From assembly GCA_050942995.1 (NCBI GenBank), contig JBMNOI010000001.1, positions 776 through 64,775 of the forward strand: a stretch of 64,000 bases of DNA, in the 5' to 3' direction. Below the pieces are notes generated by a model. It did not search any database and was not told where the DNA came from. It was given only the letters and a program-made list of their open reading frames with translations. The stretch comes from Anaerolineae bacterium. GTDB taxonomy: Bacteria; Chloroflexota; Anaerolineae; UBA1429. The translations under genes were made by a program, and so were the position numbers. How positions within the stretch are numbered: the first letter of the stretch is position 1; each line of letters starts with the position of its first letter. Below are positions 1 to 64,000 of the stretch, in pieces.

Positions 1-115
1 CCTCTTCTCGCCCCGCTATCATAACGGTGAGTGATCGCCACATCTCCTCAACGTCTCTCCCGATCACGCAGCCGCCGACCGAATCGGTGGACGGGTGATT
101 CTCCAAGGAGGCGTG

Positions 116-799
116 ATGAACAGATCGGATGATCGGATGCGCATCGGCGTCATCGGCACGGGACATATGGGCAGCACGCTGGCCGAGCTATGGGCCAGAG
201 CGGGGCACGATCTGCTGCTGGGATCGCGCGAGCCGCAGCAGGCGCGCAATATCGTGGAACAGATCGCCGCTCGCGGCGGTCCCCGCATGCGATCCGGTTC
301 TTATGCCGACGCGGGCGCTCATGGCGATGTGATATTGCTGGCCACTCCCTTTTTTGCCGCCGCCGAGGCCGTCGTGGCCGCCGGAGATCTGCGCGGCAAG
401 ATCCTCATCGACTGCACCAACCCCATCGCCGAAGGCGGCGAGATGCTCTCCGTGGGCCGCACCATCTCGGCGGCCGAACAGATCGCGAGCTGGGCACAGG
501 GCGCCCGCGTGGTCAAGGCGCTCAACGCGATGGGCTTCGAGACGCTGCCCCAACCGCGCTTTGGCGACCAGACGGCCTGCACCTTTGTGTGCGGCAACGA
601 CCATGAGGCCCGCGCCATCGTCATGCGGCTGGCCGAAGACATCGGTCTGGATGCCATCGATGCCGGCCCGTTGACCGAAGCGCGCACTCTGGAGCCGCTG
701 GCTCTGCTGTGGATCCACCTGAGCCGCCGCCTGCCCCAAGGGCGGGGCATTGCCTTTGCTCTGCTGCGGCGAGAGATGCCCTCCGGCACAGAGCGATAA
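116..799 (+). CDS. NADP oxidoreductase, coenzyme F420-dependent family (NpdG/ProC-like Rossmann protein)
   Basis: ORF 95..799. N-terminal dinucleotide-binding motif RIGVIGTGHMGSTLAELWARAGHDLLLGSR. AAGGAGG RBS at about 103-109 followed by GTGATG, so start placed at ATG 116. Confidence 0.7.
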   Translation: MNRSDDRMRIGVIGTGHMGSTLAELWARAGHDLLLGSREPQQARNIVEQIAARGGPRMRSGSYADAGAHGDVILLATPFFAAAEAVVAAGDLRGKILIDCTNPIAEGGEMLSVGRTISAAEQIASWAQGARVVKALNAMGFETLPQPRFGDQTACTFVCGNDHEARAIVMRLAEDIGLDAIDAGPLTEARTLEPLALLWIHLSRRLPQGRGIAFALLRREMPSGTER

Positions 800-819
800 G
801 TCGCGTTCGAAAACCGGAT

Positions 820-862
820 GTTTATATGGTTGTGGAGGCTACACCTCCACAACCATATAAAC
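820..862. repeat. Palindromic repeat element copy A (perfect 19-nt arms, 5-nt centre)
   Basis: GTTTATATGGTTGTGGAGG-ctaca-CCTCCACAACCATATAAAC between convergent genes. Shares the core ATAT(G/T)GTTGTGGAGG with copy B at 48974-49014. Confidence 0.8.
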
Positions 863-934
863 AAACACAATCTTTAGGCTCACCCGGAATGTCCGATATA
901 TGGCCTCCCGGGGTCATGTGGAGCCGCTCGTTCA

Positions 935-1399
935 TCAAACACGCTCGGGTGCCGCACGCAAATGGTGCACCGTAAGGCTCTGAGCAACCGGCATGGTGTT
1001 CAGCCGCGCCACGATCAGCCGCCGGTGGCAGCGCTCCGGGTCGGCCTCGAAGCAGAGCAGACAACAGGTCTCACGGGTAACATCATCGGCCAGCTCGTCC
1101 ATCGCATCGGGGACGCTGTCCAGATGCTCGTTATAGACCTGTGCAACCCACTCTGCATCGGCGCCGGCCCGCTGGCGTTCACGAACCCAGCGAGGAGTGC
1201 CCAGGATTCGGCGATTATCGTAGGCGATGCCGGCCGCCTCGAGGCTCTCGCTCAGGCGCCGTTTGGAAAAGCCGGGCTTGTGGCTGATCGGCGCCTCACG
1301 CACGTCGATGACGCGCTGCACACCATTCTCACGCAACAGATCGATCATGTCGTCGATCGTGATCCCCTGATAGCCCACTGTATATAAAACGTGTGTCAT
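935..1399 (-). CDS. DUF488 family protein
   Basis: ORF 935..1516(-). MTHVLYTVGY...VIDVR...LLCFEADPERCHRR pattern typical of DUF488. Start moved to the internal Met (aa 40 of the track ORF). Confidence 0.65.
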   Translation of the reverse strand: MTHVLYTVGYQGITIDDMIDLLRENGVQRVIDVREAPISHKPGFSKRRLSESLEAAGIAYDNRRILGTPRWVRERQRAGADAEWVAQVYNEHLDSVPDAMDELADDVTRETCCLLCFEADPERCHRRLIVARLNTMPVAQSLTVHHLRAAPERV

Positions 1400-1555
1400 A
1401 TCCCCCCTCGAAAAAGATTCAGGCGTTGATGCGCCTGCTCCGGCGCCTGATTTGAACCTGTACCTGTCCGATAGTAGAATGAGGTGCGGGGTGTCGGGAT
1501 GATGCGAGCTCAGCACGCGCCGGCTATACCAAACCTACAAAATGCAGGAGATACG

Positions 1556-3871
1556 ATGGACTCTGGCCTCGGAAAGAGCTTGCGGCAACATAGCACCATC
1601 GCACTCATCCTGGCCGCTTTCGTGGCCCTCGGTATGATCTATCAGCATACCACACCGATATTCGAGACACCGGACGAGCCGGACCACTATCTCTATTCTC
1701 AGTATATCACAGAACACAAGCAATTGCCCCCCCCGGCTCCTTCGGGCAAGGGATGGGGCTATGGAGAGTTGCATCAGCCACCGCTCTATTACCTGATGGG
1801 CGCCTTGCTGATGCCGGAGGGACTCGACGGGGACGACGTCAACGCCCTCTATCCGCGTAATGCGTTCGCGGCAGTGGGCTATCCAAAAGCCAGAGGAAAT
1901 CGAAACGCCACACTCCATCCATCCGAGGATTCTCCCACCCTGACCATGCTGACGCGTTCGGTGCGTCGCTTACGCGGCCTTTCACTGGTCCTGTCGGCGG
2001 GGACCGTGCTGCTCACCTATCTTATCGCGCGGCGTGCCGTTCCGAGAGATCGACGCATTGCGCTGGGCGCCGCGGCCGTGACGGCGTTCACTCCCCAGTT
2101 CCTCTTTATCGGCGCCAGTATCAACAATGACGCCACCGTGACCTTTTTCTCCACTTTGGCTCTCTATGTGGCGATGAGCGTGGTAACCGGGAATCGCCAC
2201 AATGTCCGAACCCCTCTGCTGCTGGGTGTTGTGGTAGGGCTCGCCACCCTGTCAAAGCTCAGCGGCCTGGCTGCAGCGGCGCTGGCGCCGGCGGCCTATG
2301 GCCTGGTCTATATCCAAAAACCCGATCGGCGCGTCTGGCCCGATCTGATACACCCCGTGCTGCTGGCGACCGTCGCAACCCTGGTCACCGGCGGCTGGTG
2401 GTACCTGCGCAACACACTGCAGTATCAGGATCCCCTCGCCCTGAACGCCTATCACAGCGTATTCAGCATGGGCTACGACACCCCGATGTCGATCCGCAAG
2501 ACGCTGACGATTGCTCTGGGCGCATTGCCCTCTTATTGGGGCGTCTTTGGCTGGCTGAACATACTGGCCGGCGAGTGGTTCTATGTGCTGGTTCGTGTCA
2601 TTATGCTCCTGGGCGTGCTGGGACTGATCGTTCGGGGCGCGCGTCGGATAAAAAAGCCTGCCGGAGAGTATCTTCCCGGTGTCGTCCTTGTCGCAATATG
2701 GGCGGCCCTGGTGCTGGGCATGAATCTCTACTTTATCCGCTCGGCCGGGCACACCCAGGGACGACTGGCCTTCCCGGGGATCAGCGCGCTGTCGTCGTTG
2801 CTGGCAATGGGGCTGCTCGCCCCATTGCCCGACGGCCGGCGCGGCATCGGTGTGGCGATCATGAGCGTGGGGCTGGGTGTCGTCGCGCTGATTATGCCCT
2901 ACGCCTATATCGCCCCGGCTTATAACCCGCCGCCACGCATCGCCCCGGCCGATCTGCCGGAATCGATGCATCCCGTCGAGATCACCTATTACGATTCGGG
3001 CGGCAACGATCTGATTACTCTGCGAGGCTACGAGATCCTCACTCCCGAGCTGTTCCCCGGCGACGAACTCCACCTGCGCCTCTACTGGCAGGCCCATACG
3101 CCCCCGGAACAGAACTATGTTCTGGGCATTCAACTGGTAAACCCCGACGAAAGACGCGTCGGCGGATTGGATACACACCCCGGGATGGGGCTCTATCCCA
3201 CCAGTCGCTGGAAGCCCGGCGAGGTGCTGGTCGATGACTATTTCGTGCCGGTTAGCGATCAGGTAGAAGGTCCCATCGCGGCGGCTCTGCGGGTGGGGCT
3301 ATATCAGGACGTGCACGACAATCTGCTCCCGCCCCGGGATTATCTGGGGCGCGACCTTTCCCCGGCCACCCATATCACCCGGGTGCGCATTGCTGCCGCC
3401 GCGCCGATCCGCCACAAGCCGGCGCACCCTCTGGCGGTACAATTCGACGATCGGGTCATTCTCACCGGCTACGATCTGGTGCCCGATGCGGGCAGCGACG
3501 GGCTTGGCCTCACGCTGTATTGGGAGTGTCTGGCGCCCCTGAACCATCCCTATACGGTGTTCGTCCATCTGGTGGACGAATCGGGCGCGGTCCTGGCTCA
3601 GGCCGACGGCCAGCCCATGGGGAACAGTTTCCCCACCACCTACTGGCAACCCGGCGACCGGATACGCGATGAACGCACGATCTCGCTGGACGATATCCGC
3701 ATCATGCCCGATTCTATATTTCGCCTGCTGGTGGGGTTCTACGACGAGGCCGATCGGCGGTTGCCGGTAACCTCCGATCACGCCGCCTCTCAGGCAACGG
3801 CCGACGCCGCCATCATCGGCCCGTTCCACATAAGCTCCCAGGGGATCGTATCCGATGACGCAACTCGTTGA
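1556..3871 (+). CDS. Large polytopic membrane protein, GT-C (ArnT/PMT-like) N-terminal domain plus C-terminal repeated beta-rich domains
   Basis: ORF 1484..3871. Many predicted TM helices, loop motif PIFETPDEPDHY. C-terminal ~100-aa repeats LRLYWQAHTP... and LTLYWECLAP... AGGAG precedes ATG 1556. Confidence 0.6.
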   Translation: MDSGLGKSLRQHSTIALILAAFVALGMIYQHTTPIFETPDEPDHYLYSQYITEHKQLPPPAPSGKGWGYGELHQPPLYYLMGALLMPEGLDGDDVNALYPRNAFAAVGYPKARGNRNATLHPSEDSPTLTMLTRSVRRLRGLSLVLSAGTVLLTYLIARRAVPRDRRIALGAAAVTAFTPQFLFIGASINNDATVTFFSTLALYVAMSVVTGNRHNVRTPLLLGVVVGLATLSKLSGLAAAALAPAAYGLVYIQKPDRRVWPDLIHPVLLATVATLVTGGWWYLRNTLQYQDPLALNAYHSVFSMGYDTPMSIRKTLTIALGALPSYWGVFGWLNILAGEWFYVLVRVIMLLGVLGLIVRGARRIKKPAGEYLPGVVLVAIWAALVLGMNLYFIRSAGHTQGRLAFPGISALSSLLAMGLLAPLPDGRRGIGVAIMSVGLGVVALIMPYAYIAPAYNPPPRIAPADLPESMHPVEITYYDSGGNDLITLRGYEILTPELFPGDELHLRLYWQAHTPPEQNYVLGIQLVNPDERRVGGLDTHPGMGLYPTSRWKPGEVLVDDYFVPVSDQVEGPIAAALRVGLYQDVHDNLLPPRDYLGRDLSPATHITRVRIAAAAPIRHKPAHPLAVQFDDRVILTGYDLVPDAGSDGLGLTLYWECLAPLNHPYTVFVHLVDESGAVLAQADGQPMGNSFPTTYWQPGDRIRDERTISLDDIRIMPDSIFRLLVGFYDEADRRLPVTSDHAASQATADAAIIGPFHISSQGIVSDDATR

Positions 3872-6437
3872 TAGCCCGCCTCGCGCCTCCTTTCGCCGGG
3901 CGGTCATCGTCTTGACGCTGCTGGCCTTTGGTCTGCGGATGATCGATATCGAGGCCAGAGGCATCTGGTGGGATGAGAGCCTGAGCCTGTTCCGCGCCCG
4001 GCAGAGCATACCCTATATCCTGAGCAACCGCATCGATATCGGCGAAACCCTCACCGTCGATCAGCATCCGCCGCTCTATTTCCTGCTGCTCCACGGCGTC
4101 ATACGGCTCATGGGCGAGCGCGATCTGGCCCTGCGGTTCCCCTCGGTGCTATTCGCTACCGCCCTGGTGCCGCTACTCTATGCCATGGGCTCGCGATTGC
4201 GCAACCGGCGCGTGGGTCTGCTGGCCGCGCTATGGGGGGCGATCTCGCCGTTCTACCTCTGGTACGCCCAGGAAGCACGCATGTATACCATGGTGACGGC
4301 GCTGGGACTGGCCGCCACCTATCTGCTCTGGCGCACCTTCCAGGGCCCCAACCGGAGGCTCTCCGGGCTGGGATTCGGCATCACCGCCGCCGCAGCGCTG
4401 GCCACACACTATTTCGCCGTCCTGATTCTGGCGGTGCAGGCGATGATGGCCGTCTTTCTATGGCGTCAGCACCGCGCCGAGCTGTCGACAAGTTCGACAT
4501 CGAGCCCCACAGAGCGCCCGACGCTCCGGCGTTGGATGGCCGAACATCCCCGTGTGCTGCGGGGAGGGTTGCCGGCGGCCGTCATTCTTCTGTCGGCGAC
4601 GGGCTTTGTCGGCAACCACATAGCGCGCTTGATCCGCTCCCATGCCGCCGGACGTGTCTATGTGCCCCTTCACGACATGTTGATCGATGCTCTGAATGCG
4701 TTCAGCCTGGGGCTCACGGTATCTTTTCGAAATATGTGGCCGCTAGAGTTGATCTTTCTCGCCCTGTTCGGCCTCGGTCTATGGTGGGCATGGCGCCATC
4801 CCCATCGAGAGGAGCGCCACCGGCAATCCATCCGGGCGGCCCGCGGGGCGGCCATGATGTTGCTGCCTGGCTATTTCCTCGTGCCTATTCTGGCGTTCTG
4901 GCTCTACTCGCATTACGCCCCCGTCTATATGGGCAGTCGCTATATCATCATGTCCAGCCCGGCGTTCTATCTGGGTATGAGCCTGGGCCTCGACGCCCTC
5001 TGGTCCCGGCGTCGATGGGTCGCCGGCCTGTTGATCGCCGTGCTGGTGGCCGGGATGGGCTACTCTACCGCCCGCTATTTCACCCACGAGCACTATGAGG
5101 CCAAAGAAGATCACCGCTCGTCTGCCCTTTACGTCATGGCGAACGAGCGCCCCGGCGACGTGATCCTCCTCACGGCGCCGGAGAACATCTTTGCCTTCCG
5201 GCACTATTACCGGGGACAACTGGACATCATCCCGCTCCCTCAGCCCCCGCTAACTATCCCCGATAGTGAGGAACTGGAGCGTGAACTGGCCTCCGTCGCC
5301 CGGCACTATGATCGAATCTGGCTGGTGCATTGTCGCACCTTCTTCTCCGACCCGGAGAATCAGATCACCCAATGGCTCGACGGTCATCTACTGCCTCTGG
5401 AGCGCATCTATTTCCCCAGTTACGGTTCGGGGGTCACGGTGACCGCCTACCTCACCGATCCGCCGGAAAAGGCCGCGCCGCCAGAGGGGGCCACACCATG
5501 GGCACGCTATGATGAACGACTCGACCTGCTGCACTATACCGTCGAGTATCTGACGGCCGACGGCCACACGGCAAGCCTGCGGCCCGATGCCCTGGTCGCC
5601 GGCGACCAGACGGAGCCGGCCGTCCCCGGCGGCGCTCTGTTGCGGGTGCGCCTGACCTGGCATGTGCCGGATAGATTGCCGCCGCTCAAGGTTTCGTTAC
5701 GCTTGATCGACGAGCAGGGGATCAGTTGGACCCAGCGCGACCGCCGGCCCCTCTACTACTGGCCCACCGATACATGGCCGGTGAATACCGTCATGTATCA
5801 CGATGCCGATCTGCGCATCCCGATCGGAGCGCCCCCCGGCCTCTACCGCCTGGAGATGGTGCTCTACCACGAGAACGACGGCCGCCCCTTGGTCGCCCGA
5901 TGGCCCGATGGACAAGAGAGCGATGCGTTCCCCCTGGGCACGGTGACGATCGAGCGCACTCGTGAGAGCCTCTGGCCCGTTCCTGAGGAGATGGCGACCG
6001 AATTTGTCGAGGGAACCGTGGCCCATCAACCGGCCCCACGCTTTGGCGCGCTCCGACTGGTGGGCAGCCGGATTGGCGTCGGTGAGATGGCGCCGGGGCA
6101 AAGCACCGACATGCGGCTACACTGGCTCGCCGACGAGGATCTTGCAGGCGAGTTCACGCTGGCCGTGAATTGGGTCGATTCGGGCGGCGTCGTACGCCAC
6201 ACCGCGACCTACCCCCTGGCGGGGCCGGCAAAAAGCACCTGTACCCTGGCCGGCGGAGAGCCTCTGACGGGCATGTACCGCCTGACGGCCCCCGACGATC
6301 TCCCCCCGGATCGCTATACCCTGCGCATATCGGTGCACGACGATACAGCCGGGGCCTTTATGCGAGTACGGTACGGCCTTTTGCCCTCGATGAAACGCAG
6401 CGCCACCCTGGGGCGGGTGACCCTTCTCGAACAGTAG
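3855..6437 (+). CDS. Glycosyltransferase family 39 (ArnT/PMT_2-like) membrane protein with C-terminal repeat domains
   Basis: WWDESLSLFRARQ...DQHPPLYFLLLHGV is a typical PMT_2/ArnT N-terminal signature. Overlaps the upstream paralog by 17 bp. C-terminal repeats LRVRLTWHVP... and MRLHWLADED... Confidence 0.7.
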   Translation: MTQLVDSPPRASFRRAVIVLTLLAFGLRMIDIEARGIWWDESLSLFRARQSIPYILSNRIDIGETLTVDQHPPLYFLLLHGVIRLMGERDLALRFPSVLFATALVPLLYAMGSRLRNRRVGLLAALWGAISPFYLWYAQEARMYTMVTALGLAATYLLWRTFQGPNRRLSGLGFGITAAAALATHYFAVLILAVQAMMAVFLWRQHRAELSTSSTSSPTERPTLRRWMAEHPRVLRGGLPAAVILLSATGFVGNHIARLIRSHAAGRVYVPLHDMLIDALNAFSLGLTVSFRNMWPLELIFLALFGLGLWWAWRHPHREERHRQSIRAARGAAMMLLPGYFLVPILAFWLYSHYAPVYMGSRYIIMSSPAFYLGMSLGLDALWSRRRWVAGLLIAVLVAGMGYSTARYFTHEHYEAKEDHRSSALYVMANERPGDVILLTAPENIFAFRHYYRGQLDIIPLPQPPLTIPDSEELERELASVARHYDRIWLVHCRTFFSDPENQITQWLDGHLLPLERIYFPSYGSGVTVTAYLTDPPEKAAPPEGATPWARYDERLDLLHYTVEYLTADGHTASLRPDALVAGDQTEPAVPGGALLRVRLTWHVPDRLPPLKVSLRLIDEQGISWTQRDRRPLYYWPTDTWPVNTVMYHDADLRIPIGAPPGLYRLEMVLYHENDGRPLVARWPDGQESDAFPLGTVTIERTRESLWPVPEEMATEFVEGTVAHQPAPRFGALRLVGSRIGVGEMAPGQSTDMRLHWLADEDLAGEFTLAVNWVDSGGVVRHTATYPLAGPAKSTCTLAGGEPLTGMYRLTAPDDLPPDRYTLRISVHDDTAGAFMRVRYGLLPSMKRSATLGRVTLLEQ

Positions 6438-6516
6438 CGCCGCATCGGGCCCTGTGGTAACATGCATCGTAATGACCACCGGCTGAATCATCTGCATACC
6501 CGTCGGAGGGGACGCC

Positions 6517-7608
6517 ATGATCATCAAGAAACTGGAAACCTTTACCCACGGTCCGTTGAGCATCGTCCGGGTGACGACCGATGACGGCGCCACAGGCATC
6601 GGGCAGATCTCGCCGTTCGAGGCCGATATTTCGGCGACGGTCTTGCATCGTCAGGTGGCGCCCTATGCCCTGGGCAAGGATGCCCTCGACCTCGATAGCC
6701 TGGTAGACGGTGTCATCGAGCACACCTATAAATTTCCCGGCAGCTATGTCTGCCGTGCCCTCACCGGCGTGGATACCGCGCTGTGGGATCTGCGCGGCAA
6801 GCTGGAAAACAAGCCGGTCTGCCGGTTGCTCGGCGGAGAGCCGCGCGAACTGGTCCCCTACGGATCATCCATGCGCCGTGACATTACGCCGGAGGATGAG
6901 GCCGAGCGGTTGGTGCGCTTGCGCGACAAATTCGGTTTTCGCGCCTTCAAGATTCGCGTGGGCAAGGTGCGCGGCCACGATCAGGATCAGTGGCCCGGCC
7001 GTACCGAGGCGCTGGTGCCCATCGTGCGCCGCGCATTGGGCGACGATGTGGACCTCAAGGTAGACGGGAATAGCTGCTACACCCCGGTCAAGGCGCTGGA
7101 AGTGGGCGCGCTGCTTCGTGAGCATCGCGTCAGCCACTTTGAAGAGCCCTGCCCCTACTGGAGGCTGGATTGGACGGCCGAGGTCACGCGTTTTCTGGAT
7201 GTGCCTGTGGCCGGTGGCGAACAGGACTATGACCTGAACCAGTGGGAACGCATAACCTGGATGCACGCCGTGGATATCGCCCAGCCTGATATCTGCTATG
7301 TGGGCGGCTTGACCCGGGCGCTGCGCGTGGCCCGCATGGCCGAACAGGCCGGTATGCCGGTGGTGCCCCATTCGGCCAACCTTTCTCTCGTTACGGTATT
7401 CACCCTGCATATGCTGGCCGCCATCCCCAACGCCGGCCCGCATTTCGAGTACTCGATCGAGCCCACGCCGTGGACCGAAAACCTCTTTACGCCCGCGCTG
7501 ACGGTGCGCGATGGATTGGTGCAGGTTCCTTCTGATCCCGGATGGGGCGTCGAGATCAACCCGGATTGGCTGGCCGCCGCCGAGTATCAGGTCAGCGAGC
7601 TGGACTGA
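6517..7608 (+). CDS. Enolase superfamily enzyme (mandelate racemase/muconate lactonizing enzyme family)
   Basis: MIIKKLETFTHGPLSIVRVTTDDGATGIGQ N-terminal capping domain. Length 363 aa and overall pattern of the MR/MLE family. Confidence 0.75.
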   Translation: MIIKKLETFTHGPLSIVRVTTDDGATGIGQISPFEADISATVLHRQVAPYALGKDALDLDSLVDGVIEHTYKFPGSYVCRALTGVDTALWDLRGKLENKPVCRLLGGEPRELVPYGSSMRRDITPEDEAERLVRLRDKFGFRAFKIRVGKVRGHDQDQWPGRTEALVPIVRRALGDDVDLKVDGNSCYTPVKALEVGALLREHRVSHFEEPCPYWRLDWTAEVTRFLDVPVAGGEQDYDLNQWERITWMHAVDIAQPDICYVGGLTRALRVARMAEQAGMPVVPHSANLSLVTVFTLHMLAAIPNAGPHFEYSIEPTPWTENLFTPALTVRDGLVQVPSDPGWGVEINPDWLAAAEYQVSELD

Positions 7609-7613
7609 GGCCC

Positions 7614-8063
7614 ATGCGTATTCGCCCGCTGACGCCGGACGACGACTCGGCGATAGAACAGATCGCCACCCTTCTGCAAGAGGGATTCGACCCGCCCGAG
7701 GCCGGCTGGCCCGATCGGCGGGCCGCCCTGCAGGAGGTGAAAGCCTCTCTGGCGGGGGATCGCCTCAGCCTGCTGGCCGAGGACGAGTCTGGCGTCGTGC
7801 TGGGCTGGATCGGGGGCATCTCACAATACGACGGCCACGTCTGGGAGCTGCATCCCCTGATCGTGCATCCGTCCCATCGCCGTCGGGGCGTCGGCCGAGC
7901 CCTGGTGCAGGCGCTGGAGCGAGAAGTGGCCGCCATCCGTAACCTGCGCGGCCACCCCTATATCTTTTATCGGCGATTGGGATTCGTCATCGTCGGGGTG
8001 TTGCCCGACGCGAACGGGCCGGGCAAACCCGACATCTTTATGGCCAAAAGGGTGACATCATGA
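7614..8063 (+). CDS. GNAT family N-acetyltransferase
   Basis: Track ORF 7542..8063. Start at ATG 7614 (MRIRPLTPDD) just after the upstream stop. HPSHRRRGVGRALVQALE acetyl-CoA binding motif. Confidence 0.7.
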   Translation: MRIRPLTPDDDSAIEQIATLLQEGFDPPEAGWPDRRAALQEVKASLAGDRLSLLAEDESGVVLGWIGGISQYDGHVWELHPLIVHPSHRRRGVGRALVQALEREVAAIRNLRGHPYIFYRRLGFVIVGVLPDANGPGKPDIFMAKRVTS

Positions 8064-8797
8064 GGGCGATTCGCGTGGCGGTGATGACCGACGTTCACGC
8101 CAATCTACCGGCCTTGCAAGCGGCGCTGGACGATATCCATCGCGAGGGGTGTGATGCCATTGTCCATCTGGGCGATGCCGTCGGCATCGGCCCCTACCCC
8201 GAGGAGACGCTGCGTCTCTTGCGCGCCGTCCCCGATCTATGGACCATACAGGGCAATCATGACGATTGGCTGGCCCGGTCATCGATCGATACAGGGCGTC
8301 CTGACGGGATGAGCGAGGGCGAATGGGCGCATCAGCGTTGGGTCCATCGCCAGGTCGATCCGGAACTGCGTGGATGGGTGGCCCGCTGGCCGCGCATGAT
8401 TCGCCGCGAAATCGAGGGCGTATCTGCGGTGTTCGTTCACTATGGATTAACCGAATCCGGCGACTGGCACGCGCCGGTTCGCCACTCCTCTTCGGCGGAT
8501 CTCGATCGCCTCTTTTTGTTCGAGGACGACGTTACGGTAGTATTTTTCGGACACGACCACGAGCCGATGGATCACACCGGCCGGGCGCGATATATAAATC
8601 CCGGCTCTCTGGGATGTGGCCCCCACCCCAGCGCGCGTTGGGTGCTGGCCACCTTTGCGCAGGGGCGATGCCATATCGAGCGTCGCGCCACGCCCTATGA
8701 CGACGCCCCGCTATTGCGCGCCCTCGACAACCGCGACGTGCCCGAACGCGATTTCATTCGGCGCGTGTTCTACCATGGCCGGAAAGGTAGACCATGA
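8060..8797 (+). CDS. Metallophosphoesterase (calcineurin-like phosphoesterase, YfcE-like)
   Basis: VAVMTDVHANLPALQAALDDI...DAIVHLGDAVGIGPYP metal-binding motifs. 4-bp overlap with the upstream gene. Confidence 0.75.
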   Translation: MRAIRVAVMTDVHANLPALQAALDDIHREGCDAIVHLGDAVGIGPYPEETLRLLRAVPDLWTIQGNHDDWLARSSIDTGRPDGMSEGEWAHQRWVHRQVDPELRGWVARWPRMIRREIEGVSAVFVHYGLTESGDWHAPVRHSSSADLDRLFLFEDDVTVVFFGHDHEPMDHTGRARYINPGSLGCGPHPSARWVLATFAQGRCHIERRATPYDDAPLLRALDNRDVPERDFIRRVFYHGRKGRP

Positions 8798-9402
8798 ACA
8801 CCGACAGTGACCTCAGCCCCGTCCGCATCGTCGAGATCGGTGCAGATGATCTGGATCGCTATGCCCGCATCCCCATTCGCTTCACCGTGCGCTCGTTGTT
8901 GCGCGTTGAACCGGTAGAGGGCGGGATGGGCGGGTTGCGCCTGATCGAAGAGGCCGTCACCCCGCCCTACGTCAAAGATTATGATGCCGATGAATCCCCT
9001 ATCGACTGGCCGAAGCAGTTCGACACCCGTCGATGGGTCTTTTTCCTGGCGCTGAACGGCGCCCATTCTCCGCTGGGCGCCGCAGCCGTGGCCTATGACA
9101 CCCCCGGCGTGAACATGCTGGAGGCGCGTCGCGACCTGGCCGTGCTATGGGATATCCGCGTGCATCCCGATGCGCGAGGACGTGGTCTCGGCCGACGTCT
9201 GTTTGCCCGCGCAGTCGACTGGGCTCGGGCCCGAAGTTGTCGTCAGCTCAAGATCGAGACACAGAACGTGAACGTGGGCGCCTGCCGCTTTTATCGGCGG
9301 ATGGGCTGCGAACTGGGCGCCATCCACCGGTACGGTTACGCCGCTCATCCCGATGCAGCGCACGAGGCCATGCTCCTCTGGTATCTCGATCTCACATCCT
9401 GA
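8794..9402 (+). CDS. GNAT family N-acetyltransferase
   Basis: IRVHPDARGRGLGRRLFARAVDWAR...NVGACRFYRRMGCEL. ATGA overlap with the upstream gene. Confidence 0.7.
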   Translation: MNTDSDLSPVRIVEIGADDLDRYARIPIRFTVRSLLRVEPVEGGMGGLRLIEEAVTPPYVKDYDADESPIDWPKQFDTRRWVFFLALNGAHSPLGAAAVAYDTPGVNMLEARRDLAVLWDIRVHPDARGRGLGRRLFARAVDWARARSCRQLKIETQNVNVGACRFYRRMGCELGAIHRYGYAAHPDAAHEAMLLWYLDLTS

Positions 9403-9410
9403 CGGCCAGA

Positions 9411-10940
9411 TCAACGCAACAGGTGGGCCAGACGGGCGGCCATATGATCCAGACGCCCGGCCATCCGATCGATCTGCCCGGCGATGAGGCGCTCCGACAG
9501 GACGCTGTCGGCAATCTCGACATTTCCCTGGGTGTAGGTAGGGTACACATGCATGGAGCGGATAAGCTGCGAGAGCTTGATGTGTCCCTGCAAAGCCAGC
9601 ACCCACTCGTGAATCATCTCGCCCGCCGAGCCGGCCACGATGGTCACGCCCAGGAGCCGCCCGGAGCGGATGCGCCCCCGGCGATAGACCAGTTTGACGA
9701 ACCCGGTGGTATCGCCCTCGGCCAGAGCGCGGTCGATTCGGCTGATGGGCCAGGTTGTGGTCGATATGCGGTCGCCATATATCTCGCGGGCCTGCGCCTC
9801 GGTCAAGCCCACATGGGCCACTTCGGGGTCGGTAAAGGTCGTCCAGGGCACCACATCGGTGTGGCCCTGAGTGGCCCAGGGGAGCAGCGCGTTGCGCGCC
9901 GCCGTCAGCCCCTGCCAGGCGGCATAGTGGATGAGATGATAGCCGCCGGTGCAATCGCCCGCCGCCAGGATATGCGGACGGGTGGTTCGCAGATATCGGT
10001 CGACCTGGATGCCGTTTCGCCCATACTCCACGCCGGCCACCTCCAGCCCCAGACCGGTGATCTGTGGTACACGTCCCGTAGTAACCAGCAGGGCATCGCC
10101 TGCAATCTCGTCGTCATCCGACGCCAGATGAATGGTTTCGCCATCCTGCCATACACGGCGTACGGAATGATTCAGGCGCACATCGACGCCCTCTGCGGCC
10201 AGCACATCGGCGATGAGGGCCGCGGCATCGGGCTCGTCATGAGACAGCAAACGCTCCCGCGCCTCCACCAGAGTCACCTCGGCGCCCAGCCGACGAAACG
10301 CCTGAGCCATCTCGCAACCGGTGGGGCCGGCGCCCAGTACCAGCAAGTGTTTCGGAAGGGCAGGCATGTCCCACAGCGTCTGATAGGTGTAATGGCGCAC
10401 CTGGCGCAGGCCCGGGATGGATGGGACAAAGGGACGCGCCCCGGTCGTAAGCAGAATGCGCCGGCCCGCAAGTTCCACATCGCCGACGCGGATGGTATAG
10501 GGGTTCACAAAGCGCGCCCGCCCCAGGTACAACTGGATGCCCTGTCGACGAAGCGCGGAGGGCGATTCCTCACGAAAGGCGATATCGGCAACGACTGCCC
10601 GCATACGTCCGAATACAGCCTGCAGATTCGCCGTCACGCTGGCCGACGCGTCGTCCGCATCGTCCGGTGATGATATGGTGGCGCCGGCGGAAGCCGGTAC
10701 GGTGACCGGCCGCGTTTGATCGACGGTAATGCCATATTGCCCGGCGACACGGATCTGGTGGGCGACTCGCGCCGCTTTGATCAGGGTACGAAAGGGGATA
10801 CATAATGACCAGGTACAATCGCCGCCGATGCGATCCTTCTCCACCAGGGCGACGCGCCGGCCGATACGGGCGGCATACATGGCGGCGGCGAGGCCCGCCG
10901 GCCCCGCCCCGACAATCAAAAGATCGTATTGCTCAACCAT
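9411..10940 (-). CDS. FAD-dependent pyridine nucleotide-disulfide oxidoreductase (dihydrolipoamide dehydrogenase / mercuric reductase family) with C-terminal extension
   Basis: YDLLIVGAGPAGLAAAMYAARIG FAD motif. Redox-active segment GGDCTWSLCIPFRTL. Central NAD motif and C-terminal dimerisation region. ~60-aa tail beyond the usual end. Confidence 0.7.
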   Translation of the reverse strand: MVEQYDLLIVGAGPAGLAAAMYAARIGRRVALVEKDRIGGDCTWSLCIPFRTLIKAARVAHQIRVAGQYGITVDQTRPVTVPASAGATISSPDDADDASASVTANLQAVFGRMRAVVADIAFREESPSALRRQGIQLYLGRARFVNPYTIRVGDVELAGRRILLTTGARPFVPSIPGLRQVRHYTYQTLWDMPALPKHLLVLGAGPTGCEMAQAFRRLGAEVTLVEARERLLSHDEPDAAALIADVLAAEGVDVRLNHSVRRVWQDGETIHLASDDDEIAGDALLVTTGRVPQITGLGLEVAGVEYGRNGIQVDRYLRTTRPHILAAGDCTGGYHLIHYAAWQGLTAARNALLPWATQGHTDVVPWTTFTDPEVAHVGLTEAQAREIYGDRISTTTWPISRIDRALAEGDTTGFVKLVYRRGRIRSGRLLGVTIVAGSAGEMIHEWVLALQGHIKLSQLIRSMHVYPTYTQGNVEIADSVLSERLIAGQIDRMAGRLDHMAARLAHLLR

Positions 10941-11150
10941 CTAAACTCCTCAACCGGCAGGCCCCCATCTGCCCAAAGTACCCGCCGAACCACGCACTCG
11001 ATCTTGCCATTATGGTAACACGTTCCGCCTCACGATGCTATCCTCAGCGGGAGGTTGCGCGGCATGGCCCGATCAGCCCGGGCTCTTTCCTTTGGCGCGC
11101 TGTATGCGATTCGACCGCGCGGATACATGAAAACCTGCCTCGAAAAATGG

Positions 11151-11179
11151 TTGACATATCAGAGGATTCATGATACTAT
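11151..11179 (+). promoter_or_regulatory. Sigma70-like promoter P1 (TTGACA-17-TACTAT)
   Basis: TTGACAtatcagaggattcatgaTACTAT with exact 17-nt spacer. Drives structured RNA copy 1. Confidence 0.6.
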
Positions 11180-11186
11180 GTTAGTG

Positions 11187-11486
11187 TAGAGTCTCGAGGG
11201 GTTAACGTTACGCCAGAGTACCTGTTCGGCAGGACTAGGAAGACAAGTGGGGATCTATCGGGAGATCGGTAGAAAACCATGAGTCAGTGAAAAGATAGTG
11301 GCACCACCACTGTCGGGAAGCTGGCAAGCGACTCGTCCGAGGGGAAACCCGAGGATGAAAGCGAGTCAACCGAAACGAACGAGTGGGTGCGACGAAGGTG
11401 TAATGAAGGTCACTTGAGACTCTACATCTCTCTTATTGGTGTACCGACTGTCGTATCCGGAGCGAGCCGCTGTGCACGGCTCGCTC
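11187..11486 (+). ncRNA. Structured RNA element copy 1 (riboswitch-like; cobalamin-like core, unconfirmed)
   Basis: ~200-nt core is ~95% identical to copy 2. Closing helix TGTAGAGTCTCGAG / CTTGAGACTCTACA. Motifs GGGAGATCGGTAGAAAACC and CCACTGTCGGGAAG. Ends in an intrinsic terminator. Confidence 0.5.
11449..11486 (+). terminator. Intrinsic terminator T1
   Basis: GGAGCGAGCCG-ctgtgca-CGGCTCGCTCC followed by CTTTTTAT. Confidence 0.7.
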
Positions 11487-11653
11487 CCTTTTTATACCTC
11501 CGTAACAGATAACCCCCTTCTAAAGATCTCCGCCGCAATTGGCACTGGCCACCTTCGGGAGGTGATTTGTACAGCCTCGGCCGAACTCGGCGCATTATGA
11601 ACATTATCTTTATAAATTCATCCGATAATCTATGAAATTGGCCTCAAAAGGGG

Positions 11654-11682
11654 TTGACATATCGGGGCCATTATGTTATCAT
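11654..11682 (+). promoter_or_regulatory. Sigma70-like promoter P2 (TTGACA-17-TATCAT)
   Basis: TTGACAtatcggggccattatgtTATCAT, 17-nt spacer. Drives structured RNA copy 2. Confidence 0.6.
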
Positions 11683-11689
11683 ACGGTTG

Positions 11690-12005
11690 CAGGGTCTTGA
11701 GAGATTGACGTCGCACTGGAGCGCCTGTTCGGTAGGACTAGGAAGACAAGTGGGGATCTATCGGGAGATCGGTAGAAAACCATGAGTCAGTGAAAAGATG
11801 GTGGCACCACCACTGTCGGGAAGCTGGCAAGCAAGTAGTCCGAGGGGAAACCCGAGGGTGAAAGTGAGTCAACCGAAACGAACGAGTAGGTGCGATGAAG
11901 GTGTGATGGAGGTCACTTGAGGCCCTGCGTTTTTATCGATAGCGTATCGATATGTAGTTCAGAGGGCGGGCCGCGATCGCTGATCGTGGCCCGCCCCTTT
12001 TTTTG
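11690..12005 (+). ncRNA. Structured RNA element copy 2 (riboswitch-like leader of the EEP/NYN/GNAT operon)
   Basis: Same conserved core as copy 1. Closing helix GCAGGGTCTTGAG / CTTGAGGCCCTGC has a different sequence but stays complementary, i.e. covariation. Followed by terminator T2, then the gene at 12236. Confidence 0.5.
11964..12004 (+). terminator. Intrinsic terminator T2
   Basis: GGGCGGGCC-gcgatcgctgatcgt-GGCCCGCCC followed by CTTTTTTTG. Confidence 0.75.
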
Positions 12006-12235
12006 CCACAGCCCCCGGTCTGGCACCACCTTCCGAAGGGTCTCTCCCGTGAGCGAATGGTTCACGAGGAAAGCGCACGATTGGCATTCGCTACCTTCGG
12101 AAGGTGGTTGTTTTCGCAAATCTTACGGCCGGGCTTTTTGCCAGGCCCGGAATGACATATACTGATTATAGGCCGCCCGAGTCCACCATACTCGACCCAT
12201 CCAGGGATGGCCATATCTCGTGTACGGATGGTGTA

Positions 12236-13246
12236 ATGACTGACCGATTGATAATGTTGAGCAGGGCCTATACCCTGCTGGCAGGGCTCTATCTTGTGAC
12301 GCTGCTGGCCCTGACCGTTGCGGCGCACGTGACCCACAAACCCGAGATCCGCGGAGTGTTGCGCACCGGCCGGGCGCTGCTGTTCTTACCGGCGCCGGTA
12401 TTGTGGCTTCCTGCGCTGGCTCTGGAGCGGTGGACGATGGCGCTCTTTTTGTTGCCGCTGGCAATCGCCCTCATCCCTTCGTGGGGGGCCCTTTTGCGCC
12501 CGCGAGGAGGAGGTGAACGCCCTGCACGGGGGGCTACGCTGACGGTGCTGACCTACAATCTACAGGCGCCGCACGAGGAGGAGGCGCCCCATCGCGCCGC
12601 GCTGATTCGCGAAATCGGCGCCGATATCGTCGCCCTGCAAGAGTTAAGCTCCGAAGCGGCGGCCCATCTGGCCAGCGCGCTGAGCGACATCTACCCTCAT
12701 CAGGCGCTCTACCCCCAACCCAATCGCTACGCGGGGCAGGGTCTGCTGAGCCGCTACCCGATCGTGACCGATGAATTCTGGCAGTGCGACGAGATCCCCG
12801 AACCGTTGGGGCATCAACGCGCCGAGCTGGACGTCAGTGGCACACGCGTCACGCTCTATAACGCCCATCCCGTGCCGCCCTTTTCGCTACAAGAGCGTTT
12901 GCGACTGCACCCGCACAGCGTCGATATGACGGCGCTGCTGGAACGCGTACGCACCGAACAGGGAGGAGCGGTCATTGTCGCCGGCGATCTGAACATGACC
13001 GCCCAATTTGAGGAATACCGGCGCCTGGCGGAAATGATGGTCGACGCCTATGTCGAAAGCGGTCGCAACGGCCCGGGGTTTACCTTCCCGGTGAACCCGC
13101 GCATCCCCCCACTGGCACGGCTGGATCACATCTTTTGCCGCGGCGACTTGTTACCGCTGGAGGCCCGTCCATTACGTCATTCCGGCGGATCGGATCATCG
13201 GCCGGTGTGGGCTCGACTGGCGCTGACCGGCGAGGAGAATTCATAA
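12236..13246 (+). CDS. Membrane-anchored endonuclease/exonuclease/phosphatase (EEP) family protein
   Basis: Track ORF 12104..13246. N-terminal TM helices, then EEP motifs LTYNLQAP, DIVALQEL, VAGDLNMT, SDHRPVWARL. Start at Met45 (12236) is tentative; GTG 12104 or ATG 12152 are alternatives. Confidence 0.65.
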   Translation: MTDRLIMLSRAYTLLAGLYLVTLLALTVAAHVTHKPEIRGVLRTGRALLFLPAPVLWLPALALERWTMALFLLPLAIALIPSWGALLRPRGGGERPARGATLTVLTYNLQAPHEEEAPHRAALIREIGADIVALQELSSEAAAHLASALSDIYPHQALYPQPNRYAGQGLLSRYPIVTDEFWQCDEIPEPLGHQRAELDVSGTRVTLYNAHPVPPFSLQERLRLHPHSVDMTALLERVRTEQGGAVIVAGDLNMTAQFEEYRRLAEMMVDAYVESGRNGPGFTFPVNPRIPPLARLDHIFCRGDLLPLEARPLRHSGGSDHRPVWARLALTGEENS

Positions 13247-13606
13247 AAGATGGTATTCGGCCGCTCTACCGCCTCGTCCACCATTCGGATATTCTACGCA
13301 TCGAGGGCATCATCTCGGGCTCCGGCCCCGGCGACGCCGGCTGTCTGGGCCGCATCATCATTTTTGACCAATTGTGTTATAATATCCCCCGGATGAATTG
13401 AGTTTCGAGAGGGCAATCCCCAGCAGCCTATATTTCAATTCAGAAATCGATTTTGGATGTCGGCTCGCAGGCGAAAAGCGCCTCGAAATGACCTCAAAGA
13501 TCGCCCTCTCAGTGCAGTGAATTGTGAAAGGTTGATCAATGTACAGGCAATTGTTAGGAATGGGCTCGCTCGTGGGCGCGCCCGGCTCGGAACGGAGAAG
13601 ATAGCC

Positions 13607-14704
13607 ATGACCCGAGCAATGATCTTTATCGATGGCACATGGTTGTACCTCAGCACCCCCCGTTTGGCCGACGATTACGGCACACCCGAACTACACCTCG
13701 ATTATGGACTCTTGCCCAGAGTTCTGGGCGACCAGATGAAAGAACAGTTGGGCCTTGGCGAGATCGATATTGTACGTACCTGTCTGTTCGCCAGTCACGC
13801 CATTAATTACGATCTCCGTGATGAAGAGATGGTCGAGCGCCATCTGGCTTTCTTTGACATGCTTAAAGAGGATTTTCATTACGAGGTCGAGCTCTATCCC
13901 ATCGACTTTCGCGGGCAACGCTTGCGCCGCAAAGATCGCGACCCCGAAACCGAGTTCGAGCCCAAGGAAAAGTGTGTCGATGTGGCGCTGGCCTCTACCA
14001 TGATGTACTATGCCGCCATCCCATCGGCGTACGACATCGCCATTGTGGTAGCGGGCGATCGAGACTATCTGCCCCTGCTGCAAAATGTCCGCCGCCTGGG
14101 CAAGCGTGTCGCCATCGTCAGCATCCGCGGTTGCTGCACGCCCGATTTCAGCGATCCGGCCAACACCCATCAGGTGCGCGACACCGACATTATCTGGCTC
14201 AACGACATCATCCCGCAGATCGAGCTCAAATGGGAACGCCGTCAGCTCGAGTGCCGTTCGCCCCTGCATGAGGGGAACCGTCTGGTGTGGACGACCTTTC
14301 GCCCCCGCACAGGGCAACCCTTCTACTGCCCCGAATGCCGCAAAAAACGTAACGCCATGCTGCAAGAGAGTTCCGGCGATACATCGTCAGCGTCGATGAC
14401 GGCGTCGATGACGCCGTCCACCACGAATGAACCCAACGGTAACGGCCATCCCGATCGGGACGGTGAAGGAAACGATGACGATTCGTCCTACTATGGCGTC
14501 ATCACCAAGGTATTCAAGGGCAACGGCTACGGATTCATCCGCAGCGAGACCGAGAGAGAGTACTTTTTCCATCTGACCGACCTCAAAAACGCACAGTGGG
14601 AGCAGATCGACACCGGCCTGCGTGTGTCGTTCTCCGTCGAACGAGAACCATCTCTCAACCCCGAACGCCGCGCCGGCGCGGCCAGTAATGTGTGGATCGT
14701 ATGA
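13607..14704 (+). CDS. NYN (LabA-like) nuclease domain - zinc ribbon - cold-shock domain fusion protein
   Basis: Track ORF 13457..14704, start at MTRAMIFIDGTW. NYN pattern CVDVALASTMMYYA...IAIVVAGDRDYLPLLQNVRRLGKRVAIVS. C-x-C...CPEC ribbon, S/T-rich linker, then C-terminal CSD YGVITKVFKGNGYGFIRSE...EYFFHLTDL. Confidence 0.7.
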   Translation: MTRAMIFIDGTWLYLSTPRLADDYGTPELHLDYGLLPRVLGDQMKEQLGLGEIDIVRTCLFASHAINYDLRDEEMVERHLAFFDMLKEDFHYEVELYPIDFRGQRLRRKDRDPETEFEPKEKCVDVALASTMMYYAAIPSAYDIAIVVAGDRDYLPLLQNVRRLGKRVAIVSIRGCCTPDFSDPANTHQVRDTDIIWLNDIIPQIELKWERRQLECRSPLHEGNRLVWTTFRPRTGQPFYCPECRKKRNAMLQESSGDTSSASMTASMTPSTTNEPNGNGHPDRDGEGNDDDSSYYGVITKVFKGNGYGFIRSETEREYFFHLTDLKNAQWEQIDTGLRVSFSVEREPSLNPERRAGAASNVWIV

Positions 14705-15222
14705 GAAAAACAACCCGTCAAAGATCTTCGTCTCCCAGAGTACGGCTGGTGCCCATGAGCGCCGACGAGTTCACCACCTGGTGGCAGGCGGCCATCGACA
14801 GCTATGCGCGAGAGAAGGTGCGCGCCGGCAACTGGGACGCCGCCGATGCCCCGGCTCTGGCCGAGCATTCATATCGTGAACTGCTCCCCCAGGGAACGGC
14901 CACGCCGGGCAACTATGTGTGCTCCATCATCAATGAGGATGGCGACTCGGTCGGCGCGCTCTGGTTCGCCGAGGGGACCGAGGGGCCGGGAAGGCCGGCC
15001 TATCTATACGACCTCGTCGTGTATGAGGCCTTTCGCCGACAGGGATACGCCCTGAGCGCCCTGCAGGTTCTGGAAGAACGCGTCTGCGAGATGGGGCTGG
15101 ATCGGATCATCCTGCACGTGTTCGGTCACAATCGCTCCGCTCAGGCCTTGTACGAGAGAGCCGGCTATATCGTGACCAACGTCGTCATGTGCCGTACGCT
15201 GTCGCCCCTCGAGACGAAATAG
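14701..15222 (+). CDS. GNAT family N-acetyltransferase
   Basis: ATGA start/stop overlap with the NYN gene (translational coupling). YEAFRRQGYALSALQVLEERVCEMGLDRIILHV...ALYERAGY. Confidence 0.7.
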   Translation: MRKTTRQRSSSPRVRLVPMSADEFTTWWQAAIDSYAREKVRAGNWDAADAPALAEHSYRELLPQGTATPGNYVCSIINEDGDSVGALWFAEGTEGPGRPAYLYDLVVYEAFRRQGYALSALQVLEERVCEMGLDRIILHVFGHNRSAQALYERAGYIVTNVVMCRTLSPLETK

Positions 15223-15390
15223 ACGTTGTGGACAACCGGTCGATCAAAGCCACTGCATGAAAGGGCCGCTTGAGGTAGATGTCGCCTCAAGCGGCCCTTT
15301 TGTGTCTCGTGTCGATCGAGCCGTTCCATATTCGGCCTGTCGAGCCCGGCCGGGAATCTCCCATCGGCGCATGAGGTGGCATCATCGGGC

Positions 15391-16215
15391 TCAACGCCCC
15401 GCGGTCACGACCTCATGCAGCGCATCCAGTCGGCGGATCTCCTCGGCGCTCAATTCGAGATCCAGCGCGTCCAGATTCTCGCGCATATGCCCCTCATCTG
15501 TGGACTGGACAATGGTGATGACGTGGGGTTTGCTGATGAGCCAGGCCAGGGCCACCTGATGGGGCGTGGCGCTATAGCCTCTGGCGATACGCGCCGCCTC
15601 TTCCAGCGCAACGCCGTCGAGACGTTTGACGGGCGAATAGGCGGTCAGCAACACATCGTGCTGCTGGCAGTAGGTCAGCACGCCGTTCTCCTCAGGCTCG
15701 CGCACCATCAGGTTATAATGCACCTGATTCGTCGCCAGGATGCTCTCGGTCAGGTGAAACGCATGATCCATCTGCTCCCGATTAAAGTTGCTCACCCCGA
15801 TGTAGCGCGTCTTGCCCTGCTCGACCAGCTCGTTCAGCGCGCGGAACGTCTCATCCAGAGGGACCGTCGGATCAGGCGCGTGAATCAGGTAGAGATCGAG
15901 ATAATCGGTGCCCAGGCGCTCCAGGCTGCCCTCGATCGCCTCCAGCACCTGAGCATAGCGCAGGTGGTTGCGGCCCACCTTGCTGGTGATGAACAGCTTT
16001 TTCCGATCGAAGCCTTTGATGGCCTCCCCGATAACCCGCTCGCTCTCACCGCCCCCGTACACCTCGGCCGTATCGATGTGGGTGTATCCCAGCTCGATCG
16101 CCTTGCGGATAGCGGCCACATCCTGGGCTTTTTCGGATAGATCGGCGCCAAAGCGCGATGTGCCCAACCCCAGCACCGGTACCGGATAGCCGTCATGGAA
16201 TTTCTTGAACCGCAT
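15391..16215 (-). CDS. Aldo/keto reductase
   Basis: Track ORF 15391..16347(-). Start at internal MRFKKFHDGYPVPVLGLGT with AAGGAGGTG RBS upstream. AIELGYTHIDTAEVYGGGESERVIGEAI AKR signature. Confidence 0.8.
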   Translation of the reverse strand: MRFKKFHDGYPVPVLGLGTSRFGADLSEKAQDVAAIRKAIELGYTHIDTAEVYGGGESERVIGEAIKGFDRKKLFITSKVGRNHLRYAQVLEAIEGSLERLGTDYLDLYLIHAPDPTVPLDETFRALNELVEQGKTRYIGVSNFNREQMDHAFHLTESILATNQVHYNLMVREPEENGVLTYCQQHDVLLTAYSPVKRLDGVALEEAARIARGYSATPHQVALAWLISKPHVITIVQSTDEGHMRENLDALDLELSAEEIRRLDALHEVVTAGR

Positions 16216-16650
16216 AGGGTCCACCTCCTTATGCTCCTCATCCGCGCCGAGATGCTCCGTCACGATCGCATCATCGGCGTATTGTTGATAATATTCATCA
16301 TATTTATTATATACGCGCGGCGATGCCAGATCAAGGGGCAGCGGCAAGAGGACAGGGCGGCATCATGGTCCGGTATTACCCACGGAAGGTAGTTGTTGGC
16401 GATAGCGCCCATAGCGCAACGGCCTCAGCAGCCGCTGCCCCTTGACCTCTCCAACAGTTGTGCCTTATACTCAAATGAGGAGGTGTTTGAGAAACCGTCC
16501 TGTGTATGCCACACAATCGATCCGGGGCCGGCTGACAGGCTCTGGAGGTGGCATCTTGTATTTCGCAGAGGGATGCCCCTCTTGGGGACATGCCACCAGA
16601 TCGGTCGATCGATTGTTTATCCGTCGGGTTATTGATTGACAGGAGTTGTG

Positions 16651-16866
16651 ATGATGAAACTGAGCGCACGGAACGTTCTAAAGGGAACCGTTAAGCGAGT
16701 CGAGCACGGTATGGTAAACAGTGAAGTCGTCATCGAGCTGCCGGGCGGACAAGAAGTGGTGTCGATGATCACCAAGCATTCGGCAGAAGGACTGGGCCTC
16801 CGGGAAGGGAAGGAGGTGTATGCGGTGATCAAGGCATCGAACGTGATGGTGTCAGTAGAAGATTAA
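16651..16866 (+). CDS. mop: Molybdopterin-binding (Mop/TOBE domain) protein
   Basis: MMKLSARNVLKGTVKRVEHG...EVYAVIKASNVMV, ~70 aa, typical single TOBE domain. Confidence 0.75.
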   Translation: MMKLSARNVLKGTVKRVEHGMVNSEVVIELPGGQEVVSMITKHSAEGLGLREGKEVYAVIKASNVMVSVED

Positions 16867-16919
16867 AATGGTGAGGCGTACTCCGCAGCAGGAGCGCCGC
16901 CAGCGCAAACACCATAATC

Positions 16920-16951
16920 AAAGGGGCGTCAGGCATGCCTGACGCCCCTTT
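16920..16951. terminator. Perfect palindromic hairpin, probable bidirectional terminator
   Basis: AAAGGGGCGTCAGGCATGCCTGACGCCCCTTT with A/T runs on both sides. Lies at the GC-rich to AT-rich boundary. Confidence 0.7.
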
Positions 16952-17280
16952 CCTTTCGAACGCCAGGAAGAGCCACGCCGGAGATCGCCCGGACGCCGGA
17001 TCGTTCGCCCTATGGGGGCAGAAGGCTGACGAAGGGCGGATGCAGCGCTACGCATTGCAAGAGGGCAGCGCGCTCTATGTCCTGCTGATCTTGAGAGCTG
17101 GCTGCCCATTACATCGGGAAAAATGAGATACAGCCACCATCGGTGGAGGAATAGGAATGAATAAATGACAATTATAATCAATTAGACAAGAAAAACAAAA
17201 AAACGGGCGGGACAAAACGGGGGGTGGCCTTTACACGGCGAGATCTACCGAGTATAATGAGGTTCGAGGGGAGTGAAACT

Positions 17281-18471
17281 ATGCAGAATAATGGTAACGG
17301 GCATGTCCTTGCCACAGGTTCCAAAACGTACCGTCGCTATAAGCTGATTGATCTCTTCGCAGGCGCAGGAGGATTTACGCTCGGATTCACGCCAGAATTC
17401 GGTCACCGCTTTGATATTGTATGGGCAAATGACATTAATCAATTTGCAGCAGACACATATAATGCTAATTTCGGCAATCACTGTGTTGTCGGAGACATCG
17501 TCGATCTCCTTAATGATCCTAAAGTCGTAATCCCGACTGCGGATGTGGTCATTGGCGGTCCTCCTTGTCAGGGCTTTAGCCTTCTCAACAAAAACCGCAA
17601 GGGAGATCCACGAAAGCAGCTATGGCGCCCGTTTTTGACGGTAGTTGAGCGATCAGAGGCCAAGCTATTTGTTATGGAGAATGTTCCTCAACTACTAGGA
17701 TCTAAAGAATATGATGAAATAAAAAAAGTAGCGGAAACCTTGGGTTTCAGGCTTACCGCAGCTAAGCTTTGCGCAGCAGATTACGGAGTCCCGCAATTAC
17801 GATTCCGAGCATTTGTGATCGGTTGTCGGTTTGCCGATCCTTCAGATTTCTTTCCCCCTAAACAGACTCACTATGATCCTGACAAAGAACCAGGACTATT
17901 TGATATAGTAGAAAGAAACAGCACGGGTAGAGTTCATACTTGGCGTACGGTTCGAGACGCGATTGGGGATCTTCCGCCACCTGAAGGCACGGAGATTCGA
18001 GATGAAGACCCTCCTCTGGATCTTCACTTTGGTCGATCTCCAACTGAGTTAAGCATGAAGCGATATCGAGCGATTCCCGAAGAGGGAATGAACCGGTTTG
18101 ATTTACAGCGTTTGGCTCCGGAGTTAACACCCAAGTGCTGGATTCGGAAAAAAACAGGAGGAACCGATCTATTCGGACGGCTATGGCGGGATAAACCCTC
18201 TGTCACGATCAGGACAGAATTCTTCAAGCCCGAAAAGGGACGTTACCTACATCCGGAACAGCACAGACCGATCACGCATCGCGAGGCGGCACGGCTCCAA
18301 TCTTTCCCAGACACCTTCCGGTTTCGGGGTAGTAAGATCGAGATAGCACGCCAGATCGGTAATGCTGTGCCTCCCATGTTGGCAGCACGAGTAGCGGATG
18401 CGGTCGTCGAGATTTTGGCTTTGGCAGAGGAGAATGAACCGATCAGACAGATGGAGATGCAACATCGCTAG
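17281..18471 (+). CDS. DNA (cytosine-5)-methyltransferase (Type II R-M methylase)
   Basis: Motif I DLFAGAGGFTLGF, motif IV GGPPCQGFS, ENV, QLRFRAFVIG, QIGNAVPP. AT-rich codon usage unlike the surrounding genes. Start at MQNNGNG after GAGGGGAG RBS. Confidence 0.9.
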   Translation: MQNNGNGHVLATGSKTYRRYKLIDLFAGAGGFTLGFTPEFGHRFDIVWANDINQFAADTYNANFGNHCVVGDIVDLLNDPKVVIPTADVVIGGPPCQGFSLLNKNRKGDPRKQLWRPFLTVVERSEAKLFVMENVPQLLGSKEYDEIKKVAETLGFRLTAAKLCAADYGVPQLRFRAFVIGCRFADPSDFFPPKQTHYDPDKEPGLFDIVERNSTGRVHTWRTVRDAIGDLPPPEGTEIRDEDPPLDLHFGRSPTELSMKRYRAIPEEGMNRFDLQRLAPELTPKCWIRKKTGGTDLFGRLWRDKPSVTIRTEFFKPEKGRYLHPEQHRPITHREAARLQSFPDTFRFRGSKIEIARQIGNAVPPMLAARVADAVVEILALAEENEPIRQMEMQHR

Positions 18472-18494
18472 GCTAGATATGACCGGATCGTTGA

Positions 18495-18522
18495 CCCCGC
18501 CGGAAACTTGGCGGGGTTTTTT
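18495..18522 (+). terminator. Intrinsic terminator after the methyltransferase
   Basis: CCCCGCC-ggaaactt-GGCGGGG followed by TTTTTT. Confidence 0.7.
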
Positions 18523-18548
18523 GTTACTTTTCTGAAACATGATGTGCA

Positions 18549-18770
18549 ATGATCTATCATGATTTAAAGCATGTTTTGGGACACAACGTGCAAAAGCTGC
18601 GCAAGTCGCTGGATATGACTCAAAAGGAACTTGCCGAACGCACGGGACTAAATCGTTCATATATAGCAGGGATAGAACGTGGAATGCGAAATGTGCGACT
18701 AAGTACCATAGCAGTGCTCGCGGCAGCCATGAATGTTGATCCAGAAGAATTGCTTAAGAAAGATAATTAA
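18549..18770 (+). CDS. XRE-family HTH protein, likely R-M controller (C) protein
   Basis: LGHNVQKLRKSLDMTQKELAERTGLNRSYIAGIERGMRNVRLSTIAVLAAAMNVDPEEL is a canonical HTH_3 domain. Sits between the methylase and the nuclease genes. Confidence 0.65.
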   Translation: MIYHDLKHVLGHNVQKLRKSLDMTQKELAERTGLNRSYIAGIERGMRNVRLSTIAVLAAAMNVDPEELLKKDN

Positions 18771-18781
18771 AGCACATTATT

Positions 18782-19666
18782 ATGGGCCCACAACGAGAAA
18801 AAATGAACATGAATAATATCTTATCCGAGATGCACGGCATCATGGACCGATTAAGAAAAGCCGAAAGTGAAGGCACAACACGGCGAGAACAGGTTCGGTT
18901 GATTGTGCAGCTCCGGCATCTCGTTGACCTCTGTGGAAAAGCGCTCTACCCGGAGTATAAATCCGCTCGTGCAAGGCTACTGGCATATATGCAAGAACAT
19001 GTGGGACAGCCTATTCACTCTACCGAACTCGCGGCTGTTGCCGGCATCAGCGAGTATGCCAGACGAATTAGGGAGTTACGGGTGGAGTTCGGTTATGATA
19101 TATTGACGATGGAGGATGATCCGAATCTCGGCGCGAATGAATATCTGCTAACTAGCATCGAACCCGACCAAGCTCGGGCAAGCCGCTGGGAATTGGCAAA
19201 CACGATCAGAAACCGGAAAGATTTGAATGCCTCTGAGCGAATTCTAGAGTTCCTCAAAGCAAATGTCGGATGCCCCGTCACAAGCGATGAGCTTCAGTAC
19301 GTTGCAAAAATCAAAGAGTTTGGGAGACGCATCCGTGACTTGAGAACAGAAGGGGGCTGGATCATCCACAGTGGCGTCTTAGGACGGCCTGATCTCAGGC
19401 CAACGCAATACGTGCTCGAATCATTGGAGCAAACAATGCCCCATGAACGGAGCATACCAGAGTCAGTTGCCAAAAAAGTATACGAAAGGGATAACTATCA
19501 ATGTGTTGAATGCGGATGGTCTAAAGCGAGTGCCGATCCGACTGATTCTCCCCGTTATCTACAGCTACATCATCGCGTTCCTCATGCAGACAAAGGCCCA
19601 AACACCGTAGATAATCTTGAAGTTCGATGTAATATATGCCATAAACAGGCACACACTACTCAATGA
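18782..19666 (+). CDS. HNH nuclease, probable Type II restriction endonuclease, with tandem N-terminal DNA-binding repeats
   Basis: C-terminal HNH/zinc motif CVECGW...LQLHHRVPHADKGPNTVDNLEVRCNICH. Internal repeats ...ISEYARRIRELRVEFGYDI and ...IKEFGRRIRDLRTEGGWIIHS. AT-rich like the methylase. Confidence 0.6.
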   Translation: MGPQREKMNMNNILSEMHGIMDRLRKAESEGTTRREQVRLIVQLRHLVDLCGKALYPEYKSARARLLAYMQEHVGQPIHSTELAAVAGISEYARRIRELRVEFGYDILTMEDDPNLGANEYLLTSIEPDQARASRWELANTIRNRKDLNASERILEFLKANVGCPVTSDELQYVAKIKEFGRRIRDLRTEGGWIIHSGVLGRPDLRPTQYVLESLEQTMPHERSIPESVAKKVYERDNYQCVECGWSKASADPTDSPRYLQLHHRVPHADKGPNTVDNLEVRCNICHKQAHTTQ

Positions 19667-19727
19667 CCAAGTATCACTTGTGAACAACGTAGATACGGCT
19701 GTAATTGTATTAAGCGCTTATCTATCT

Positions 19728-20336
19728 ATGCAACAAATGCGGTCATTCCCTTGGCGGGAAGAGAACGATCCATTCCACATCCTTATTGCGGAAATGATGC
19801 TTATCCGAACGCGTGCCGACCTAGTAGTTCCGGTTTATTTGCAATTCATCCGACAGTGGCCGCGGCCGGATGATCTGGTATGTGCTGCTGATGAGCAAAT
19901 TGCACAAACGTTAGTACCGTTAGGTCTGCCCCAGCGTATTCCCTTTTTCAAGCAAGCAGCGAAACACATCATCGAGAACCATGCGGGAGTGGTGCCTTCA
20001 AAGCGCAAAGACCTTGAGAAGATTCCCGGCGTGGGTCGATATGTTGCTGAGGCAGTCTTGGCATTTGCATTCAATCAACCCATTGTTCCCGCAGATGTGA
20101 ATGTACTGCGGTGGATATCGCGCATAACGGGGCTCGAGATGATCAGTAGCAGCAAAGGTTCGAAAGAGATACGATTACTGCTACCTAGGCTCGCCCCGTT
20201 GGGCGGACGGCAAGCGTACAAGTTCCTCGATTTTTTGCGTGAAATATGTCGTCCGAGAAAACCTGCATGTGATGAGTGTTGGATTCAGATGTTGTGTCAT
20301 TACGGTCGAAAAGCATTACCAGATTCGACCGCATAA
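19728..20336 (+). CDS. Endonuclease III family HhH-GPD DNA glycosylase with [4Fe-4S] loop (Mig-like mismatch glycosylase candidate)
   Basis: FHILIAEMMLIRTRADLVVPVYLQF. HhH motif LEKIPGVGRYVAEAVLAFAF...VDVNVLRWISRI. Cluster loop C-x6-C-x2-C-x5-C (CRPRKPACDECWIQMLC). Start placed at MQQMRSFPWREE. Confidence 0.75.
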   Translation: MQQMRSFPWREENDPFHILIAEMMLIRTRADLVVPVYLQFIRQWPRPDDLVCAADEQIAQTLVPLGLPQRIPFFKQAAKHIIENHAGVVPSKRKDLEKIPGVGRYVAEAVLAFAFNQPIVPADVNVLRWISRITGLEMISSSKGSKEIRLLLPRLAPLGGRQAYKFLDFLREICRPRKPACDECWIQMLCHYGRKALPDSTA

Positions 20337-20341
20337 ATCGA

Positions 20342-20370
20342 TTGACATCCACCCTCAGATATGCTATAGT
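20342..20370 (+). promoter_or_regulatory. Sigma70-like promoter (TTGACA-17-TATAGT) for the trpB2 leader
   Basis: TTGACAtccaccctcagatatgcTATAGT with 17-nt spacer. Confidence 0.55.
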
Positions 20371-20389
20371 AGCGACAATCGAACAGTGA

Positions 20390-20611
20390 AAGATGTAGAT
20401 CGGGAAGAGTAGCTGTCAAAGCGGGATTCAGAGAGCCGGGGTAAGGTGAGAGCCCGGTATCAGCGCAGACAACGAATGGGCCCGGGAGTCGCGCGGCCGA
20501 ACGCGCAGAGCGCTACTAGGCCGCGACGGAGTCGCCACCGTTATCAGGGCAGAGGGTATCGGTTGACCTCGTTGTGACAGAGGATCAACCCGTACCTGCA
20601 AGAGTGAGGCT
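20390..20611 (+). promoter_or_regulatory. Structured 5' leader of trpB2, T-box-like (tentative)
   Basis: ~250-nt untranslated leader. AGAGAG box, loop with UGG. Degenerate T-box-like GGCTGGCCCGCA overlaps the 5' side of the terminator. Confidence 0.35.
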
Positions 20612-20645
20612 GGCCCGCACATTAAAATCCGCCATCACGGCGGGA
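20612..20645 (+). terminator. Intrinsic terminator/attenuator in the trpB2 leader
   Basis: AAAATCCGCC-atcac-GGCGGGATTTTTTATT immediately upstream of the trpB2 RBS. Confidence 0.7.
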
Positions 20646-20821
20646 TTTTTTATTATATATGTCGGGTCGGGCTAAGAAGGGTGGCACCACGGGAGCAAAG
20701 CTCTCGTCCCTTGGGGACGAGGGCTTTTTTTATTGGCCGACACATCCCGGCGGGCCGAGAGCCATCGAATCGTAATGTTCCGGGTGTTCGGGGTGATCCG
20801 CGCAAACGAGGAGGGAAAAAG

Positions 20822-22180
20822 ATGGAGACGCGTTTCGATCTGTCACAGAGTGATATGCCCAGGCGTTGGTACAATGCTCAGGCCGACCTGGCCGAGCCGC
20901 TGCCGCCCCCGTTGCATCCGGGGACGCTGCAGCCCATCAGCCTCGCCGACCTGGAGCCGCTCTTTCCTAAGGAGATCATCCGGCAGGAAATGAGCCAGGA
21001 GCGGTATATCGACATCCCCGAAGAGGTGCAGGAGGTGCTGCGTCTATGGCGACCGACGCCGCTGCTGCGGGCGGTGCGCCTGGAAAAAGCCCTGGGCACC
21101 CCGGCCAAAATCTTTTACAAGTACGAGGGCACCAGCCCCACCGGGTCGCACAAGCCGAATACAGCGGTGGCGCAGGCGTTCTATAACAAGATCGCCGGTG
21201 TCCGCAAACTCACCACCGAGACGGGTGCCGGGCAGTGGGGGACGGCCCTGGCCATGGCCTCGAACTTTTTCGGGCTCGAGTGCAAGGTCTTTATGGTCAA
21301 GGTGAGCTATCAGCAAAAGCCCTATCGCCGCTCGATCATGCAAATGTTCGGCGCCAGCGTGACGCCCAGCCCCAGCACCGAGACCGAGGCGGGCCGCTCG
21401 ATCCTGGCCAAAGATCCGGATTCGACGGGTTCGCTGGGCATCGCCATCAGTGAGGCTTGCGAGATTGCCCTGCAGAACGATGACACCAAGTACTCGCTGG
21501 GCAGCGTGCTGAACCACGTGCTGATGCACCAGACCATCATCGGTGAAGAGACGATCTTGCAGATGGACAAGGCGGGGTTCGAGCCGGACGTGGTGATCGG
21601 CTGCGTGGGAGGCGGCTCCAATTTCGGCGGCATCGCCCTGCCCTACCTGCGACGCAACCTGCAGGACGGCACCAAAGTGCGCCTGGTGGGCGTCGAGCCG
21701 ATGGCCTGCCCGACGATGACCAAGGGCGTCTATGCCTTTGACTATGGCGATACGGCCAAAATGGCGCCGGTGGTCAAGATGAATACTCTGGGACACGACT
21801 TTGTGCCGGCGGGCATCCATGCGGGAGGGCTGCGTTACCACGGGGTGGCGCCGCTGCTGGCCGCGCTGCACCGTCAGGGGCACATCGAGGCGGTGGCCTA
21901 TCATCAGACGCCGGTGTTTGACGCGGCGGCTCTGTTCACCCGCACAGAGGGGATCATCCCCGCGCCCGAGTCGGCCCATGCGATTCGCGCGGCCATCGAC
22001 GAGGCCCTGGATGCCAGGGAAAAAGGCGAGGAGCGAGTGATCGTCTTTTGCCTGAGTGGCCATGGGTATATAGACCTGGGGGCGTACGATCTGTATATGG
22101 ACGGCAAGCTGGAGGATTACGCCTACCCGGAGGAAAAGATCCGGCAATCCCTGGCGAATCTGCCCCAGGTTTCGCTGTAA
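20822..22180 (+). CDS. trpB: Tryptophan synthase beta chain, TrpB2-type
   Basis: Track ORF 20681..22180. Start METRFD after GAGGAGGGAAAAAG. PLP-lysine region [13 protein letters not shown]. ~450 aa, typical of the TrpB2 subfamily. Confidence 0.8.
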
Positions 22181-22287
22181 ACGCGAGATCGAATCAGGAG
22201 CCGTTTCACAAGACGCCCCGGGCGCTTTGTGGGGCGGCTCTCTTTGTGAGACACAGGCCATACAGGAGCGGGTCGAGGGAGTGTGGC

Positions 22288-23865
22288 ATGACGAGACGTG
22301 TGCTTGTAACCGAGGCGCTGGACCGAACGGGCATCGAGATCCTGGAGGCGGCGTGCGAGGTGACGCTACGGCCGGGCCTGGCGCCGCACGAGTTGATCGA
22401 GGCGGTCGGCGGCTATGACGCACTGGTGGTGCGCAGCGCCACCCGGGTGACGGCAGAGGTGCTGGCGGCGGGATCTCGGCTGGTGGTCGTGGGTCGGGCC
22501 GGCACCGGCGTGGACAATATCGATGTGCAGGCGGCCACACGTCGGGGCATTGTGGTGGTCAACGCGCCCACCAGCAATACGGTCGCGGTAGCCGAGCACA
22601 CGCTGGCGCTGATGCTGGCTCTGGCGCGACACGTGACGGCCGCCGATTCGAGTATGCACTGCGGCCGCTGGGAGAAATCGGGGTTCGTGGGGACCGAGCT
22701 ACGAGACAAGGCGCTGGGGCTGGTGGGCCTGGGCCGGGTGGGCACGGCGGTGGCACAGCGAGCCCAGGGATTCGAGATGCGGGTGCTGGCCTACGACCCC
22801 TTTGTGTCTCCGGAACGGGCCGCTCAGCTCGGGGTCGAGATGGTGAACATGGACGATCTGCTGCGCCGGAGCGATTATATCTCACTGCACGCCCCGGCGA
22901 CCGAGAACACCCGGGGCATGATCGGGGCGCGCGAACTGGCGCAGATGAAGCCGTCGACCTATCTGGTCAACTGCGCCCGGGGCGACCTGATCGAAGAAGA
23001 GGCCCTCATCGAGGCGCTGAACGAGGGGCGCATCGCAGGCGCGGCGCTGGATGTGTTCGCCGACGAGCCAGAGGTGAACCCGGCGTTGTGCGGTATCCCC
23101 AACCTGATCCTCACGCCGCATCTGGGCGCCTCTACGGAAGAGGCACAAGCCGGCGCCTCTGCGCAGGTGGCCCGGCAGGTCGTCGATGTGCTGGAGGGAC
23201 GCCCCCCGCGCTATTCGGTGAACGTGCCGGTGACGTCGCCGGAAGAGATGGGCGCGCTAGAGCCGTACCTGGAGCTGGCACGATGCATGGGCCAGTTCTG
23301 CGCCCAGTATGTGCGAGATAGCATCGTCTGGCTGGAGCTGATCTGTGGCGGCGATCTGGTGGAGCACGACACGACGATGGTGACGGCAGCGGCCCTGGTG
23401 GGATTGCTCTCCGAGGCGGTGGACGAGCCGGTGAACATCGTGAACGCCCGATTGGTGGCGCGAGATCGGGGATTGGTGGTGCGTGAGGTCCGTACGCCCG
23501 AGGCACAGGGATTCTCTGGATTGCTGACGCTGCGGGCGGGCACGACGGCACAAGAGCATCTGATTCGCGGCACAGTGATGCGCCACCAGCCACATATTGT
23601 GTGCCTGGACGGTTACTGGCTCGATTTCGTCGCCGGGGGTGTGGTGCTGGTGAGCGAGCATCTGGAGCAGCCCGGAGTGATCGGCCAGATGGGTACCCTG
23701 CTGGGCGAGGCAGGGGTGAGCATCTCGTTCGTGCAGGTAGGTCGCGAGAAACGAGGTGGCCATGGGTTGATGGTCGTGGGACTGGACGATGCGCTCTCAC
23801 GAGAGACGATGGAGCAGGTGCTGGCCATGCCCAGCGTACAGTCGGCACGGGTCATTCGCATGTGA
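22288..23865 (+). CDS. serA: D-3-phosphoglycerate dehydrogenase with C-terminal ACT domain
   Basis: Start MTRRVLVTEALD. NAD motif GLVGLGRVGTAVAQRAQGFEM. C-terminal ACT. 525 aa. Confidence 0.85.
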   Translation: MTRRVLVTEALDRTGIEILEAACEVTLRPGLAPHELIEAVGGYDALVVRSATRVTAEVLAAGSRLVVVGRAGTGVDNIDVQAATRRGIVVVNAPTSNTVAVAEHTLALMLALARHVTAADSSMHCGRWEKSGFVGTELRDKALGLVGLGRVGTAVAQRAQGFEMRVLAYDPFVSPERAAQLGVEMVNMDDLLRRSDYISLHAPATENTRGMIGARELAQMKPSTYLVNCARGDLIEEEALIEALNEGRIAGAALDVFADEPEVNPALCGIPNLILTPHLGASTEEAQAGASAQVARQVVDVLEGRPPRYSVNVPVTSPEEMGALEPYLELARCMGQFCAQYVRDSIVWLELICGGDLVEHDTTMVTAAALVGLLSEAVDEPVNIVNARLVARDRGLVVREVRTPEAQGFSGLLTLRAGTTAQEHLIRGTVMRHQPHIVCLDGYWLDFVAGGVVLVSEHLEQPGVIGQMGTLLGEAGVSISFVQVGREKRGGHGLMVVGLDDALSRETMEQVLAMPSVQSARVIRM

Positions 23866-23914
23866 CTGTACTCAGTCACCGACTGTACCCAGTCACTGTG
23901 TGCCAGCCGGGCGC

Positions 23915-25276
23915 TCAGTAGACGCCGGGCGGATCGGAGGGATAGGGCGCAAGGCCGTTAAGGGCGGCCCAGGCGGCACGCGCCTCGGCCGCCACAAAGA
24001 GCGAGCCGGTGACGAGTATCAGGTCATCCTCGGCCGCTTCGCCCAGGGCGATGCGCAGAGCGTCGTCCACGTTTTCGATAGCCCGCGCCTCACCGCCCAG
24101 CTCGGCGACTATGGCGGCGAGATCGTCGGCGGGGGTGGCCTTGGGATGATGGGCCCGGGTGGTATAGAGGGTCGTCGCGCGCGAATGCACGATATCGAGC
24201 AGATCATGCGGGTTATGGGTTTGGCCCGCGCCAAAGATCAACCACATGTGACGATGGGGCAAATGATCGTCCACCGCCTGTAAGAGACGCCGTATCGAGT
24301 CGATATTGTGGGCCCCATCCACCACCACCAGAGGTCGGCGGCTCAGCACCTCCAGACGCCCCGGCCAGCGCACTGTGGACAGGCCACGACGCACCGCGTC
24401 GGGCTCGACGGCCACGCCCTGCTCGCGCAGAATCTCGATGGCGGCCACGGCCGCGCAGGTGTTCTCGAGCTGATGGGCGCCCAACAGCGGCAGGTGCAGG
24501 TCGGGATACTCGGGCGCTTCCTCATGGCCGGCGCGGTAGACGTCCAGCCGCTGGCCCGAAATATCGGCGCTCCGCAGGCGCCAGCGCCACTCCCGCCCGG
24601 CGACGGTGAGGGACGCGCCGCGCTCGGCGCTGACCTCGGCGATAACGGCCAGAGCCTCTTCCCTCTGCGGCGCGGAAACCACCGGTACCCCCGGCTTGAT
24701 GATGCCGGCTTTTTCGCGGGCGATGGCGTCGATGGTCTCCCCCAGCACCTTGACGTGATCCAGACTGATCGAGGTAATCACAGACACCCGAGGGGTAATG
24801 ACGTTGGTAGCATCCAGACGACCGCCCAGCCCCACCTCGAACACGCCAAAATCCACCCGCTCCTCCGCATGGTGCCACATGGCCAGCGCAGTGATGATCT
24901 CGAACACGGTGACCTCGGGCCGTTCGTTCAGGATGGGGAGCAGGCGTTCGACAAGATCGGTCAACGCGCGCTCAGAGATGGGCTTTCCCTGCAGGCGAAT
25001 GCGCTCGCGAAAGGTGTGCAGGTGGGGAGAGGTATACATGCCGGTGCGATAGCCCGCCGCGCGAAGGATGGCGTCGATCATGGCGGTGGTCGAGCCTTTG
25101 CCCTTGGTCCCGGCGATGTGGACCGAAGGATAGGCACGGTGAGGATTGCCGATCTGGCTCAGCAATTCTTCCATGCGAGAGAGGCGCCAAACACGCTCGG
25201 CATAGGGTGGGCGGTCTCCCCGTTCAAAGTCGGTGCGTCGAAAAATAGCGCACAGCGCCTCTCGATAGGTCAGCAT
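23915..25276 (-). CDS. folC: Bifunctional folylpolyglutamate synthase / dihydrofolate synthase
   Basis: HIAGTKGKGSTTAMIDAILRAAGYRTGMYTSPHL P-loop of the Mur ligase family. 453 aa. Confidence 0.85.
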   Translation of the reverse strand: MLTYREALCAIFRRTDFERGDRPPYAERVWRLSRMEELLSQIGNPHRAYPSVHIAGTKGKGSTTAMIDAILRAAGYRTGMYTSPHLHTFRERIRLQGKPISERALTDLVERLLPILNERPEVTVFEIITALAMWHHAEERVDFGVFEVGLGGRLDATNVITPRVSVITSISLDHVKVLGETIDAIAREKAGIIKPGVPVVSAPQREEALAVIAEVSAERGASLTVAGREWRWRLRSADISGQRLDVYRAGHEEAPEYPDLHLPLLGAHQLENTCAAVAAIEILREQGVAVEPDAVRRGLSTVRWPGRLEVLSRRPLVVVDGAHNIDSIRRLLQAVDDHLPHRHMWLIFGAGQTHNPHDLLDIVHSRATTLYTTRAHHPKATPADDLAAIVAELGGEARAIENVDDALRIALGEAAEDDLILVTGSLFVAAEARAAWAALNGLAPYPSDPPGVY

Positions 25277-25426
25277 CTCGTTCCCCCAGGCACGATATCG
25301 GCCCGATTGTACATCGGGATGGTGTCAACACCAAGAACTGAAGGAAGCAAAGACAGGTCAAAAGCGACGTGTGCTGAACATGTCGCCCGACCTGTCGCAG
25401 ACATTGTGACGGTGTGAGGCCGGGCG

Positions 25427-27793
25427 TCAGCCGACCCTTTCGAGCTTGGCATAGCTGGCGATGAGCTTTTTGATGCCGCGCCCCTCAAAGGCGACCGTTA
25501 CCTCCTCATCGCCGTCGACGATTCGGCTCGAGACCACGATGCCGGTGCCGAAAATGGCGTGACGGACCGACTCGCCCGGGCCAAACGTCGTCTCGTAGAC
25601 GCGGGGGGTGGTCCTCGCCTCTGGCTCTTGCGCGTCGATGGGAAGGTGACCACGGGAACCGGGGCGGGACGGCCGGGATAACGAGGGGGCCGTTGCGGGC
25701 CGCCTTGAGCGTTGCGCGGGGGGCGCATCGCTCAGACGGGCGCGTTCCGCCGCCCGGCGCACCGCCTCTCGACGCCGGGAGATCAGATCGCGACGCTCCT
25801 GTCGCCCCATGGGTGCGCTACTACGGGAAGCCGTCGGAGGGGCCACAACACGCGACGCGCCGACGCCGTCCACGAGATGCTGCGGTAGTTCGGCCAGAAA
25901 GCGCGAGGGATCACGCACTTCGGAAGAGCCGAACAGCGTGCGCCGGAAGGCGCGCACCAGATAGAGCCGCTTGCGCGCACGGGTGATGCCCACATAGCAA
26001 AGACGTCGCTCCTCCTCCATCTGGTCGAGATCATCCATAGAGCGGGTGTGCGGGCAAATACCCTCCTCCATGCCGATGATAAAGACGTTGTCGAATTCGA
26101 GCCCTTTGGCCGCATGCAAGGTAAGCATGGTGACGGAGTCGGATTGCCAGTCCGCCTCGTCCACATCCGAGACGAGGCTGGCCTGCTCCAGAAAGAGGGG
26201 TAACGCCACAGCAGCGGGTGTGTCGGTGTAGCCGCCGGTCACCGAGAACAACTCGCGCACGTTGTTGATCCGCTCCTCCCCCTCTTCGGTGCCGTCGCGT
26301 AAAAAGGTCACATAGTCGGTGCGATCCAGCAGCTTTTCCAGCAACTCGGAAAGGGTCTGTTCCTGCTGCAGATGGGTAAACTCGTCCAGCATGACGCCGA
26401 AATCATACAGCGCCCGACGGGCACGCCCGGTAAAGGGGGCCTCTTCTCCTCGCCCATCGCCGTTGCGGACCAGATGCAGCAGTGCGCCCCCCATGGAGAG
26501 CCCCAGGCGCGCGGACCATGCGGCCAACCGATCCATCGTGCCAGAGCCGATGCCGCGGGCGGGCACATTGATGATGCGACGGAGGCTCACTTCATCGTCG
26601 GGATTATAGATGACTCGCAGATAGGCCAGCACATCCTTGATCTCGCGCCGATTGTAGAACCGCGTGCCCCCCACCAGCCGATAGCGCAGTCTTCGCTGGT
26701 TAAAGGCCTCTTCCACGGCGCGTGACTGGGCGTTGGTGCGGTACATGACGGCGAACTCGCCCAGAGGCTCGCCCTCGCGCGCCGCCAGCCGCTGAATCTC
26801 GTCGGCCACATAGCCGGCCTCTTCCCGCTCGTCATACGCCTCGACCACCCGAATACGAGTGCCGCGTTCGTTCTCGGTCCAGAGGTTCTTGGCCACACGG
26901 TGGTTGTTACGCGAGATGATGGCCTGCGCGGCATCCAGGATGGTCTGGGTAGAGCGATAGTTCTGTTCCAGCAGATACACCTGAGCGTCGGGGAAATCGG
27001 ATCGGAAGCGCAACACATTGCGAAAATCGGCGCCACGCCAGGAGTAGATGCTCTGGTCCTCATCGCCCACCACAAAGACGTGGCGATGAGATTCGGCCAG
27101 GCGTCGGATGATCTCGTATTGAGCGCGATTGGTATCCTGAAACTCGTCCACCAGCACATGGCGATAGCGCTGCTGATAGCGCTCCAGCACCTCGGGATGA
27201 TGATGCAGCAGCTCCGCTGTCTTGAGCAGCAGATCGTCGAAATCCAGGGCGTTGCTCTCGGCCTTGAGCGCCTCATACCGCTCAAAGACGCGGCCTATGG
27301 CCTCGTGCCAGTAGGTGGGCGGGCGATACTCGTCGACGGTGATGAAATCGTTCTTGGCCTGAGAGATGACATTCTGCACCGCCCGGGGACGATAGACGGC
27401 CTTGTCCAGGTTCAAATCTTTGAGAATACGGGTAATGAGGCGTATCTGATCGTCATCGTCAAAGATGACGAAATTGGCGCCCATGCCCAGATAGGACGCC
27501 TCGCGCCGCAAGATGCGCACGCAGGCCGCGTGAAAGGTGCCGATAGTCAACTGCCGTGTGTCGGTGCCGATCATCTCCTCCAGGCGGGAGATCATCTCAC
27601 GGGCGGCCTTGTTGGTAAAGGTAACGGCCAGGATCTGATAGGGGCGAACGCCGAGTTCTCCGATGAGATAGGCGATGCGATGCGTGAGCACACGCGTCTT
27701 GCCCGATCCGGGGCCGGCCAGCACCAGAATGGGGGCCTCGGCAGCACGGACGGCCTGAGCCTGGGCGGGGTCAAGTCCTTGCATCAAATCCAT
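25427..27793 (-). CDS. pcrA: ATP-dependent DNA helicase PcrA/UvrD with C-terminal Tudor-like domain
   Basis: ILVLAGPGSGKTRVLTHRIAYL Walker A, DEFQDTN, VGDEDQSIY. C-terminal HAIFGTGIVVS...VTVAFEGRGIKKL domain. Start moved to MDLMQGLDPAQ (aa 58 of the track ORF). Confidence 0.85.
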   Translation of the reverse strand: MDLMQGLDPAQAQAVRAAEAPILVLAGPGSGKTRVLTHRIAYLIGELGVRPYQILAVTFTNKAAREMISRLEEMIGTDTRQLTIGTFHAACVRILRREASYLGMGANFVIFDDDDQIRLITRILKDLNLDKAVYRPRAVQNVISQAKNDFITVDEYRPPTYWHEAIGRVFERYEALKAESNALDFDDLLLKTAELLHHHPEVLERYQQRYRHVLVDEFQDTNRAQYEIIRRLAESHRHVFVVGDEDQSIYSWRGADFRNVLRFRSDFPDAQVYLLEQNYRSTQTILDAAQAIISRNNHRVAKNLWTENERGTRIRVVEAYDEREEAGYVADEIQRLAAREGEPLGEFAVMYRTNAQSRAVEEAFNQRRLRYRLVGGTRFYNRREIKDVLAYLRVIYNPDDEVSLRRIINVPARGIGSGTMDRLAAWSARLGLSMGGALLHLVRNGDGRGEEAPFTGRARRALYDFGVMLDEFTHLQQEQTLSELLEKLLDRTDYVTFLRDGTEEGEERINNVRELFSVTGGYTDTPAAVALPLFLEQASLVSDVDEADWQSDSVTMLTLHAAKGLEFDNVFIIGMEEGICPHTRSMDDLDQMEEERRLCYVGITRARKRLYLVRAFRRTLFGSSEVRDPSRFLAELPQHLVDGVGASRVVAPPTASRSSAPMGRQERRDLISRRREAVRRAAERARLSDAPPAQRSRRPATAPSLSRPSRPGSRGHLPIDAQEPEARTTPRVYETTFGPGESVRHAIFGTGIVVSSRIVDGDEEVTVAFEGRGIKKLIASYAKLERVG

Positions 27794-28074
27794 CGGCGGC
27801 AACGCTCCATTGGTCGAACAAACGGGGACATAAAAGGATGCGCAGGGCATCCTGATAGAATCCAATCGATCATAACATGGACAGATAGGGGTGTCAAAAG
27901 GTGAACGCTCCGGACGGGCAGAGCGCGTTATATTCCCCTTGCTGATTGGAGATGGCACCCCCATGTTTTTTGCGCTCCTTAATCCTTCATTAGGCTATAT
28001 TAATGCGTGCAACGTGCCACTTTCGGAGGACAATCCGAGCTTTGGCGCGGCCCTTTTTTATCTGGTACGCGACC

Positions 28075-28103
28075 TTGCTTTTTACGTCCAAAGCCAATAT
28101 AAT
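28075..28103 (+). promoter_or_regulatory. Sigma70-like promoter (TTGCTT-17-TATAAT) for rpsA
   Basis: TTGCTTtttacgtccaaagccaaTATAAT, then AAGGAGAGGAAG RBS and GTG start. Confidence 0.5.
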
Positions 28104-28137
28104 ATGAACAGTCGGTATACTAATAAGGAGAGGAAGT

Positions 28138-29364
28138 GTGGAAGAACAGGGGATTTCAGCATTGCCACTAGAAGGAGGTACGACTGCAGAGGAGTACGTC
28201 CATCCGATGTCCGAGCTCCTGGATGAAGAGTTTTCGCGGGTCGTTCCCGAACGTGGCGAGATCATCGAGGGAACTATCGTCAGCATTACTTCTTCCGAGG
28301 TCATGGTCGACATCGCCTGCAAATCCGAAGGGTTGGTGTCGTCCAGAGATCTGGAGCGTCTGGACCCAGAATATCGCCATTCTTTGAAGGTAGGCGATCG
28401 AGTTTGGGTGTACGTGGTAAGGCCCGAAGATGCCCAGGGCAATATCATCCTATCGCTCTCACGCGCCCAGATTGAGACGGACTGGCAAAAGGCTGCCGAA
28501 ATTTTCGACGCGGGAGACATTATCGAAGAGGCCGTTGTGGGTGCCAACCGCGGTGGCTTGATCGTCAATGTCGGCCGGGTGCGGGGTTTCGTGCCGGCGT
28601 CTCAGGTATACAGTGTGCGCCTTCCGGCGCAGGCCGATGATGCCGAGCGTGAGGAGCGGCTTAGCCAGGTAGTGGGCGACAAGCTCCACCTCAAGATCAT
28701 TGAGCTGGATCGCCGTCGGAATCGGCTGATCCTCTCCGAGAGGGCGGCAACGCGCGAGTGGCGACAGGCACAAAAAGAGCGCCTGTTGGATGATCTGAAG
28801 GAAGGGGACATCCGTCGGGGTGTCGTCAGCAGTCTCTGTGATTTCGGTGCTTTTGTCGATCTGGGTGGGGCCGATGGCCTCGTCCACCTATCCGAGCTAT
28901 CGTGGAGTCGCGTGGGGCATCCCAAAGAGGTGCTCAAGGTAGACCAAGAGGTCGACGTGTACGTGTTGGGCGTGGACAGAGAGCGACGCCGGATTGCGCT
29001 CAGCATCAAGCGACTCAAGCCCGAGCCCTGGAGCACGGTCACAGAGCGTTACCAGATCGGACAGGTGGTGACGGGCACCATTACCAATATCACGGACTTT
29101 GGCGCCTTTGCCCGCCTGGATGAGGACATCGAAGGTCTCATCCACATCTCCGAGCTTTCCGAGGAGCGGATCGACCATCCGAATGCAGTCGTAAAAGAAG
29201 GCGATGAGGTGACCGTCCGGATTATACGCATCGATCCCGACAGGCAGCGTATGGGATTGAGCATGCGGCGAGTCAATGATGACCCTTATTTTGAACAATA
29301 TGACTGGGAAGAGTCAGATCAACTCGCAGAACCGGAAGACTCGGCAGAGGATAGCGAAAGCTAG
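28138..29364 (+). CDS. rpsA: 30S ribosomal protein S1 (four S1 domains)
   Basis: Four repeated S1 domains (e.g. GEIIEGTIVSITSSEVMVDI, GDIIEEAVVGANRGGLIVNV, GDIRRGVVSSLCDFGAFVDL, GQVVTGTITNITDFGAFARL). Acidic C-terminus. Confidence 0.8.
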   Translation: MEEQGISALPLEGGTTAEEYVHPMSELLDEEFSRVVPERGEIIEGTIVSITSSEVMVDIACKSEGLVSSRDLERLDPEYRHSLKVGDRVWVYVVRPEDAQGNIILSLSRAQIETDWQKAAEIFDAGDIIEEAVVGANRGGLIVNVGRVRGFVPASQVYSVRLPAQADDAEREERLSQVVGDKLHLKIIELDRRRNRLILSERAATREWRQAQKERLLDDLKEGDIRRGVVSSLCDFGAFVDLGGADGLVHLSELSWSRVGHPKEVLKVDQEVDVYVLGVDRERRRIALSIKRLKPEPWSTVTERYQIGQVVTGTITNITDFGAFARLDEDIEGLIHISELSEERIDHPNAVVKEGDEVTVRIIRIDPDRQRMGLSMRRVNDDPYFEQYDWEESDQLAEPEDSAEDSES

Positions 29365-29426
29365 GTAGAGCAATCGAGCAGGCCGGCGAGATCAAACGGG
29401 GCTGCGGTCGAGCATTAGCGCTTGCC

Positions 29427-29462
29427 GCATCCCCGATTTTCGCAGGGGCTGCATCTGTTTTT
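29427..29462 (+). terminator. Probable intrinsic terminator after rpsA
   Basis: GCATCCCCGATTTTCGCAGGGGCTGC hairpin, then ATCTGTTTTT. Confidence 0.45.
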
Positions 29463-29799
29463 CATCTCTGGCGAGACTGTGTCCGCGGGTTGTGACGACT
29501 CGGCCGACAATTGGTCGATTCAGGCAGCCCGCCACTCAGCCATCGCTCGCTGCGGTTGTACATCGCTTGCACGTTCTGGTTGGGGGCCGGTGTGGGGGTG
29601 CACTGCCCCCTTTTTGTATTATGGCGCGTCGTTGGACAGGTGCATTGAGGCTGATTTCATCATGGAACTCTGAGCTATCATTCTACGTATATAATGTGTA
29701 GAGTATATCGTCACTCTTATTGATAGACAACAACAGCTTCTCAGCGGCTCATACAGGCAAAAGAAGCGTTCTATAGGTTGTATGAAAGCAAGGTGAATC

Positions 29800-32283
29800 A
29801 TGGCTGATAAATTTGACCGCTTTACCAAGCGCGCGCGCCAATCGCTGAGCATCGCTCAGGAGGAGGCCCGGCGACTGAACCATGCTTATATCGGCACCGA
29901 GCATCTGCTCCTCGGCTTGATGCGTGAGGAAGAGGGCATTGCTTCCCGTGTGCTTGTGGATCTGGGGCTGTCGCTGGCGCAGGTGCGTCGTGCTGTGGAG
30001 AGGATGGTCGGCCGCGGTGAACAGGCCCCAGCCAATCTGCAGCTGGCAGATCAGACCAAGCGGGTTATTGAACTGGCGGTAGAAGAGGCCAAGCGACTGG
30101 GCAACCAGTTTATCGGGACGGAGCATCTGCTCCTGGCGATTGTGCGCGTGCCCGATTCGATGGCCACGTCCATCTTGCAGAGCCTGAACGTCAACCGCGA
30201 GATTGTGCGCCGTCGCGTCATGAACCTGATGCGTCAGGATTCGACGCCGTCGAGTACCACTCAGCAGCAACGGCCACAGAGTAAAGAGAAATCGATGCTG
30301 GAGCAACTCGGCGTGGACCTGACCGAGCTCGCTCGAGCCGGACAGCTGGACCCTGTGGTGGGGCGCCAGAAAGAGATCGAACGGGTGATCCAAATCCTGG
30401 CCCGCCGCACCAAGAATAACCCGGCGCTTATCGGTGAGCCCGGCGTAGGCAAGACGGCCATCGTCGAAGGGCTGGCCCAGCGTATCATCGCCGGCCGTGT
30501 ACCGCACGACCTGCAGGGCAAGCGCGTGATTCGCCTTGATGTCGGATCGCTGGTGGCCGGGACGATGTATCGCGGGCAGTTCGAAGAGCGGCTCAAGCGC
30601 GTCATCGACGAGATCAAATCGTCGGACACGGTGCTCTTTATCGACGAGCTGCACATGCTGGTAGGCGCGGGCGCCGCCGGCAGCGCAGTAGACGCCGCCA
30701 ACATCCTCAAGCCGGCGCTGTCTCGAGGTGAACTGCAGACCATCGGCGCCACCACGCTGGATGAGTATCGCAAGCACATCGAGAGTGATGCGGCGCTGGA
30801 GCGGCGCTTCCAGCCGGTGTTTGTGGACGAGCCCTCGGTGGATGAGACCATCGCCATTCTGAGGGGCGTGCGGAACCGGTACGAGGAGCACCACCAGCTC
30901 AAGATCACTGACGAGGCCCTGGAGGCCGCGGCGCGGCTGGCCGCACGTTACGTGCCCGACCGCTTCCTGCCCGACAAGGCCATCGACCTGGTCGATGAGG
31001 CATCTTCTCGCGTGCGCGTGTTCAAGGTGCTGCACGAGGCCGAAGAGGCGTTAAAGAGCGGCCAGATGACGATGGAAGAGGGTGAGGAACTGGACGTGGA
31101 GGTGGGAGTACGGCCTCCTCAGGTTCCGTCGCTCGAGGTTGATGATGAGCTGCGCTTTATGGCCGATCAGCTCGGGCTGGATATGCCCGTGGCCGAGCCG
31201 ACCACACTGCGAGTAACGGCCGGCGACATCGCCGAGATCGTCTCCATGTGGACCGGCGTGCCGGTGGTGAACATTGCGCAGGAAGAGTCGCTGCGTCTGC
31301 TCAAGATGGAAGAAGAGCTGCACAAGCGTATCGTGGGGCAGGACGAGGGCATCAAGGCGCTGGCCAAGTCGGTCCGGCGCGCCCGTGCCGGCCTGAAGGA
31401 CCCGAACCGCCCGATCGGCTCGTTCATCTTTCTGGGACCCACCGGTGTGGGCAAGACCGAGCTGTGCAAGGCGCTGGCCGAGTTCATGTTCGGCAGCGAG
31501 GAAGCCCTGCTTCAGCTCGACATGTCCGAGTTTATGGAACGGCATAGCATCTCGCGTCTGGTGGGCGCGCCTCCGGGATATGTAGGCTATGAGGAGGCCG
31601 GCCAGTTGACCGAGGCGATCCGTCGCCGGCCGTACACGGTGGTAGTGTTCGACGAGATCGAAAAGGCCCACCCCGAGGCATTCAATATCCTCCTCCAGAT
31701 CATGGAAGAGGGACAATTGACCGACGCCAAGGGACACAAGGTGGACTTTCGTAATACCATCATCATCCTGACCTCGAACGTGGGTAGTGGGGTCATCGCC
31801 CACGATGCGTCGCTGGGCTTTTCCACACTGCCCCCCGAAGAGTCGGCCGAGGCGGACTATCGGGATATGAAGAACAAGCTGATGAAGGAACTGCGGCGGC
31901 TGTTCCGTCCCGAATTCCTGAACCGCGTGGATGAGATCGTCGTGTTCCACGAGCTGACTCGTGAGCATATCGAGCAGATCGTCGACATCCAGTTTGCCCG
32001 TCTCAACGATCGACTGGCAGAGCATCAGATCACCGTGCAGTGCACGGAAGAGGGTTGCGAGCTGCTGGTGGAAGAGGGCTTTGATCCGCAGTACGGAGCC
32101 CGTCCGCTGCGTCGAGCGATGCAGCGCCTGATCGAGGATCCGCTGGCCGAGAAGATGCTCGAGGGAGCCTTCAAGGACGGCGACACGGTGCTGGTGGATG
32201 CCGAGAACGGACATGTCGTCTTTAGATCCGTCGACAAGGCCGACGAGCCGGCCCGGTTGCTCTCCGGGGAAGAACGGCATTAA
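29800..32283 (+). CDS. clpC: ATP-dependent Clp protease ATP-binding subunit ClpC
   Basis: Two Clp_N repeats, two AAA+ modules ([18 protein letters not shown] and [18 protein letters not shown]), UVR-like middle region. 827 aa. Confidence 0.9.
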
Positions 32284-32285
32284 TT

Positions 32286-33722
32286 ATGGCAAGAGGACAC
32301 ACCCGCTTTGTTTGCCAGAATTGCGGGGCGACCCAGCCACGATGGATGGGTCGATGTCCTGAATGTAATGAGTGGAACACGATGGTTGAAACCGTAGTGG
32401 AATCTCCATCGCATTCCACTCTACTGGCTCCATCGCACGGGCATGCGCAGCCGAATCAGGCACGCCCTCTATCGGATATTCCGGCAGACGGGCACCGGCG
32501 CATGCCCGTGCCTGTGGGTGAGCTGAGCCGCGTGTTGGGCGGCGGCATTGTGCCCGGCGGCGTCACCCTGGTCGGTGGCGACCCCGGCATCGGCAAGTCC
32601 ACCCTTCTGCTTCAGCTTGCCGGCTTGATGGGCATGGACGGTGCTCCTTCGCTCTATATATCGGGTGAAGAGTCGCTGCAACAGGTCAAGCTCCGCGCCG
32701 AACGGCTGGGCATTCACTCGCCTCATCTTTATGTCCTCTCAGAGACCAGTCTGGAACAGATTCTGGCCCAGATCGAGGCCGTGCGCCCGCGACTGGCCAT
32801 CGTAGACTCGGTGCAGTCGATCTATACCGAGAACCTGACCTCGTCGGCGGGAAGTGTCAGCCAGGTCAAAGAGTGTGCCACATCGCTGCTGCGATTGGCC
32901 AAGGCCCTCGAGATTCCCGTGTTTCTGGTAGGCCATGTCACCAAGGCCGGCGCCATCGCCGGACCGAGGGTACTGGAACATATTGTAGACACGGTGCTAC
33001 AGCTCGAGGGCGAACGCTTTCACGCCTATCGCCTGCTACGCAGCGTCAAGAACCGCTTCGGCTCGACCAATGAGGTGGGTGTGTTCGAGATGTGCGAGAC
33101 GGGCATGGTCGAAGTGCCCAACCCCTCTCAGGTGTTTCTGGAGGAGCGGCTGGGGAGCGCCACCGGCTCGGCAGTTGCCGTAACCATGGAGGGCACCCGC
33201 CCCATCCTGGTAGAGATTCAGGCGCTGGTGAGCAAAGCCGGGCTGGATCATCCACGGCGCACTACCAACGGAGTGGACATGAACCGTCTGCTGCTGCTGG
33301 CCGCGGTGCTTACCAAGCGCGTGGGGCTTCGCCTGGGCGATCAGGACATCTTTGTGAATGTGGTGGGCGGACTGCGCGTACACGAGCCGGCTGTGGACCT
33401 GGCCATCGCCGCCGCCATCGCCTCCAGCTACTATAACCGCCCCGTGCCCGATGACCTGGCCATATTTGGGGAGGTGGGCCTGGCCGGAGAGCTGCGCAGC
33501 GTGGGCCAGAGCGATCGTCGCCTGCGTGAGGCGGCCAAGCTCGGATTCAAGCGCGCCCTCATGCCCCGCTTGAGAGATAAGCGAGGCATCGAATCCGGCG
33601 GCATGCAGCCCCTTACCGCCCGCTCGCTAGCCGAAGCCATGAGCATGGCCCTCGGACGCGGCGCCGGATCCGATGGACGATCACCCCGGCGGGACGAAAC
33701 GCCCGATGAGACTGAGGAATAA
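32286..33722 (+). CDS. radA: DNA repair protein RadA (Sms)
   Basis: N-terminal zinc ribbon FVCQNCGATQPRWMGRCPECNEW. RecA-like GDPGIGKSTLLLQ. KNRFG motif. Lon-like C-terminal domain. Confidence 0.9.
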   Translation: MARGHTRFVCQNCGATQPRWMGRCPECNEWNTMVETVVESPSHSTLLAPSHGHAQPNQARPLSDIPADGHRRMPVPVGELSRVLGGGIVPGGVTLVGGDPGIGKSTLLLQLAGLMGMDGAPSLYISGEESLQQVKLRAERLGIHSPHLYVLSETSLEQILAQIEAVRPRLAIVDSVQSIYTENLTSSAGSVSQVKECATSLLRLAKALEIPVFLVGHVTKAGAIAGPRVLEHIVDTVLQLEGERFHAYRLLRSVKNRFGSTNEVGVFEMCETGMVEVPNPSQVFLEERLGSATGSAVAVTMEGTRPILVEIQALVSKAGLDHPRRTTNGVDMNRLLLLAAVLTKRVGLRLGDQDIFVNVVGGLRVHEPAVDLAIAAAIASSYYNRPVPDDLAIFGEVGLAGELRSVGQSDRRLREAAKLGFKRALMPRLRDKRGIESGGMQPLTARSLAEAMSMALGRGAGSDGRSPRRDETPDETEE

Positions 33723-33756
33723 AAACTGAAAAAGGCAGATACACGGAGTAATACTC

Positions 33757-33785
33757 GTTGACAGATCCCATTCGTTATGATACTA
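33757..33785 (+). promoter_or_regulatory. Sigma70-like promoter (TTGACA-17-TACTAT) in the radA to PIN/TRAM gap
   Basis: TTGACAgatcccattcgttatgaTACTAT with exact 17-nt spacer. Confidence 0.55.
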
Positions 33786-33791
33786 TGGGCC

Positions 33792-34147
33792 TGGAAGCTG
33801 ATGATGACTCGACTCAGGTCGGCGACATCGAAAAGGTCATAGAGCGGAACCGAGTCATCGAACCCTCCCGTTTTGGTCGGTCACCTGCCACCGCATCAAG
33901 TTACTCGGACGCATACGCGTAATGGATTCCTATGGCAATGGGGCCAGAGCCGGCTTCGGATGCGATGTAACCCGGGTATACACAAGGATACGCCATGGTA
34001 TGGCCTGCCTTTCAGAGGCCCAGGCCTGTCGAACCACCGCCTGCAGGCAATGCATGTTGTACGATCTCGGAGATGGTTGCTGGCCGTTGCGTAGTTCCAG
34101 GTATTCGCTCTCTATCGGGTGTGCGGTGTGACGCACACCTTTTTTTG
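33792..34147 (+). ncRNA. Candidate non-coding RNA (~355 nt), family unknown
   Basis: Strong promoter plus strong intrinsic terminator bracket a GC-rich segment. It contains only short low-quality ORFs (73 and 69 aa). Occupies the disA slot of the Bacillus gene order. Confidence 0.35.
34118..34147 (+). terminator. Intrinsic terminator
   Basis: GGTGTGCG-gtgtga-CGCACACC followed by TTTTTTTG. Confidence 0.7.
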
Positions 34148-34383
34148 TCCGGTTTCGCACCCGTTCGTCTCGAAACGGGGGTGTTCTCGACGGCGCCACA
34201 AGATATCATCTCGAACAATCGCTGCTGCGCCCGATGTGATCGCCTGCGGGCGCAGCGGATCGCTTTTCCCGGCATATATGGCATGAGGAAAGGAGGTGCA
34301 GCTTAATCGGGTAAGGGATGCACTCTACACGGCCTACCGGGTCGGTCGTGCATCGAAAAGTCAGGATGTCAGGAGGAGCATTC

Positions 34384-35442
34384 ATGTCTGTTCATACCAT
34401 CCTGCGCCTATCAGTGACCTGTATTATCGCCCTCCTTGGCTGGAAATTGGGGCTGGTGCTCTCCAAGTGGGCCTCGCTTGCCAGGCTTCCCATCACCAGG
34501 GGGTATTATCCTTTTATTATCACACTGCTGGGCGCCATGGTCGGCTTTGTGGCCGCACCGTATCTCACCGTCGTTCCCTATCGGGCGCTGCGCCACCGTA
34601 TCCGTCATATTCCGGCGCGCGCGCTAATTATGGGTCTCATCGGCCTGTTTGTAGGCCTGGTTATCGCCGCTCTGTTCGCCCTGCCCCTCTCCATGTTGCC
34701 GGGGAGGTGGGGGTATGTTACGCCGCTGGCCGCCGCCTTTATATTTGGCGGTCTGGGCGCCATGATCATGATCATCCGTGATAAGGACATCCTCAACCTT
34801 CTGGGGTTGTTCATCGCTCGAGATGGTATTCGGGGTCGCCGCGATGTGGTGTTGCTGGATACCAGCGTCATCATCGACGGGCGTGTGGCCGACATACGCC
34901 AGACCGGCTTTATCAACGGCACCCTGTTGATTCCCCGCTTTGTACTGGACGAGCTACAGCATATCGCCGACTCGGCCGACGTATTGCGTCGCAACCGTGG
35001 CCGGCGAGGGCTGGATATCCTCAACAAGATGCAAAAGGATGACCGCATCCCCATCGAAATCATCGAGAAGGATGTGCCGGACATCCGCGAAGTCGACGGT
35101 AAACTCGTACGCCTGGCGCAGGAGTTGCATTGCCCGGTGCTCACCAACGACTATAACCTGAATCGGGTGGCCGAGTTGCAGGGCGTTCAGGTGCTCAACG
35201 TCAACGAACTGGCCAACGCCATCAAGGTGGTAGTGCTGCCGGGCGAAACGATGCGCGTGCAGATCATCCAGGAGGGCAAGGAAACAGGCCAGGGCGTGGG
35301 CTATCTGGATGACGGCACCATGGTCGTGGTAGAGGATGGCCGTCGACACATCGGTCAGAACGTCGAGGTAACGGTGACGCGGGTGCTGCAAACCGTCGCC
35401 GGCCGTATGATCTTTGGGCAGATTCAGGATGGACGAAAATAA
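34384..35442 (+). CDS. PIN/TRAM domain membrane protein (YacL-like)
   Basis: N-terminal TM helices. PIN VLLDTSVIIDGRVADI...LIPRFVLDELQHIADS. C-terminal TRAM-like VGQNVEVTVTRVLQTVAGRMIFGQ. Start among Met17/Met23 of the track ORF 34318. Confidence 0.7.
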   Translation: MSVHTILRLSVTCIIALLGWKLGLVLSKWASLARLPITRGYYPFIITLLGAMVGFVAAPYLTVVPYRALRHRIRHIPARALIMGLIGLFVGLVIAALFALPLSMLPGRWGYVTPLAAAFIFGGLGAMIMIIRDKDILNLLGLFIARDGIRGRRDVVLLDTSVIIDGRVADIRQTGFINGTLLIPRFVLDELQHIADSADVLRRNRGRRGLDILNKMQKDDRIPIEIIEKDVPDIREVDGKLVRLAQELHCPVLTNDYNLNRVAELQGVQVLNVNELANAIKVVVLPGETMRVQIIQEGKETGQGVGYLDDGTMVVVEDGRRHIGQNVEVTVTRVLQTVAGRMIFGQIQDGRK

Positions 35443-35445
35443 CGG

Positions 35446-36936
35446 ATGAAGAATCAGACGGTACGCGTACGCTATGCCCCCAGCCCCACGGGCGAGCAGC
35501 ATATCGGGGGTGTAAGAACGGCGCTGTTCAACTATCTGTTTGCGCGCCACACGGGCGGGCATCTGGTGCTGCGCGTCGAAGATACCGATGTGACACGATC
35601 GGAGCGGCGTTATGAGCAAAGCCTGTACCACGACCTGCGCTGGCTGGGGCTGAACTGGGACGAGGGGCCGGATGTGGGCGGTCCGTATGGGCCGTATCGC
35701 CAATCGGAGCGCGGCGAACTCTATCGCGAGGCCGTCATGCGCCTGCTGGACGCGGGGCAGGCTTACCTCTGCTACTGCGCGCCGGAAGAGTTGCATGCCG
35801 AGCGTCGGCGGGCCATCGCCGAGGGCCGGCCACCGCGTTACAGCGGGCGATGCCGCGATCCTCAGGTGCGTCGCGAGCTGGCCCGCCGGGGAGGCAGGCC
35901 GCTGGTACGCTATGCCACCCCCGGGGATGAGACGCTTCAGGTGGACGATCTGGTGCGTGGCCAGGTCACCTTTTCCGGCGGTGATCTGGGAGATTTCGCC
36001 ATCTATCGCGCCGATGACGACACCCTGAGCGGCGGACAGGCGCTGTATAACCTGGCCGTCGTAGTCGACGACCATGCGATGAAGATCACCCATGTGTTAC
36101 GCGGGGAGGAACACCTGCCCAATACGCCACGGCAGATGTTGCTCTATCGTGCCCTGGGTTATGAGACGCCCGCGTTCGGGCATCTCTCCCTCATCCTCGC
36201 GCCGGACGGCCACAAGATGAGCAAGCGCCAGGGCGATACATCCATCGCCCACTATCGCCGGGAGGGTTATCTGCCCGAGACGCTGCTGGCCTATATCGCA
36301 ACGCTGGGAAAGGCTCCCGGGCGAGATCCCGAACGGCTGGGCCTGGACGAGCTGGTCGAACGGTTCGATCTGCACCATCTATCGGCCAGCCCCTCGATCT
36401 ATGATCCTCGCCGGTTGGAGGCGTTCAATCGCCGCCGCATCCGAAGCGAGGATATCGAATCGCTGGGGCAGCGGCTGCGCCCCCGGCTGGAGGAAGCCTA
36501 CGGATGCTGGGAACGCGCCGCCGATACGGCACATTCCGCCGAAACGTGGTATCATATCCTGGTAGAGGCCGTGCGCGAAGAAGCCGTTACGTTGCAGGAT
36601 ATGGTAGAGATCAGCGCCTTTGCCTATGTGTCCCGCGTGACCGATTGGACGGCCGAGGCGCACGAGGCGATGGCCGACGAATGGGCACCGAAAGTGCTGG
36701 AGCACTGTCGCACCACGTTGACCGAGGACGCGCTGCGCACACCGCTCACGGCCAACGAGTTCTTTCGTGAGATGCGCCACCACTTTCGAGATACCGCGGG
36801 CATTCGCGGGCGACTGGTGATGTTTCCGATACGCGCCGCCCTCACCGGCACGCTCAAGGGACCGTGCCTGGGTATGGTCACGTCGTTGTTGGGGCGGCGG
36901 CGCTGCATCGAACGGATAGAGGATGTACTGGCGTGA
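35446..36936 (+). CDS. gltX: Glutamate--tRNA ligase
   Basis: VRYAPSPTGEQHIGGVRTALFNYLFAR (HIGH region). KMSKRQGD (KMSKS). 496 aa. Confidence 0.9.
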   Translation: MKNQTVRVRYAPSPTGEQHIGGVRTALFNYLFARHTGGHLVLRVEDTDVTRSERRYEQSLYHDLRWLGLNWDEGPDVGGPYGPYRQSERGELYREAVMRLLDAGQAYLCYCAPEELHAERRRAIAEGRPPRYSGRCRDPQVRRELARRGGRPLVRYATPGDETLQVDDLVRGQVTFSGGDLGDFAIYRADDDTLSGGQALYNLAVVVDDHAMKITHVLRGEEHLPNTPRQMLLYRALGYETPAFGHLSLILAPDGHKMSKRQGDTSIAHYRREGYLPETLLAYIATLGKAPGRDPERLGLDELVERFDLHHLSASPSIYDPRRLEAFNRRRIRSEDIESLGQRLRPRLEEAYGCWERAADTAHSAETWYHILVEAVREEAVTLQDMVEISAFAYVSRVTDWTAEAHEAMADEWAPKVLEHCRTTLTEDALRTPLTANEFFREMRHHFRDTAGIRGRLVMFPIRAALTGTLKGPCLGMVTSLLGRRRCIERIEDVLA

Positions 36937-37059
36937 GTATAGACCGACACAGGGTGTTACAGTGTATCTGTACCTCGGGACGCGCCCTATAGGAGGGCCG
37001 CGTCCCATGTGAGGCTGCGCCCGAATCGAAATCAGAACTCGATCTGGAGGTACAGAGCA

Positions 37060-38517
37060 ATGACGGATAAAACATTACGGCTCTACAACTCGTTGAGCCG
37101 CCAAAAAGAGGTTTTCGAGCCGATCCATGAGGGGCGGGTGCACATGTATGTGTGCGGCCCGACGGTGTATAACGATGCCCATCTGGGCCACGGCAAGACA
37201 TATGTGAACTTTGATACGATCGTACGCTACCTGCGCTACCTGGGCTACCGCGTGCTCTATGTGCAAAACATCACCGATGTGGGCCACCTGCTGGATAGCG
37301 GCGAGGATCGCATACTCAAGGGCGCCCAGCGCGAGCAGGTGCAGCCCATGGAGCTGGCCGAGACCTATGCGCGGCGCTACTTCCGCGATATGGATCGGCT
37401 CAACGTACTGCGCCCCGACATCTCACCCCGGGCCACGGGCCACGTGCTCGAGATGATCGAGTGGATCCAGAGCCTCATCGATAAGGGATTCGCCTACGAA
37501 TCCAACGGCTCGGTCTATTTCTCGGTTTCGCGCTTTGCCGAGTATGGCAAGCTCTCCGGGCGGCGTGTCGATGAATTGCGCGCCGGGGCGCGGGTGGACG
37601 TGCTGGAGGAAAAGCGCGACGCGGCGGATTTCGCCCTGTGGAAGCGTGCCGAACCGGAGCACATTATGCGATGGAACAGCCCGTGGGGCGAAGGGTTCCC
37701 CGGCTGGCACATCGAGTGCACGGTGATGGCGACTAAATATCTGGGGCAGCCCTTTGACATCCACGGCGGGGGGCTGGAGAACAAGTTCCCCCATCACGAA
37801 TGCGAGGTCGCTCAGGCCGAGGCGGCCACAGGCAAGCCCTTTGCCCGTTACTGGATGCACAACGGTATGCTGATGATCCGTGGCGAAGAGATGCACAAAT
37901 CGCTGGGCAACTTTGTCACGCTGGAGCAGGCGTTCGAGCGCTGGGACCCGATGGTCATCCGCTTCTTTATCCTGCTGACCCACTATCGCAACCCGCTGGA
38001 TCTGACCGAAGAGGCGCTGGATGCCGCCGAACGCGGCTACGGTCGGCTGGCCGCGGCGATGCGGGCCGTGCGTCAGCGTATGGCAGAGGCCCCCGAGGGG
38101 GAGGCCGACGCCGCCGCGCTGGAGATGGTCGATCGGGGCAGGCAGGCCTTTGAAGAGAGCATGAACGATGACTTTAACACGCCCGGCGGTATCGCCGCGC
38201 TGTTCGACATGACCCGTGAGGTAAACACCCTTCTGAACTCGGGTGCGCCCCTGACCCGTGGCACGTTAGAGGCCATAGACACCGCCTACCGCCGCATGGC
38301 CGGCGAGGCGCTGGGGCTGTTGCCCGATAACCTGGGTGAAGAGGAGGATGTGGCCGGGCTCTCGAACGAGCTGATCGAGCTTTTGATCGAAACTCGCCTG
38401 AACCTGCGCAAAGCAAAGCAGTGGCAGGCGGCCGACGAAATCCGTGACCGCCTGGCGGAGCTGGGCATTCAGCTTCACGATAGCGCCGAGGGCACCACCT
38501 GGTCGCGCAGCAACTGA
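37060..38517 (+). CDS. cysS: Cysteine--tRNA ligase
   Basis: [21 protein letters not shown] (HIGH). Zn ligands. KMSKS-region variant EMHKSLGNF. Start at [11 protein letters not shown]. Confidence 0.9.
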
Positions 38518-38533
38518 GGAGTAGACACAGCGC

Positions 38534-39277
38534 ATGGAGAACCTCGTTGGGCGCAACCCGGTCCATGAAGCCCTGCGGGCCGGTCGGCGACGCATCGAAC
38601 GTGTGTTGCTGGCCGAAGGCGTGGCCGAAAAAGGCACCGTAGAGCATATTGTGGCGCTATGTCGACAGCGCCGTGTGGCGATAGAGCGCGTCTCGAAACA
38701 AGAGATCGATCGGTTGAGCGGCGACGTCCTGCATCAGGGCGTCGCCGCCCACGTGTCGCCCTACCCTTACGTCGAGATCGACGATATCCTGGCGCCGGCC
38801 CGAGAAGGCGGCGAGATGCCTTTTGTGCTGGCGCTGGATTCGCTGCAAGACCCGCAAAATGTGGGCTCGTTGATGCGCACCGCCGAGGCCGTGGGGGTGC
38901 ATGGCGTCATCCTGCCCGATCGGCGGGCGGTGGGCGTCACCCCGGCCGTAAGTCGGGCCTCGGCCGGCGCCGTAGAGCATCTGCAGGTCGCGATGGTCAA
39001 GAACCTGGTGCGCGCTCTGGATGAGTTAAAAGAGCGAGGGCTCTGGATCGCCGGCGGCGAGGATCACCCGGAGGCGGTGGACTATACCGGGGTCGATCTG
39101 AATCGCCCTCTGGCGCTGGTTCTGGGAAGCGAGGGGCGGGGCATGCGTCGGCTGGTGGCCGAGCGCTGTGACTTTTTGCTGCGCATCCCCATGCGGGGAC
39201 GCGTGGGCTCGCTCAATGTATCGGTGGCCGGTGGGATTTTGCTCTACCGTGCCTGGCATGCGCGGCAAAGCCCTTGA
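38534..39277 (+). CDS. rlmB: SpoU/TrmH-family 23S rRNA 2'-O-ribose (Gm2251) methyltransferase
   Basis: N-terminal L30e-like substrate domain. SpoU motifs LVLGSEGRGMRRLV...IPMRGRVGSLNVSVAGGILLY. cysS-rlmB adjacency as in Bacillus. Confidence 0.75.
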   Translation: MENLVGRNPVHEALRAGRRRIERVLLAEGVAEKGTVEHIVALCRQRRVAIERVSKQEIDRLSGDVLHQGVAAHVSPYPYVEIDDILAPAREGGEMPFVLALDSLQDPQNVGSLMRTAEAVGVHGVILPDRRAVGVTPAVSRASAGAVEHLQVAMVKNLVRALDELKERGLWIAGGEDHPEAVDYTGVDLNRPLALVLGSEGRGMRRLVAERCDFLLRIPMRGRVGSLNVSVAGGILLYRAWHARQSP

Positions 39278-39380
39278 CCGAGCATAGGGCATGAGACGAT
39301 TTGACGTATGCTGTGAGTATGGTATACTGCGTCCTCGCTTGACCGCTGAGCATATCGGGCTATAATAAACGTTGATCTTG

Positions 39381-39455
39381 GCCGACGTAGCTCAACGGCA
39401 GAGCAGCGGTTTTGTAAACCGCCGGTTGTGGGTTCAAGTCCCTCCGTCGGCTCCA
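39381..39455 (+). tRNA. tRNA-Thr (anticodon TGT)
   Basis: Cloverleaf read by eye. Acceptor GCCGACG/CGTCGGC. Anticodon stem GCGGT/ACCGC, loop TTTGTAA. T-arm GGGTTCAAGTCCC. CCA encoded. Confidence 0.8.
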
Positions 39456-39507
39456 CGAGTTTGTGGGCGCAGAGGGGTTTATCAAAAATCGAGCGTTCGG
39501 TAAATGT

Positions 39508-39589
39508 GGGCAGGTACCCAAGCGGCCAAAGGGGACTGACTGTAAATCAGTTGGCAACGCCTTCGGAGGTTCGAATCCTTCCCTGCCCA
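39508..39589 (+). tRNA. tRNA-Tyr (anticodon GTA), class II with long variable arm
   Basis: Acceptor GGGCAGG/CCTGCCC. Anticodon stem ACTGA/TCAGT, loop CTGTAAA. Long variable arm. CCA not encoded. Confidence 0.8.
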
Positions 39590-39611
39590 CCTTGATTTTT
39601 TACCCAGTAGT

Positions 39612-39684
39612 GCCCACGTAGCTCAGACGGTAGAGCACGTTCTTGGTAAGGACGTGGTCATGGGTTCAAGTCCCATCGTGGGCT
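39612..39684 (+). tRNA. tRNA-Thr (anticodon GGT)
   Basis: Acceptor GCCCACG/CGTGGGC. Anticodon loop TTGGTAA. T-arm ATGGGTTCAAGTCCCAT. CCA not encoded. Confidence 0.8.
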
Positions 39685-39750
39685 CAAGCATGTCAAAGTG
39701 GGATGCTCATCCCGTCCTGTGCGATGTACTCTAAGGAGGTCTGGTTTTAG

Positions 39751-40953
<1,203 letters not shown>

Positions 40954-40974
40954 TGCTCTGAAAGAGACAATATC

Positions 40975-41139
40975 ATGGCAAAGAAAGCAAACCGCCTGGT
41001 CATCACGCTGGCCTGTTCCGAATGTCGAGAGCGGAACTATACGTCCGAGAAGAATCGGCAGAACGATTCGGGCCGGTTGGCTTTGAACAAATATTGCCCG
41101 CGTTGCCGGCGCCATACCGAGCATCGCGAGCAGCGCTAG
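40975..41139 (+). CDS. rpmG: 50S ribosomal protein L33
   Basis: Not in the ORF track (54 aa). [54 protein letters not shown] read from the sequence. Confidence 0.85.
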
Positions 41140-41207
41140 AGATTATGACGGCCGTGCCCCGAAGGGTTGGATGATTCGGGGCCGGCCGATTCGACCGGGT
41201 TTCATCG

Positions 41208-41280
41208 CAGGCGAGTAGCTCAATTGGCAGAGCGACGGTCTCCAAAACCGTAGGCTGCGGGTTCGATTCCTGCCTCGCCT
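41208..41280 (+). tRNA. tRNA-Trp (anticodon CCA)
   Basis: Acceptor AGGCGAG/CTCGCCT. Anticodon stem ACGGT/ACCGT, loop CTCCAAA. T-loop TTCGATT. Sits between rpmG and secE. Confidence 0.85.
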
Positions 41281-41424
41281 GCCTCGTGTGACTGTTAGGC
41301 ACCGCGCCAGGCTCGCGGCCCGTGAATTCGGCTGACCGCGAAGCGTTGATTGATCGAGTACCTGGCCCCCGGTGTCTACAATTTTGTTGGAAAAAGTGCG
41401 GGCCCTGCCCCGAGGAGAGCGCCC

Positions 41425-41673
41425 TTGGCAAAGAAAAAGTCGACGGCACCGGCTAAAACTCAGGGCCGCCTGGCAAAGCGATTTGGCGGGCTTGCTCGCT
41501 ATTTCCGTGAGGTGCGCGCCGAGGTCAAAAAGGTCGTGTGGCCGACCCGTCGTGCGGCGGTTAACCTGACGATGATCGTTCTGGCTGTTACTGTTAGCAT
41601 GAGTGCCGCTCTGGGCTTTATCGACTGGATCTTTTCGCGCATGTTCGCCTTTATCATCATGATCGCGAGCTAG
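41425..41673 (+). CDS. secE: Preprotein translocase subunit SecE
   Basis: Track ORF 41350..41673. Likely TTG start (MAKKKSTAPAK...) 9 nt after AGGAGA. C-terminal TM helix LTMIVLAVTVSMSAALGFIDWIF. Confidence 0.7.
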   Translation: MAKKKSTAPAKTQGRLAKRFGGLARYFREVRAEVKKVVWPTRRAAVNLTMIVLAVTVSMSAALGFIDWIFSRMFAFIIMIAS

Positions 41674-41717
41674 CGTTGACCTTTCAGCACAGGCTACAGA
41701 GCAGATAAGAGAAGGCC

Positions 41718-42374
41718 ATGATGGATCCGATAGAACGGGAGCCCAAGAACTCGGACTCCTGGGAAACTGAAGATACCCCCCTCGATGAGCCCACCGACGG
41801 CTCGGAACAGGATGTCGAGGCCGGGAACGCCCCAGAGGACGCGACCGACGTTCGTCGCGAGTGGTTCGTCGTGCACAGCTACTCCGGCTATGAGAACAAG
41901 GTCAAAAAGAACCTCGAGCAGCGCATCGAGACCATGGGCATGCAGGACAAGATCTTTCGCGTGGTTGTGCCCACAGAGGAGGAGGTCGAGATTCGCGACG
42001 GGCAGCGCCGCACCAGTCGGCGTCGTGTGTTTCCCGGATATATCCTGGTCGAGATGGTGATGGACGATGAATCATGGTACGTGGTGCGTAATACGCCCGG
42101 CGTCATCGGATTCGTCGGGTCGGGCACCCGCCCCGTGCCTCTGAGTACAGAGGAAGTTGACAAGATCCTCCAGCGCATGGAGGTCGAACAGCCTCACGTC
42201 AAGGTCAACTTTCGGGTGGGCGAGACGGTGCGGATCATCGAAGGCCCCTTTGCCGATTTTATGGCTATGGTGGACGAAATCTACCCCGACCGAGGCAAAG
42301 TGCGGGTTCTGGTATCGTTCTTTGGACGCGAGACCCCCGTGGAGATGGATTTTCTCCAGGTGGAAAAGATCTAG
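41718..42374 (+). CDS. nusG: Transcription termination/antitermination factor NusG (acidic N-terminal extension)
   Basis: NGN domain WFVVHSYSGYENKVKKNLE. KOW GETVRIIEGPFADFMAMVDEI. Confidence 0.9.
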   Translation: MMDPIEREPKNSDSWETEDTPLDEPTDGSEQDVEAGNAPEDATDVRREWFVVHSYSGYENKVKKNLEQRIETMGMQDKIFRVVVPTEEEVEIRDGQRRTSRRRVFPGYILVEMVMDDESWYVVRNTPGVIGFVGSGTRPVPLSTEEVDKILQRMEVEQPHVKVNFRVGETVRIIEGPFADFMAMVDEIYPDRGKVRVLVSFFGRETPVEMDFLQVEKI

Positions 42375-42434
42375 CGAATCTCAGGCATCCCGGGCGGGGT
42401 ACAGGCCCGCCTTGAGCAGAGAGGTATGGGTTAG

Positions 42435-42857
42435 ATGGCAAAAAAGGTCGTAGCTATCATCAAGTTGCAGATTCAGGCGGGCAAGGCCAACCCGGCACCG
42501 CCGGTGGGCCCTGCGCTGGGTCAGCATGGCGTGAACATTATGCAGTTCTGCAAAGAGTACAACGCCCGCACCCAGGCCGATATGGGTACCGTGATCCCCG
42601 TCGAAATCACCATCTATGGTGACCGTTCGTTCACCTTTATCACCAAGACGCCGCCTGCCAAGGATCTGCTCCTCAAAGCGGCAGGGCTGCAAAAAGGTTC
42701 GGCAACGCCCAACACCGCCAAGGTGGGCACCGTCACGCGCGATCAGGTGCGTGAGATCGCCGAGGCCAAGATGAAGGACCTGAACGCGATGGATATCGAA
42801 GGTGCCATGAAGATGATCGAGGGCACCGCCCGCAGCATGGGAATCACGATTGCCTAA
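42435..42857 (+). CDS. rplK: 50S ribosomal protein L11
   Basis: [35 protein letters not shown]. Confidence 0.95.
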
Positions 42858-42944
42858 TGTGATCGCCACGGCGCCTCATTTGGACGCCATTATTCGTGGG
42901 AGGGCGGCCTACACACCGCCCGATGGGACCACAAGGAGACAGAA

Positions 42945-43655
42945 ATGCCCAAGCACGGCAAGAACTACATGAGTAAAGTGGCCGGAATAGATCGCAATGC
43001 GGCCTATTCTCCACGTGAGGCGATAGAGATGGTCAAGAACATCTCCTTTGCCAAGTTCGATGAAACCGTCGAAGTGCACATGCGGTTGAATGTTGACCCC
43101 CGCCACGCCGATCAGCAGGTGCGCGGCACCGTGTCGCTGCCTGCCGGCACCGGCAAGACCGTTCGCATCCTGGTGTTTGCCGAGGGTGAATGGATCCGGG
43201 TCGCCGAAGAGGCGGGCGCCGACTATGCGGGCACCGACGAGTACATACAGCGGATTATGGACGGCTGGCTGGAATTCGACGTGGCCGTCGCCATTCCGCA
43301 GGTGATGGGCAAGATCGGCCGACTGGGTCGCGTGCTGGGTCCCCGGGGCCTCATGCCCAACCCTCGCGCCGGTACCGTGGTACAGCCCGATGAGATCGCC
43401 GACACCATCGAGCAGTTGCGCCAGGGGCGTGTCGAGTTTCGCGTGGACCGCACGTCGAACCTGCATGTCCCCATCGGCAAGGTGAGCTTTGAGGTCGACC
43501 AGCTCATGAGCAACTTGGCCGCTGTGATGGATGCCGTTATGCGTGCCCGACCGGCGGCCGTTCGCGGCGCTTATATTCGCCGCCTGACCCTTGCGTCGAC
43601 GATGGGCCCCGGCCTGCGTGTGGATATAGGTGAGGCGCAGAATCTGCGCGTTTAA
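42945..43655 (+). CDS. rplA: 50S ribosomal protein L1
   Basis: FDETVEVHMRLNVDPRHADQQVRGTVSLPAGTGK. Confidence 0.95.
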   Translation: MPKHGKNYMSKVAGIDRNAAYSPREAIEMVKNISFAKFDETVEVHMRLNVDPRHADQQVRGTVSLPAGTGKTVRILVFAEGEWIRVAEEAGADYAGTDEYIQRIMDGWLEFDVAVAIPQVMGKIGRLGRVLGPRGLMPNPRAGTVVQPDEIADTIEQLRQGRVEFRVDRTSNLHVPIGKVSFEVDQLMSNLAAVMDAVMRARPAAVRGAYIRRLTLASTMGPGLRVDIGEAQNLRV

Positions 43656-43881
43656 ACAACCGAACAACGCTCGGCCGTAGACAGCAGGTGCGTATTGACG
43701 CTTAATCATCAGCCTGCCGAGGCAGAGATCACGGGTTGCCCCTAAATAGCCGGAGAATCGAGCGAGGCGACCCGGCTTGAGGTAGATATTCCTAATTCAG
43801 GAACATGCCCCAATGAGATCTTTGCGTCGGTATGGCGCAAAGATCTTTTTTTTCATCTTACCGGAAGGAGGTGAGACGCTC
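43656..43881 (+). promoter_or_regulatory. rplJ-rplL leader region (L10 autoregulatory leader candidate)
   Basis: ~225-nt untranslated region between rplA and rplJ, the position of the L10 leader in other bacteria. Structure not verified. Confidence 0.35.
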
Positions 43882-44421
43882 TTGGCACTAACACGCAAAG
43901 AAAAAGAGCAATTAGTTCAGGAGTACTCGGAGCGGATCGGGCGGGCTCAGGTGATGATCTGGGCGCGTTACACCCGCCTCAAAGTCGCACAGATGGAAAC
44001 GTTGCGCCGCCAGCTCTACGATAGCGGGGCCGAGGCTGTGGTGGTCAAGAACAAGCTGTTGGGCATCGCTCTGGGCAACGCCGGCCTGCCGGTCACCGAG
44101 GAGATGGCATCGGGTGCTTCGCTGGTGACCTTTGTCTATGACGATATCGCCCCGGCCGCAAAAGCGGTGACCGAGTTTGCCCGACGCAATGGTGATGCGT
44201 TCCAGATCATCGGGGGCGTGGTGGGCGACCGGTTGGCGACAACCGCCCAGGTGCAGGCTTTGACCGACCTGCCGTCGCGCGATATGCTGCTGGCCCAGGT
44301 GGTGGGCGGCATCCAGGCGCCGATGACGGGTCTGGTAGGAACGCTATCTGCTGTGCTCCGCAGTGTGATGTATGTGCTCAACGCACGTTCCGATCAATTG
44401 AGAGAGGGCTCTGCAAGCTGA
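43882..44421 (+). CDS. rplJ: 50S ribosomal protein L10
   Basis: Track ORF 43813..44421. Probable TTG start (MALTRKEKEQLVQEY) after GGAAGGAGGTGA RBS. Confidence 0.85.
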   Translation: MALTRKEKEQLVQEYSERIGRAQVMIWARYTRLKVAQMETLRRQLYDSGAEAVVVKNKLLGIALGNAGLPVTEEMASGASLVTFVYDDIAPAAKAVTEFARRNGDAFQIIGGVVGDRLATTAQVQALTDLPSRDMLLAQVVGGIQAPMTGLVGTLSAVLRSVMYVLNARSDQLREGSAS

Positions 44422-44503
44422 TGGCTTGTGCGCTCTTGTCCACATCCCGCTCCGGATGGTTCCGGGGCTAACATGAAATGGATATCTATTCAGGAGGTCT
44501 AGA

Positions 44504-44884
44504 ATGACGCAGGAAGAACTGATCAATGCCATCAGCAACATGACGGTACTGGAGCTGGCCGAGCTGGTCAAGGCTCTGGAAGAGAAATTTGGCGTGAGCG
44601 CCGCCGCCCCTGTGGCCATGGCCGCCATGCCCGGCGCCGCCGCCGCCGAGGTCGTCGAGGAGCAGGAAGAGCAGACTGAGTTTGACGTCGTCCTCTCCGC
44701 CGTGGGCGATCAAAAGATCCAGGTCATCAAGGCCGTGCGCGAGCTGACCGACCTGGGTCTGCGTGAGGCCAAGGAACTGGTCGATGGCGCTCCTTCTACC
44801 GTGCTCAAGGGCGTGGCCAAGGAGCAGGCCGAAGCCGCCAAGACCAGGCTGGCCGAAGCCGGCGCGACGGCAGAGGTCAAGTAA
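44504..44884 (+). CDS. rplL: 50S ribosomal protein L7/L12
   Basis: [31 protein letters not shown]...[22 protein letters not shown]. Confidence 0.95.
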
Positions 44885-44915
44885 CGTCTCTGCTTCGCCT
44901 GTTCGAGGTAAATGA

Positions 44916-44953
44916 AACACGGGCCACTCCGATGGGGATGGCCCGTGTTCTTG
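44916..44953 (+). terminator. Intrinsic terminator after rplL (convergent with topA)
   Basis: AACACGGGCCA-ctccgatgggga-TGGCCCGTGTT followed by CTTGTCC. Confidence 0.65.
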
Positions 44954-45001
44954 TCCTGAGCTCTGCCGGCCGGAGTTGAGCAACTCGTCCCCAAACAGGC
45001 T

Positions 45002-47383
45002 CTAGACGTCCGATTCGCCCCCACCCCCGCTCCCCGCGAGAACGGCGTTCATCTTTTTCTCCGAGGTATTCTTTTTACAGGCCGGGCAGCGATAGTAAGG
45101 GCCGTATCGGCCCTGGCGGCGCTCCATCGGGCTCTTGCCACATTCAGGGCATTCGACCTCGACGATCTCTGGCGCCGTCGAGGCGCCCCCCTGGCCCTTG
45201 CCGCCACCGGCCAATCCCAGCTTGCGCAGCGAGTGGTTCACCTCACAGCGCGGACAGTACAGATATTCACCATAGCGTCCTTTTTTGGGCTCCATAGGAG
45301 CCTGCCCGCACTGTGGGCAGGGCGTCTCGGCGGCCAGGCGCTTGATCTCGTCGCTGAGGATGGGCCGCGTATTCTTGCACGTCGGATAGTTCTCGCACCC
45401 CAGAAAGCGAGAGCGCCCACGGCTGATGATCTTCATGCGGCCGCCGCACAACTCGCATTGCTCACCCTCGGCAAACTGATCCTGAGGCTCGGTGGGCTTT
45501 TTCGGATCGCTCAGATCCAGCACATAGCGACATTCGGGGTAGCCGGTGCACCCTAAAAAGCGTCCGGCGTCGCTCACCCGCACCTCCAGCGGGCGGCCAC
45601 ATTCGGGGCAGTTGCGCGCCTGAAGATCGTCGGGCAGATCGGCCCGCAGCGCACGGCGAATGACCTCGGGCATGGTCTCTCCGGCGGCCTGCACCCGTGG
45701 ACTGAACCCGCCGTAAAAGTCGCTGAGCATGGGCACATAGCCCAGCTCTCCGGCAGCGATCCGGTCCAGTCGCTCCTCCATGCCGGCGGTATAGCCGACG
45801 TCCATAATATCCTCAAAGGTCTCCACCAGCGCATCGCACACCACCATCCCCAGGTTGGTGGGGGCCAGCCTCCCCTCACGCTTGATAACATAGCCGCGAT
45901 CCTGAATCACCCCGATGATGGAGGCATACGTCGATGGACGGCCCACGCCGTTGGATTCCAGCGCCTTGATGAGGCTCGACTCGGTATAGCGCGGCGGTGG
46001 CTGGGTGAAATGCTGTTCGGGCAGCAGCTTGAGCAGATCCACTACCTCCCCCTCGACCAGGGGCGGCAGCGCCTGATTGTCGGTATCCTTCGCCTCTCCC
46101 TCCTCCTCCATCTCGGTATAGACGGCGAGATAGCCGGGAAAGATCAGCGTCGAGCCGTTGGCGCGAAAGAGGTAATCCTTCGCCGCGGTGATATCCACCG
46201 ACAGAGTGGCATAGAGCGCCGGCACCATCTGGCTCGCGACAAAGCGCTGCCAGATCAGCTCGTACAGCCGGGCTTGCTGTGACGTCAGATGAGGGCGCAC
46301 GGCATCGGGCGTACGCAACACCGACGTGGGCCGGATGGCCTCGTGCGCCTCCTGCGCCAGGGCCACCTTGCGGCGATATGTCGGCGGCCTGTCGGGCAGG
46401 TACTCTTTTCCCCAGCGCCCCTGGATATACTCCCTCGCCTCACGCTGAGCCTCGGGCGCCACATGGGTCGAGTCGGTGCGCATGTAGGTGATGAGTCCCA
46501 CACGCTCGCCCCCCAGATCGATCCCCTCATATAGCTGCTGAGCCAGACGCATGGTCTGGCGCGGCGAATAGCGCAGCCGATGGCTGGATTCAGATTGAAG
46601 GGTGCTGGTGATAAAGGGGGGCTGTGGATTACGACGGCGCTGCCCCTTTTGCACACGGGTTACTGTATAGGTGGCCTTTTCCAACGCGCCGAGGATGGCG
46701 TCCACATCGGCCTTGTTGTGCAGCTCGGGATCTTTGCCTGCGATCTTGAACAGGCGGGCGCGAAAGCGCTCCCGCTCATCCGTGCGACGCTGTAGATCGG
46801 CATCCAGGCTCCAGTACTCCTCGGGCACAAAGGCCAGGATCTCGCGCTCCCGATCGACCACCAGGCGCAGCGCCACCGATTGCACGCGGCCGGCGGAGAG
46901 ACGCTTGCGCATGGCCCGACTGAGCAGCGGACTGATCTGATAGCCCACCAGGCGATCGAGGACGCGGCGGGCCTGCTGTGCATCGATGAGGTGCCGGTCC
47001 AGCGTGCGGGGATTGGCCAGGGCCTCGCGCACGGCGGCCTCGGTCACCTGATGAAAGGTGATGCGGTGGGTGCGCTCCTCGTCCAGGTCAGCGGCAGCGG
47101 CCACGTGCCAGGCAATAGCCTCCCCTTCACGATCGGGGTCGGTGGCCAGATAGACCACATCCGAACGTTTGGCGGCATCGCGTATCTCGCGCACCACATC
47201 CCGCTTGCCTTTGGATACCTCATAGGTCGGCAAAAAGCCCGAATCGATATCCACGCCCAACCCGCGGCTGGGCAGATCGCGCACATGCCCCACCGAGGCC
47301 ACAACGATGAAATCTCGCCCCAGATATCGGGAGAGAGTTTTGGCCTTGGCCGGCGACTCGACAATGACGAGCTTCTTGGGCAT
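45002..47383 (-). CDS. topA: DNA topoisomerase I with C-terminal zinc-ribbon repeats
   Basis: TOPRIM N-terminus MPKKLVIVESPAKAKTLSRYLG. Active-site region. Three C-terminal C4 zinc ribbons. 793 aa. Confidence 0.9.
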   Translation of the reverse strand: MPKKLVIVESPAKAKTLSRYLGRDFIVVASVGHVRDLPSRGLGVDIDSGFLPTYEVSKGKRDVVREIRDAAKRSDVVYLATDPDREGEAIAWHVAAAADLDEERTHRITFHQVTEAAVREALANPRTLDRHLIDAQQARRVLDRLVGYQISPLLSRAMRKRLSAGRVQSVALRLVVDREREILAFVPEEYWSLDADLQRRTDERERFRARLFKIAGKDPELHNKADVDAILGALEKATYTVTRVQKGQRRRNPQPPFITSTLQSESSHRLRYSPRQTMRLAQQLYEGIDLGGERVGLITYMRTDSTHVAPEAQREAREYIQGRWGKEYLPDRPPTYRRKVALAQEAHEAIRPTSVLRTPDAVRPHLTSQQARLYELIWQRFVASQMVPALYATLSVDITAAKDYLFRANGSTLIFPGYLAVYTEMEEEGEAKDTDNQALPPLVEGEVVDLLKLLPEQHFTQPPPRYTESSLIKALESNGVGRPSTYASIIGVIQDRGYVIKREGRLAPTNLGMVVCDALVETFEDIMDVGYTAGMEERLDRIAAGELGYVPMLSDFYGGFSPRVQAAGETMPEVIRRALRADLPDDLQARNCPECGRPLEVRVSDAGRFLGCTGYPECRYVLDLSDPKKPTEPQDQFAEGEQCELCGGRMKIISRGRSRFLGCENYPTCKNTRPILSDEIKRLAAETPCPQCGQAPMEPKKGRYGEYLYCPRCEVNHSLRKLGLAGGGKGQGGASTAPEIVEVECPECGKSPMERRQGRYGPYYRCPACKKNTSEKKMNAVLAGSGGGGESDV

Positions 47384-47460
47384 CTATCGATGGCTCCTTT
47401 GTATATCAATCTGTCCAAGTTTATTGTAACGTGCCGGCATCGCGCGGGCAAATGGGGATA

Positions 47461-47679
47461 TTATCCGTACCACTCGCGCCGAAGCAGAAGCACCGCCTCG
47501 TCGAGCATACCGGTGATGCGCACCAACGCCTCCCCTCGGGCGTCGTCCAGCACCCGGTGCCCGCAACGCGGACATATCCACGCGGGCACATTGTCGATCT
47601 CCAGCCAATAGCCACCCCGCTCGATACGCCAGGTCACCGGACGATGCTGCATCTCCCCACCACATTGACTGCATCTCAT
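47461..47679 (-). CDS. Small YgiT-type zinc-finger protein
   Basis: MRCSQCGGEM...WICPRCGH C-x2-C...C-x2-C pattern. 72 aa. Directly upstream of and co-oriented with topA. Confidence 0.45.
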   Translation of the reverse strand: MRCSQCGGEMQHRPVTWRIERGGYWLEIDNVPAWICPRCGHRVLDDARGEALVRITGMLDEAVLLLRREWYG

Positions 47680-47922
47680 GGCGCCTCCTCACATCCCTGC
47701 ACAAGGCAAACGCATTCGAAACTCACACAACGGCATGACCGCTTGATGCCCTCACCCCCGGCCCCTCTCTCAATAATATGGGAGAGGGGAGAGCTGGGTA
47801 TGAGGGTGGCCTGGAGGCATGATCACCCCCCGGCACTTGCCGCCCCCCCTGCCGCTGAGTATGATCATACTCGATCGTGGCTCGTGACGGAATCAGATCA
47901 TCGCCGGGGGAGGATAGGCATC

Positions 47923-48933
47923 ATGAGCATGACGTCGCGAGAGCGGGTCACACGGACGCTGCGCTTTGAGGGAGTGGATCGGCCGGCGCGTAACATCTGG
48001 ACGCTGCCGGCGGCCTATATCGGGCGCGATGCCGAGCTGGCCACGCTGCTGGCCGGCTATCCCGACGACTTTGGAGATGGTGGCTATCGCGATCCGGTAG
48101 ACGAGACGCCGCTCTATTTCCCGGGCGAGTGGACCGACCCCTGGGGCAGCCGCTGGCAAAATATCCGGCCGGGAATGATCGGTGAGGTCAAGTATCCGGC
48201 CATCGACGAGTGGAGCCGTCTGGCCCACTGGCGACCGCCCTACCATCTGCTGGGACGCGGCTTTCAGGATGTCAATCGCACCTGCGCCGAAAATGACCTG
48301 TTCAACTATATCGGCACGCCGCGCCCGTTCGAGCGCCTGCAGTTCGTGCGCGGCCCCGAAAACGCCTACATGGACCTGGCCTGGGGCGTCAAAGAGGTCT
48401 TTACCCTGCTGGAGATGATCCACGACTATTATCTGCGCCACCTGGAGTATGTGGTGCGCACCGATGTGGACGCAATCATGTTCATGGACGACTGGGGCTC
48501 ACGAGATTCGTTGCTCATCTCGCCGGACATGTGGGTGGAATACTTTAAACCGCTCTATCGGGATTATGTCGAGATGGCTCACAGCCACGGCAAATTTGCG
48601 CTGATGCACTCGGACGGCTATATCATGGACCTTTACGAGCATCTCATCGAGATCGGCGTGGATGCCATCAACTCGCAGCTTTTCACCATGCCCATCGAAG
48701 AGATCGGCCGTCGCTTCAAAGGGCGCATCACCTTCTGGGGCGAGATGGATCGTCAGTATATCCTGCCCTTTGGCACGCCCGATGAGGTCAGGGCAGCGGT
48801 AGAGCGGGTGCGCGCCGTCCTGTGGGATGATCGTGGCGGCGTCATCGGCCAGGCCGAGTTCAACGCCGGCCAGCCGCTGGAGAATATCCGCGCCTTTTTA
48901 GAGGCGTGGTGGGGACCGCCGGAAGAGGTGTAA
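47923..48933 (+). CDS. Uroporphyrinogen decarboxylase (URO-D)-like / MtaA-like family protein
   Basis: Track ORF 47431..48933. Start at MSMTSRERV after GGGGGAGGA RBS. URO-D-like TIM barrel pattern. Confidence 0.65.
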   Translation: MSMTSRERVTRTLRFEGVDRPARNIWTLPAAYIGRDAELATLLAGYPDDFGDGGYRDPVDETPLYFPGEWTDPWGSRWQNIRPGMIGEVKYPAIDEWSRLAHWRPPYHLLGRGFQDVNRTCAENDLFNYIGTPRPFERLQFVRGPENAYMDLAWGVKEVFTLLEMIHDYYLRHLEYVVRTDVDAIMFMDDWGSRDSLLISPDMWVEYFKPLYRDYVEMAHSHGKFALMHSDGYIMDLYEHLIEIGVDAINSQLFTMPIEEIGRRFKGRITFWGEMDRQYILPFGTPDEVRAAVERVRAVLWDDRGGVIGQAEFNAGQPLENIRAFLEAWWGPPEEV

Positions 48934-48973
48934 ATCGGCGCCGGGAATACCGGCTGAGCCCTGAACGGTGGAT

Positions 48974-49014
48974 TTCATATTGTTGTGGAGGCGACGCCTC
49001 CACAACAATATGAA
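48974..49014. repeat. Palindromic repeat element copy B
   Basis: TTCATATTGTTGTGGAGGCG-a-CGCCTCCACAACAATATGAA between convergent genes. Same core as copy A at 820-862. Confidence 0.8.
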
Positions 49015-49029
49015 GAATTCGAACACGCT

Positions 49030-50433
49030 TTAGCTGCGTCGTTTCGGCAGATGTAATGCCCGACCTCGCGCCGCCAGCGCCGCCTCGGCGATAGCCTCGC
49101 CCAGTGTGGGGTGAGGATGCACGGTGCGCCCGATCTCGTCCAGCGTGGCCTCCAACCCCACGGCCAGGGTGCCCTCCAGCACCAGGTCGCTGGCGTGGGG
49201 GCCCAGCACATGCAGCCCCAGCACAGCCCCATAGCGCGATTCGGATACCACCTTGACAAAGCCGTTGGTATCGCCGTTGGCGATGGCCTTGCCCAAATTG
49301 GCCATGGAAAAGACGCCCACCTCGACCTCGTGCCCCGCCGCCCGTGCCTGTTCCTCCGTCAACCCCACCCCCGCCGCCTCGGGCAGGGTAAAGATGCAAT
49401 TGGGGATGGCGTCGTAATCCATGGCGGCGACGTGCCCCAGAGCGTTCTCTACCGCCACGATGCCCTGATGCGAGGCCACATGGGCCAGCATGGGGCCGTC
49501 GGCGGCCACATCACCGATGGCGAACACGCCGGGCACCACCGTCCGCATCTGACGATCCACCTGAATGCCCTTGCGATCGGGCTTGATGCCCAGCACCTCC
49601 AGCCCCAGCCCTTCGATGTTGGGCGCCCGCCCGATGGCCGAGAGCACGAGAGCGCATTCCACCGTCCGCTCACCCTCGGCGGTAGCGACGATGACGCGAC
49701 AATGATCGGCATCCTGTTCCACATGTTGCACGGCACCGCCCGTTATCACCTCGATGCCTTGCTGCTCGAACGTCCAGGCCAGCCCCTCGCCGATGGATTC
49801 GTCCATGAGCGGCGCCAGACGCGGCAGCATCTCGACCACCGTAACCTTGACCCCCACCGTGTGGAACAGACTGGCGAATTCCAGCCCGATGGCCCCGCCG
49901 CCGATGACGCACAGGCTCTCGGGCAGCTCCTCCAGCGAAAGGGCGCCGGTGGAGTCGATCACCCGGGGGCCGTCCAGACCGGGGATGGGCGCCTGCATCG
50001 GGCGCGAGCCGGTGGCGATGATGACGTTTTCGGCGGCAAGGGTCTCCTGCCCGTCCGCGCGCCGTATGGCCAGCGTATCGGGGCGCAAAAAAGACGCCTC
50101 CCCCTCGATGATCTCGACGCCGACGCGATCGAGCAACAGCCGCACACCGTTCACCATCTGCCGGGTCACGGCGGCTTTGCGCTCCAAAGCAACCGACCAG
50201 TCAAAGCGCGGCGCATCGACCATGACACCGAACTGGGCCGCGTCGCGAGTCAGCGCCAGCACCTCAGCCGAGCGCAGCAACGCCTTGGTGGGTATGCAGC
50301 CCACGTTCAGGCATACGCCGCCCACATATTCCCTCTCGACGCACACCACCCGCGCGCCCAGTTGCGCGGCGCGCAGGGCGGCCACATATCCACCCGGCCC
50401 CAGGCCGATGATGGCGATATCCGCACGTGTCAT
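49030..50433 (-). CDS. lpdA: Dihydrolipoyl dehydrogenase
   Basis: ADIAIIGLGPGGYVAALRAAQLG...GGVCLNVGCIPTKALL redox-active disulfide. His-Pro-x-x-Glu dimer-interface motif. 467 aa. Confidence 0.9.
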   Translation of the reverse strand: MTRADIAIIGLGPGGYVAALRAAQLGARVVCVEREYVGGVCLNVGCIPTKALLRSAEVLALTRDAAQFGVMVDAPRFDWSVALERKAAVTRQMVNGVRLLLDRVGVEIIEGEASFLRPDTLAIRRADGQETLAAENVIIATGSRPMQAPIPGLDGPRVIDSTGALSLEELPESLCVIGGGAIGLEFASLFHTVGVKVTVVEMLPRLAPLMDESIGEGLAWTFEQQGIEVITGGAVQHVEQDADHCRVIVATAEGERTVECALVLSAIGRAPNIEGLGLEVLGIKPDRKGIQVDRQMRTVVPGVFAIGDVAADGPMLAHVASHQGIVAVENALGHVAAMDYDAIPNCIFTLPEAAGVGLTEEQARAAGHEVEVGVFSMANLGKAIANGDTNGFVKVVSESRYGAVLGLHVLGPHASDLVLEGTLAVGLEATLDEIGRTVHPHPTLGEAIAEAALAARGRALHLPKRRS

Positions 50434-50448
50434 GGCAATGCCTCCGTA

Positions 50449-51495
50449 TCACTGAATTGCCTTTGTATTTTGCGATACCCCCGGGCGACGGACGAATCCT
50501 CGCGCCGCCAGCGCCTCCACCGCCCGCCGGGCGTCCACCAGCCAGGGACCGTCCAGGCGCAGCGTAATGCACACGCGATCACCGGGGCGCAGGGCATGCT
50601 CGCGCTCGCCGTCCAGAGCCAGCAACAGAGGTTCTTCGGCGATCATCTCCAGCATCTCCCCGGGCATCAGCGTACGCGCCTCGCCGATGCCGACCTCGGA
50701 CAAGAGTCCCGGCCCCAAAGGCGCCAGCACGCGACGCGATTCGCCGGGATCGAGCGTCAGGGCCAGCCCCGCCGGCTCATCGGCATCTATCGTGCAGATC
50801 CACCCGGCCAGAGCCGAGATGCCGGTGCCCGCCGGATGTGCTCGCGTGACTACGACATACTTGATGTCGGCGGCGTTCCATATGGCTCGGGCGCCGACAA
50901 AGCGTCCCGCCAGCAGGGCAACATCCACCAGAGCGACATCGTCAATCGGTGGCGATCCGTCCTGAGCGCTCAGGGCGATCTCGAGCCACTTGCTACGAAC
51001 CGCCACATCATCACGTGCCACCCAACCCGTCGCCAGCGCTCCGGCGGCCATGCCGGCTACGGTCCCCTCGATGAATTCGGGCAGCACATTGTTGGTGCCG
51101 GTGGATATGGCCAGAAGCGGCACATCGCCCGCGCCTTTCGAGACCACCCGCGTTGTACCGTCTCCCCCCAGCACGATGATGCATCTCGCGCCGGCCTTTT
51201 GCATCTGCGCGGCGGCGCGTTCAGCGTCGACGGCATCCCCCCGCACAGGCATGTCGACCATCTCGACGCAGGGTAGCGCCTCGCGGCTCAGGCCGTCGAG
51301 TGCCCGCTCGCCCAGTCGATAGTCGTCCGGCATAATGAGCACACGTCTCACCCCCACGGCGCCCAGCCCCACCAGCGCCCGCCGGATGATGCCCACCTTG
51401 CCCTGGTTATCTACTGTAGCGGCATGGCCGACCACTCGTCGGATATCCTTACCCGACGCCGGATTGGCGATAATGCCCACCACGCCGCCGCTCAT
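50449..51495 (-). CDS. ATP-NAD kinase family protein (NAD kinase-like, AcoX-like)
   Basis: Track ORF 50449..51672(-). Start at MSGGVVGIIANPASGKD. GGDG motif CIIVLGGDGTTRVV. 15 bp upstream of lpdA on the same strand. Confidence 0.6.
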   Translation of the reverse strand: MSGGVVGIIANPASGKDIRRVVGHAATVDNQGKVGIIRRALVGLGAVGVRRVLIMPDDYRLGERALDGLSREALPCVEMVDMPVRGDAVDAERAAAQMQKAGARCIIVLGGDGTTRVVSKGAGDVPLLAISTGTNNVLPEFIEGTVAGMAAGALATGWVARDDVAVRSKWLEIALSAQDGSPPIDDVALVDVALLAGRFVGARAIWNAADIKYVVVTRAHPAGTGISALAGWICTIDADEPAGLALTLDPGESRRVLAPLGPGLLSEVGIGEARTLMPGEMLEMIAEEPLLLALDGEREHALRPGDRVCITLRLDGPWLVDARRAVEALAARGFVRRPGVSQNTKAIQ

Positions 51496-51556
51496 ATCAC
51501 CTCGCAAAGATCTCCTTGTGAAGGGTAACGCCTCACGGCCTCTGGCACAACGTGCC

Positions 51557-52480
51557 TCAGGATTGCACCTCCCGATAAAAAGCCTGCACCTGCTCTCGAG
51601 AGGGCAGCGAGGTCTGTGCGCCCAGCACCGTGGTGGCCAGGGTGCCGGCACAGGTGGCATAGCGCACCGCATCGGGCAGGGTATATCCCTCCAGCAGCGC
51701 GGCGGTCAGCCCTCCCACAAAGGCATCACCGGCGGCGGTCGTATCAACCACCTTGACGGCGCGTGCGGGCACATGCTCGGCGCCCTGTTCCGTCACCAGC
51801 AGCGCCCCCTGCGCCCCCAGAGTGACAATGACCACCGGCACGTCCATCGCCCGCAACGCGCCACCGGCGACGCAGGCCGCATCGATACTGTCTACCGGCA
51901 AGCCGGTCAACGTCTGGGCCTCGGTCTCGTTCACCACCAGATAGTGCACACCCTGCACAAAGTCGGCATTCAGAGGATAGGCCGGCGCCGGGTTGAGGAT
52001 AACGGGCAAATTCATTTCACGGGCCAGAGTGATGGCCCCGCGCACGGTATCCAGGGGGATCTCGAACTGCATCACGAGGTAGCGAGCCCGGGCGAAAAGA
52101 TCGGCGGCGGCGCGCACATCATCCAGCGTAACCCGGCCGTTGGCGCCGGGTGCCACCACGATCGTGTTCTCACCATGAGCATCCACCTCGATCATGGCGA
52201 TGCCGCTGGGAGCTCCGGCGTCCTCGATGACGTAATCGACGCCCACCCCCATACCGGCCATGTTCTCACGCAGGACCCGACCAAACGCATCGCCTCCCAC
52301 CCGGCCGATCATCTCGACCCGGGCCCCCAGGCGGGCGATCGCAGCGGCCTGATTGGCCCCTTTGCCGCCGGGGATGGTGACAAAATCCTCGCCATGTACC
52401 GTCTCTCCCGGGCGGGGGATGTGTTCGGTTCGTACCACCAGATCCATGTTCAGGCTGCCCAGCACGATGACGTCGCCCAT
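51557..52480 (-). CDS. rbsK: Ribokinase / PfkB-family carbohydrate kinase
   Basis: MGDVIVLGSLNMDLVV, GGKGANQAAAIARLG, C-terminal DTTAAGDAF motif. Confidence 0.8.
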   Translation of the reverse strand: MGDVIVLGSLNMDLVVRTEHIPRPGETVHGEDFVTIPGGKGANQAAAIARLGARVEMIGRVGGDAFGRVLRENMAGMGVGVDYVIEDAGAPSGIAMIEVDAHGENTIVVAPGANGRVTLDDVRAAADLFARARYLVMQFEIPLDTVRGAITLAREMNLPVILNPAPAYPLNADFVQGVHYLVVNETEAQTLTGLPVDSIDAACVAGGALRAMDVPVVIVTLGAQGALLVTEQGAEHVPARAVKVVDTTAAGDAFVGGLTAALLEGYTLPDAVRYATCAGTLATTVLGAQTSLPSREQVQAFYREVQS

Positions 52481-52644
52481 GGTCGTCTCCTTGTGATGTT
52501 GTCGCCGATTCTACCTGTGACGAGAGAGGGCGTCAAAGCCGTTCGGCCCGTTGCCCATCCTCATGGCAGAGCGCCGGTTGACCGTGAACAACCTGCGAGA
52601 TGACATGCCCCTCATTCGAGAGTGGGGGCATATTCTGCCCCGCT

Positions 52645-53049
52645 CTACTCGCCGCGCGATTCCGCCCTGGCCGTAAAGCGCTCGACATGGATGATAAAAC
52701 GCTGGTGTTCTCCCTCGCCGATAACGCCCACCTCATCCCGCGCGACGACGCGAAACGTCAGACGACGGCCGTCGATCTCGATCAGTTCGGCCCGCGCCGT
52801 GACGGTACGCCCCATCACGGTGGGCGCCAGATGGCTGATATTGACCACCGTGCCCACACTACGATAGCCCTCGGGCAAGAGAGGGTCGACCACATCCACA
52901 GCAGCGCCCTCCATCAGGGCGATCATCTCGGGGGTGGCCAGCACATACAGTACCCCGCTGCCCCAATGATGGGCAGTATGCCCCTCCTCCACCACCAGGC
53001 TACGCTCGCCGGTAGCCCCTACCTGAATCGCATCGAACAGTTCGGCCAT
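52645..53049 (-). CDS. Hotdog-fold thioesterase family protein
   Basis: 134 aa. HHWGSGVLYVLATPEMIALMEGAA pattern as in FlK/4HBT-like thioesterases. Confidence 0.55.
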   Translation of the reverse strand: MAELFDAIQVGATGERSLVVEEGHTAHHWGSGVLYVLATPEMIALMEGAAVDVVDPLLPEGYRSVGTVVNISHLAPTVMGRTVTARAELIEIDGRRLTFRVVARDEVGVIGEGEHQRFIIHVERFTARAESRGE

Positions 53050-53184
53050 TTTACTCCTTACGTGAGGGGATCGGATCCATCACCTTCGGGAGGTGGTTGC
53101 CCTACAACTTGTCCTCCGGGCGTTGACAAAAACCAAGGCCGAGTGGTGTGCTCGGCCTTGGAGGGGATACATCATGGCGATACA

Positions 53185-55059
<1,875 letters not shown>

Positions 55060-55386
55060 CTATCTTTTGTCCTCCAAAGGCCGCTGTTACCGGGTCCGAC
55101 GATGATTCGGCTCGTTCCCCGGTACATCGATGCGTGCCTCTCCGCATGCATGCGCTATCTAGAACGCAAATCATTATACCATAGCCCACCAAAGACGGTA
55201 AAGTCAGGGCTTTTCTCACTCCATCGCATCATCGACCGGATAATCCCCGGGGATTATCGGATCATGCATCAACAAAATATACAAACAAGACCTGGTATCA
55301 CGGGAACGTACCGGGAGCTTGACCACCCGGATACTACCGCATCACCAGGTCTCGGTCAGGATGCAGGCCGTGTTACACATACACTG

Positions 55387-55459
55387 TGGGCCCACCCGGA
55401 TTCGAACCAGGGACCAACCGGTTATGAGCCGGCCGCTCTAACCGCTGAGCTATGGGCCC
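55387..55459 (-). tRNA. tRNA-Met (anticodon CAT; elongator vs tRNA-Ile2 not distinguishable)
   Basis: Minus strand. Acceptor GGGCCCA/TGGGCCC. Anticodon loop CTCATAA. T-loop TTCGAAT. CCA not encoded. Confidence 0.75.
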
Positions 55460-55721
55460 CTTCCGGAGCATTCTGCCAGTATCAGAACGATTTTACCATA
55501 GCGCCGGCAGAGCGTCAAAATATCACTGCCGCCGGCTGTGCGTTCCTTGCACTCGGTTTCTTTGCTCTACACCGTGGTGGAGCAACGCTGCCCCCTGCCT
55601 ACAGCCCCTCTGTTGACAGCATTCGCGTCGGGACGATAATGGCCGTTGGGGGCGCCGCGCAGAACCCTCTGCCTCACCCTCATGGTCACACCGCCTTTAC
55701 TACTGCCAGATCAGAGGAGAC

Positions 55722-56123
55722 ATGATGCGACGTACCAATGTTCTTTCCGTGCTCCTGGTATTCCTGATGACAATGCTGCTGGTAGCATGCGCGAACAGCG
55801 CCCGCCCGGTCCCACCGGCTGCGACGGCGCCCGCTACGCCCCAAAACGCCACGGCAGCCACCCCCACGGCCAACCCCGACCCCACCGCCATACCCGAGGC
55901 GGACGGCGACGGCACACTCAGCATCCGGCTCAACGTCCTCAACCCGGAACAGGCGCAGGCACAGTACAGCGTCTTTTTTACGGCGAGCGGCCAGGTGCAA
56001 GTGGGGCAGGCGCTGTCGGATAACGCGTTCATAGGGCCGTTCGTGATGGATGTGGCCGACGAACTGGTGATCGACATCGAGCAGGACCTGCAGAACTTTT
56101 TACCGCACCAACGGGCTGGATGA
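55722..56123 (+). CDS. Hypothetical lipoprotein, N-terminal part (probable frameshift into the next ORF)
   Basis: Signal peptide with lipobox LLVAC. Pro/Thr/Ala-rich linker. Ends in a T5 homopolymer where a -1 shift gives a continuous reading into 56128..56583. Confidence 0.5.
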   Translation: MMRRTNVLSVLLVFLMTMLLVACANSARPVPPAATAPATPQNATAATPTANPDPTAIPEADGDGTLSIRLNVLNPEQAQAQYSVFFTASGQVQVGQALSDNAFIGPFVMDVADELVIDIEQDLQNFLPHQRAG

Positions 56124-56127
56124 GATC

Positions 56128-56583
56128 ATGCGCATCGACCTGGTGGTCGCGCGGGTGGAGGATAGCCACATCCGCAACCCGCTGTGCGCGCCGATCTCCC
56201 TCGCGTTCACCGATTTCACCACGACCGACCGGGGCAACGAGATCACCGTGGATATCGTCGACAGCGCGCTGAATGACCTGTATGACGAAGAGGTGTTCCT
56301 CGTCAAGATCGTCCCGCCGAGCGTGCAGGGCGGCGGGGGCTATCCGCGCCTCACCTACCAGCAAGACGGAGCCGGCTTCTCGTCGCTGGAGCGTGGCTCC
56401 AGCGGGCCTGATTTTTTGGTAGCGCTCCCGGTGGCCGAGATCGCCAGTCGGGGGGTGCGTGAAGCCACGCTGGTGGTAATGGATTTTGAGAACCAACCCC
56501 TGAGCGATCCGATCGACCTCACCTTTGACGAGAACGGACGCTGCGAGCAGGGAGCGCTGATTATGGTGCAGACGAGACAGTAG
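56128..56583 (+). CDS. Hypothetical protein, probable C-terminal continuation of the lipoprotein
   Basis: 4-bp gap from the upstream stop. Frame +2 reads ...QNFYRTNGLDEIMRIDLVV across the junction. Confidence 0.45.
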   Translation: MRIDLVVARVEDSHIRNPLCAPISLAFTDFTTTDRGNEITVDIVDSALNDLYDEEVFLVKIVPPSVQGGGGYPRLTYQQDGAGFSSLERGSSGPDFLVALPVAEIASRGVREATLVVMDFENQPLSDPIDLTFDENGRCEQGALIMVQTRQ

Positions 56584-56697
56584 GCAGATGTAGCATCGTC
56601 TGCTTTTGGGCAAGCAGGTCCCCCTGCTCCTTGCGGCGTCGGCGGTTATGCGCTAAGCTGTGGGCGCAATGAATCAGGCAGGCACAGGAGTGGCACC

Positions 56698-57918
56698 ATG
56701 AACGACGAACGGATCATCCGCGCGGCGCTGGACCAGGGGAAGGGCGTGCTGCGCCTGGCGCCCAACTGGGTGCCGCGGGACTTTTGCATCCCCGGGCGCC
56801 GCATCAAGCTGCATCCTGACGATTACTATGCCTATGGCGCACATCGCGGCGGCATCGATGAGCGATGGTTCTCCTCGACGGTACGCGCCGATAACGGCCC
56901 GGAGACGTTGCCCGATGAGGGACTGAGCTACATCGTCATGCGCGACGGGGATGAGATACGCCGCGTATTGTTGCGTGACGCCATCGAGTCGGCCGGCACC
57001 GACATTATCGGTCCACGGATGATGGAGCGCTACGGCGGCTGGCCCATGTACGCCAAGTTCTTCGACAATCTGGGCCCCCTGCCCCATCACCTGCATCAAC
57101 GCGAGGCCGATGCCAGACGCGTATCGCAGGCGGCCAAGCCCGAGGCCTACTACTTTCCGGTTCAGCTCAACAACCACGGCGGACGCTTCCCGTACACCTT
57201 TTTCGGACTCGAGCCCGGCACCACGCGCGAACAGGTCATCCAGTGCCTGCGCAATTGGGACAAAGGCGACAACAAAATCCTCAACCTCTCACGCGCCTAT
57301 CGCCTGGAGCCCGGCACCGGATGGGATGTGCCCGCGGGCGTGCTGCACGCACCGGGCAGCCTGTGCACCTACGAGCCTCAGGCGGCCAGCGACGTCTTTG
57401 CCATGTTCCAATCGCTGGTCGATAATGTGCCCATCTCGCGCGATCTGCTGGTCAAGAATGTGCCCGATGCCCACAAGGACGACCTGGACTATATCGTCGA
57501 CATGCTGGATTGGGACCTGAACCTGGATCCCGAATTCTACGAGCATCGATTCATGGCGCCGCAACCGGTCCGACCGATGGGTGAAATGCGAGAGCAGGGA
57601 GTCATCGACATGTGGGTGGCGTACCGCAGCCCCGATTTCAGCGCCAAAGAGACCACCATTCTGCCCGGCCGTCAGGTAACGCTGGTGGACCCGGCCTGTT
57701 ATGGGCTGATCATCCTGCAGGGGCACGGCACGCTGGGACGATGGGCGGTAGAAGCCCCGGCCATCATCCGCTTTGGTCAGTTGACGAACGACGAGTTCTT
57801 TGTCACCGAAGAGGCCGCCCGTCGTGGGGTAACGATCACCAACCTCAGCGACAGCGATCCGCTGGTGATGCTGCGCCACTATGGCCCGGGCAACCCGGAC
57901 CTGACTCTGTCGACATAG
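56698..57918 (+). CDS. Class I mannose-6-phosphate isomerase-like cupin sugar isomerase
   Basis: LEPGTGWDVPAGVLHAPGSLCTYEPQAASD parallels the ManA region NPGEAMFLFAETPHAYLQGVALEVMANSD. 406 aa. Confidence 0.5.
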   Translation: MNDERIIRAALDQGKGVLRLAPNWVPRDFCIPGRRIKLHPDDYYAYGAHRGGIDERWFSSTVRADNGPETLPDEGLSYIVMRDGDEIRRVLLRDAIESAGTDIIGPRMMERYGGWPMYAKFFDNLGPLPHHLHQREADARRVSQAAKPEAYYFPVQLNNHGGRFPYTFFGLEPGTTREQVIQCLRNWDKGDNKILNLSRAYRLEPGTGWDVPAGVLHAPGSLCTYEPQAASDVFAMFQSLVDNVPISRDLLVKNVPDAHKDDLDYIVDMLDWDLNLDPEFYEHRFMAPQPVRPMGEMREQGVIDMWVAYRSPDFSAKETTILPGRQVTLVDPACYGLIILQGHGTLGRWAVEAPAIIRFGQLTNDEFFVTEEAARRGVTITNLSDSDPLVMLRHYGPGNPDLTLST

Positions 57919-58156
57919 GATACTCGGGTATCTTTTGCAATGGCGGCAATGGCAGCCGGCGACCGACGCCGCCACTGCGAATAGAGCATTATAAACTATT
58001 GTATAACGTCATCCAGATGAACGGAGAATCACACCGTGAGGCACAAAGCCGGCCGGTCAGGGGCACAACAATTTGACTTGCCCCCTCGATTATGCGATAA
58101 TAGCCCGCGGTTTGACGTTCTTTTGGATGAACAATCGGTGAGGGAGATCGGGACGA

Positions 58157-58957
58157 ATGGTTAGTGAAGAAAAAAGGGCTGAGGACGTGAATAACACTCA
58201 GCCTGATGAGGTGGCCGCCGCCTCAGAACCCCAGAACGAGCAAGAGAGCCCCCAGACAACGGCCGAGGCCACGAACGAGAAGCCGGACCAAAGCACGGGC
58301 GACGAGGCCGTCGCGCCAGGCGGCCAGGAGAAGGAAAGCGACGAGCGCCCGTCGGACGTCGAAGCGCTCAAGCCCGGTATGCGCCTCAAAGGGCAGGTAC
58401 GCAATATCGTAGACTTTGGCGCGTTTATCGATATCGGCGTCGGTCGTGACGGCCTGGCCCACATCTCGACGCTACGCAAAGCGGGCATCGATAAGTCGAT
58501 TCAGGTGGGCGACACTATCGACGTGCAGATTCGCCGCGTCGACATGGAGAACAATCGTATCAGCCTGACGATCCCCGGCGCGGGCAAGGGCAGCAAAACA
58601 TCGCTGCGCGAGCTACAGGCCGGCTCGACGGTCAACGGGCGCGTGGTGCGACTGGTTGACTTTGGCGCATTTGTCGATATCGGCGCCCAGACAGACGGCC
58701 TGCTGCACATCTCGCAGATGCCCTACGGCTATGTCAACCATCCTTCTGACGTGCTCAAGGTGGGGGACGAGGTCGAGGTGCGTATTCAGGATGTGGACGT
58801 TCAGCGTCGTCGCATCTCGTTGACGATGAAGGATGTCGCCGACGAAGAGGACGAGAGCTTTGTGCCACAGGCCGGCGAGCCCGATGAGGACATGCCGACC
58901 GCGTTTCAGGTCGCCTGGGAGCGGGCTCTGGCCGAGCAGCGTCGTCAGGAAAAGTAG
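58157..58957 (+). CDS. S1 RNA-binding domain protein (two S1 domains, acidic N-terminus)
   Basis: GMRLKGQVRNIVDFGAFIDIG...HIS and GSTVNGRVVRLVDFGAFVDIG...HIS. Confidence 0.7.
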   Translation: MVSEEKRAEDVNNTQPDEVAAASEPQNEQESPQTTAEATNEKPDQSTGDEAVAPGGQEKESDERPSDVEALKPGMRLKGQVRNIVDFGAFIDIGVGRDGLAHISTLRKAGIDKSIQVGDTIDVQIRRVDMENNRISLTIPGAGKGSKTSLRELQAGSTVNGRVVRLVDFGAFVDIGAQTDGLLHISQMPYGYVNHPSDVLKVGDEVEVRIQDVDVQRRRISLTMKDVADEEDESFVPQAGEPDEDMPTAFQVAWERALAEQRRQEK

Positions 58958-59296
58958 CACCGTCCGGCATAACCCGGGATTATACCTTTAGCGTGTGTGT
59001 TGTTTTCCGCGTAAGGGTAGTTGCCTCGAACCTATTTTCCGGACAGCGCCAGACCGCCCAATTCGTCTCGTCACCGTCTCTGCCATACGAGTGGACGTGA
59101 TCCATTAAAAATCAAACAAGGCAAGCGGATCATGCTTGCCTTGTTTGCATCCGCCAGACTATCGTCAGGTTATGCCCGTGGCAATTGCACCCGGCCCGTC
59201 ACATGGGAATGATCCCGTTCGCCGGAAACTATGTAGCCGCCCAACGGCAGCATCCCCAGAGCGATTGTTCCACCGGCTCACCCATGTCACCTCATC

Positions 59297-60031
59297 GTGG
59301 AGGAAAGAGCCATGCTGATCCGAGAGGCCGTAAGCGTCTTTTGGCAAACGCTGCGAGACACGTGGGAAGAGCTGTATCATCTGGCCATCGCCAACCTCGT
59401 CTGGCTGTTTTCCTGGGCGTTGCCGCTGACCCTGATCTCGGTGGTCACCCACTCGGGATTGATGATCGCCGCACTCTTGCTCGCCCTCTGTCTTTTCGCG
59501 CTCACCACACCGGGCATCTATGGTGTGACCAATCGCGTGGCCCGTGGCAAGACGTTTCAGTTTGGCGATTTCATCGACAGTGTGCGCCTGTACTGGTGGC
59601 GAGGCCTCCTCTGGATGCTGGCCAATATCATGGTATGCCTGCTGATATACGTCAACGTGATCTTTTATCCTTCGACCTTTGAGGGAAGTTGGCCTCTGAT
59701 CGTCTCGTTCCTCTGGTTAGGATTGCTGCTCTTCTGGCTGATGATGCAGGTCTACTTCTGGCCGCTCCTTATCGAACACGAGCAGCACCGCATGCTGCTC
59801 TCCTGGCGCAACAGCGCCTATCTGATCCTGGCCAACCCGTTCTATGCGTTCTTTATCGGATCGTTTGCCCTGGTTCTTCTGGGCGTCAGCGCTCTGCTGG
59901 TCATGCCCTTCATCTTTGTCGGCATGGCCCTGATGGGCATCCTGGGGAACAATGCGGTGCTCACGTTGCTGCATCGTTTCGGCATCATCGAAGAGTACCG
60001 CCCGCAACCAATGGGCAGGGAGACATCGTGA
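59297..60031 (+). CDS. DUF624 (YesL-like) family membrane protein
   Basis: Multi-TM small membrane protein with the pattern typical of YesL-like proteins, which occur next to sugar-utilisation genes. Confidence 0.5.
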   Translation: MEERAMLIREAVSVFWQTLRDTWEELYHLAIANLVWLFSWALPLTLISVVTHSGLMIAALLLALCLFALTTPGIYGVTNRVARGKTFQFGDFIDSVRLYWWRGLLWMLANIMVCLLIYVNVIFYPSTFEGSWPLIVSFLWLGLLLFWLMMQVYFWPLLIEHEQHRMLLSWRNSAYLILANPFYAFFIGSFALVLLGVSALLVMPFIFVGMALMGILGNNAVLTLLHRFGIIEEYRPQPMGRETS

Positions 60032-60819
60032 TAGATCGACCACGGCCTCGGCGAACGTTTTCCATCGATACCCTACGCATCGAGGTGTATGCCGATCGAA
60101 CCGCCCCGGAGCGGGCCGCCGCCAGAGATATCGTCGAATATACGCGCCATCTGCTGCAAGAACAGGAGCGAGTGCGCATGGCCTTTACTGCCGCGCCCTC
60201 GCAAAGCGAGATGCTGGCCGCCCTGGCCGATGCGCCCGACCTGGATTGGGGGCGCATCGAGACGCTGCACACGGATGAATATGTCGGCCTGCCCGAGAAT
60301 GCCCCACAGCGCCTTGGCCGATTTTTACGCGAGCGGCTGTTCGATCGGGTGCTGCCCGCCCGCGTAATCTATATCGACGGAGCCGCCGACGATCCGGTGG
60401 CCGAGTGTGCCCGATACGCGGCGCTTTTGGCCGAGCGCCCCATCGACATCCTCTGCATCGGCATCGGTGAGAACGGCCGCATGGGGTTTAACGCCCCGCA
60501 TGTGGCCGATTTCGAGGATCCTCAGGCCGTCCAAGTCGTCGAGCTGGGCGAGGGGTATCGCCATCAACAGGCACACGACGGCGCCTTTGCCACGGTGGAT
60601 GAGGTTCCCACCCACGCCATCACCCTGACCATGCCGACGCTGCTGGCCGCCCGCCGAATCTGTTGCCTGGTATCGGGGGCCACCAGGGCCGACATCGTGC
60701 GTCGCACCCTGTACGATGCCGTTGACGAGGCCTGTCCGGCCACCGCTCTGCGCCGCCACAAGCAGGCCATGCTCTATATCGACGATCAGGCCGCCGCCCA
60801 TCTCCGGGCTTTACCTTGA
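60028..60819 (+). CDS. nagB: Glucosamine-6-phosphate deaminase / 6-phosphogluconolactonase family protein
   Basis: Track ORF 59689..60819. GTG start at 60028 in GTGA overlap with the upstream stop. HTDEYVGL and IGIGENGRMGFNAP motifs. Confidence 0.75.
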   Translation: MIDRPRPRRTFSIDTLRIEVYADRTAPERAAARDIVEYTRHLLQEQERVRMAFTAAPSQSEMLAALADAPDLDWGRIETLHTDEYVGLPENAPQRLGRFLRERLFDRVLPARVIYIDGAADDPVAECARYAALLAERPIDILCIGIGENGRMGFNAPHVADFEDPQAVQVVELGEGYRHQQAHDGAFATVDEVPTHAITLTMPTLLAARRICCLVSGATRADIVRRTLYDAVDEACPATALRRHKQAMLYIDDQAAAHLRALP

Positions 60820-60881
60820 GGAATGGGTTGTTATATATCTTGTTCTCAAGCACACCCTGGACCCGTACGAGAGGAGACATC

Positions 60882-61646
60882 ATGACCCGTTTATCTGTCT
60901 GCATCGAGATGTTCTGGGGCGATCTGCCTATGGAGGAGCGTATCGCCCGCGTCGCCGCACTGGGCTTCCCGGCGTTCGAGTTCTGGGGTTGGAAGAATAA
61001 AGATATCCCCGCCATCAAAGCAGCTATGACGGAACACAATATCCCCATCGCCGCCCTCTGCCTGGAGCCGGGGCACAGCCTCATTCGCCGTCATTACGAG
61101 GCCGAGATGGTGCAGGCGATGAAGGATACCGCAGCGGTTGCCGCCGAGCTGAATTGCAAGACCATCATCGCCACCGTCGGTAACACCATTGACGACGAAA
61201 GCTACGAGATCAGCCGCCGCCGGGTGGTTCGCAACGTGCGCGCCATAGGCAAAGTGGCCGAGGATCATGGTCTCACCATCGTTCTGGAGCCACTGAACAC
61301 CCTGGTGGATCATCACGGCTACTGGCTGAGGACGATGGCGCAGGCGGTGGATATCGTGCAGGAGGTGGGCTCACCCGCCGTCAAGATTCTGATGGATATC
61401 TACCATCAGCAGATCACAGAGGGCAACAATATCGCCAACCTGACTGAATACATCGACGAGATCGGCCATTTTCACACCGCCGGCGTGCCCGGGCGACATG
61501 AGCTGGTGGGTGGCGAGCAAGATTACCGCGCCATATTCAAGGCCATCGACGCCACCGGATACGACGGCTATGTGGGACTGGAGTATCGCCCCACTATGGA
61601 TACCGAAGAATCCCTCAAACAGGCCCTGAGCCTGGTGGAAGATTAG
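60882..61646 (+). CDS. Sugar phosphate isomerase/epimerase (hydroxypyruvate isomerase-like TIM barrel)
   Basis: Start MTRLSVCIEMFW after GAGAGGAGACA RBS. Hyi-like pattern. Confidence 0.75.
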   Translation: MTRLSVCIEMFWGDLPMEERIARVAALGFPAFEFWGWKNKDIPAIKAAMTEHNIPIAALCLEPGHSLIRRHYEAEMVQAMKDTAAVAAELNCKTIIATVGNTIDDESYEISRRRVVRNVRAIGKVAEDHGLTIVLEPLNTLVDHHGYWLRTMAQAVDIVQEVGSPAVKILMDIYHQQITEGNNIANLTEYIDEIGHFHTAGVPGRHELVGGEQDYRAIFKAIDATGYDGYVGLEYRPTMDTEESLKQALSLVED

Positions 61647-61800
61647 AATTTTGTACGAGCAGCCTCCTCTTGTCTCGCCGCGGCGTGGCAAGAGGAGGCG
61701 AACTGTTGTGAGTAGCTCCCGACGCCGTGATACACCTCCCCACCCCCTGGCTCGTGTCGGTATCGTATGCCATTCGTCATGCCCCGGCTGCCGCTCCTGG

Positions 61801-61829
61801 TTGACCACAACGCGAGCAGGTGATATAAT
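61801..61829 (+). promoter_or_regulatory. Sigma70-like promoter (TTGACC-17-TATAAT) for the Lon-like gene
   Basis: TTGACCacaacgcgagcaggtgaTATAAT. Leaves a ~280-nt 5' UTR before ATG 62112. Confidence 0.55.
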
Positions 61830-62111
61830 GCGTTTCAATCAGAGGGTGAGGCAGGCAACGAACCGGTAACCAGGCGACAGGCCCGAACACCGGTACGATA
61901 TCACCCCCAAAACGATCGGCGTACTCTGGCGCCGCATTCGGTTTATCCGTGCCCCGCGGCCGCATTAAATGACCCCACATGGCGCATCGCAACAGGCCCT
62001 GACGCCCGCTATCGCAAAACTCCGGGCAGGCATCTCGCCTCAACATCACTCCTTCATCGCACCCGCGAGACGAGCGGCAACCGTTTCCACTCGATAGAGG
62101 AGATCGCTATT

Positions 62112-64000
62112 ATGCAAGATTTAAGGTTAAAGCAGGAGCAGCTGCGCAAGCAGACCGATCCCGCCATATTCAAGTTCGAGACGACGGATGAACTCCCGCC
62201 GCTGGATCAGGTGATCGGTCAGGAGCGTGCGGTCCGCGCTATCGATTTCGGCGTGGATATTCCCAGTCCCGGCTACAACATCTATGCCATGGGGCCAACA
62301 GGGTCGGGCCGCACCACAGCCGTGCGCAAGTTCCTGACGCGTCAGGCCGAGAAGCGCCCCGTCCCACCTGAGTGGTGCTATGTATACAATTTCGAGGATC
62401 GACGTCGTCCGCGGGCATTGAGTCTGCCGGCGCGCCGGGCTACGGTGCTGCGGCACCAGATGGACGATCTGGTACAGCAACTCCAGCAAGAGATCCCCCG
62501 CGCCTTTGAGGGCGAGCATTATGAACAGCGCCGCCGCGAGATCATGATGCGCATTCAAGAGCACCAGCAAGAGCTGTACCAGAACCTGGAACACTATCTG
62601 AACGAACGGGGCTTTGCCCTCATCCGCTCACAGGTGGGGCTGGCCATCGCTCCGATAGTGGAAGGGCGGGTGCTCACCGGCGAGGATTACCAAAGGCTCG
62701 ACCCCGAGACGCGCAAACAGTTCGAGGCGTATCGTCCCGATCTGCAGGAGCAGTTCGACAGGACCATGCGTGAAGCGCGCGAGCTGGATCGCGAGGCACG
62801 GCAGGCTATCGAGAACATTACCGCCGAGCTGGCCGGGTTCGTCGTCGACAGTCTGATGGAGGACGTTCGCGAGAACTTTCGCGATTGTGATGAGGTGCTC
62901 GAGTATCTGGACGCTGTGCGTCAGGATATCGTCGAGAATGTCGAGCTGTTCACCGCTCCGCAAGAGGGCGAGGAGCAGAACGTCATCGCGATGATTCGGC
63001 AGTCGCGGAGCGATCGTGGCCTGGATCGTTACCAGGTGAATGTGCTGGCGGCCACCGCCGACGGCGAACATGCTCCGGTCGTGTTCGAGGACAATCCGAC
63101 TTATCAAAATCTCGTCGGCCGCATCGAATATCGCGCCGAGTTTGGCGCCATGATCACCGATTTCAACCAGATCCGCGCAGGTGCGCTGCACCGCGCCAAC
63201 GGCGGCTATCTGGTGGTCGAGGCGAAAAAGCTGCTGGTGAACCCCATGGCCTGGGATGGCCTCAAGCGGGCGCTGCGCAACCGCGAGATCAAGATCGAAG
63301 AGATGGCCCAGTTCTACGGCCTGGTCAGCACCGTCAGCCTCGAGCCGGAGCCGATTCCGCTGGACGTCAAGGTCGTCCTCATCGGTGACGAGATGATCTA
63401 CCAGTTGCTGCATATCTACGATGAGGATTTCCGCGAGCTGTTCAAGGTGCAGGCCCAGTTTACCCCCGATATGCAACGCAACGAACAAACCGCCCAGGAC
63501 TATGCTCTGTTCGTCGGCGACGTCGTGCGTCGGGAAAACCTGCGCCACTTTGACCGCACTGCCACGGCGCGCCTGCTGGACGAGGCCGCCCGCATGGCCG
63601 ACGATCAGGAAAAGATAACCACACGCTTTGCCGAGAGCACCAGCCTGATACGCGAGGCGTCGTTCTGGGCCGGCAGAGCCGGCCGGGATGTGGTCACGGC
63701 CGAGGATGTGCGCACCGCCGTCGAAGAGCGGCTACGTCGGCGCAACTTTGCCGTCGAGCGTTATGTCGAGCGAGTGATGGAGGGCGTGCTCCTCATCGAC
63801 ACAAAGGGCACTGCCGTCGGTCAGGTGAACGGCCTGTCGGTTGTACAGATCGCCGATTTCCAGTTCGGCCTGCCCTCGCGCATCACCGCGCGTACCTTTA
63901 TGGGTCGCGCGGGCGTAATCAGCATCGAGCGAGAGGTCAAGATGAGCGGCCCCATCCATGACAAGGGACAGCTCATCCTCTCATCGTATCTGGCCAATCG
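62112..64000 (+). CDS. Lon-like ATP-dependent protease (LonB/LonC-type, no N-terminal LAN domain), partial
   Basis: Not in the track because it runs off the window end. Open frame from ATG 62112. MQDLRLKQEQL...IYAMGPTGSGRTTAVRKFL Walker A. Downstream Lon-like proteolytic-domain pattern ...GRAGVISIEREVKMSGPIHDKG. Confidence 0.75.
   Translation, partial: MQDLRLKQEQLRKQTDPAIFKFETTDELPPLDQVIGQERAVRAIDFGVDIPSPGYNIYAMGPTGSGRTTAVRKFLTRQAEKRPVPPEWCYVYNFEDRRRPRALSLPARRATVLRHQMDDLVQQLQQEIPRAFEGEHYEQRRREIMMRIQEHQQELYQNLEHYLNERGFALIRSQVGLAIAPIVEGRVLTGEDYQRLDPETRKQFEAYRPDLQEQFDRTMREARELDREARQAIENITAELAGFVVDSLMEDVRENFRDCDEVLEYLDAVRQDIVENVELFTAPQEGEEQNVIAMIRQSRSDRGLDRYQVNVLAATADGEHAPVVFEDNPTYQNLVGRIEYRAEFGAMITDFNQIRAGALHRANGGYLVVEAKKLLVNPMAWDGLKRALRNREIKIEEMAQFYGLVSTVSLEPEPIPLDVKVVLIGDEMIYQLLHIYDEDFRELFKVQAQFTPDMQRNEQTAQDYALFVGDVVRRENLRHFDRTATARLLDEAARMADDQEKITTRFAESTSLIREASFWAGRAGRDVVTAEDVRTAVEERLRRRNFAVERYVERVMEGVLLIDTKGTAVGQVNGLSVVQIADFQFGLPSRITARTFMGRAGVISIEREVKMSGPIHDKGQLILSSYLAN

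What the first reader, a model, noticed from the sequence alone, without database searches (positions are those of the whole stretch)
820..862. Dispersed palindromic repeat family at convergent gene ends (second copy at 48974-49014)
Two ~41-43-bp perfect palindromes share the core ATAT(G/T)GTTGTGGAGGC...GCCTCCACAAC(C/A)ATAT. One lies between the convergent pair 116-799(+) / 935-1399(-). The other lies between the convergent pair 47923-48933(+) / lpdA(-). The spurious minus-strand ORFs through both end in the same peptide ...GGVASTTI, which confirms the relatedness. Two copies in 64 kb implies a genome-wide REP/MITE-like family, probably acting as bidirectional terminators or insulators.
Basis: seen in the sequence. 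Interest (0 to 1): 0.55.

Follow-up and report, generated by a model that had tools for sequence, protein, structure and literature searches.

The report
Two-copy palindromic repeat after genes
Two related 41-45-base perfect palindromes, each the centre of a roughly 100-base repeat, lie between convergent genes in an uncultured Anaerolineae bacterium; they look like a low-copy inserted repeat that folds into a strong RNA hairpin, which is an ordinary kind of bacterial feature.

Summary
Positions 819-863 and 48974-49014 are perfect palindromes with 20-bp arms, the two longest in the window. They align without gaps at 35 of 41 positions. Both stem differences are compensated on the opposite arm. 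Each lies between convergent stop codons.

- Similarity extends beyond the palindrome, but only when copy 1 (+) is compared with copy 2 (-). This gives an oriented unit of about 100 nt that starts at the TAA of the co-oriented gene.
- A syntenic relative has the same gene pair with only 22 nt between the stop codons and no hairpin. The unit is therefore a lineage-specific, dispensable insertion, or was lost in the relative.
- No third copy exists in 80.7 kb of this species or about 106 kb from six relatives. Public genome, metagenome, virus, plasmid and phage scans found no multi-copy family of this element. The source genome itself could not be scanned.
- Neither copy has a U-tract on either strand, while the organism uses canonical hairpin-plus-T-tract terminators elsewhere.
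- It lacks the terminal GTAG/CGTC tag of REPs, and terminal inverted repeats or target duplications of MITEs. No transposase gene was found in the ORFs and called genes checked across the window.

Best reading: a low-copy, REP-like-in-spirit inserted repeat whose RNA hairpin (about -33 kcal/mol) probably acts as a 3'-end barrier or stabiliser. Low interest.

The parts
819..863 (.). Copy 1 palindrome: arms 819-838 and 844-863 (20 bp, perfect), loop CTACA at 839-843
   Evidence: RNA fold gives a centroid hairpin of -32.6 (+) and -35.6 (-) kcal/mol, z about -7.
48974..49014 (.). Copy 2 palindrome: arms 48974-48992 and 48996-49014 (19 bp plus a possible closing G-C), loop GAC
   Evidence: RNA fold has z about -6.6 on both strands.
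797..895 (+). Copy 1 extended repeat unit (approximate bounds): TAA stop, GTCGCGTTCGAA (800-811), palindrome, 13-nt spacer, GGCTCACCCGGAATGTCCG (877-895)
   Evidence: Alignment of copy 1 (+) with copy 2 (-). Flank similarity tests.
48942..49032 (-). Copy 2 extended repeat unit (approximate bounds), read on the minus strand: TAA stop of lpdA (49032-49030), AGCGTGTTCGAA (49029-49018), palindrome, 12-nt spacer, GGCTCAGCCGGTATTCCCG (48960-48942). It fills nearly all of the 96-nt spacer.
116..799 (+). F420-dependent NADP reductase-like gene. Its TAA stop abuts the start of copy 1 and it has the same orientation as the unit.
   Evidence: Pfam PF03807/PF03446. The C-terminus aligns to its end with the orthologue of the relative.
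935..1399 (-). DUF488 gene, convergent partner at copy 1
   Evidence: orthologue alignment
47923..48933 (+). Uroporphyrinogen decarboxylase-family (methyltransferase-like) gene, convergent partner at copy 2
49030..50433 (-). Dihydrolipoyl dehydrogenase-like gene. Its TAA stop abuts the start of copy 2 and it has the same orientation as the unit.

Best explanation
A short, oriented, non-coding repeat of about 95-100 nt has been copied into at least two 3' intergenic spacers of this Anaerolineae genome. Its centre is a perfect 41-45-bp palindrome.

The repeat is not needed by the neighbouring genes. Because both spacers lie between convergent genes, the palindrome is transcribed into the 3' untranslated ends of both mRNAs. 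There it folds into a 19-20-bp hairpin of about -33 kcal/mol.

The likely consequence is inferred, not shown. The hairpin would block 3'-to-5' exonucleases and would partly hinder read-through transcription. It would not act as a classical hairpin-plus-U-tract terminator.

Strict arm-to-arm symmetry is kept at the nucleic-acid level, as hairpin selection or arm-to-arm correction in the palindrome. A protein reading two half-sites would not produce this pattern.

How the unit is copied is unknown. The candidates are a hairpin-recognising single-strand transposase acting in trans, or ectopic recombination.
For: Common origin:
- The copies share 35/41 identity without gaps.
- Both stem differences are compensated.

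The unit is larger than the palindrome and is oriented:
- For copy 1 (+) against copy 2 (-), the right flanks score 11 at matching offsets of 13 and 15 nt. This gives p about 0.002 against random 50-mers from the window.
- None of 576 flank comparisons from unrelated loci carrying the same core reaches that score.
- The left flanks score 9 (p about 0.05), starting at a TAA stop codon in both copies.
- The same-orientation comparisons give p = 0.14 and 0.60.

The unit is dispensable and lineage-specific:
- Syntenic relative L107 (77% identity in the reductase, same neighbouring genes) has 22 nt between the two stop codons and no hairpin.
- The protein C-termini are collinear to the end.
- No copy is found in about 106 kb from six relatives.

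Strong hairpin on both strands: z is -6.5 to -7.4.

Not a canonical terminator:
- Downstream tails are AACACAAUCUUU and UCCGGUUUUCG for copy 1, and GAAUUCGAAC and AUCCACCGUU for copy 2.
- Neither copy is flagged by the terminator scan.
- Other convergent junctions carry A-tract/GC-stem/T-tract hairpins of unrelated sequence.

No known family or source:
- No Rfam family matches.
- No plasmid or phage match.
- No transposase appears among the Pfam hits for genes in and around the window.
Against: - Only two copies are known, so 'repeat family' rests on n = 2.
- The direction of change (insertion here versus deletion in the relative) is not polarised by an outgroup.
- There are no terminal inverted repeats and no consistent target-site duplication. 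Copy 1 has CGATA at 794-798 and 894-898, but copy 2 has nothing comparable.
- No candidate enzyme was found, so mobility is inferred only from the paralogy plus the empty site.
- All contigs of this species are at least 99.6% identical, so within-species conservation says nothing about selection.
- The RNA-level role is inferred from position and folding only. No transcript data were available.
Confidence: 0.5

Rival explanations
1. A selected bidirectional terminator or insulator module. The hairpin stops RNA polymerase coming from both convergent genes and prevents antisense read-through. The shared sequence reflects reuse of a working module.
For: - Both copies sit exactly between convergent stop codons.
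- The stem is perfect Watson-Crick, so it is equally strong on both strands.
- The stem bases are AT-rich (UUUAUAU / AUAUAAA), loosely like the A-tract/U-tract arrangement of bidirectional terminators.
- No other strong structure lies in these spacers.
Against: - There is no run of U after the stem in any of the four transcript directions, and the scan does not flag either copy.
- The same genome has clear canonical terminators, for example at 11964-11996, 11459-11487, 18493-18518, 53161-53133 and 15260-15300.
- The orthologous convergent gene pair in L107 has a 22-nt spacer and no hairpin.
- In the possible homologue L073, the hairpin is followed 37 nt later by a separate canonical terminator.
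- A pure terminator would not need conserved, non-palindromic flanks.
Confidence: 0.25
2. A one-off duplication or gene-conversion tract with no mobility and no function. There are only these two copies in the genome, and palindrome symmetry is kept by intrastrand template switching.
For: - There is no third copy in 80.7 kb.
- No genome in the 185,579-species collection shows a multi-copy family of this element.
- A word search of 5.8 billion predicted proteins found no ORF reading through such a palindrome. This is weak evidence, because the words span the variable loop.
- Loop inversion in an unrelated Anaerolineae hairpin (L062 versus L069) shows that such palindromes do undergo arm-mediated rearrangement.
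Against: - The copies have diverged to about 85% in the palindrome and about 70% in the flanks, yet both keep 20/20 pairing. This is unexpected for neutral decay.
- Both copies start at the stop codon of a co-oriented gene, which hints at a placement rule.
- The source genome could not be scanned, so the absence of further copies is unproven.
Confidence: 0.17
3. A double-stranded DNA site bound by a dimeric protein, such as a recombinase, nucleoid protein or repressor, that reads the invariant half-site GTTGTGGAGG.
For: The inner 10 bp of each arm are identical in both copies, while the outer stem and loop vary. The half-site occurs nowhere else in the window.
Against: - Both sites lie between convergent 3' ends, where there is nothing to regulate.
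- Changes in the two arms are exactly compensated, which dimer binding does not require.
- A 41-45-bp perfect palindrome is far longer than usual operators.
- No contig shows inversion between the two oppositely oriented copies.
- With two recently related copies, an invariant core carries no weight.
Confidence: 0.06

Closest known systems
REP elements (repetitive extragenic palindromes; GTAG- or CGTC-tagged stem-loop families, mobilised by RAYT tyrosine transposases; Di Nocera et al. 2013, PMC3733652)
   Same: Both are short extragenic palindromes repeated at different loci, placed at gene 3' ends. Both are transcribed into hairpins and are thought to affect termination or mRNA stability. REP families vary in presence between lineages.
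   Different: - This element has no GTAG or CGTC at either end. Those tetranucleotides occur only inside the loops (CTAC in copy 1, GACG in copy 2).
- The stems are perfect and longer (20 bp). REPs are 20-40 bp in total and imperfect.
- The palindrome is embedded in conserved, asymmetric flanks.
- Only two copies were seen, and no RAYT gene was found in the region examined.
MITEs (miniature inverted-repeat transposable elements)
   Same: The size is similar (about 100 nt), the element is non-coding and intergenic, and an orthologous 'empty site' exists in a relative.
   Different: The inverted repeat is central and contiguous rather than terminal. There is no consistent target-site duplication and no related insertion sequence.
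Bidirectional intrinsic terminators, including the paired DNA-uptake-sequence terminators of Neisseria and Haemophilus (Kingsford et al. 2007, PMC1852404)
   Same: Both are hairpins between convergent genes that fold on both strands. In the uptake-sequence case, a shared sequence recurs in the stems of many terminators.
   Different: There is no U-tract. The stem 9-mer is not over-represented as single copies. The conserved flanks have no counterpart in terminators.
Repeated stem-loop sequence families in prokaryotic genomes (Petrillo et al. 2006, PMC1590033)
   Same: This is the generic class that the element falls into: intergenic stem-loops that share sequence.
   Different: That class is defined by many copies per genome, which is not shown here.

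Membership tests
REP (RAYT-associated) | GTAG or CGTC tetranucleotide at one end of the palindrome | tested here: not met
   The ends read TGTTTATAT.../...ATATAAACA and TTCATATT.../...AATATGAA. CTAC and GACG occur only in the loops. The criterion is from PMC3733652.
REP (RAYT-associated) | High copy number (tens to hundreds per genome) | tested here: inconclusive
   There are two copies in 80.7 kb of the species. The public scans did not return the source genome.
REP (RAYT-associated) | Associated IS200/IS605-type tyrosine transposase (RAYT) gene | tested here: inconclusive
   No transposase domain appears among the ORFs and called genes checked in the window and about 17 kb of flanks.
REP (RAYT-associated) | Short extragenic palindrome able to form a hairpin | tested here: met
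MITE | Terminal inverted repeats bounding the element | tested here: not met
   The unit ends (GTCGCGTTCGAA... and ...GGCTCACCCGGAATGTCCG) are not inverted copies of each other. The inverted repeat is central.
MITE | Target-site duplication of fixed length | tested here: not met
   Copy 1 has CGATA on both sides (794-798 and 894-898). Copy 2 has no flanking direct repeat.
MITE | Presence/absence polymorphism at orthologous sites | tested here: met
   L107 has a 22-nt spacer against 135 nt here, with collinear protein ends. The direction of change is not polarised.
Intrinsic (Rho-independent) terminator | Run of U immediately after a GC-rich stem | tested here: not met
   The tails were read. 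Neither copy is listed by the scan.
Intrinsic (Rho-independent) terminator | Stable hairpin just downstream of a stop codon | tested here: met
   The hairpins lie 15-71 nt from the four stop codons.
Intrinsic (Rho-independent) terminator | Transcripts end at the site | not testable with these tools
   No transcript 3'-end data were available.
Uptake-sequence-type terminator | Stem motif strongly over-represented genome-wide, mostly as single copies | tested here: not met
   The exact TTGTGGAGG occurs only in the four palindrome arms in 64 kb.
Any Rfam RNA family | Covariance-model match at the gathering score | tested here: not met
   Only chance matches to microRNA-precursor hairpins, far below threshold.

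The most novel reading that the evidence does not exclude
The unit could be the first glimpse of an untagged REP-like superfamily in Chloroflexota. It would be an oriented 3'-UTR insertion element of about 100 nt. Its sequence-conserved hairpin core (GTTGTGGAGGC-N3-GCCTCCACAAC) would be recognised by a dedicated protein and would be shared across lineages.

The hints are weak. A 63%-GC metagenome contig (L073) has the same 11+3+11 core, weakly similar flanks and the same position after a stop codon. Three of about 20 unrelated genome hits to the core are Chloroflexota.
Probability: 0.08. Interest if true: 0.5.

Novelty: new member of a known kind. Interest (0 to 1): 0.22.

Why it matters
If the unit proves to be multi-copy in the full genome, it would give Anaerolineae a first described small dispersed repeat. 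Anaerolineae is a poorly studied, mostly uncultured class that is abundant in anaerobic digesters. Such a repeat would also be a useful strain marker. It would offer a case of a palindromic element that lacks the GTAG/CGTC tag used to recognise REPs. As it stands, this is an ordinary two-copy hairpin repeat with no demonstrated function.

Tried and rejected
1. Exact-pattern scan of 185,579 representative genomes with GTTGTGGAGG-N1-9-CCTCCACAAC. It gave 47 loci, none from the source organism. Twenty-seven are an unrelated Bacteroidales hairpin with an 8-nt loop. The rest are scattered single hits, consistent with chance among the many hairpins in bacterial genomes.

2. The same scan of metagenome contigs gave 25 loci, with no source organism. 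The scan of viral contigs gave 0.

3. Walking out of the window with proteins encoded near its ends added 9 kb on the left and 7.6 kb on the right. No further copy appeared. Proteins encoded outside the window cannot be looked up, so walking stopped there.

4. A profile search (nhmmer) built from the two-copy alignment, run against the window and all loci, found only the known copies plus the pattern-selected hairpins.

5. A peptide-word search looked for spurious ORFs reading through family members among 5.8 billion proteins and found none. The method is insensitive because every 5-residue word spans the variable loop.

6. L073 as a true homologue: its flank similarity ranks 1st of 144 control flank sets, but only narrowly (31 against 30, 30 and 29). 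I treat it as a lead only.

7. Orthologous 3' ends of the URO-D gene in five relatives. Synteny on the lpdA side is not conserved, so no empty-site test was possible for copy 2.

8. Strain comparison: all contigs are at least 99.6% identical. The odd outer arm in L083 comes from a 2.8x-coverage assembly with 22 indels and was discounted.

9. dif, parS, attC and CRISPR-repeat readings were rejected from memory of their consensus sequences and from the two-copy convergent-end placement. I did not test them formally.

Full report
**Observation**

Reading the two sites directly confirms the finding.
- Copy 1 is TGTTTATATGGTTGTGGAGG-CTACA-CCTCCACAACCATATAAACA. Its arms are 819-838 and 844-863, with 20/20 pairs.
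- Copy 2 is TTCATATTGTTGTGGAGGC-GAC-GCCTCCACAACAATATGAA at 48974-49014.
- They are the two longest inverted repeats in the window. They are two of only five perfect hairpins with stems of at least 12 bp.
- The core pattern is expected 0.02 times by chance and occurs twice. The 9-mer TTGTGGAGG occurs nowhere else.
- Aligned without gaps over 41 nt, the copies are identical at 35 positions. Four differences form two symmetric, compensated stem pairs, and two lie in the loop.
- The shared ...CGGVASTTI ends of the spurious minus-strand ORFs are real.
- Both sites lie between convergent stop codons. Copy 1 sits in a 135-nt spacer between an F420-reductase-like gene and DUF488. Copy 2 sits in a 96-nt spacer between a URO-D family gene and an LpdA-like gene.
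- The palindromes recur in at least 18 independently assembled contigs from four sources, so they are not artefacts.

**Organism**

Exact-protein look-ups and source names place the window in an uncultured Anaerolineae (Chloroflexota) bacterium. It was assembled from several related metagenome samples, and NCBI MAG GCA_012841665.1 carries both loci. All contigs of the species are 99.6-100% identical to the window, so conservation among strains carries no information. Two variants were seen.
- One contig (L091) has a loop change that adds a closing C-G pair, making copy 1 more like copy 2.
- An aberrant outer arm in L083 comes from a 2.8x-coverage assembly with 22 indels and was discounted.

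**The repeat is larger than the palindrome and has an orientation**

When copy 1 (+) is aligned with copy 2 (-), similarity continues on both sides.
- On the left, both begin TAA-NNN-G(C/T)GTTCGAA, and the TAA is the stop codon of the co-oriented gene (the reductase, and lpdA).
- On the right, GGCTCA(C/G)CCGG(A/T)AT..CCG lies 13 and 15 nt beyond the palindrome.
- The right-flank score of 11 has p about 0.002 against random 50-mers of the window. None of 576 flank comparisons from unrelated loci with the same core reaches it.
- The left-flank score of 9 has p about 0.05.
- The same-orientation comparisons are unremarkable, at p = 0.14 and 0.60.

The unit is therefore about 95-100 nt (797-895 on the plus strand; 49032-48942 on the minus strand). 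In copy 2 it fills almost the whole spacer. The loops are more alike in the opposite relative orientation. This may reflect a loop flip of the kind seen in an unrelated Anaerolineae hairpin, where L062 and L069 have identical flanks and reverse-complemented loops.

**Dispensability**

A relative with 77% identity in the reductase (L107) keeps the same local gene order: bPH_2, the reductase, DUF488, then DUF2142/PMT_2. It has only 22 nt (GCGCGCGCGCGCCCCGCCCGGG) between the two convergent stop codons and no hairpin. The protein C-termini align to their ends.

The roughly 100 extra nucleotides here are therefore an insertion, or were lost in the relative. Because a paralogous copy exists 48 kb away, insertion is the simpler reading, but no outgroup polarises it. 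Downstream synteny at copy 2 is not conserved in any relative examined, so no comparable test was possible there.

**Copy number**

I could examine 80.7 kb of this species: the window plus 9 kb on the left and 7.6 kb on the right. It holds two copies. A half-site search allowing three mismatches found no degenerate third copy, nor did a profile of the whole unit. About 106 kb from six relatives holds none.

Exact-core scans gave the following.
- 185,579 representative genomes: 47 loci.
- The metagenome collection: 25 loci.
- Viral contigs: 0.

None of these loci comes from the source organism, and none carries the ATAT-flanked form. The hits are an unrelated Bacteroidales hairpin (27 loci) plus scattered singletons. 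So no sampled genome holds a multi-copy family of this element, but the source genome itself was evidently not scanned.

One metagenome contig (L073, 63% GC) has the same 11+3+11 core after a stop codon with weakly similar flanks. It ranks first of 144 controls, but only narrowly. There, a separate canonical terminator follows 37 nt downstream.

**Function**

As RNA, the palindromes fold into 19-20-bp hairpins on both strands, with centroid energies of -31.5 to -35.6 kcal/mol and z of -6.5 to -7.4. No U-tract follows the stem in any of the four transcript directions, and the terminator scan lists neither copy.

The same genome has textbook terminators, for example GGGCGGGCCGCGATC...CCC followed by CTTTTTTT at 11964-11996 and CCAAGGCCGAG...TTGG followed by TTTTT at 53161-53133. 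Two of the four other convergent junctions carry unique A-tract/GC-stem/T-tract hairpins, and the other two carry none or only weak structure.

Together with the hairpin-free orthologous junction in L107, this argues against a required bidirectional terminator. A role as a 3'-end barrier or mRNA stabiliser, or as a partial roadblock to polymerase, is the most reasonable inference, but it is untested.

The exact compensation of changes between the arms points to constraint or correction at the hairpin level. It does not fit recognition of two half-sites by a dimeric protein.

**Comparison with known kinds**

- No Rfam family matches.
- There is no similarity to plasmids or phages.
- REPs are defined by a terminal GTAG or CGTC tag, high copy number and association with RAYT transposases (PMC3733652). 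The tag is absent from the ends, copy number is unproven, and no transposase domain occurs among the Pfam hits for genes in and around the window.
- MITE criteria (terminal inverted repeats, target duplication) are not met.
- The uptake-sequence model fails because the stem motif is not over-represented.

The element works like a REP or a repeated stem-loop, but it is not a member of the tagged REP families.

**Verdict**

This is a real, related pair of perfect palindromes at the centre of an oriented, dispensable repeat of about 100 nt. Two copies are known. The 'genome-wide family' and 'bidirectional terminator' claims are not established, and the second is disfavoured. I class it as a new member of a known kind, of low interest unless a full-genome scan shows many copies or an associated enzyme.

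Noticed in passing
window 11143-11442 and 11646-11945: A 300-nt direct repeat at 83% identity (an inner stretch of about 200 nt is 94% identical), with 503-nt spacing. Each copy has a sigma-70-like promoter (11151-11179; 11654-11682) and a strong T-tract terminator (11459-11487; 11964-11996). There is no ORF above 44 aa within the repeat copies and no Rfam match. This looks like a tandem pair of unknown small-RNA genes.
   Followed up: partly
window 16000-20400: A low-GC island (0.49-0.52 against about 0.61 elsewhere). It carries a C5 cytosine DNA methylase (17224-18471), a winged-helix HNH endonuclease (18782-19666) and an HhH-GPD glycosylase (19617-20336). This is probably an acquired restriction-modification cassette. 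A perfect 32-bp palindrome lies at 16920-16951.
   Followed up: partly
L062:53-78, L069:1701-1726, L029:1671-1696: The same Anaerolineae hairpin locus occurs with identical flanks and stem, but the 6-nt loop is reverse-complemented (TAACA-type TAAACA against TGTTTA). This is a natural loop-inversion polymorphism of a palindrome.
   Followed up: no
L001, L005, L007, L012-L017, L019, L020, L023-L025, L030, L033, L034, L037-L041, L044, L045, L047: Twenty-seven gut or rumen Bacteroidales MAG loci share the hairpin GTTGTGGAGG-CCTCTCGA-CCTCCACAAC, and many also share a conserved tail TTGGGTTTGCAATCTATATTAGATT. By coincidence the 10-bp stem is the same as here. There is no Rfam hit on two of these loci. 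It is possibly the end of an undescribed conserved RNA.
   Followed up: partly
L103:4982-5004 and 19032-19054: L103 is one of the closest relatives found by URO-D identity (82%). It has its own two-copy palindrome, GCCGTCGGAT-N3-ATCCGACGGC. One copy lies between divergent genes and the other upstream of a gene, so this is a candidate operator.
   Followed up: no
L006:574-625, L076:10008-10060, L079:9640-9694: Deltaproteobacterial contigs carry tandem copies of a hairpin with the same GTTGTGGAGG stem.
   Followed up: no
window 839-843 and 48993-48997: The loop regions contain CTAC (reverse complement GTAG) in copy 1 and GACG (reverse complement CGTC) in copy 2. These are the two tetranucleotides that tag the REP superfamilies, but here they are in the loop rather than at an end. 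This is probably coincidence.
   Followed up: no
L106:993-1022: The only contig of a slightly diverged strain (98% protein identity) ends inside the copy 1 palindrome. This may be an assembly break at the palindrome.
   Followed up: no
window 20387-20714 and 43657-43860: A T-box leader lies upstream of a PALP-domain enzyme gene, and a ribosomal protein L10 leader is also present. Both reach their Rfam gathering scores.
   Followed up: no

What the first reader, a model, noticed from the sequence alone, without database searches (positions are those of the whole stretch)
11151..12005. Two tandem paralogous structured RNAs, each with its own promoter and terminator, with covarying closing helices
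Two ~200-nt cores (about 11201-11400 and 11712-11900) are ~95% identical. Each is preceded by a textbook TTGACA-17-TAnnAT promoter and followed by a strong intrinsic terminator. The helix that would close the element differs in sequence between the copies but stays complementary: copy 1 TGTAGAGTCTCGAG / CTTGAGACTCTACA, copy 2 GCAGGGTCTTGAG / CTTGAGGCCCTGC with G-U pairs. This covariation argues for a functional RNA structure rather than decayed duplication. The core (GGGAGATCGGTAGAAAACC ... CCACTGTCGGGAAG ... GGGGAAACCC) resembles the cobalamin-riboswitch core (GGGAAnC-GGTGnGAAnnCC, GCCACUG...GGGAAG), but I cannot confirm the family. No reasonable ORF exists in either unit. The tandem promoter-aptamer-terminator layout resembles tandem riboswitches gating the downstream operon.
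Basis: seen in the sequence. Interest (0 to 1): 0.8.

Follow-up and report, generated by a model that had tools for sequence, protein, structure and literature searches.

The report
Paired genes for new structured RNA

Summary
Window 11184-11428 and 11687-11930 (+ strand) are two paralogous structured RNAs. Each has a near-consensus TTGACA-17-TGnTAnnAT promoter and its own strong intrinsic terminator, and neither contains a conserved ORF. The same tandem pair sits at the syntenic site in a second Anaerolineae species. Across the four copies, 99% of cells in 78 predicted pairs form pairs. Fifteen pairs show double compensatory changes, against 5.5±1.7 in shuffles.

No Rfam family matches, even at E≤10, so this is not cobalamin, AdoCbl-variant, 6S or raiA. 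The "B12 box" is one strand of a covarying helix. The units are not leaders. Each has its own promoter, the terminators fold independently of the domain, the ~45-bp closing rod is too stable to switch, and in the relative the next gene is convergent.

The fold is a long rod with a textbook kink-turn, a purine-rich internal-loop tract, and a four-way junction with two GNRA-capped arms. I read it as a pair of stand-alone "sibling" genes for an uncatalogued, compactly folded trans-acting RNA, probably protein-binding. The function is inferred, not shown. I found it in only two species.

The parts
11151..11179 (+). Promoter of copy 1: TTGACA, 17-nt spacer, TG-n-TACTAT (extended -10), with an A-tract just upstream. 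The predicted start, about G11186, is flush with the first paired base of P1.
   Evidence: 10/12 match, TG present. The same layout is conserved in all four copies. The intergenic region further upstream is not conserved.
11184..11428 (+). Copy 1 structured domain. P1 11184-11198/11413-11427; P1a 11199-11203/11407-11411; P2 11206-11214/11397-11405; P3 11218-11228/11380-11390. Purine-rich internal-loop tract 11229-11246/11363-11379. Four-way junction with arms P4 11247-11280 (GAGA loop), P5 11283-11325 and P6 11328-11362 (GAAA loop).
   Evidence: MFE, z -7.7; consensus structure and covariation; CM R1, 274 bits.
11215..11217 (+). Kink-turn of copy 1, non-bulged strand: A-G-A (positions 3n, 2n, 1n), followed by G11218 of the C helix.
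   Evidence: Read from alignment A3 columns 33-36. The k-turn definition is taken from PMC9723947.
11391..11396 (+). Kink-turn of copy 1, bulged strand: 3-nt bulge GAC, then G-A-A (1b, 2b, 3b). It is preceded by C11390, which forms the C-G pair closing the C helix (P3), and followed by the NC helix (P2).
   Evidence: Alignment A3 columns 221-227. The bulge varies (GAC/GAU/GGU/AGU) while GAA is invariant in all four copies.
11459..11495 (+). Intrinsic terminator of copy 1: 11-bp G+C-rich stem plus U-run. A poorly conserved, U-rich linker of about 30 nt (11429-11458) separates it from P1.
   Evidence: It folds independently of the domain.
11654..11682 (+). Promoter of copy 2: TTGACA, 17-nt spacer, TG-n-TATCAT. 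The predicted start is about G11689, the first base of P1.
   Evidence: 11/12 match, TG present.
11687..11930 (+). Copy 2 structured domain, with the same architecture as copy 1 at +503 nt. P1 is 11689-11701/11916-11928. The kink-turn is GGA at 11718-11720 with GAU+GAA at 11894-11899.
   Evidence: z -7.5; CM R1, 278 bits.
11964..12004 (+). Intrinsic terminator of copy 2: 15-bp stem plus U7.

Best explanation
These are two stand-alone, paralogous ('sibling') genes for an RNA family that no catalogue holds.

How each unit is made: it is transcribed from its own strong sigma-70-type promoter, starting at the first nucleotide of the closing helix. It is ended by its own intrinsic terminator. The product is about 310 nt.

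How it folds: the first ~245 nt form (i) a ~45-bp imperfect rod that pairs the 5' end with the sequence just upstream of the 3' linker and terminator; (ii) a consensus kink-turn inside that rod, between P2 and P3; (iii) a highly conserved, purine-rich tract of non-canonical internal loops; and (iv) a four-way junction whose arms P4 and P6 end in GNRA tetraloops.

Shown here: the gene anatomy, the secondary structure, its conservation by compensatory change in two species, the absence of coding potential, and the absence of any match to known families.

Inferred: the kink lets the junction arms fold back along the conserved, G.U-rich lower rod to give a compact particle. The RNA then acts in trans as a folded molecule. 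The most likely mode is binding one or more proteins, as an RNP scaffold or a sequestering RNA. Ligand sensing or catalysis are less likely alternatives. It does not act by controlling a gene downstream in cis.
For: Gene anatomy:
- All four copies (window x2, L004 x2) keep TTGACA-17-TGnTAnnAT promoters scoring 10-11/12.
- All four have strong terminator hairpins with U-runs.
- Upstream of the -35 element, conservation between the two species falls to the level of an unconstrained spacer.

Structure:
- z = -7.7 and -7.5 on the + strand only.
- 78 consensus pairs, with 99.0% of cells paired.
- 15 pairs have changes on both sides, against 5.5±1.7 in shuffles (0/500) and 1-3 in slid controls.
- L004_a vs L004_b: 48 differences in paired columns, of which only 3 break a pair.
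- Invariant G.U pairs fix the strand as +.

Kink-turn: C helix closed by an invariant C-G pair, a variable 3-nt bulge, then invariant G.A, A.G and A.G/A.A. This follows the definition quoted in PMC9723947.

Tetraloops: P4 reads GAGA, GGGA or GAAA, so GNRA is kept while N and R change. P6 is GAAA in all copies.

Not cis-acting:
- Separate promoters.
- Terminators fold on their own.
- The downstream gene differs between the species and is convergent in L004.

Not an assembly artefact: the pair was recovered from five other independent assemblies.

Not on a mobile element: the surrounding genes are core chromosome, and there is no phage or plasmid match.
Against: - There is no expression data, so the promoters, terminators and 5'/3' ends are predictions.
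- Only two species, four sequences, are known. The covariation statistics therefore rest on few independent events, and the two window copies share a homogenised core (95% identical).
- No partner protein is identified. No L7Ae/YbxF-type, Ro/TROVE, RT or Cas gene lies in the 64-kb window.
- The fold-back and the protein-binding mode are inferred from motif knowledge and were not tested.
- A U-rich tract directly after P1 in copy 2 and L004_b could point to some termination-related or Hfq-type biology that I have not accounted for.
Confidence: 0.72

Rival explanations
1. Tandem riboswitches (cobalamin-like or another ligand) that control the downstream operon by premature termination.
For: - The promoter-structured domain-terminator order resembles a transcriptional OFF switch.
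- The complex junction with conserved purines looks aptamer-like.
- In the window, a gene on the same strand follows at 12236.
Against: - No Rfam riboswitch family matches, even at E<=10.
- The 'B12 box' covaries as an ordinary helix strand.
- Each domain has its own promoter, so they are not two aptamers in one leader.
- There is no antiterminator: terminators and domain fold independently.
- P1 to P3 amount to about 45 bp (-105 kcal/mol for the domain), which is far too stable for ligand-gated switching.
- In the relative, the next gene is convergent, and Exo_endo_phos lies on another contig without the RNA.
Confidence: 0.06
2. Sibling base-pairing sRNAs, like OmrA/B, PrrF1/2 or AbcR1/2, that regulate mRNAs in trans through a short seed.
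For: - Tandem paralogues, each with its own promoter and terminator, are typical of sibling sRNAs (review PMC4211561, listed).
- There is a U-rich linker plus a terminator hairpin.
- The 13-nt stretch GAAGGTGTAATGA in the rod of copy 1 recurs at the start codon of the downstream gene, 12227-12239 (D2).
Against: - About 63% of the domain's nucleotides are paired (156 of 261 alignment columns), and the longest conserved unpaired stretches are purine-rich internal loops, not an exposed seed.
- Conservation follows a complex tertiary-type architecture (k-turn, four-way junction, GNRA loops), which base-pairing sRNAs do not need.
- The D2 match involves only copy 1, lies inside a helix, and has no counterpart in the relative.
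Confidence: 0.1
3. A 6S-like RNA that sequesters RNA polymerase holoenzyme by mimicking an open promoter.
For: - A long rod formed by the 5' and 3' ends.
- Probably abundant, given near-consensus promoters.
- Some bacteria have two 6S paralogues.
- The Rfam 6S model is known to miss divergent members (my own knowledge).
Against: - RF00013 does not match at E<=10.
- Where 6S has a central bubble and a single apical stem, this RNA has a four-way junction whose three arms are each supported by compensatory changes.
- A kink-turn in the rod is not a 6S feature.
Confidence: 0.04
4. A catalytic RNA, or a ligand-sensing RNA that acts in trans. That is, the fold serves chemistry or small-molecule recognition rather than protein binding.
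For: - Its size and degree of ordered structure are those for which Breaker and colleagues argue ribozyme-like roles (PMC10861870).
- There is an invariant purine-rich internal-loop tract next to the junction.
Against: - No cleavage site, substrate or associated gene points to a reaction.
- Nothing distinguishes this from protein binding with the data available.
Confidence: 0.08

Closest known systems
raiA motif RNA (RF03072) and similar orphan large structured bacterial ncRNAs (OLE, ROOL, GOLLD)
   Same: - A stand-alone gene with its own promoter and terminator.
- More than 200 nt, with a multi-stem junction, many invariant unpaired nucleotides and no expression platform.
- Function unknown (PMC10861870).
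- OLE also uses a kink-turn, bound by a YbxF/L7Ae homologue (PMC9723947).
   Different: - No sequence or structure match to any of their Rfam models.
- raiA is single-copy and widespread in Bacillota and Actinomycetota, and is reported as nearly absent from Anaerolineae. This RNA is a tandem pair seen in only two Anaerolineae species.
- It is much smaller than OLE, ROOL or GOLLD.
Sibling sRNA pairs encoded in tandem (for example PrrF1/PrrF2, AbcR1/AbcR2, OmrA/OmrB)
   Same: Two adjacent paralogues, each with its own promoter and Rho-independent terminator, and divergent in part of the sequence (review PMC4211561).
   Different: Those are 80-150-nt, loosely structured base-pairing RNAs with exposed seeds. 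This one is ~245 nt of tightly folded, covarying structure with tertiary-structure motifs.
Cobalamin riboswitch (RF00174) and AdoCbl-variant (RF01689)
   Same: A four-way junction core, purine-rich joining strands, and short strings such as GGGAAG and CCACUG.
   Different: - No CM match at E<=10.
- CCACUG is not conserved.
- There is no expression platform and no B12-related gene context.
- It is an independent transcription unit.
6S RNA (RF00013)
   Same: A long closing rod formed by the two ends, likely high expression, and occasional paralogue pairs.
   Different: It has a four-way junction instead of a central bubble and apical stem, it has a kink-turn, and there is no model match.
Kink-turn (Kt-7 type), as found in SAM-I, lysine and T-box RNAs and in OLE
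   Same: - A C helix ending in C-G, a 3-nt bulge of free sequence, and tandem sheared G.A/A.G followed by A.G.
- The core GC|NNN|GAA over GGA|GC is, from memory, the same as H. marismortui Kt-7.
   Different: This is a structural module, not a family. Here it sits in the closing rod of an otherwise unrelated RNA, and kinking has not been shown.

Membership tests
Cobalamin riboswitch (RF00174 / RF01689) | Scores at or above the family covariance-model threshold | tested here: not met
   No hit at gathering thresholds. Not even listed at E<=10 in an 1101-nt search of the window pair or the L004 pair.
Cobalamin riboswitch (RF00174 / RF01689) | Conserved B12-box (GCCACUG-type) joining strand | tested here: not met
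   CCACUG at 11307-11312 is the 3' strand of P5. In L004_a it is replaced by a different sequence, with compensating changes opposite.
Cobalamin riboswitch (RF00174 / RF01689) | Lies in the 5' leader of cobalamin transport or biosynthesis (or B12-independent isozyme) genes, with an expression platform | tested here: not met
   The neighbours are a pyridine-nucleotide disulphide oxidoreductase (divergent) and an Exo_endo_phos protein. The next gene is convergent in the relative. The terminators fold independently.
Tandem riboswitch architecture | Two aptamers within one 5' leader acting on the same downstream gene | tested here: not met
   Each domain has its own 10-11/12 promoter and its own terminator in both species. 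The downstream gene is not conserved.
6S RNA (RF00013) | Model match; rod with a large central bubble and a single apical stem | tested here: not met
   No match at E<=10. The apical part is a four-way junction with three covarying arms.
raiA motif RNA (RF03072) | Model match; P1-P6 with two pseudoknots; single-copy gene | tested here: not met
   No match at E<=10. It is present as a tandem pair. The family description is taken from PMC10861870.
Kink-turn structural motif | C helix ending in a C-G pair, 3-nt bulge, then two or three sheared G.A pairs opening the NC helix | tested here: met
   A3 columns 36/221 are G-C in 4 of 4 copies. The bulge, columns 222-224, is GAC/GAU/GGU/AGU. Columns 225-227 are GAA, opposite columns 33-35, which are GGA (AGA in copy 1). 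The definition is from PMC9723947. Chance is roughly 1/2000 per 3x6 loop (my estimate).
Kink-turn structural motif | The RNA actually adopts the kinked conformation, or binds an L7Ae/YbxF-type protein | not testable with these tools
   This needs FRET, gel mobility or a protein-binding assay. No L7Ae-family gene was found in the window.
Stand-alone sibling sRNA genes | Adjacent paralogues, each with its own promoter and Rho-independent terminator, and non-coding | tested here: met
   for promoters and terminators. for stops in all frames. The antisense frame that is open in all four copies has 49-80% amino-acid identity to copy 1, against 73-88% nucleotide identity, and no match among 5.8 billion proteins.
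Stand-alone sibling sRNA genes | Discrete transcripts detected | not testable with these tools
   No transcriptome data are accessible.

The most novel reading that the evidence does not exclude
This is the founding example of a new class of mid-sized (~250 nt), tertiary-structured bacterial ncRNA. It has a k-turn-kinked rod, an invariant purine-loop tract and a GNRA-capped four-way junction. It is confined to a poorly sampled Anaerolineae lineage and kept as a tandem gene pair. Its biochemical role (RNP core, sensor or ribozyme) is not represented among known RNA families.
Probability: 0.55. Interest if true: 0.6.

Novelty: new variant of a known kind. Interest (0 to 1): 0.48.

Why it matters
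Highly ordered bacterial RNAs longer than 200 nt are few. Historically they have turned out to be ribozymes, RNP cores or global regulators, so each new class is a lead to new RNA biochemistry. This one comes from Anaerolineae (Chloroflexota), a largely uncultured class with almost no RNA biology described. It is also unusually tractable: it is short, has a clear secondary structure, and carries a recognisable kink-turn and two GNRA loops that suggest a defined 3D fold suitable for probing, pull-downs or cryo-EM. The case also shows how short string resemblances to the cobalamin core can mislead. Its importance is limited because only two species are known to carry it and nothing yet points to a function.

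Tried and rejected
1. Rfam, all 4227 families, at gathering and at E<=10, on both species' loci. Only chance-level hits: miRNA and snoRNA models on the terminators, group-II-D1D4-4 at E=1.6, isrK at E=0.06.

2. Genome-contig scan with GGGGAAACCC-N{10,24}-CAACCGAAANGA. Four hits, all chance by nhmmer and by eye.

3. Metagenome-contig scan with TAGGAAGNNAAGNGGGGATCT. Nine hits, all matching only the pattern locally. That collection evidently does not hold the source contigs.

4. Viral scans with three patterns and blastn against phages and plasmids. Nothing.

5. Synteny through homologues of the flanking oxidoreductase and of the Exo_endo_phos protein. Only the 73%-identical relative (P0002, L004-L007) carries the RNA. 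More distant homologues sit in unrelated contexts and give no CM or nhmmer hit.

6. Using the protein database as a nucleotide index, by searching with the antisense frame that is open in all four copies. No hit at E<=10.

7. A small-protein gene. Rejected.

8. CsrA/RsmA sponge. The number of GGA motifs is about what the purine-rich composition predicts (composition; my estimate), so this was not pursued.

9. Retron, omega-RNA, tracrRNA and Y-RNA readings. No RT, TnpB/IscB, Cas or Ro/TROVE gene in the window.

10. SRP helix-8 resemblance (GUCAG...GGAAGC.GGC). Judged coincidental, since no SRP model hit appeared.
Full report
**What is there**

Window 11143-11442 and 11646-11945 form a 300-nt direct repeat with a 503-nt period. 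Each copy starts with a near-consensus sigma-70-type promoter:
- TTGACA-17-TACTAT at 11151-11179
- TTGACA-17-TATCAT at 11654-11682

Both have a TG extended -10 and score 10/12 and 11/12. The region has four promoter-like sites, against 1.2 expected. Each copy ends with a strong intrinsic terminator:
- 11459-11487, an 11-bp stem followed by CTTTTTAT
- 11964-11996, a 15-bp stem followed by CTTTTTTT

Between promoter and terminator lie about 245 nt that fold far better than shuffled sequence on the + strand (-105.6 and -104.4 kcal/mol; z -7.7 and -7.5). On the - strand the fold is unremarkable (z -2.7). The predicted transcription starts, about G11186 and G11689 (7 nt after the -10), coincide with the first paired nucleotide of the closing helix. 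This is read directly from the sequence.

The closing rod is only 77% identical. All 19 differences between the two copies that fall in paired positions keep the pair (3 double changes, 13 wobble-compatible, 0 broken).

**Organism and homologues**

The flanking oxidoreductase is annotated by NCBI as coming from an Anaerolineae MAG. The identical locus was assembled independently in a JGI metagenome (L002).

The only close relative of that gene is P0002, at 73% amino-acid identity. It lies in a syntenic block (GNAT, metallophosphoesterase, GNAT, MR_MLE). The divergent position upstream of it again holds two tandem copies of the RNA: L004 3622-3362 and 3138-2893, minus strand of the locus. These are 73-83% identical to the window copies over the whole alignment and 75% identical to each other.

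Both L004 copies have TTGACA-17-TG-n-TATTAT promoters scoring 11/12. Both have terminator hairpins, one with an 18-bp and one with a 16-bp stem, followed by U-runs. That pair was also recovered in three further assemblies.

Upstream of the -35 element, the intergenic region shows no conserved block and aligns only with a 34-nt gap. Conservation therefore spans exactly promoter to terminator, as expected for an RNA gene.

**Structure**

RNAalifold on the four sequences gives 78 pairs, 15 of which show compensatory double changes. Counted against that structure:
- 99.0% of cells form standard pairs.
- 15 pairs have changes on both sides, against 5.5±1.7 in column shuffles (0 of 500 reach the observed value).
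- Sliding the partners by ±1-3 columns gives only 1-3 such pairs.

Every helix except the 6-bp base of P5 has at least one double change. L004_a and L004_b differ at 48 paired positions with only 3 broken pairs. Several G.U pairs are invariant, which fixes the functional strand as + and the molecule as RNA.

The architecture, in copy 1 coordinates:
- P1 11184-11198/11413-11427
- P1a 11199-11203/11407-11411
- P2 11206-11214/11397-11405
- an asymmetric 3x6 internal loop
- P3 11218-11228/11380-11390
- a conserved purine-rich tract of small internal loops, 11229-11246/11363-11379
- a four-way junction with 2-nt purine linkers and three arms:
  - P4 11247-11280, with a 3x3 GGA/AAA loop, capped by GAGA
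  - P5 11283-11325, with a 5x5 loop; its apex is variable and carries a 13-nt insertion in L004_a
  - P6 11328-11362, with a tandem G.A, capped by GAAA

The P4 loop reads GAGA, GGGA or GAAA in different copies. GNRA is therefore preserved while N and R change.

**A kink-turn in the rod**

The 3x6 loop between P2 and P3 matches the k-turn definition quoted in PMC9723947: a Watson-Crick C helix, a 3-nt bulge, then two or three sheared G.A pairs, with a C-G pair next to the bulge.
- On the 3' strand, P3 ends in an invariant C, paired to an invariant G (A3 columns 221/36).
- A 3-nt bulge of free sequence follows: GAC, GAU, GGU or AGU.
- Then comes an invariant GAA (copy 1 11394-11396; copy 2 11897-11899).
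- Opposite lies GGA (AGA in copy 1), at 11215-11217 and 11718-11720.

This gives G.A, A.G and A.G/A.A before P2 resumes. From memory, the core is the same as H. marismortui Kt-7.

The pattern of a variable bulge with invariant G.A pairs is what a k-turn predicts. By my estimate it would arise by chance in roughly 1 in 2000 loops of this size. Actual kinking is not shown.

I infer that the kink lets the junction arms and their GNRA loops pack against the conserved, G.U-rich lower rod, as k-turns do in SAM-I, lysine and T-box RNAs (established knowledge).

**What it is not**

Known RNA families:
- cmscan against all 4227 Rfam families finds nothing here at gathering thresholds.
- At E<=10 it finds only noise on both species' loci. 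That excludes cobalamin, AdoCbl-variant, 6S, raiA, SRP and every other riboswitch model at the level these models can see.

A cis-acting leader:
- The two domains are separate transcription units.
- The full-length folds keep the terminators as independent hairpins with no alternative pairing to the domain.
- The closing rod of about 45 bp cannot plausibly be ligand-gated.
- The gene after the pair is Exo_endo_phos in the window but a convergent 168-aa ORF in the relative. There, the Exo_endo_phos orthologue lies on other contigs without the RNA.

A protein-coding gene:
- All frames carry stops, and no sense frame is open in all four copies.
- The one antisense frame that is open for about 44 codons in all four shows 49-80% amino-acid identity to copy 1, against 73-88% nucleotide identity.
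- It has no match in 5.8 billion proteins.

A mobile element:
- The window is core chromosome, carrying EF-Tu, NusG, L10, Clp ATPase, RadA-like, GltX and CysS.
- It has no RT, Cas, TnpB/IscB or Ro gene.
- There are no phage, plasmid or viral-contig matches.

**Distribution**

All attempts to find further homologues failed. These comprised one GTDB-wide and one JGI-wide pattern scan built on invariant segments, synteny look-ups around more distant homologues of both flanking genes, and a covariance model (R1) run over every locus fetched and the whole window.

The pattern scans require exact matches of 18-21 specified bases. They exclude close relatives among 185,579 species representatives, but not divergent family members. 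As far as these tools reach, the RNA occurs in two related, uncultured Anaerolineae species, always as a tandem pair beside the same oxidoreductase gene.

Within the window species the core has been homogenised (95%) while the rods have diverged with compensation (77%). In the relative the two copies differ throughout (75%). The duplication is therefore old, and both copies are maintained.

**Most likely mechanism**

I commit to stand-alone sibling genes for an abundant, compactly folded, trans-acting RNA. Confidence in the gene-and-structure part is about 0.85, and about 0.72 for the statement as a whole.

Within that, protein binding (RNP scaffold or sequestration) is my leading guess, at about 0.35-0.4. 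The reasons are that k-turns, tandem G.A pairs and long rods with conserved asymmetric loops are typical protein platforms. OLE with its YbxF partner is one such case (PMC9723947).

Catalysis or ligand sensing in trans, base-pairing regulation and a 6S-like role remain as rivals, with the probabilities given in the rival section. Nothing in the gene neighbourhood points to a pathway. The only constant neighbour is a divergently transcribed pyridine-nucleotide disulphide oxidoreductase.

**Verdict**

This is a real and well-supported feature. It is best described as a new family within the known kind 'orphan structured bacterial ncRNA'. Interest is moderate: attractive anatomy and an under-explored phylum, but a narrow known distribution and no functional lead.

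Noticed in passing
window 11550-11564, 12027-12041, 12092-12106, 53081-53095: A short palindromic motif, CACCTTCGGGAGGTG or close variants, occurs at four sites (8 strand-matches, against 0.74 expected). Three of them flank the RNA genes. The two at 12025-12039 and 12094-12108 also form a perfect 15-nt inverted repeat 54 nt apart, between terminator 2 and the next gene. This may be a REP-like element or a protein-binding site.
   Followed up: partly
window 11394-11406 vs 12227-12239: The 13-nt stretch GAAGGTGTAATGA on the 3' strand of copy 1's rod recurs as GATGGTGTAATGA across the start codon (ATG at 12236) of the downstream Exo_endo_phos gene. The 5' rod strand of copy 1 (11206-11215) could therefore pair with that translation start. 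It is seen for copy 1 only, has no counterpart in the relative, and is probably chance.
   Followed up: partly
window 11929-11940; L004 about 2880-2893 (minus strand): In copy 2 and L004_b, the closing helix P1 is followed directly by a U-run (GUUUUUAU and CUUUUUUUG). P1 itself could therefore act as a first terminator, or this could be an Hfq-type site, ahead of the canonical terminator. Copies 1 and L004_a have only a pyrimidine-rich tract there.
   Followed up: no
A3 columns 50-57 / 201-207 (window 11232-11239 / 11370-11376; L004 copies): In both L004 copies, the internal loop below the four-way junction reads AGUA opposite GAA(A). That is the loop-E / sarcin-ricin consensus. Both window copies read ACUA instead, so the motif is not uniformly kept.
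   Followed up: no
L002 position about 1495 (equivalent to window 11365): The independent JGI assembly of the same species has one difference in copy 1, G to A at window 11365. It turns the C11244-G11365 pair into C.A and lowers the CM score from 274.3 to 269.6 bits. This is population-level variation in copy 1.
   Followed up: partly
L143-L146 (relative's Exo_endo_phos contigs): All four independent assemblies of the relative's Exo_endo_phos locus begin 124-213 nt upstream of the gene. This suggests a repeat or an assembly-breaking element just upstream. No RNA homologue lies in the retained sequence.
   Followed up: partly
window 13457-14704 (+): A 415-aa protein combining an NYN ribonuclease-type domain with a C-terminal cold-shock domain lies two genes downstream of the RNA pair. 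An NYN+CSD protein (368 aa) also lies downstream of Exo_endo_phos in the relative (L143 3455-4561), but that block is not linked to the RNA pair there.
   Followed up: partly
window 20387-20714 (+): A T-box leader (RF00230, 101 bits, above gathering), with a long insertion before the terminator/antiterminator region.
   Followed up: no
window 43657-43860 (+); tRNAs at 39381-39684, 41209-41281 (+), 55387-55459 (-): A ribosomal protein L10 leader upstream of rplJ, and a cluster of three tRNAs upstream of tuf plus two further tRNAs. This is the ordinary core-genome tuf-nusG-rplKAJL region.
   Followed up: no
window 49111-55725 (+): Four consecutive large ORFs (721, 422, 380 and 654 aa) have no Pfam match at E<=1e-5. 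The last overlaps a tRNA on the opposite strand, so at least part of this may be mis-called.
   Followed up: no
window 17224-20336 (+): A C-5 cytosine DNA methylase is followed by an HTH+HNH endonuclease and an HhH-GPD glycosylase-like protein. This looks like a restriction-modification or very-short-patch-repair-type cluster, about 5 kb from the RNA genes.
   Followed up: no

What the first reader, a model, noticed from the sequence alone, without database searches (positions are those of the whole stretch)
13607..14704. NYN nuclease fused to a cold-shock domain via a zinc ribbon and low-complexity linker
The domain architecture (NYN / C4 ribbon / S-T-rich linker ASMTASMTPSTTNEPNGNG... / CSD) suggests an RNA-targeting nuclease guided by a single-strand nucleic-acid-binding OB fold. 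A 12-bp tandem duplication (GCGTCGATGACG x2, encoding ASMTASMT) lies inside the linker, indicating recent slippage.
Basis: seen in the sequence. Interest (0 to 1): 0.55.

Follow-up and report, generated by a model that had tools for sequence, protein, structure and literature searches.

The report
NYN nuclease–zinc finger–cold-shock domain protein
This gene encodes a predicted RNA-cutting enzyme tethered by a floppy linker to a cold-shock-type RNA-binding domain; it is a typical member of a strongly conserved, untested protein family found patchily in about 20 differently labelled bacterial lineages, so it is real but only moderately new.

The parts
13607..14704 (+). Complete NYN-Zn-linker-CSD gene (365 aa plus stop). 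It is identical to GenBank MGI5914835.1, 'MAG: NYN domain-containing protein [Anaerolineae bacterium]'.
   Evidence: ORF list and sequence; start fixed by homologue alignment; exact-sequence look-up.
13607..14221 (+). LabA-type NYN / PIN-like nuclease domain (about residues 1-205). D9, D72, E121, D125, D151, D153 and D192 are invariant. It has an unusual invariant DGTWLY motif after strand 1, and a conserved basic/acidic insert at residues 100-122 (RGxRLRRxDRDP...FEPKEK).
14222..14392 (+). CHCC zinc module followed by a long helix (about residues 206-262). Ligand candidates are C216, H221, C241 and C244. The knuckle follows strand 212-215, and the CxxC sits at the N-terminus of helix 242-263, which is a treble-clef-like topology.
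   Evidence: Invariant in 87 of 87 sequences; secondary structure of the model; sub-threshold Pfam zf_Tbcl_2 (E 0.062) and NCBIfam CxxC-x17-CxxC (E 0.23) hits.
14393..14488 (+). Disordered S/T/N/G/D-rich linker (about residues 263-294). Its length varies across the family: the C244-to-G297 spacing is 31-72 residues (median 40; 52 here).
   Evidence: pLDDT below 50 for residues 263-291; 10% mean identity and the length range.
14390..14418 (+). 12-bp tandem duplication GCGTCGATGACG x2 (plus a partial third copy). It is codon-aligned and encodes ASMT-ASMT (residues 262-269). It is polymorphic in the population.
   Evidence: TRF score 51; exact 12-bp gap in L001, L002 and L003; 361-aa allele P0001.
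14489..14701 (+). C-terminal cold-shock domain (residues 295-365). RNP1-like motif GYGFI has F310 invariant. RNP2-like motif YFFHL has F321 and H322 invariant.
13373..13383 (+). Candidate extended -10 promoter TGTGTTATAAT. It would give a 5' leader of roughly 220 nt. The block is conserved in the locus of the 76%-identical orthologue.
   Evidence: Alignment of upstream regions; sequence. Promoter function is inferred, and no -35 match is present.

Best explanation
The gene encodes a stand-alone cytoplasmic, divalent-metal-dependent endoribonuclease. The N-terminal LabA-type NYN (PIN-like) domain would cut single-stranded RNA, using a cluster of invariant Asp/Glu residues to hold Mg2+ or Mn2+. 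A CHCC zinc module packs against the NYN domain and, together with a conserved Arg-rich insert, probably extends the RNA-binding surface. The C-terminal cold-shock domain, held on a disordered tether of 30-70 residues, would bind and keep unfolded a stretch of single-stranded RNA and so raise its local concentration at the active site. That is substrate capture with little sequence specificity, as the CSD and S1 domains do for RNase R and RNase II.

Shown: domain identities, folds, residue conservation, distribution and the lack of operon partners. Inferred: catalysis, RNA rather than DNA as the substrate, and the capture role of the CSD.

The ASMT duplication is a neutral replication-slippage polymorphism in the tether and has no functional meaning.
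For: - NYN and CSD both score above the Pfam gathering thresholds in the query and in 87 of 87 aligned homologues.
- The MARF1 NYN domain is an experimentally shown Mg/Mn-stimulated ssRNA endonuclease with four active-site Asp residues (PMC6294520, read).
- In this family D9, D72, E121, D125, D151, D153 and D192 are invariant in 87 sequences. They sit at strand ends or helix starts of the model. The D125-D151 spacing of 26 residues equals the MARF1 D426-D452 spacing (my inference).
- The CSD nucleic-acid-binding aromatic residues F310, F321 and H322 are invariant, and Y319 and F320 are conserved as aromatics.
- The linker is disordered, unconserved and variable in length, as expected for a tether.
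- Identity between lineages has a median of 52%, and the nearest neighbour falls in the same lineage in 39 of 51 cases. This indicates strong purifying selection on a cellular function.
- No conserved neighbour exists among 80 loci, and there are no phage or plasmid copies.
Against: - No member has been assayed, and I found no paper on the family.
- Bacterial LabA-like NYN proteins (group NYN.COG1432) have no demonstrated nuclease activity (PMC5499597).
- I recall the usual NYN strand-1 motif as D-x-x-N; here it is the invariant D-G-T-W. The Pfam NYN model aligns only residues 110-174 of this protein, so the active site is divergent.
- CSDs bind ssDNA as well as ssRNA.
- The active-site geometry and the docking of the CSD could not be inspected, because no coordinates or PAE are available.
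Confidence: 0.55

Rival explanations
1. It is a DNA-directed nuclease. The CSD binds single-stranded DNA, and the PIN-like domain acts as a flap or 5' nuclease in repair or replication.
Confidence: 0.12
2. It is a non-catalytic RNA-binding regulator. The NYN domain would serve as a binding or scaffold module, as is suspected for cyanobacterial LabA, and the protein would act as an RNA chaperone or translational regulator through its CSD.
For: LabA-like NYN proteins have regulatory phenotypes and no shown nuclease activity (PMC5499597). The strand-1 motif is atypical (DGTW). The Pfam NYN model matches only part of the domain.
Against: Seven acidic residues are invariant across 87 sequences from many lineages. 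That pattern is expected for a metal-binding active site and is hard to explain for a scaffold. In PIN-like proteins known to be inactive, such as SMG5, these residues are lost (PMC6294520).
Confidence: 0.2
3. It is an anti-phage defence or toxin effector, related to CSD effectors of retrons or to NYN components of candidate defence systems.
For: There are weak domain-level hits to the NCBIfam retron Se72 effector (29.3 bits against a cutoff of 82) and to PADLOC CSD_V (35 bits), HEC-09 (28 bits) and NYN (18.6 bits).
Against: All hits are partial and far below family cutoffs. None of the 15 largest neighbour clusters among 80 loci is a reverse transcriptase or an antitoxin-like partner, and no neighbour recurs beyond 9 loci. 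Contexts are ordinary chromosomal genes such as topoisomerase I and enolase. There is no phage or plasmid copy. Median identity between lineages of 52% with mostly lineage-coherent clustering is unlike fast-evolving defence genes.
Confidence: 0.05

Closest known systems
LabA-like NYN proteins (Pfam PF01936 / COG1432 / 'LK-nuclease'; structure 2qip, VPA0982), including the bacterial NYN + OST-HTH(LOTUS) architecture
   Different: There is no OST-HTH domain here. Instead there is a CHCC zinc module, a disordered tether and a single CSD. Strand 1 carries DGTWLY rather than what I recall as the usual D-x-x-N motif. There is a conserved charged insert of about 23 residues (100-122). The PIN-superfamily catalogue does not mention this architecture.
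MARF1 / Limkain-b1 NYN endoribonuclease
   Different: MARF1 is eukaryotic, 1742 aa long, and uses RRM and LOTUS domains and P-body partners. Sequence identity to the fold match 5yaa is only 11%.
RNase R / RNase II (CSD1-CSD2-RNB-S1)
   Same: A ribonuclease that uses cold-shock-type OB folds to capture single-stranded RNA. This is an analogy of mechanism, from established knowledge.
   Different: The catalytic domain is unrelated (an RNB exonuclease rather than a PIN-like endonuclease). The CSDs are N-terminal and rigidly packed, not tethered at the C-terminus.
PRORP, Regnase-1/ZC3H12A and KHNYN/N4BP1 (NYN/PIN-like nucleases with zinc or RNA-binding modules)
   Same: A PIN-like/NYN metallonuclease next to a zinc-binding element and an RNA-recognition module (from established knowledge).
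   Different: The partner domains differ (PPR, CCCH or KH). These proteins are eukaryotic or organellar. No sequence-level relationship beyond the superfamily was detected here.
Free bacterial cold-shock proteins (CspA/CspB) and the retron Se72 CSD effector
   Same: The C-terminal 70 residues are a bona fide CSD with RNP1 and RNP2 motifs.
   Different: All CSP family models score far below their cutoffs (for example CspA 19.9 against 130, and the retron Se72 effector 29.3 against 82). Here the CSD is a domain of a larger enzyme, not a 70-aa chaperone.

Membership tests
NYN domain (Pfam PF01936; LabA-like / COG1432 group) | Sequence match to the family model above the curated cutoff | tested here: met
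   35.7 bits against a cutoff of 24.2, although only residues 110-174 align. 87 of 87 homologues match, and some relatives match profile positions 1-136 of 145.
NYN domain (Pfam PF01936; LabA-like / COG1432 group) | PIN-like three-layer alpha/beta fold with a parallel sheet | tested here: met
NYN domain (Pfam PF01936; LabA-like / COG1432 group) | Cluster of about four conserved acidic residues forming the metal-binding active site | tested here: inconclusive
   D9, D72, E121, D125, D151, D153 and D192 are invariant in 87 sequences and lie at strand ends or helix starts. Residue-by-residue superposition on the MARF1 active site (D358, D426, D427, D452) could not be done. The equivalence rests on spacing only.
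NYN domain (Pfam PF01936; LabA-like / COG1432 group) | Ribonuclease activity | not testable with these tools
   This needs a biochemical assay. No bacterial LabA-like member has been assayed, according to PMC5499597.
Cold-shock domain (Pfam PF00313) | Sequence match above the curated cutoff | tested here: met
   33.1 bits against a cutoff of 27. The family profile hits CspLA/CspB at E about 4e-8. 87 of 87 homologues match.
Cold-shock domain (Pfam PF00313) | Five-stranded OB barrel with RNP1 (GFGFI-like) and RNP2 (VFVHF-like) aromatic motifs | tested here: met
CspA-family free cold-shock proteins / retron Se72 effector (NCBIfam equivalogs) | Whole-protein score above the equivalog cutoff, and a protein of about 70 aa | tested here: not met
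   CspA 19.9 against 130, CspE 15.7 against 120, and retron Se72 effector 29.3 against 82. The protein is 365 aa.
   Only three Cys residues (216, 241, 244) plus the invariant H221 are present. The second ligand pair sits at the N-terminus of helix 242-263, as in treble clefs. The sub-threshold hit is to a treble-clef model (zf_Tbcl_2, E 0.062).
Known anti-phage defence systems (PADLOC) | Full-length match to a system component, plus the system's partner genes nearby | tested here: not met
   Only partial domain-level hits of 35 bits or less. No conserved partner genes in 80 loci.

The most novel reading that the evidence does not exclude
This NYN-Zn-CSD protein is a previously unrecognised housekeeping endoribonuclease of RNA turnover or processing. 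It would be shared by many mostly uncultivated bacterial lineages (Chloroflexota, Binatia, Armatimonadota, Planctomycetota, Nitrospirota, Omnitrophota, Patescibacteria and others). Its tethered cold-shock domain would feed unstructured RNA to the nuclease, possibly with a role at low temperature or in stress. If so, it would be the first functional assignment for any bacterial LabA-type NYN protein.
Probability: 0.3. Interest if true: 0.55.

Novelty: new variant of a known kind. Interest (0 to 1): 0.33.

Why it matters
Bacterial LabA-type NYN proteins number in the thousands, yet none has a demonstrated biochemical activity. This sub-family is unusually well conserved, with about 52% median identity between lineages, and it carries an unambiguous single-strand nucleic-acid-binding domain. 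That makes it a good entry point for testing whether bacterial NYN domains are RNases. It may also reveal an RNA-decay factor in lineages whose RNA metabolism is known only from genomes. The particular gene in this window adds nothing beyond membership, apart from a clear example of a slippage polymorphism in a disordered linker.

Tried and rejected
- **Longer ORF from 13457.** Rejected. The extra 50 residues are absent from all homologues and from the GenBank record.
- **C4 zinc ribbon.** Rejected in favour of a CHCC site with treble-clef-like topology.
- **Operon or defence-island context.** ORFs within 4 kb of the gene were clustered across about 80 loci. The largest neighbour cluster covers only 9 loci and is limited to particular lineages. 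PADLOC gave only domain-level hits.
- **Mobile-element carriage.** tblastn against phages and plasmids found no match.
- **Regulatory 5' leader like that of cspA.** Rfam found nothing (best E 0.99), and the predicted fold is not unusual (z = -1.33). Only an extended -10 box is conserved with the 76% orthologue.
- **Residue-level mapping onto solved NYN structures by sequence.** phmmer of the NYN domain against the PDB gave no hit even at E = 10, so active-site equivalence rests on the fold match and on spacing.
- **AlphaFold-database fold search.** That library was unavailable.
- **Literature.** Five searches combining NYN or LabA terms with cold-shock or CSD terms found no study of this architecture. 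The only mention is a one-line note of OB-fold fusions in the 2010 OST-HTH paper.

Full report
**1. What is in the sequence**

Window 13607-14704 (+) is an open reading frame of 365 codons plus a stop. GGAG lies 8-13 nt upstream of the ATG. A longer version starting at 13457 is possible on paper. However, every homologue begins with the conserved MxKxMxFIDGTW motif that corresponds to 13607. The exact 365-aa sequence is deposited as GenBank MGI5914835.1, 'MAG: NYN domain-containing protein [Anaerolineae bacterium]'. The window therefore comes from an Anaerolineae (Chloroflexota) metagenome-assembled genome.

**2. Domains**

- Pfam finds NYN (PF01936, 35.7 bits against a cutoff of 24.2, residues 110-174) and CSD (PF00313, 33.1 bits against a cutoff of 27, residues 298-347).
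- NCBIfam gives only sub-threshold cold-shock-protein hits. These include the retron Se72 effector at 29.3 bits against a cutoff of 82.
- An AlphaFold2 model built on 87 homologues has mean pLDDT 88.9.
- A profile of the family hits CspLA, CspB and CspA at E about 4e-8.
- Between the two domains lie two short strands (212-215 and 226-229), a long helix (242-263) and a segment with pLDDT below 50 (263-291).

**3. The metal site is CHCC, not C4**

The query has seven cysteines. Only C216, C241 and C244 lie in the module between the NYN domain and the linker. These three and H221 are invariant in 87 of 87 sequences, giving C-x4-H-x19-C-x2-C. The C-x4-H knuckle follows a strand, and the CxxC opens the long helix. 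That is the topology of a treble clef rather than of a zinc ribbon. This is my inference from the secondary structure. It is consistent with the sub-threshold zf_Tbcl_2 hit (E 0.062).

**4. The duplication**

Tandem Repeats Finder reports GCGTCGATGACG, period 12, 2.4 copies, at 14390-14418. Nine other arrays of similar score occur in the 64-kb window, so the repeat on its own is unremarkable.

What makes it real is a comparison with three metagenome contigs: L001 from a JGI sample, and L002 and L003 from two SRA runs. They are identical across the 131 aligned bases around the repeat, except that they lack exactly one 12-bp unit. Their protein is 361 aa and has a single ASMT. The duplicated allele is itself seen on four contigs. 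The duplication is therefore a segregating, codon-aligned indel, most simply explained by replication slippage.

It sits in the tether, which is the least constrained part of the protein. Mean identity to homologues there is 10%, and the C244-G297 spacing ranges from 31 to 72 residues. I therefore take it to be neutral.

**5. How common is the architecture?**

- The word-indexed search returned 758 proteins at E of 1e-3 or better. The best 120 are full-length, about 50% identical, and nearly all pre-annotated as NYN+CSD.
- The exhaustive search of 50%-identity representatives gave 99 clusters at E of 1e-30 or better and 343 at E of 1e-10 or better.
- Every one of the 87 aligned members matches both Pfam models.
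- A scan of one genome per species found 307 genomes that encode a relative. The scan used only two peptide patterns, so this is a lower bound. The best 80 are all MAGs, and I sorted their record titles into about 20 lineage labels. These are mostly phyla but some are classes, and ten records could not be assigned. They include Chloroflexota, Armatimonadota, Binatia, Planctomycetota, Lentisphaeria, Nitrospirota, Nitrospinota, Acidobacteriota, Patescibacteria, Omnitrophota, Gemmatimonadota, Zixibacteria, Methylomirabilota and Firmicutes.
- Identity between lineages has a median of 52%. The nearest neighbour is in the same lineage for 39 of 51 labelled sequences. This suggests mainly vertical descent under strong constraint, with some transfer or mis-binning.
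- More distant relatives of the NYN core carry a SAP domain instead of a CSD.

**6. Context**

In this window the gene lies between an endonuclease/exonuclease/phosphatase-family gene and a GNAT acetyltransferase, followed by an aldo-keto reductase. That order is kept in the 99% and 76% relatives. It is not kept in Thermomicrobiales or Zixibacteria.

I clustered all ORFs within 4 kb of the gene across about 80 loci. The most recurrent neighbour is a TPR protein present in only 9 loci. Other clusters are lineage-specific synteny blocks such as topoisomerase I, TrmFO-like genes and enolase. There are no phage or plasmid homologues and only domain-level PADLOC hits. The protein therefore appears to work alone, in ordinary chromosomal settings.

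**7. Mechanism**

What is shown:
- A LabA-type NYN fold with seven invariant acidic residues: D9, D72, E121, D125, D151, D153 and D192.
- An invariant CHCC site.
- A disordered tether.
- A CSD whose nucleic-acid-binding aromatic residues are invariant (F310, F321, H322) or conservatively aromatic (Y319, F320).

What is known from relatives: the MARF1 NYN domain cleaves single-stranded RNA endonucleolytically. Mg2+ or Mn2+ stimulates it, and it depends on a four-Asp cluster (D358, D426, D427, D452) (PMC6294520).

What I infer:
- The family is an active metal-dependent ssRNA endonuclease.
- D125 and D151 correspond to MARF1 D426/427 and D452, because the 26-residue spacing is the same.
- The CSD captures and holds open single-stranded RNA near the active site.
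- The zinc module and the conserved Arg-rich insert (residues 100-122) add RNA contacts.

I give this reading about 0.55. The rivals are:
- A non-catalytic regulator (0.2). This is plausible because no bacterial LabA-like protein has shown activity (PMC5499597). In addition, strand 1 carries an atypical DGTW motif where I recall the usual NYN motif as D-x-x-N.
- A DNA nuclease (0.12).
- A defence or toxin effector (0.05).

**8. Comparison with what is known**

The protein belongs to the NYN/LabA-like (COG1432, 'LK-nuclease') group by sequence and fold. Its CSD is a true PF00313 domain. It is not a member of the CspA-type free cold-shock proteins, of the retron Se72 effector family or of any PADLOC system, because their thresholds were tested and not met.

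The general design of a NYN/PIN-like nuclease plus an RNA-binding module is well known:
- NYN + OST-HTH in bacteria.
- MARF1, Regnase-1, KHNYN and PRORP in eukaryotes.

Anantharaman et al. (2010) noted in one line that some bacterial DUF88 + OST-HTH proteins also carry an S1/cold-shock OB fold (PMC2848206). The specific NYN-CHCC-tether-CSD architecture is not discussed in that paper. It is also absent from the 2017 PIN-superfamily catalogue and from every paper my searches reached. Annotation pipelines already label the proteins 'NYN domain-containing protein' or 'cold shock CspA family protein / LabA/DUF88 family protein'.

**9. Verdict**

The finding is real and mostly read correctly. The gene is an ordinary member of a widespread, highly conserved, experimentally untouched family, and a new architectural variant of a known kind of predicted RNase. 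The 'C4 ribbon' should be corrected to a CHCC site with probable treble-clef topology. The duplication is a confirmed but functionally trivial polymorphism. Interest is modest at 0.33. The family, rather than this gene, is a reasonable target for the first biochemical test of bacterial LabA-type NYN domains.

Noticed in passing
window 20387-20714 (+): T-box leader (Rfam RF00230, 101.2 bits against a gathering score of 93, full-length match). It ends just inside the listed start (20681) of a PALP-family (pyridoxal-phosphate enzyme) ORF at 20681-22180.
   Followed up: no
window 17224-20336 (+): A cluster of three genes: a Dcm-type C5 cytosine methylase (17224-18471), a winged-helix + HNH endonuclease (18782-19666; PADLOC type II REase hit at E 8e-13), and an overlapping HhH-GPD glycosylase-family gene (19617-20336). 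This is probably a type II restriction-modification module with a repair gene. In the near-identical contig L001 the methylase is split into two ORFs and is followed by an HTH_3 gene instead.
   Followed up: partly
window 13373-13383 (+): Extended -10 box TGTGTTATAAT, 224 nt upstream of the NYN-CSD start codon. It is the best-conserved block between this upstream region and that of the 76%-identical orthologue (L087), and it implies a long 5' leader. The leader has no Rfam match (best E 0.99) and no unusual predicted stability (z = -1.33).
   Followed up: partly
window 14692-15222 (+); likely true start ATG at 14755: The GNAT acetyltransferase downstream of the NYN-CSD gene is listed with a GTG start that overlaps the NYN-CSD stop by 13 nt. 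In the near-identical contigs the gene is called 51 nt after the stop (155 aa), which corresponds to the ATG at 14755 here. No terminator-like site lies between the two genes, so they may be co-transcribed in this lineage only.
   Followed up: partly
window 39381-39684 (+), 41209-41281 (+), 55387-55459 (-), 43657-43860 (+): Three tRNA genes lie within 300 bp, with two further tRNAs elsewhere. There is also a ribosomal protein L10 leader (RF00557, 54.2 bits), which points to a ribosomal-protein/rpoB-type region in the window.
   Followed up: no
proteins P0241, P0252, P0253, P0262 (distant relatives, 546-674 aa): More distant relatives of the NYN core (35-41% identity over about 200 residues) carry a SAP domain instead of the Zn-CSD tail. 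The same nuclease core is therefore paired with different nucleic-acid-binding modules.
   Followed up: partly
loci L018, L027 (genome contigs): Two MAGs titled 'uncultured Enterobacteriaceae bacterium' carry NYN-CSD genes whose nearest relatives (86-93% identity) are MAGs labelled Proteobacteria (L042) and Binatia (L032). L082, titled 'Bacteroidales', is 95% identical to a Gemmatales sequence. These record labels look unreliable, or the contigs are mis-binned.
   Followed up: no

Follow-up and report, generated by a model that had tools for sequence, protein, structure and literature searches.

A probable tRNA-Trp T-box leader upstream of trpB2 in an Anaerolineae bacterium, with a conserved terminator-like hairpin inside stem III

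The trpB2 gene of this uncultured Anaerolineae bacterium lies behind a long structured leader, and the locus raises the question of which class of regulatory RNA this leader belongs to and which of its hairpins governs read-through into the gene. A first-pass annotation of the window (the whole 64,000-nt stretch of DNA analysed here) had placed the element at 20342-20645 and described it as T-box-like, with another leader type as a fallback. The promoter that it had read as TTGACA-17-TATAGT is borne out by the present analysis: a putative sigma-70-type promoter at 20342-20370 consists of a -35 box TTGACA (20342-20347), a 17-nt spacer with a TG extension and a -10 box TATAGT (20365-20370), with 11/12 matches. 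It is the sole promoter-like site within 20000-21000, and TTGACA and TAnnnT-type boxes recur at equal distance in relatives L001-L005. Transcription is predicted to start near 20377; counted from there to the ATG, the leader is ~445 nt long, and not ~250 nt as previously thought. The leader elements, the downstream genes and the tRNA gene discussed below all lie on the + strand.

A cmscan search assigns 20387-20714 to the T-box family; the match to RF00230 covers model positions 1-219 and scores 101.2 bits against a gathering score of 93 (E = 3.7e-21). This search had been proposed as the check on the T-box call, which was right, and a match above the gathering score makes the fallback to another leader type unneeded. 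The fold of the whole leader is more stable than that of shuffled sequences (z = -5.2; 0/100 shuffles as stable). RF00230 is found above the gathering score at 17 of 20 related trpB2 loci with an upstream T-box sequence. Among metagenome leaders, the gathering score is reached by 4 of the 16 that were tested against Rfam; seven of the remainder, rerun by E-value, are all T-boxes with scores of 44-91 bits (E 1e-6 to 1e-18), and the sub-gathering scores of several related leaders are due to their insertions.

Stem I (20393-20490), as defined by the cmscan alignment and the fold, features a GA (K-turn-like) motif at its base and the AGUA/GAA specifier-loop motifs. The motifs AGAGUAG (20406), the AGAGAG bulge (20430-20435), the distal loop GGUGAGA (20445-20451) and GAA-UGG-G (20474-20480) align to RF00230 model positions with high posterior probability; of these, the AGAGAG box had already been recognized at first pass. 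The exposed UGG that had been noted is indeed unpaired, at 20477-20479, but it is located in the specifier internal loop of stem I rather than in a hairpin loop. In both the cmscan alignment and the fold this triplet is the Trp specifier, complementary to the anticodon CCA of tRNA-Trp, whose gene is found in the same window (41209-41283, discriminator G41281) and encodes the presumed trans-acting ligand. The suggested comparison of specifiers in homologous leaders was positive: GAAUGG is kept in 76 of 77 related leaders, and a Trp specifier is present in all 77 leaders of this subtype.

Stem I is followed by stem II (20491-20526) and by the stem IIA/B pseudoknot region, which extends up to 20543 and includes the F-box CCGUUA (20538-20543); both are supported by the cmscan alignment and the fold. 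An extra long hairpin, GGGUAUCGG...CCCGUACC (20549-20599, -22.7 kcal/mol), is inserted between stem IIA/B and stem III. Its arms GGUAUC...GUACC recur in relatives, including leaders that lack the terminator-like hairpin described below, and are typical of the lineage. Beyond stem III, the T-box sequence AGGGUGGCACCACG (20678-20691, core 20679-20688) fits the conserved AGGGUGGNACCGCG with its UGGNACC bulge. The antiterminator (20677-20712; cmscan alignment, fold -15.9 kcal/mol) is formed by helix A1, AAGGG/CCCUU, and helix A2, ACGGGAGC/GCUCUCGU, and displays a canonical 7-nt bulge, UGGCACC (20682-20688), in which UGGC (20682-20685) faces the tRNA 3'-GCCA. The regulated intrinsic terminator, T2 (20697-20731), has a 14-bp stem (8 G-C) that includes GCUCUCGUCCC/GGGACGAGGGC and is followed by 7 U. 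With -23.2 kcal/mol, T2 shares 20700-20712 with the antiterminator, and the minimum free energy structure of the segment holding both is the terminator form. The pairing of a UGGC with the GCCA end of tRNA-Trp had thus been correctly anticipated and agrees with discriminator G41281, but the UGGC concerned is the one in the bulge, beyond the coordinates given for the element. The true T-box sequence, the antiterminator and T2 all lie downstream of 20645, where the element had been taken to end; the Rfam match reaches 20714, and T2 is a second and much stronger terminator.

On this anatomy, stem I would offer UGG to the tRNA-Trp anticodon while its distal platform stacks on the tRNA elbow. If the tRNA is uncharged, its 3'-GCCA would pair with the bulge UGGC, stabilizing the antiterminator and allowing the polymerase to pass T2 into trpB2; with a charged tRNA, T2 would form as the more stable hairpin and end transcription. 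Such tRNA-dependent antitermination in this organism is suggested by the arrangement of the elements together with the specifier and discriminator matches, in which UGG pairs with the CCA anticodon and the bulge with the 3' end. The score, the stem I motifs, the 7-nt bulge, the mutually exclusive antiterminator and terminator, the cognate tRNA match and the Trp-related gene are core features of a T-box, and all are found here. It is therefore highly probable that the region upstream of trpB2 is a full-length, ordinary T-box riboswitch that senses tRNA-Trp and acts on transcription.

The regulated gene has an RBS, GGAGGG, at 20810-20815, and a coding sequence running from ATG at 20822 to TAA at 22180 (452 aa). 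Its product is a stand-alone tryptophan synthase beta-like enzyme, matching NCBIfam NF009057 (TrpB-like PLP enzyme) with 724.5 bits (cut-off 366), TIGR01415 with 643.8 bits, and Pfam PALP. After a gap of 108 nt follows serA (22288-23865, start taken from the sequence), encoding a D-3-phosphoglycerate dehydrogenase of 525 aa (TIGR01327, 615 bits). It is possibly co-transcribed with trpB2 and would then probably also be under T-box control; among the relatives, this adjacency recurs in L001 and L002 only. Elsewhere, leaders of this type stand before trpS, trpS-trpB2 and trpE operons.

The terminator on which the first-pass annotation had centred is a different structure. A hairpin with its T-run is present at the position given: UCCGCC-AUCAC-GGCGGG (20628-20644) followed by the U-tract AUUUUUUA (20645-20652), here called T1 and found by terminator scan. 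It is nonetheless not the regulated terminator; its stability is -9.7 kcal/mol compared with -23.2 kcal/mol for T2, and it is not just before the RBS, which together with the ATG lies ~160 nt beyond. T1 is nested in the apex of stem III, whose outer helix is formed by the 5' strand AGGCUGGCCCG (20607-20617) and the 3' strand CGGGUCGGGCU (20663-20673). This helix is seen in the fold and covaries across relatives, with exchanges of G-C to A-U.

The 5' strand of stem III contains the string GGCTGGCCCGCA, which had been taken for a degenerate T-box overlapping the 5' half of the terminator. The string is present at 20608-20619, but it ends 9 nt upstream of the T1 hairpin and is paired with 20663-20673 in the covarying helix. 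The reading in which GGCUGGCCCGCA (20608-20619) is a degenerate T-box whose UGGC binds the tRNA-Trp 3' end and controls a regulated terminator at 20628-20652 is nevertheless not without appeal. The clade consensus AGGCUGGCUUCCCG matches AGGGUGGCACCGCG at 10/14 positions by hand count, and the 5' strand of stem III has an invariant CUGGC, whose pairing partners vary. Metagenomes moreover contain T-boxes that combine one stem I with two complete discriminator modules (L083, L084 and L119), so that a decayed first module is conceivable as the origin of this segment. Against this, the Rfam search of the isolated segment 20608-20652 gave no RF00230 match even at E <= 10; the matches it did give are confined to the terminator ends of unrelated sRNA and leader models. 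The proposed folding check for antiterminator/terminator alternatives found none at T1, the competing terminator being T2 downstream; without a competing structure at T1 there is nothing for a tRNA to stabilize. The canonical T-box sequence, antiterminator and terminator follow 60 nt further on. The fourth base of the stem III UGGC does not track that of the true bulge (C and U, respectively, in L003-L005; U and C in L033 and L101), but this carries little weight, as U can wobble-pair with G73 and 46% of Trp T-boxes carry U opposite a G discriminator (TBDB). Taken together, a degenerate T-box at this position appears very improbable.

T1 itself is not a product of chance; by comparative sequence analysis, it is a clade-conserved hairpin inside stem III. 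Of 31 Chloroflexota trpB2 T-boxes gathered irrespective of T1, 19 carry it, compared with 0.23 expected from shuffles. Frequencies are quoted from this genome set only; the metagenome set is biased towards T1 because its search pattern required GGGATTTTTT. The 74 leaders with T1 contain 47 distinct stems and retain the U-tract; in L005, for example, it still stands at the foot of a hairpin whose sequence is entirely different. In the covariance-model alignment of T1, 87.5% of cells are paired and 10 of 14 pairs change on both sides; this level of pairing is reached by 0/500 shuffles, and slid controls give 28-49%. Most of the 74 leaders share the loop CAUCA(C) despite their different stems. 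Across leaders T1 has roughly half the stability of T2 (median -11.5 vs -22.9 kcal/mol). An antiterminator for T1 was sought in 70 leaders by forbidding pairing of the 5' arm, and none was found; blocking the arm costs a median of 9.3 kcal/mol, so that T1 has no conserved competitor. All T1 hairpins seen are in Trp T-boxes before trpB2, trpS or trpE, the DNA examined having contained no other T-boxes. The best overall explanation of the locus, which we consider very likely, is thus a Trp T-box leader to which T1 has been added as a clade-specific element.

The inverted repeat of T1 could in principle be a DNA operator for a dimeric transcription factor, as it forms a perfect or near-perfect palindrome around a 5-bp centre. 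Since the 47 different arms change compensatorily, it is the pairing and not a recognition sequence that is conserved; the T-run is conserved on one strand only, and the site lies ~270 nt downstream of the promoter. In view of the compensatory changes, and with no arm sequence conserved across species, an operator was rejected, its probability being negligible.

At the RNA level, T1 is most likely a programmed pause or a leaky first terminator. A hairpin-stabilized pause, probably with help from NusG or NusA, and perhaps doubling as a leaky first terminator, would hold the polymerase just ahead of synthesis of the T-box sequence while tRNA-Trp docks on stem I. Once the 3' strand of stem III has been made, T1 would be enclosed in a long stem III stacking under the antiterminator. 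The polymerase is known to pause at stem III of glyQS, which has been proposed to allow time for tRNA binding (PMC5570125, PMC6197855, PMC13001445). A hairpin followed by TTNTTT is a NusG-dependent pause signal, common between the aptamer and the expression platform of B. subtilis riboswitches (PMC11602163, PMC9963633). The NusG encoded in the window (41718-42374) is closest to that of B. subtilis (8ehq_G, E = 9.5e-68); it keeps the TTNTTT-contacting residues Y11, W76, Y77, R80 and N81 and differs by K97R and T86I. By its sequence, T1 is also a competent intrinsic terminator, with a GC-rich stem of 6-9 bp directly followed by 6-7 U at a conserved position. An efficient terminator that is not regulated and precedes the decision point would do no more than reduce expression, and pausing and termination at T1 are indistinguishable in silico. 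A programmed pause giving tRNA-Trp time to dock has, in our estimate, an even chance of being correct. The pause model leaves unexplained the conserved CAUCA loop on a varying stem, as well as the restriction of T1 to Trp leaders among those seen.

T1 could instead be a genuine first terminator, acting constitutively or under the control of a second factor such as a protein reading the CAUCA loop. The terminator-like sequence of T1, which Rfam models match through their terminator portions only, the conserved loop on varying stems, and the finding of every Anaerolineae-type T1 in a Trp leader are in line with this, and tandem T-boxes of Bacillota mainly target Trp biosynthesis genes (PMC12452182). 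No candidate factor or alternative structure was found, however; the on/off ratio would not be improved by an unregulated terminator, and the modest stability of T1 relative to T2 fits partial stopping or pausing. A real first terminator appears rather unlikely on balance, but the distinction from a pause is not sharp, because one signal can do both. If it is true, the leader would integrate two signals or would simply be damped, and its terminators in succession would have a counterpart in the tandem Trp T-boxes of Bacillota. It is less probable still that stem III and T1 together form a structural arm, in which the loop makes a tertiary contact with the tRNA elbow/T-arm or stem I and thereby stabilizes the antiterminated complex; the U-tract would then serve as a flexible hinge, and any resemblance to a terminator would be coincidental. 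In line with this, the loop sequence is widespread, the stacking of stem III on the antiterminator and its variable length are both known (PMC5570125), and functional lineage-specific insertions in T-boxes are on record, such as stem Sa (PMC9177973). A hinge, though, needs no run of 6-7 U exactly at the foot of a GC hairpin, which is the signature of a terminator or pause, and this signature is kept even in L005. Inspection of the K-turn region, the stem I distal loop, the antiterminator loop, the start-codon region and tRNA-Trp for a complementary loop partner yielded only inconsistent matches of 4-5 nt.

It is conceivable, though improbable, that T1 is a true first checkpoint, such that one tRNA bound to stem I is interrogated twice in this clade of Trp T-boxes. 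In one version, the invariant UGGC of stem III, single-stranded while the polymerase is held, would transiently capture GCCA and pass it on to the canonical bulge 70 nt downstream. In the other, a factor reading the CAUCA loop would decide on passage through T1. If true, this would be a one-aptamer, two-gate riboswitch, related to the metagenome leaders with one stem I and two discriminators.

The leader shares with RF00230 T-boxes the stem I with specifier and platform motifs, stem II, stem IIA/B with the F-box, stem III, the UGGN bulge and the overlapping antiterminator and terminator. A Trp T-box has been published before trpB-like and trpE genes of Dehalococcoides, also of the Chloroflexi (Wels et al. 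2008, PMC2494555), and the present leader resembles it in phylum, amino acid and kind of regulated gene. It departs from this type in its stem III, which is 67 nt long and encloses T1 where ~20 nt are usual, and in a further long hairpin that separates stem IIA/B from stem III. As in the tandem Trp T-boxes of Bacillota (PMC12452182), a single leader sets two intrinsic terminators in succession before Trp genes; in the tandems, however, each terminator has a complete T-box with stem I and antiterminator, while here there is only one stem I and no antiterminator accompanies the first terminator-like hairpin. T1 lies in stem III, between the tRNA-binding domain and the antiterminator, a position that corresponds to that of the B. 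subtilis glyQS pause (position 138; PMC5570125, PMC13001445), and as an RNA hairpin that leads into a T-tract (non-template strand) it matches the signal type of NusG-dependent pauses (PMC11602163, PMC9963633). Stem III of glyQS differs in having no terminator-grade hairpin with a U-run, and the pause at T1 is a putative one. Stem Sa of staphylococcal glyS T-boxes (PMC9177973) resembles T1 in being a conserved insertion that is restricted to one clade and falls in the 3' (discriminator) half of a canonical T-box; it belongs to the terminator/antiterminator domain and is not terminator-like, in contrast with T1 in stem III. No description of T1 was found in the literature on tandem T-box terminators or on trpB2 T-boxes, although an earlier one may exist.

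As a T-box, the leader is a routine annotation, Trp T-boxes before trpB-like genes in Chloroflexi having been known since 2008. Its identification places trpB2, and possibly serA, in the regulon that responds to tRNA-Trp charging in an uncultured Anaerolineae bacterium, and corrects the earlier anatomy. The main interest lies in T1: more than 70 independent Trp leaders keep a terminator-grade hairpin and U-tract in stem III while the stem sequence is free to vary, so that the site seems to be under selection for a strong pause or termination signal. The importance in vivo of polymerase pausing at stem III for T-box function is unresolved in the literature (PMC5570125), and leaders with T1 offer a clean natural system in which to test it, and to ask why Trp leaders repeatedly evolve two terminators.

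By all the sequence-level hallmarks of the family that are open to checking, the leader at 20387-20714 is a T-box. Scanned against Rfam at gathering thresholds, the whole window gave a single T-box match, to RF00230, which spans these positions, covers the full model and scores 101.2 bits against a gathering score of 93 (E = 3.7e-21), bearing out the class proposed by the first-pass annotation. The parts of the leader were assigned from the RF00230 alignment and from sub-folds. Stem I (20393-20490) carries the platform motifs AGAGAG (20430) and GGUGAGA and a specifier loop, GAA-UGG-G, in which the unpaired UGG (20477-20479) is a Trp codon; the AGAGAG box and the exposed UGG had both been recognized earlier. 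Downstream lie stem II (20491-20526), stem IIA/B with the F-box CCGUUA (up to 20543), an extra long hairpin with arms GGUAUC...GUACC (20549-20599) and stem III, which precedes the T-box sequence AGGGUGGCACCACG (20678-20691). The antiterminator is textbook-like, consisting of helix A1 (AAGGG/CCCUU), the 7-nt bulge UGGCACC and helix A2 (-15.9 kcal/mol), and it overlaps the second terminator, T2 (20697-20731), in 20700-20712.

The promoter assigned to the leader is present as a motif, with TTGACA, a 17-nt spacer containing TG, and TATAGT (20342-20370, 11 of 12 matches); the promoter scan found no other such site in 20000-21000. Immediately 5' of it are three + strand genes in a row (17224-20336), encoding a C5 cytosine DNA methylase (17224-18471), an HNH endonuclease with a winged-helix domain (18782-19666) and a small HhH-GPD Fe-S glycosylase of the MutY/Nth type (19617-20336), which look like a restriction-modification-like module plus a mismatch glycosylase. 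The hairpin and T-run that had been read as a strong terminator just before the RBS were found at 20628-20652 (T1), but they are nested inside stem III and are followed by the stronger T2 (14 pairs, -23.2 kcal/mol, against -9.7 kcal/mol for T1), the RBS of trpB2 (20810) and its ATG (20822). The leader is therefore ~445 nt long rather than the ~250 nt first estimated, and further elements separate T1 from the gene. Folded as 371 nt, the leader is much more stable than shuffled sequences (z = -5.2).

The tRNA-Trp(CCA) gene of the window (41209-41283) has a discriminator G, so that its mature product ends in GCCA, the complement of UGGC in the bulge (20682-20685). A UGGC facing the end of tRNA-Trp, as had been suggested, exists, but the one that belongs to a T-box bulge lies outside the segment originally chosen. 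Only the CC of the CCA end is encoded in this gene, which belongs to a classical cluster (41209-43860) of tRNA-Trp, a secE-like ORF, nusG (41718-42374), rplK, rplA and an L10 leader (RF00557, 43657-43860, 54.2 bits).

The segment originally chosen lies in the string GGCTGGCCCGCA, which is found at 20608-20619. In the folds this supposed degenerate T-box, GGCUGGCCCGCA, supplies the 5' strand of stem III and pairs with CGGGUCGGGCU at 20663-20673. Counted at fixed positions in 77 related leaders, and hence free of model-fitting bias, the six homologous base pairs are 89% paired, with exchanges of G-C to A-U such as AGGCUG/CAGCCU, AAGCUG/CAGCUU and AGACUG/CAGUCU. The isolated module gave no T-box match in Rfam even at E <= 10; it matched only unrelated sRNA and leader models, at their terminator ends. 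The model in which a degenerate T-box governs T1 accordingly fails three tests: its segment is paired and covarying, T1 has no competing structure, and the module has no covariance-model match. Within the same strand, CUGGC (20610-20614; alignment A2 columns 10-14) is invariant in relatives, while its 3' partners drift (U-A/U-G, G-C/G-U) and G13 and C14 are often unpaired; this may be neutral drift via wobble pairs or a second role for the 5' strand. A transient role of the invariant UGGC is conceivable while it is single-stranded during a pause at T1; a comparison of its base 4 with that of the true bulge is robbed of weight by G-U wobble.

The gene downstream of the leader encodes TrpB2 (NF009057, 724.5 bits; TIGR01415, 643.8 bits), and in one-genome-per-species contigs the closest proteins, at 73-80% identity, are from Anaerolineae (Chloroflexota) MAGs. 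An identical leader occurs in four further assemblies, including GCA_012841665.1. A T-box sequence was found within 700 nt upstream in 30 of 80 fetched trpB2 loci, and 17 of 20 scanned leaders reached the RF00230 gathering score. A model search added six Trp T-boxes of the T1 type in Chloroflexota (L070, at 2801-4001, L036, L055, L031, L007 and L019); here trpS (TrpRS) comes first in a trpS-trpB2 operon, which puts the leader ~1.2 kb ahead of trpB2. The extra hairpin with arms GGUAUC...GUACC is kept in relatives, including L015, L048, L062 and L077, which lack T1; it is missing from the Rfam T-box consensus and depresses the scores of the leaders that have it.

An inner GC hairpin with a U-rich run behind it lies inside the Rfam stem III of the window and of the related loci L001-L005. 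It reads CCGCC-AUCAC-GGCGG in four of these six leaders and is a variant in L002, while L005 has the unrelated sequence GACCUCGUC-UGAC-GACGAGGUC-UUUUGUUUU at the same place. The module consensus of the wider set is AGAGUGAGGCUGGCUU - (CCCGUUG CAUCA CAACGGG) - AUUUUUUGUUAA - ... - CAGCCUAAGUU - GGGUGGCACC. A metagenome scan for GGGATTTTTT, a 10-40 nt gap and GGGTGGNACC returned 120 loci, a set biased towards T1 by design and including some random matches. TrpB2 is encoded downstream in ~45 of them and trpE-led trp operons or trpS follow in others; those leaders that were rerun at an E-value threshold are T-boxes (1e-6 to 1e-18). A Trp specifier is present in each of the 77 leaders with this kind of stem III, as GAAUGG in 76.

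The nested hairpin is conserved beyond chance. Of the 31 leaders assembled irrespective of T1, 19 carry such a hairpin in the 100 nt preceding the T-box sequence (a stem of 6 bp or more with 4 or more G-C pairs, then 5 or more U in 8), against 0.23 expected from shuffles. A covariance model of stem III and T1, run on the genome loci, gave an alignment of 31 distinct sequences in which 87.5% of cells are paired and both sides have changed in 10 of 14 pairs, although such an alignment leans towards structure because it is fitted to the model. None of 500 shuffles matched the observed pairing and covariation, and slid partners were 28-49% paired. Across 74 leaders there are 47 different T1 stems, with a loop that is mostly CAUCA(C/U) and a tail that is mostly UUUUUUGU; these compensating stem variants contradict a reading of the T1 palindrome as a DNA operator.

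The median stability of T1, -11.5 kcal/mol, is about half that of T2, -22.9 kcal/mol. In constrained folds of 70 leaders, barring its 5' arm from pairing cost a median of 9.3 kcal/mol, close to the full energy of T1, and no alternative partner recurred; T1 thus has no built-in antiterminator. Nor could the 3' strand of stem III block its formation, since it is transcribed only after the U-tract. T1 could itself serve as a substantial first terminator, possibly a factor-controlled or a constitutive one. The B. subtilis glyQS leader has a polymerase pause at position 138, within the loop of stem III; one proposal is that stem III serves mainly to make polymerase pause, so that stem I has time to bind tRNA, a role whose importance in vivo is called unsettled (PMC5570125; PMC6197855; PMC13001445). 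The NusG-dependent pause signal of B. subtilis is a pause hairpin plus TTNTTT in the non-template strand, and such pauses are common between riboswitch aptamer and expression platform (PMC11602163; PMC9963633). T1 with its TTTTTT fits this signal, with a predicted pause at ~20657, the motif at -11 to -6, 12-13 nt past the hairpin foot. The best solved relative of the window NusG is the B. subtilis NusG of the paused complex (8ehq_G, E = 9.5e-68); in the alignment with it Y11, W76, Y77, R80 and N81 are kept, and K97R and T86I are changed (for the roles of these residues see PMC9963633). From the signal match, the lack of an antiterminator, the stem III pause literature and the NusG residues, we favour T1 as a programmed pause, possibly with some termination. 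Polymerase would be held at T1 until tRNA-Trp docks, and T1 would then be enclosed in a long stem III stacking under the antiterminator. A programmed pause leaves unexplained the conserved T1 loop, for which a role as a structural arm is possible, and the confinement of T1 to Trp leaders among those seen.

After trpB2 the next gene is serA, across a 108-nt spacer (22181-22287) containing a GC hairpin, CGCCCC...GGGGCG, with no clear U-tract. Only the closest relatives, L001 and L002, share this adjacency, so that joint regulation of TrpB2 and serine supply may have come about recently.

T-boxes were reported in Chloroflexi in 2008, including Dehalococcoides, before a 'trpB-like' gene and before trpE (PMC2494555), which places the leader in a known family and a known context. 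Bacillota trp operons typically have complete T-boxes in tandem (PMC12452182); here, in contrast, a single stem I precedes two terminator-like signals. A single stem I with two complete modules (stem III, T-box sequence, antiterminator and terminator), ~70-115 nt apart, was seen in leaders of the L083 type (3374-3560, oriented copy; also L091, L092, L095, L118, L125, L154, L157, L164, L187, L198 and L199), the L084 type (also L179, L188 and L191) and the L119 type. These leaders have one tRNA-binding domain and two expression platforms, an arrangement absent from the classes in a 2025 survey of contiguous riboswitches, and precede genes for an argC-like protein (L083), a class II Asn/Asp-type aaRS (L084) and an ABC substrate-binding protein (L119). 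We found no publication describing a terminator-like hairpin within stem III; an earlier mention is possible, as key comparative papers lay outside the search. A GC hairpin and U-tract are also nested in stem III in T-box leaders of other, unrelated-looking lineages, before trpD (L127, L169) and a DAHP-synthase-like gene (L155). This distribution suggests more than one origin of the nested hairpin and U-run in leaders of genes for aromatic amino acids. We regard the leader as a variant of the known T-box family, with T1 in stem III as its unusual part.
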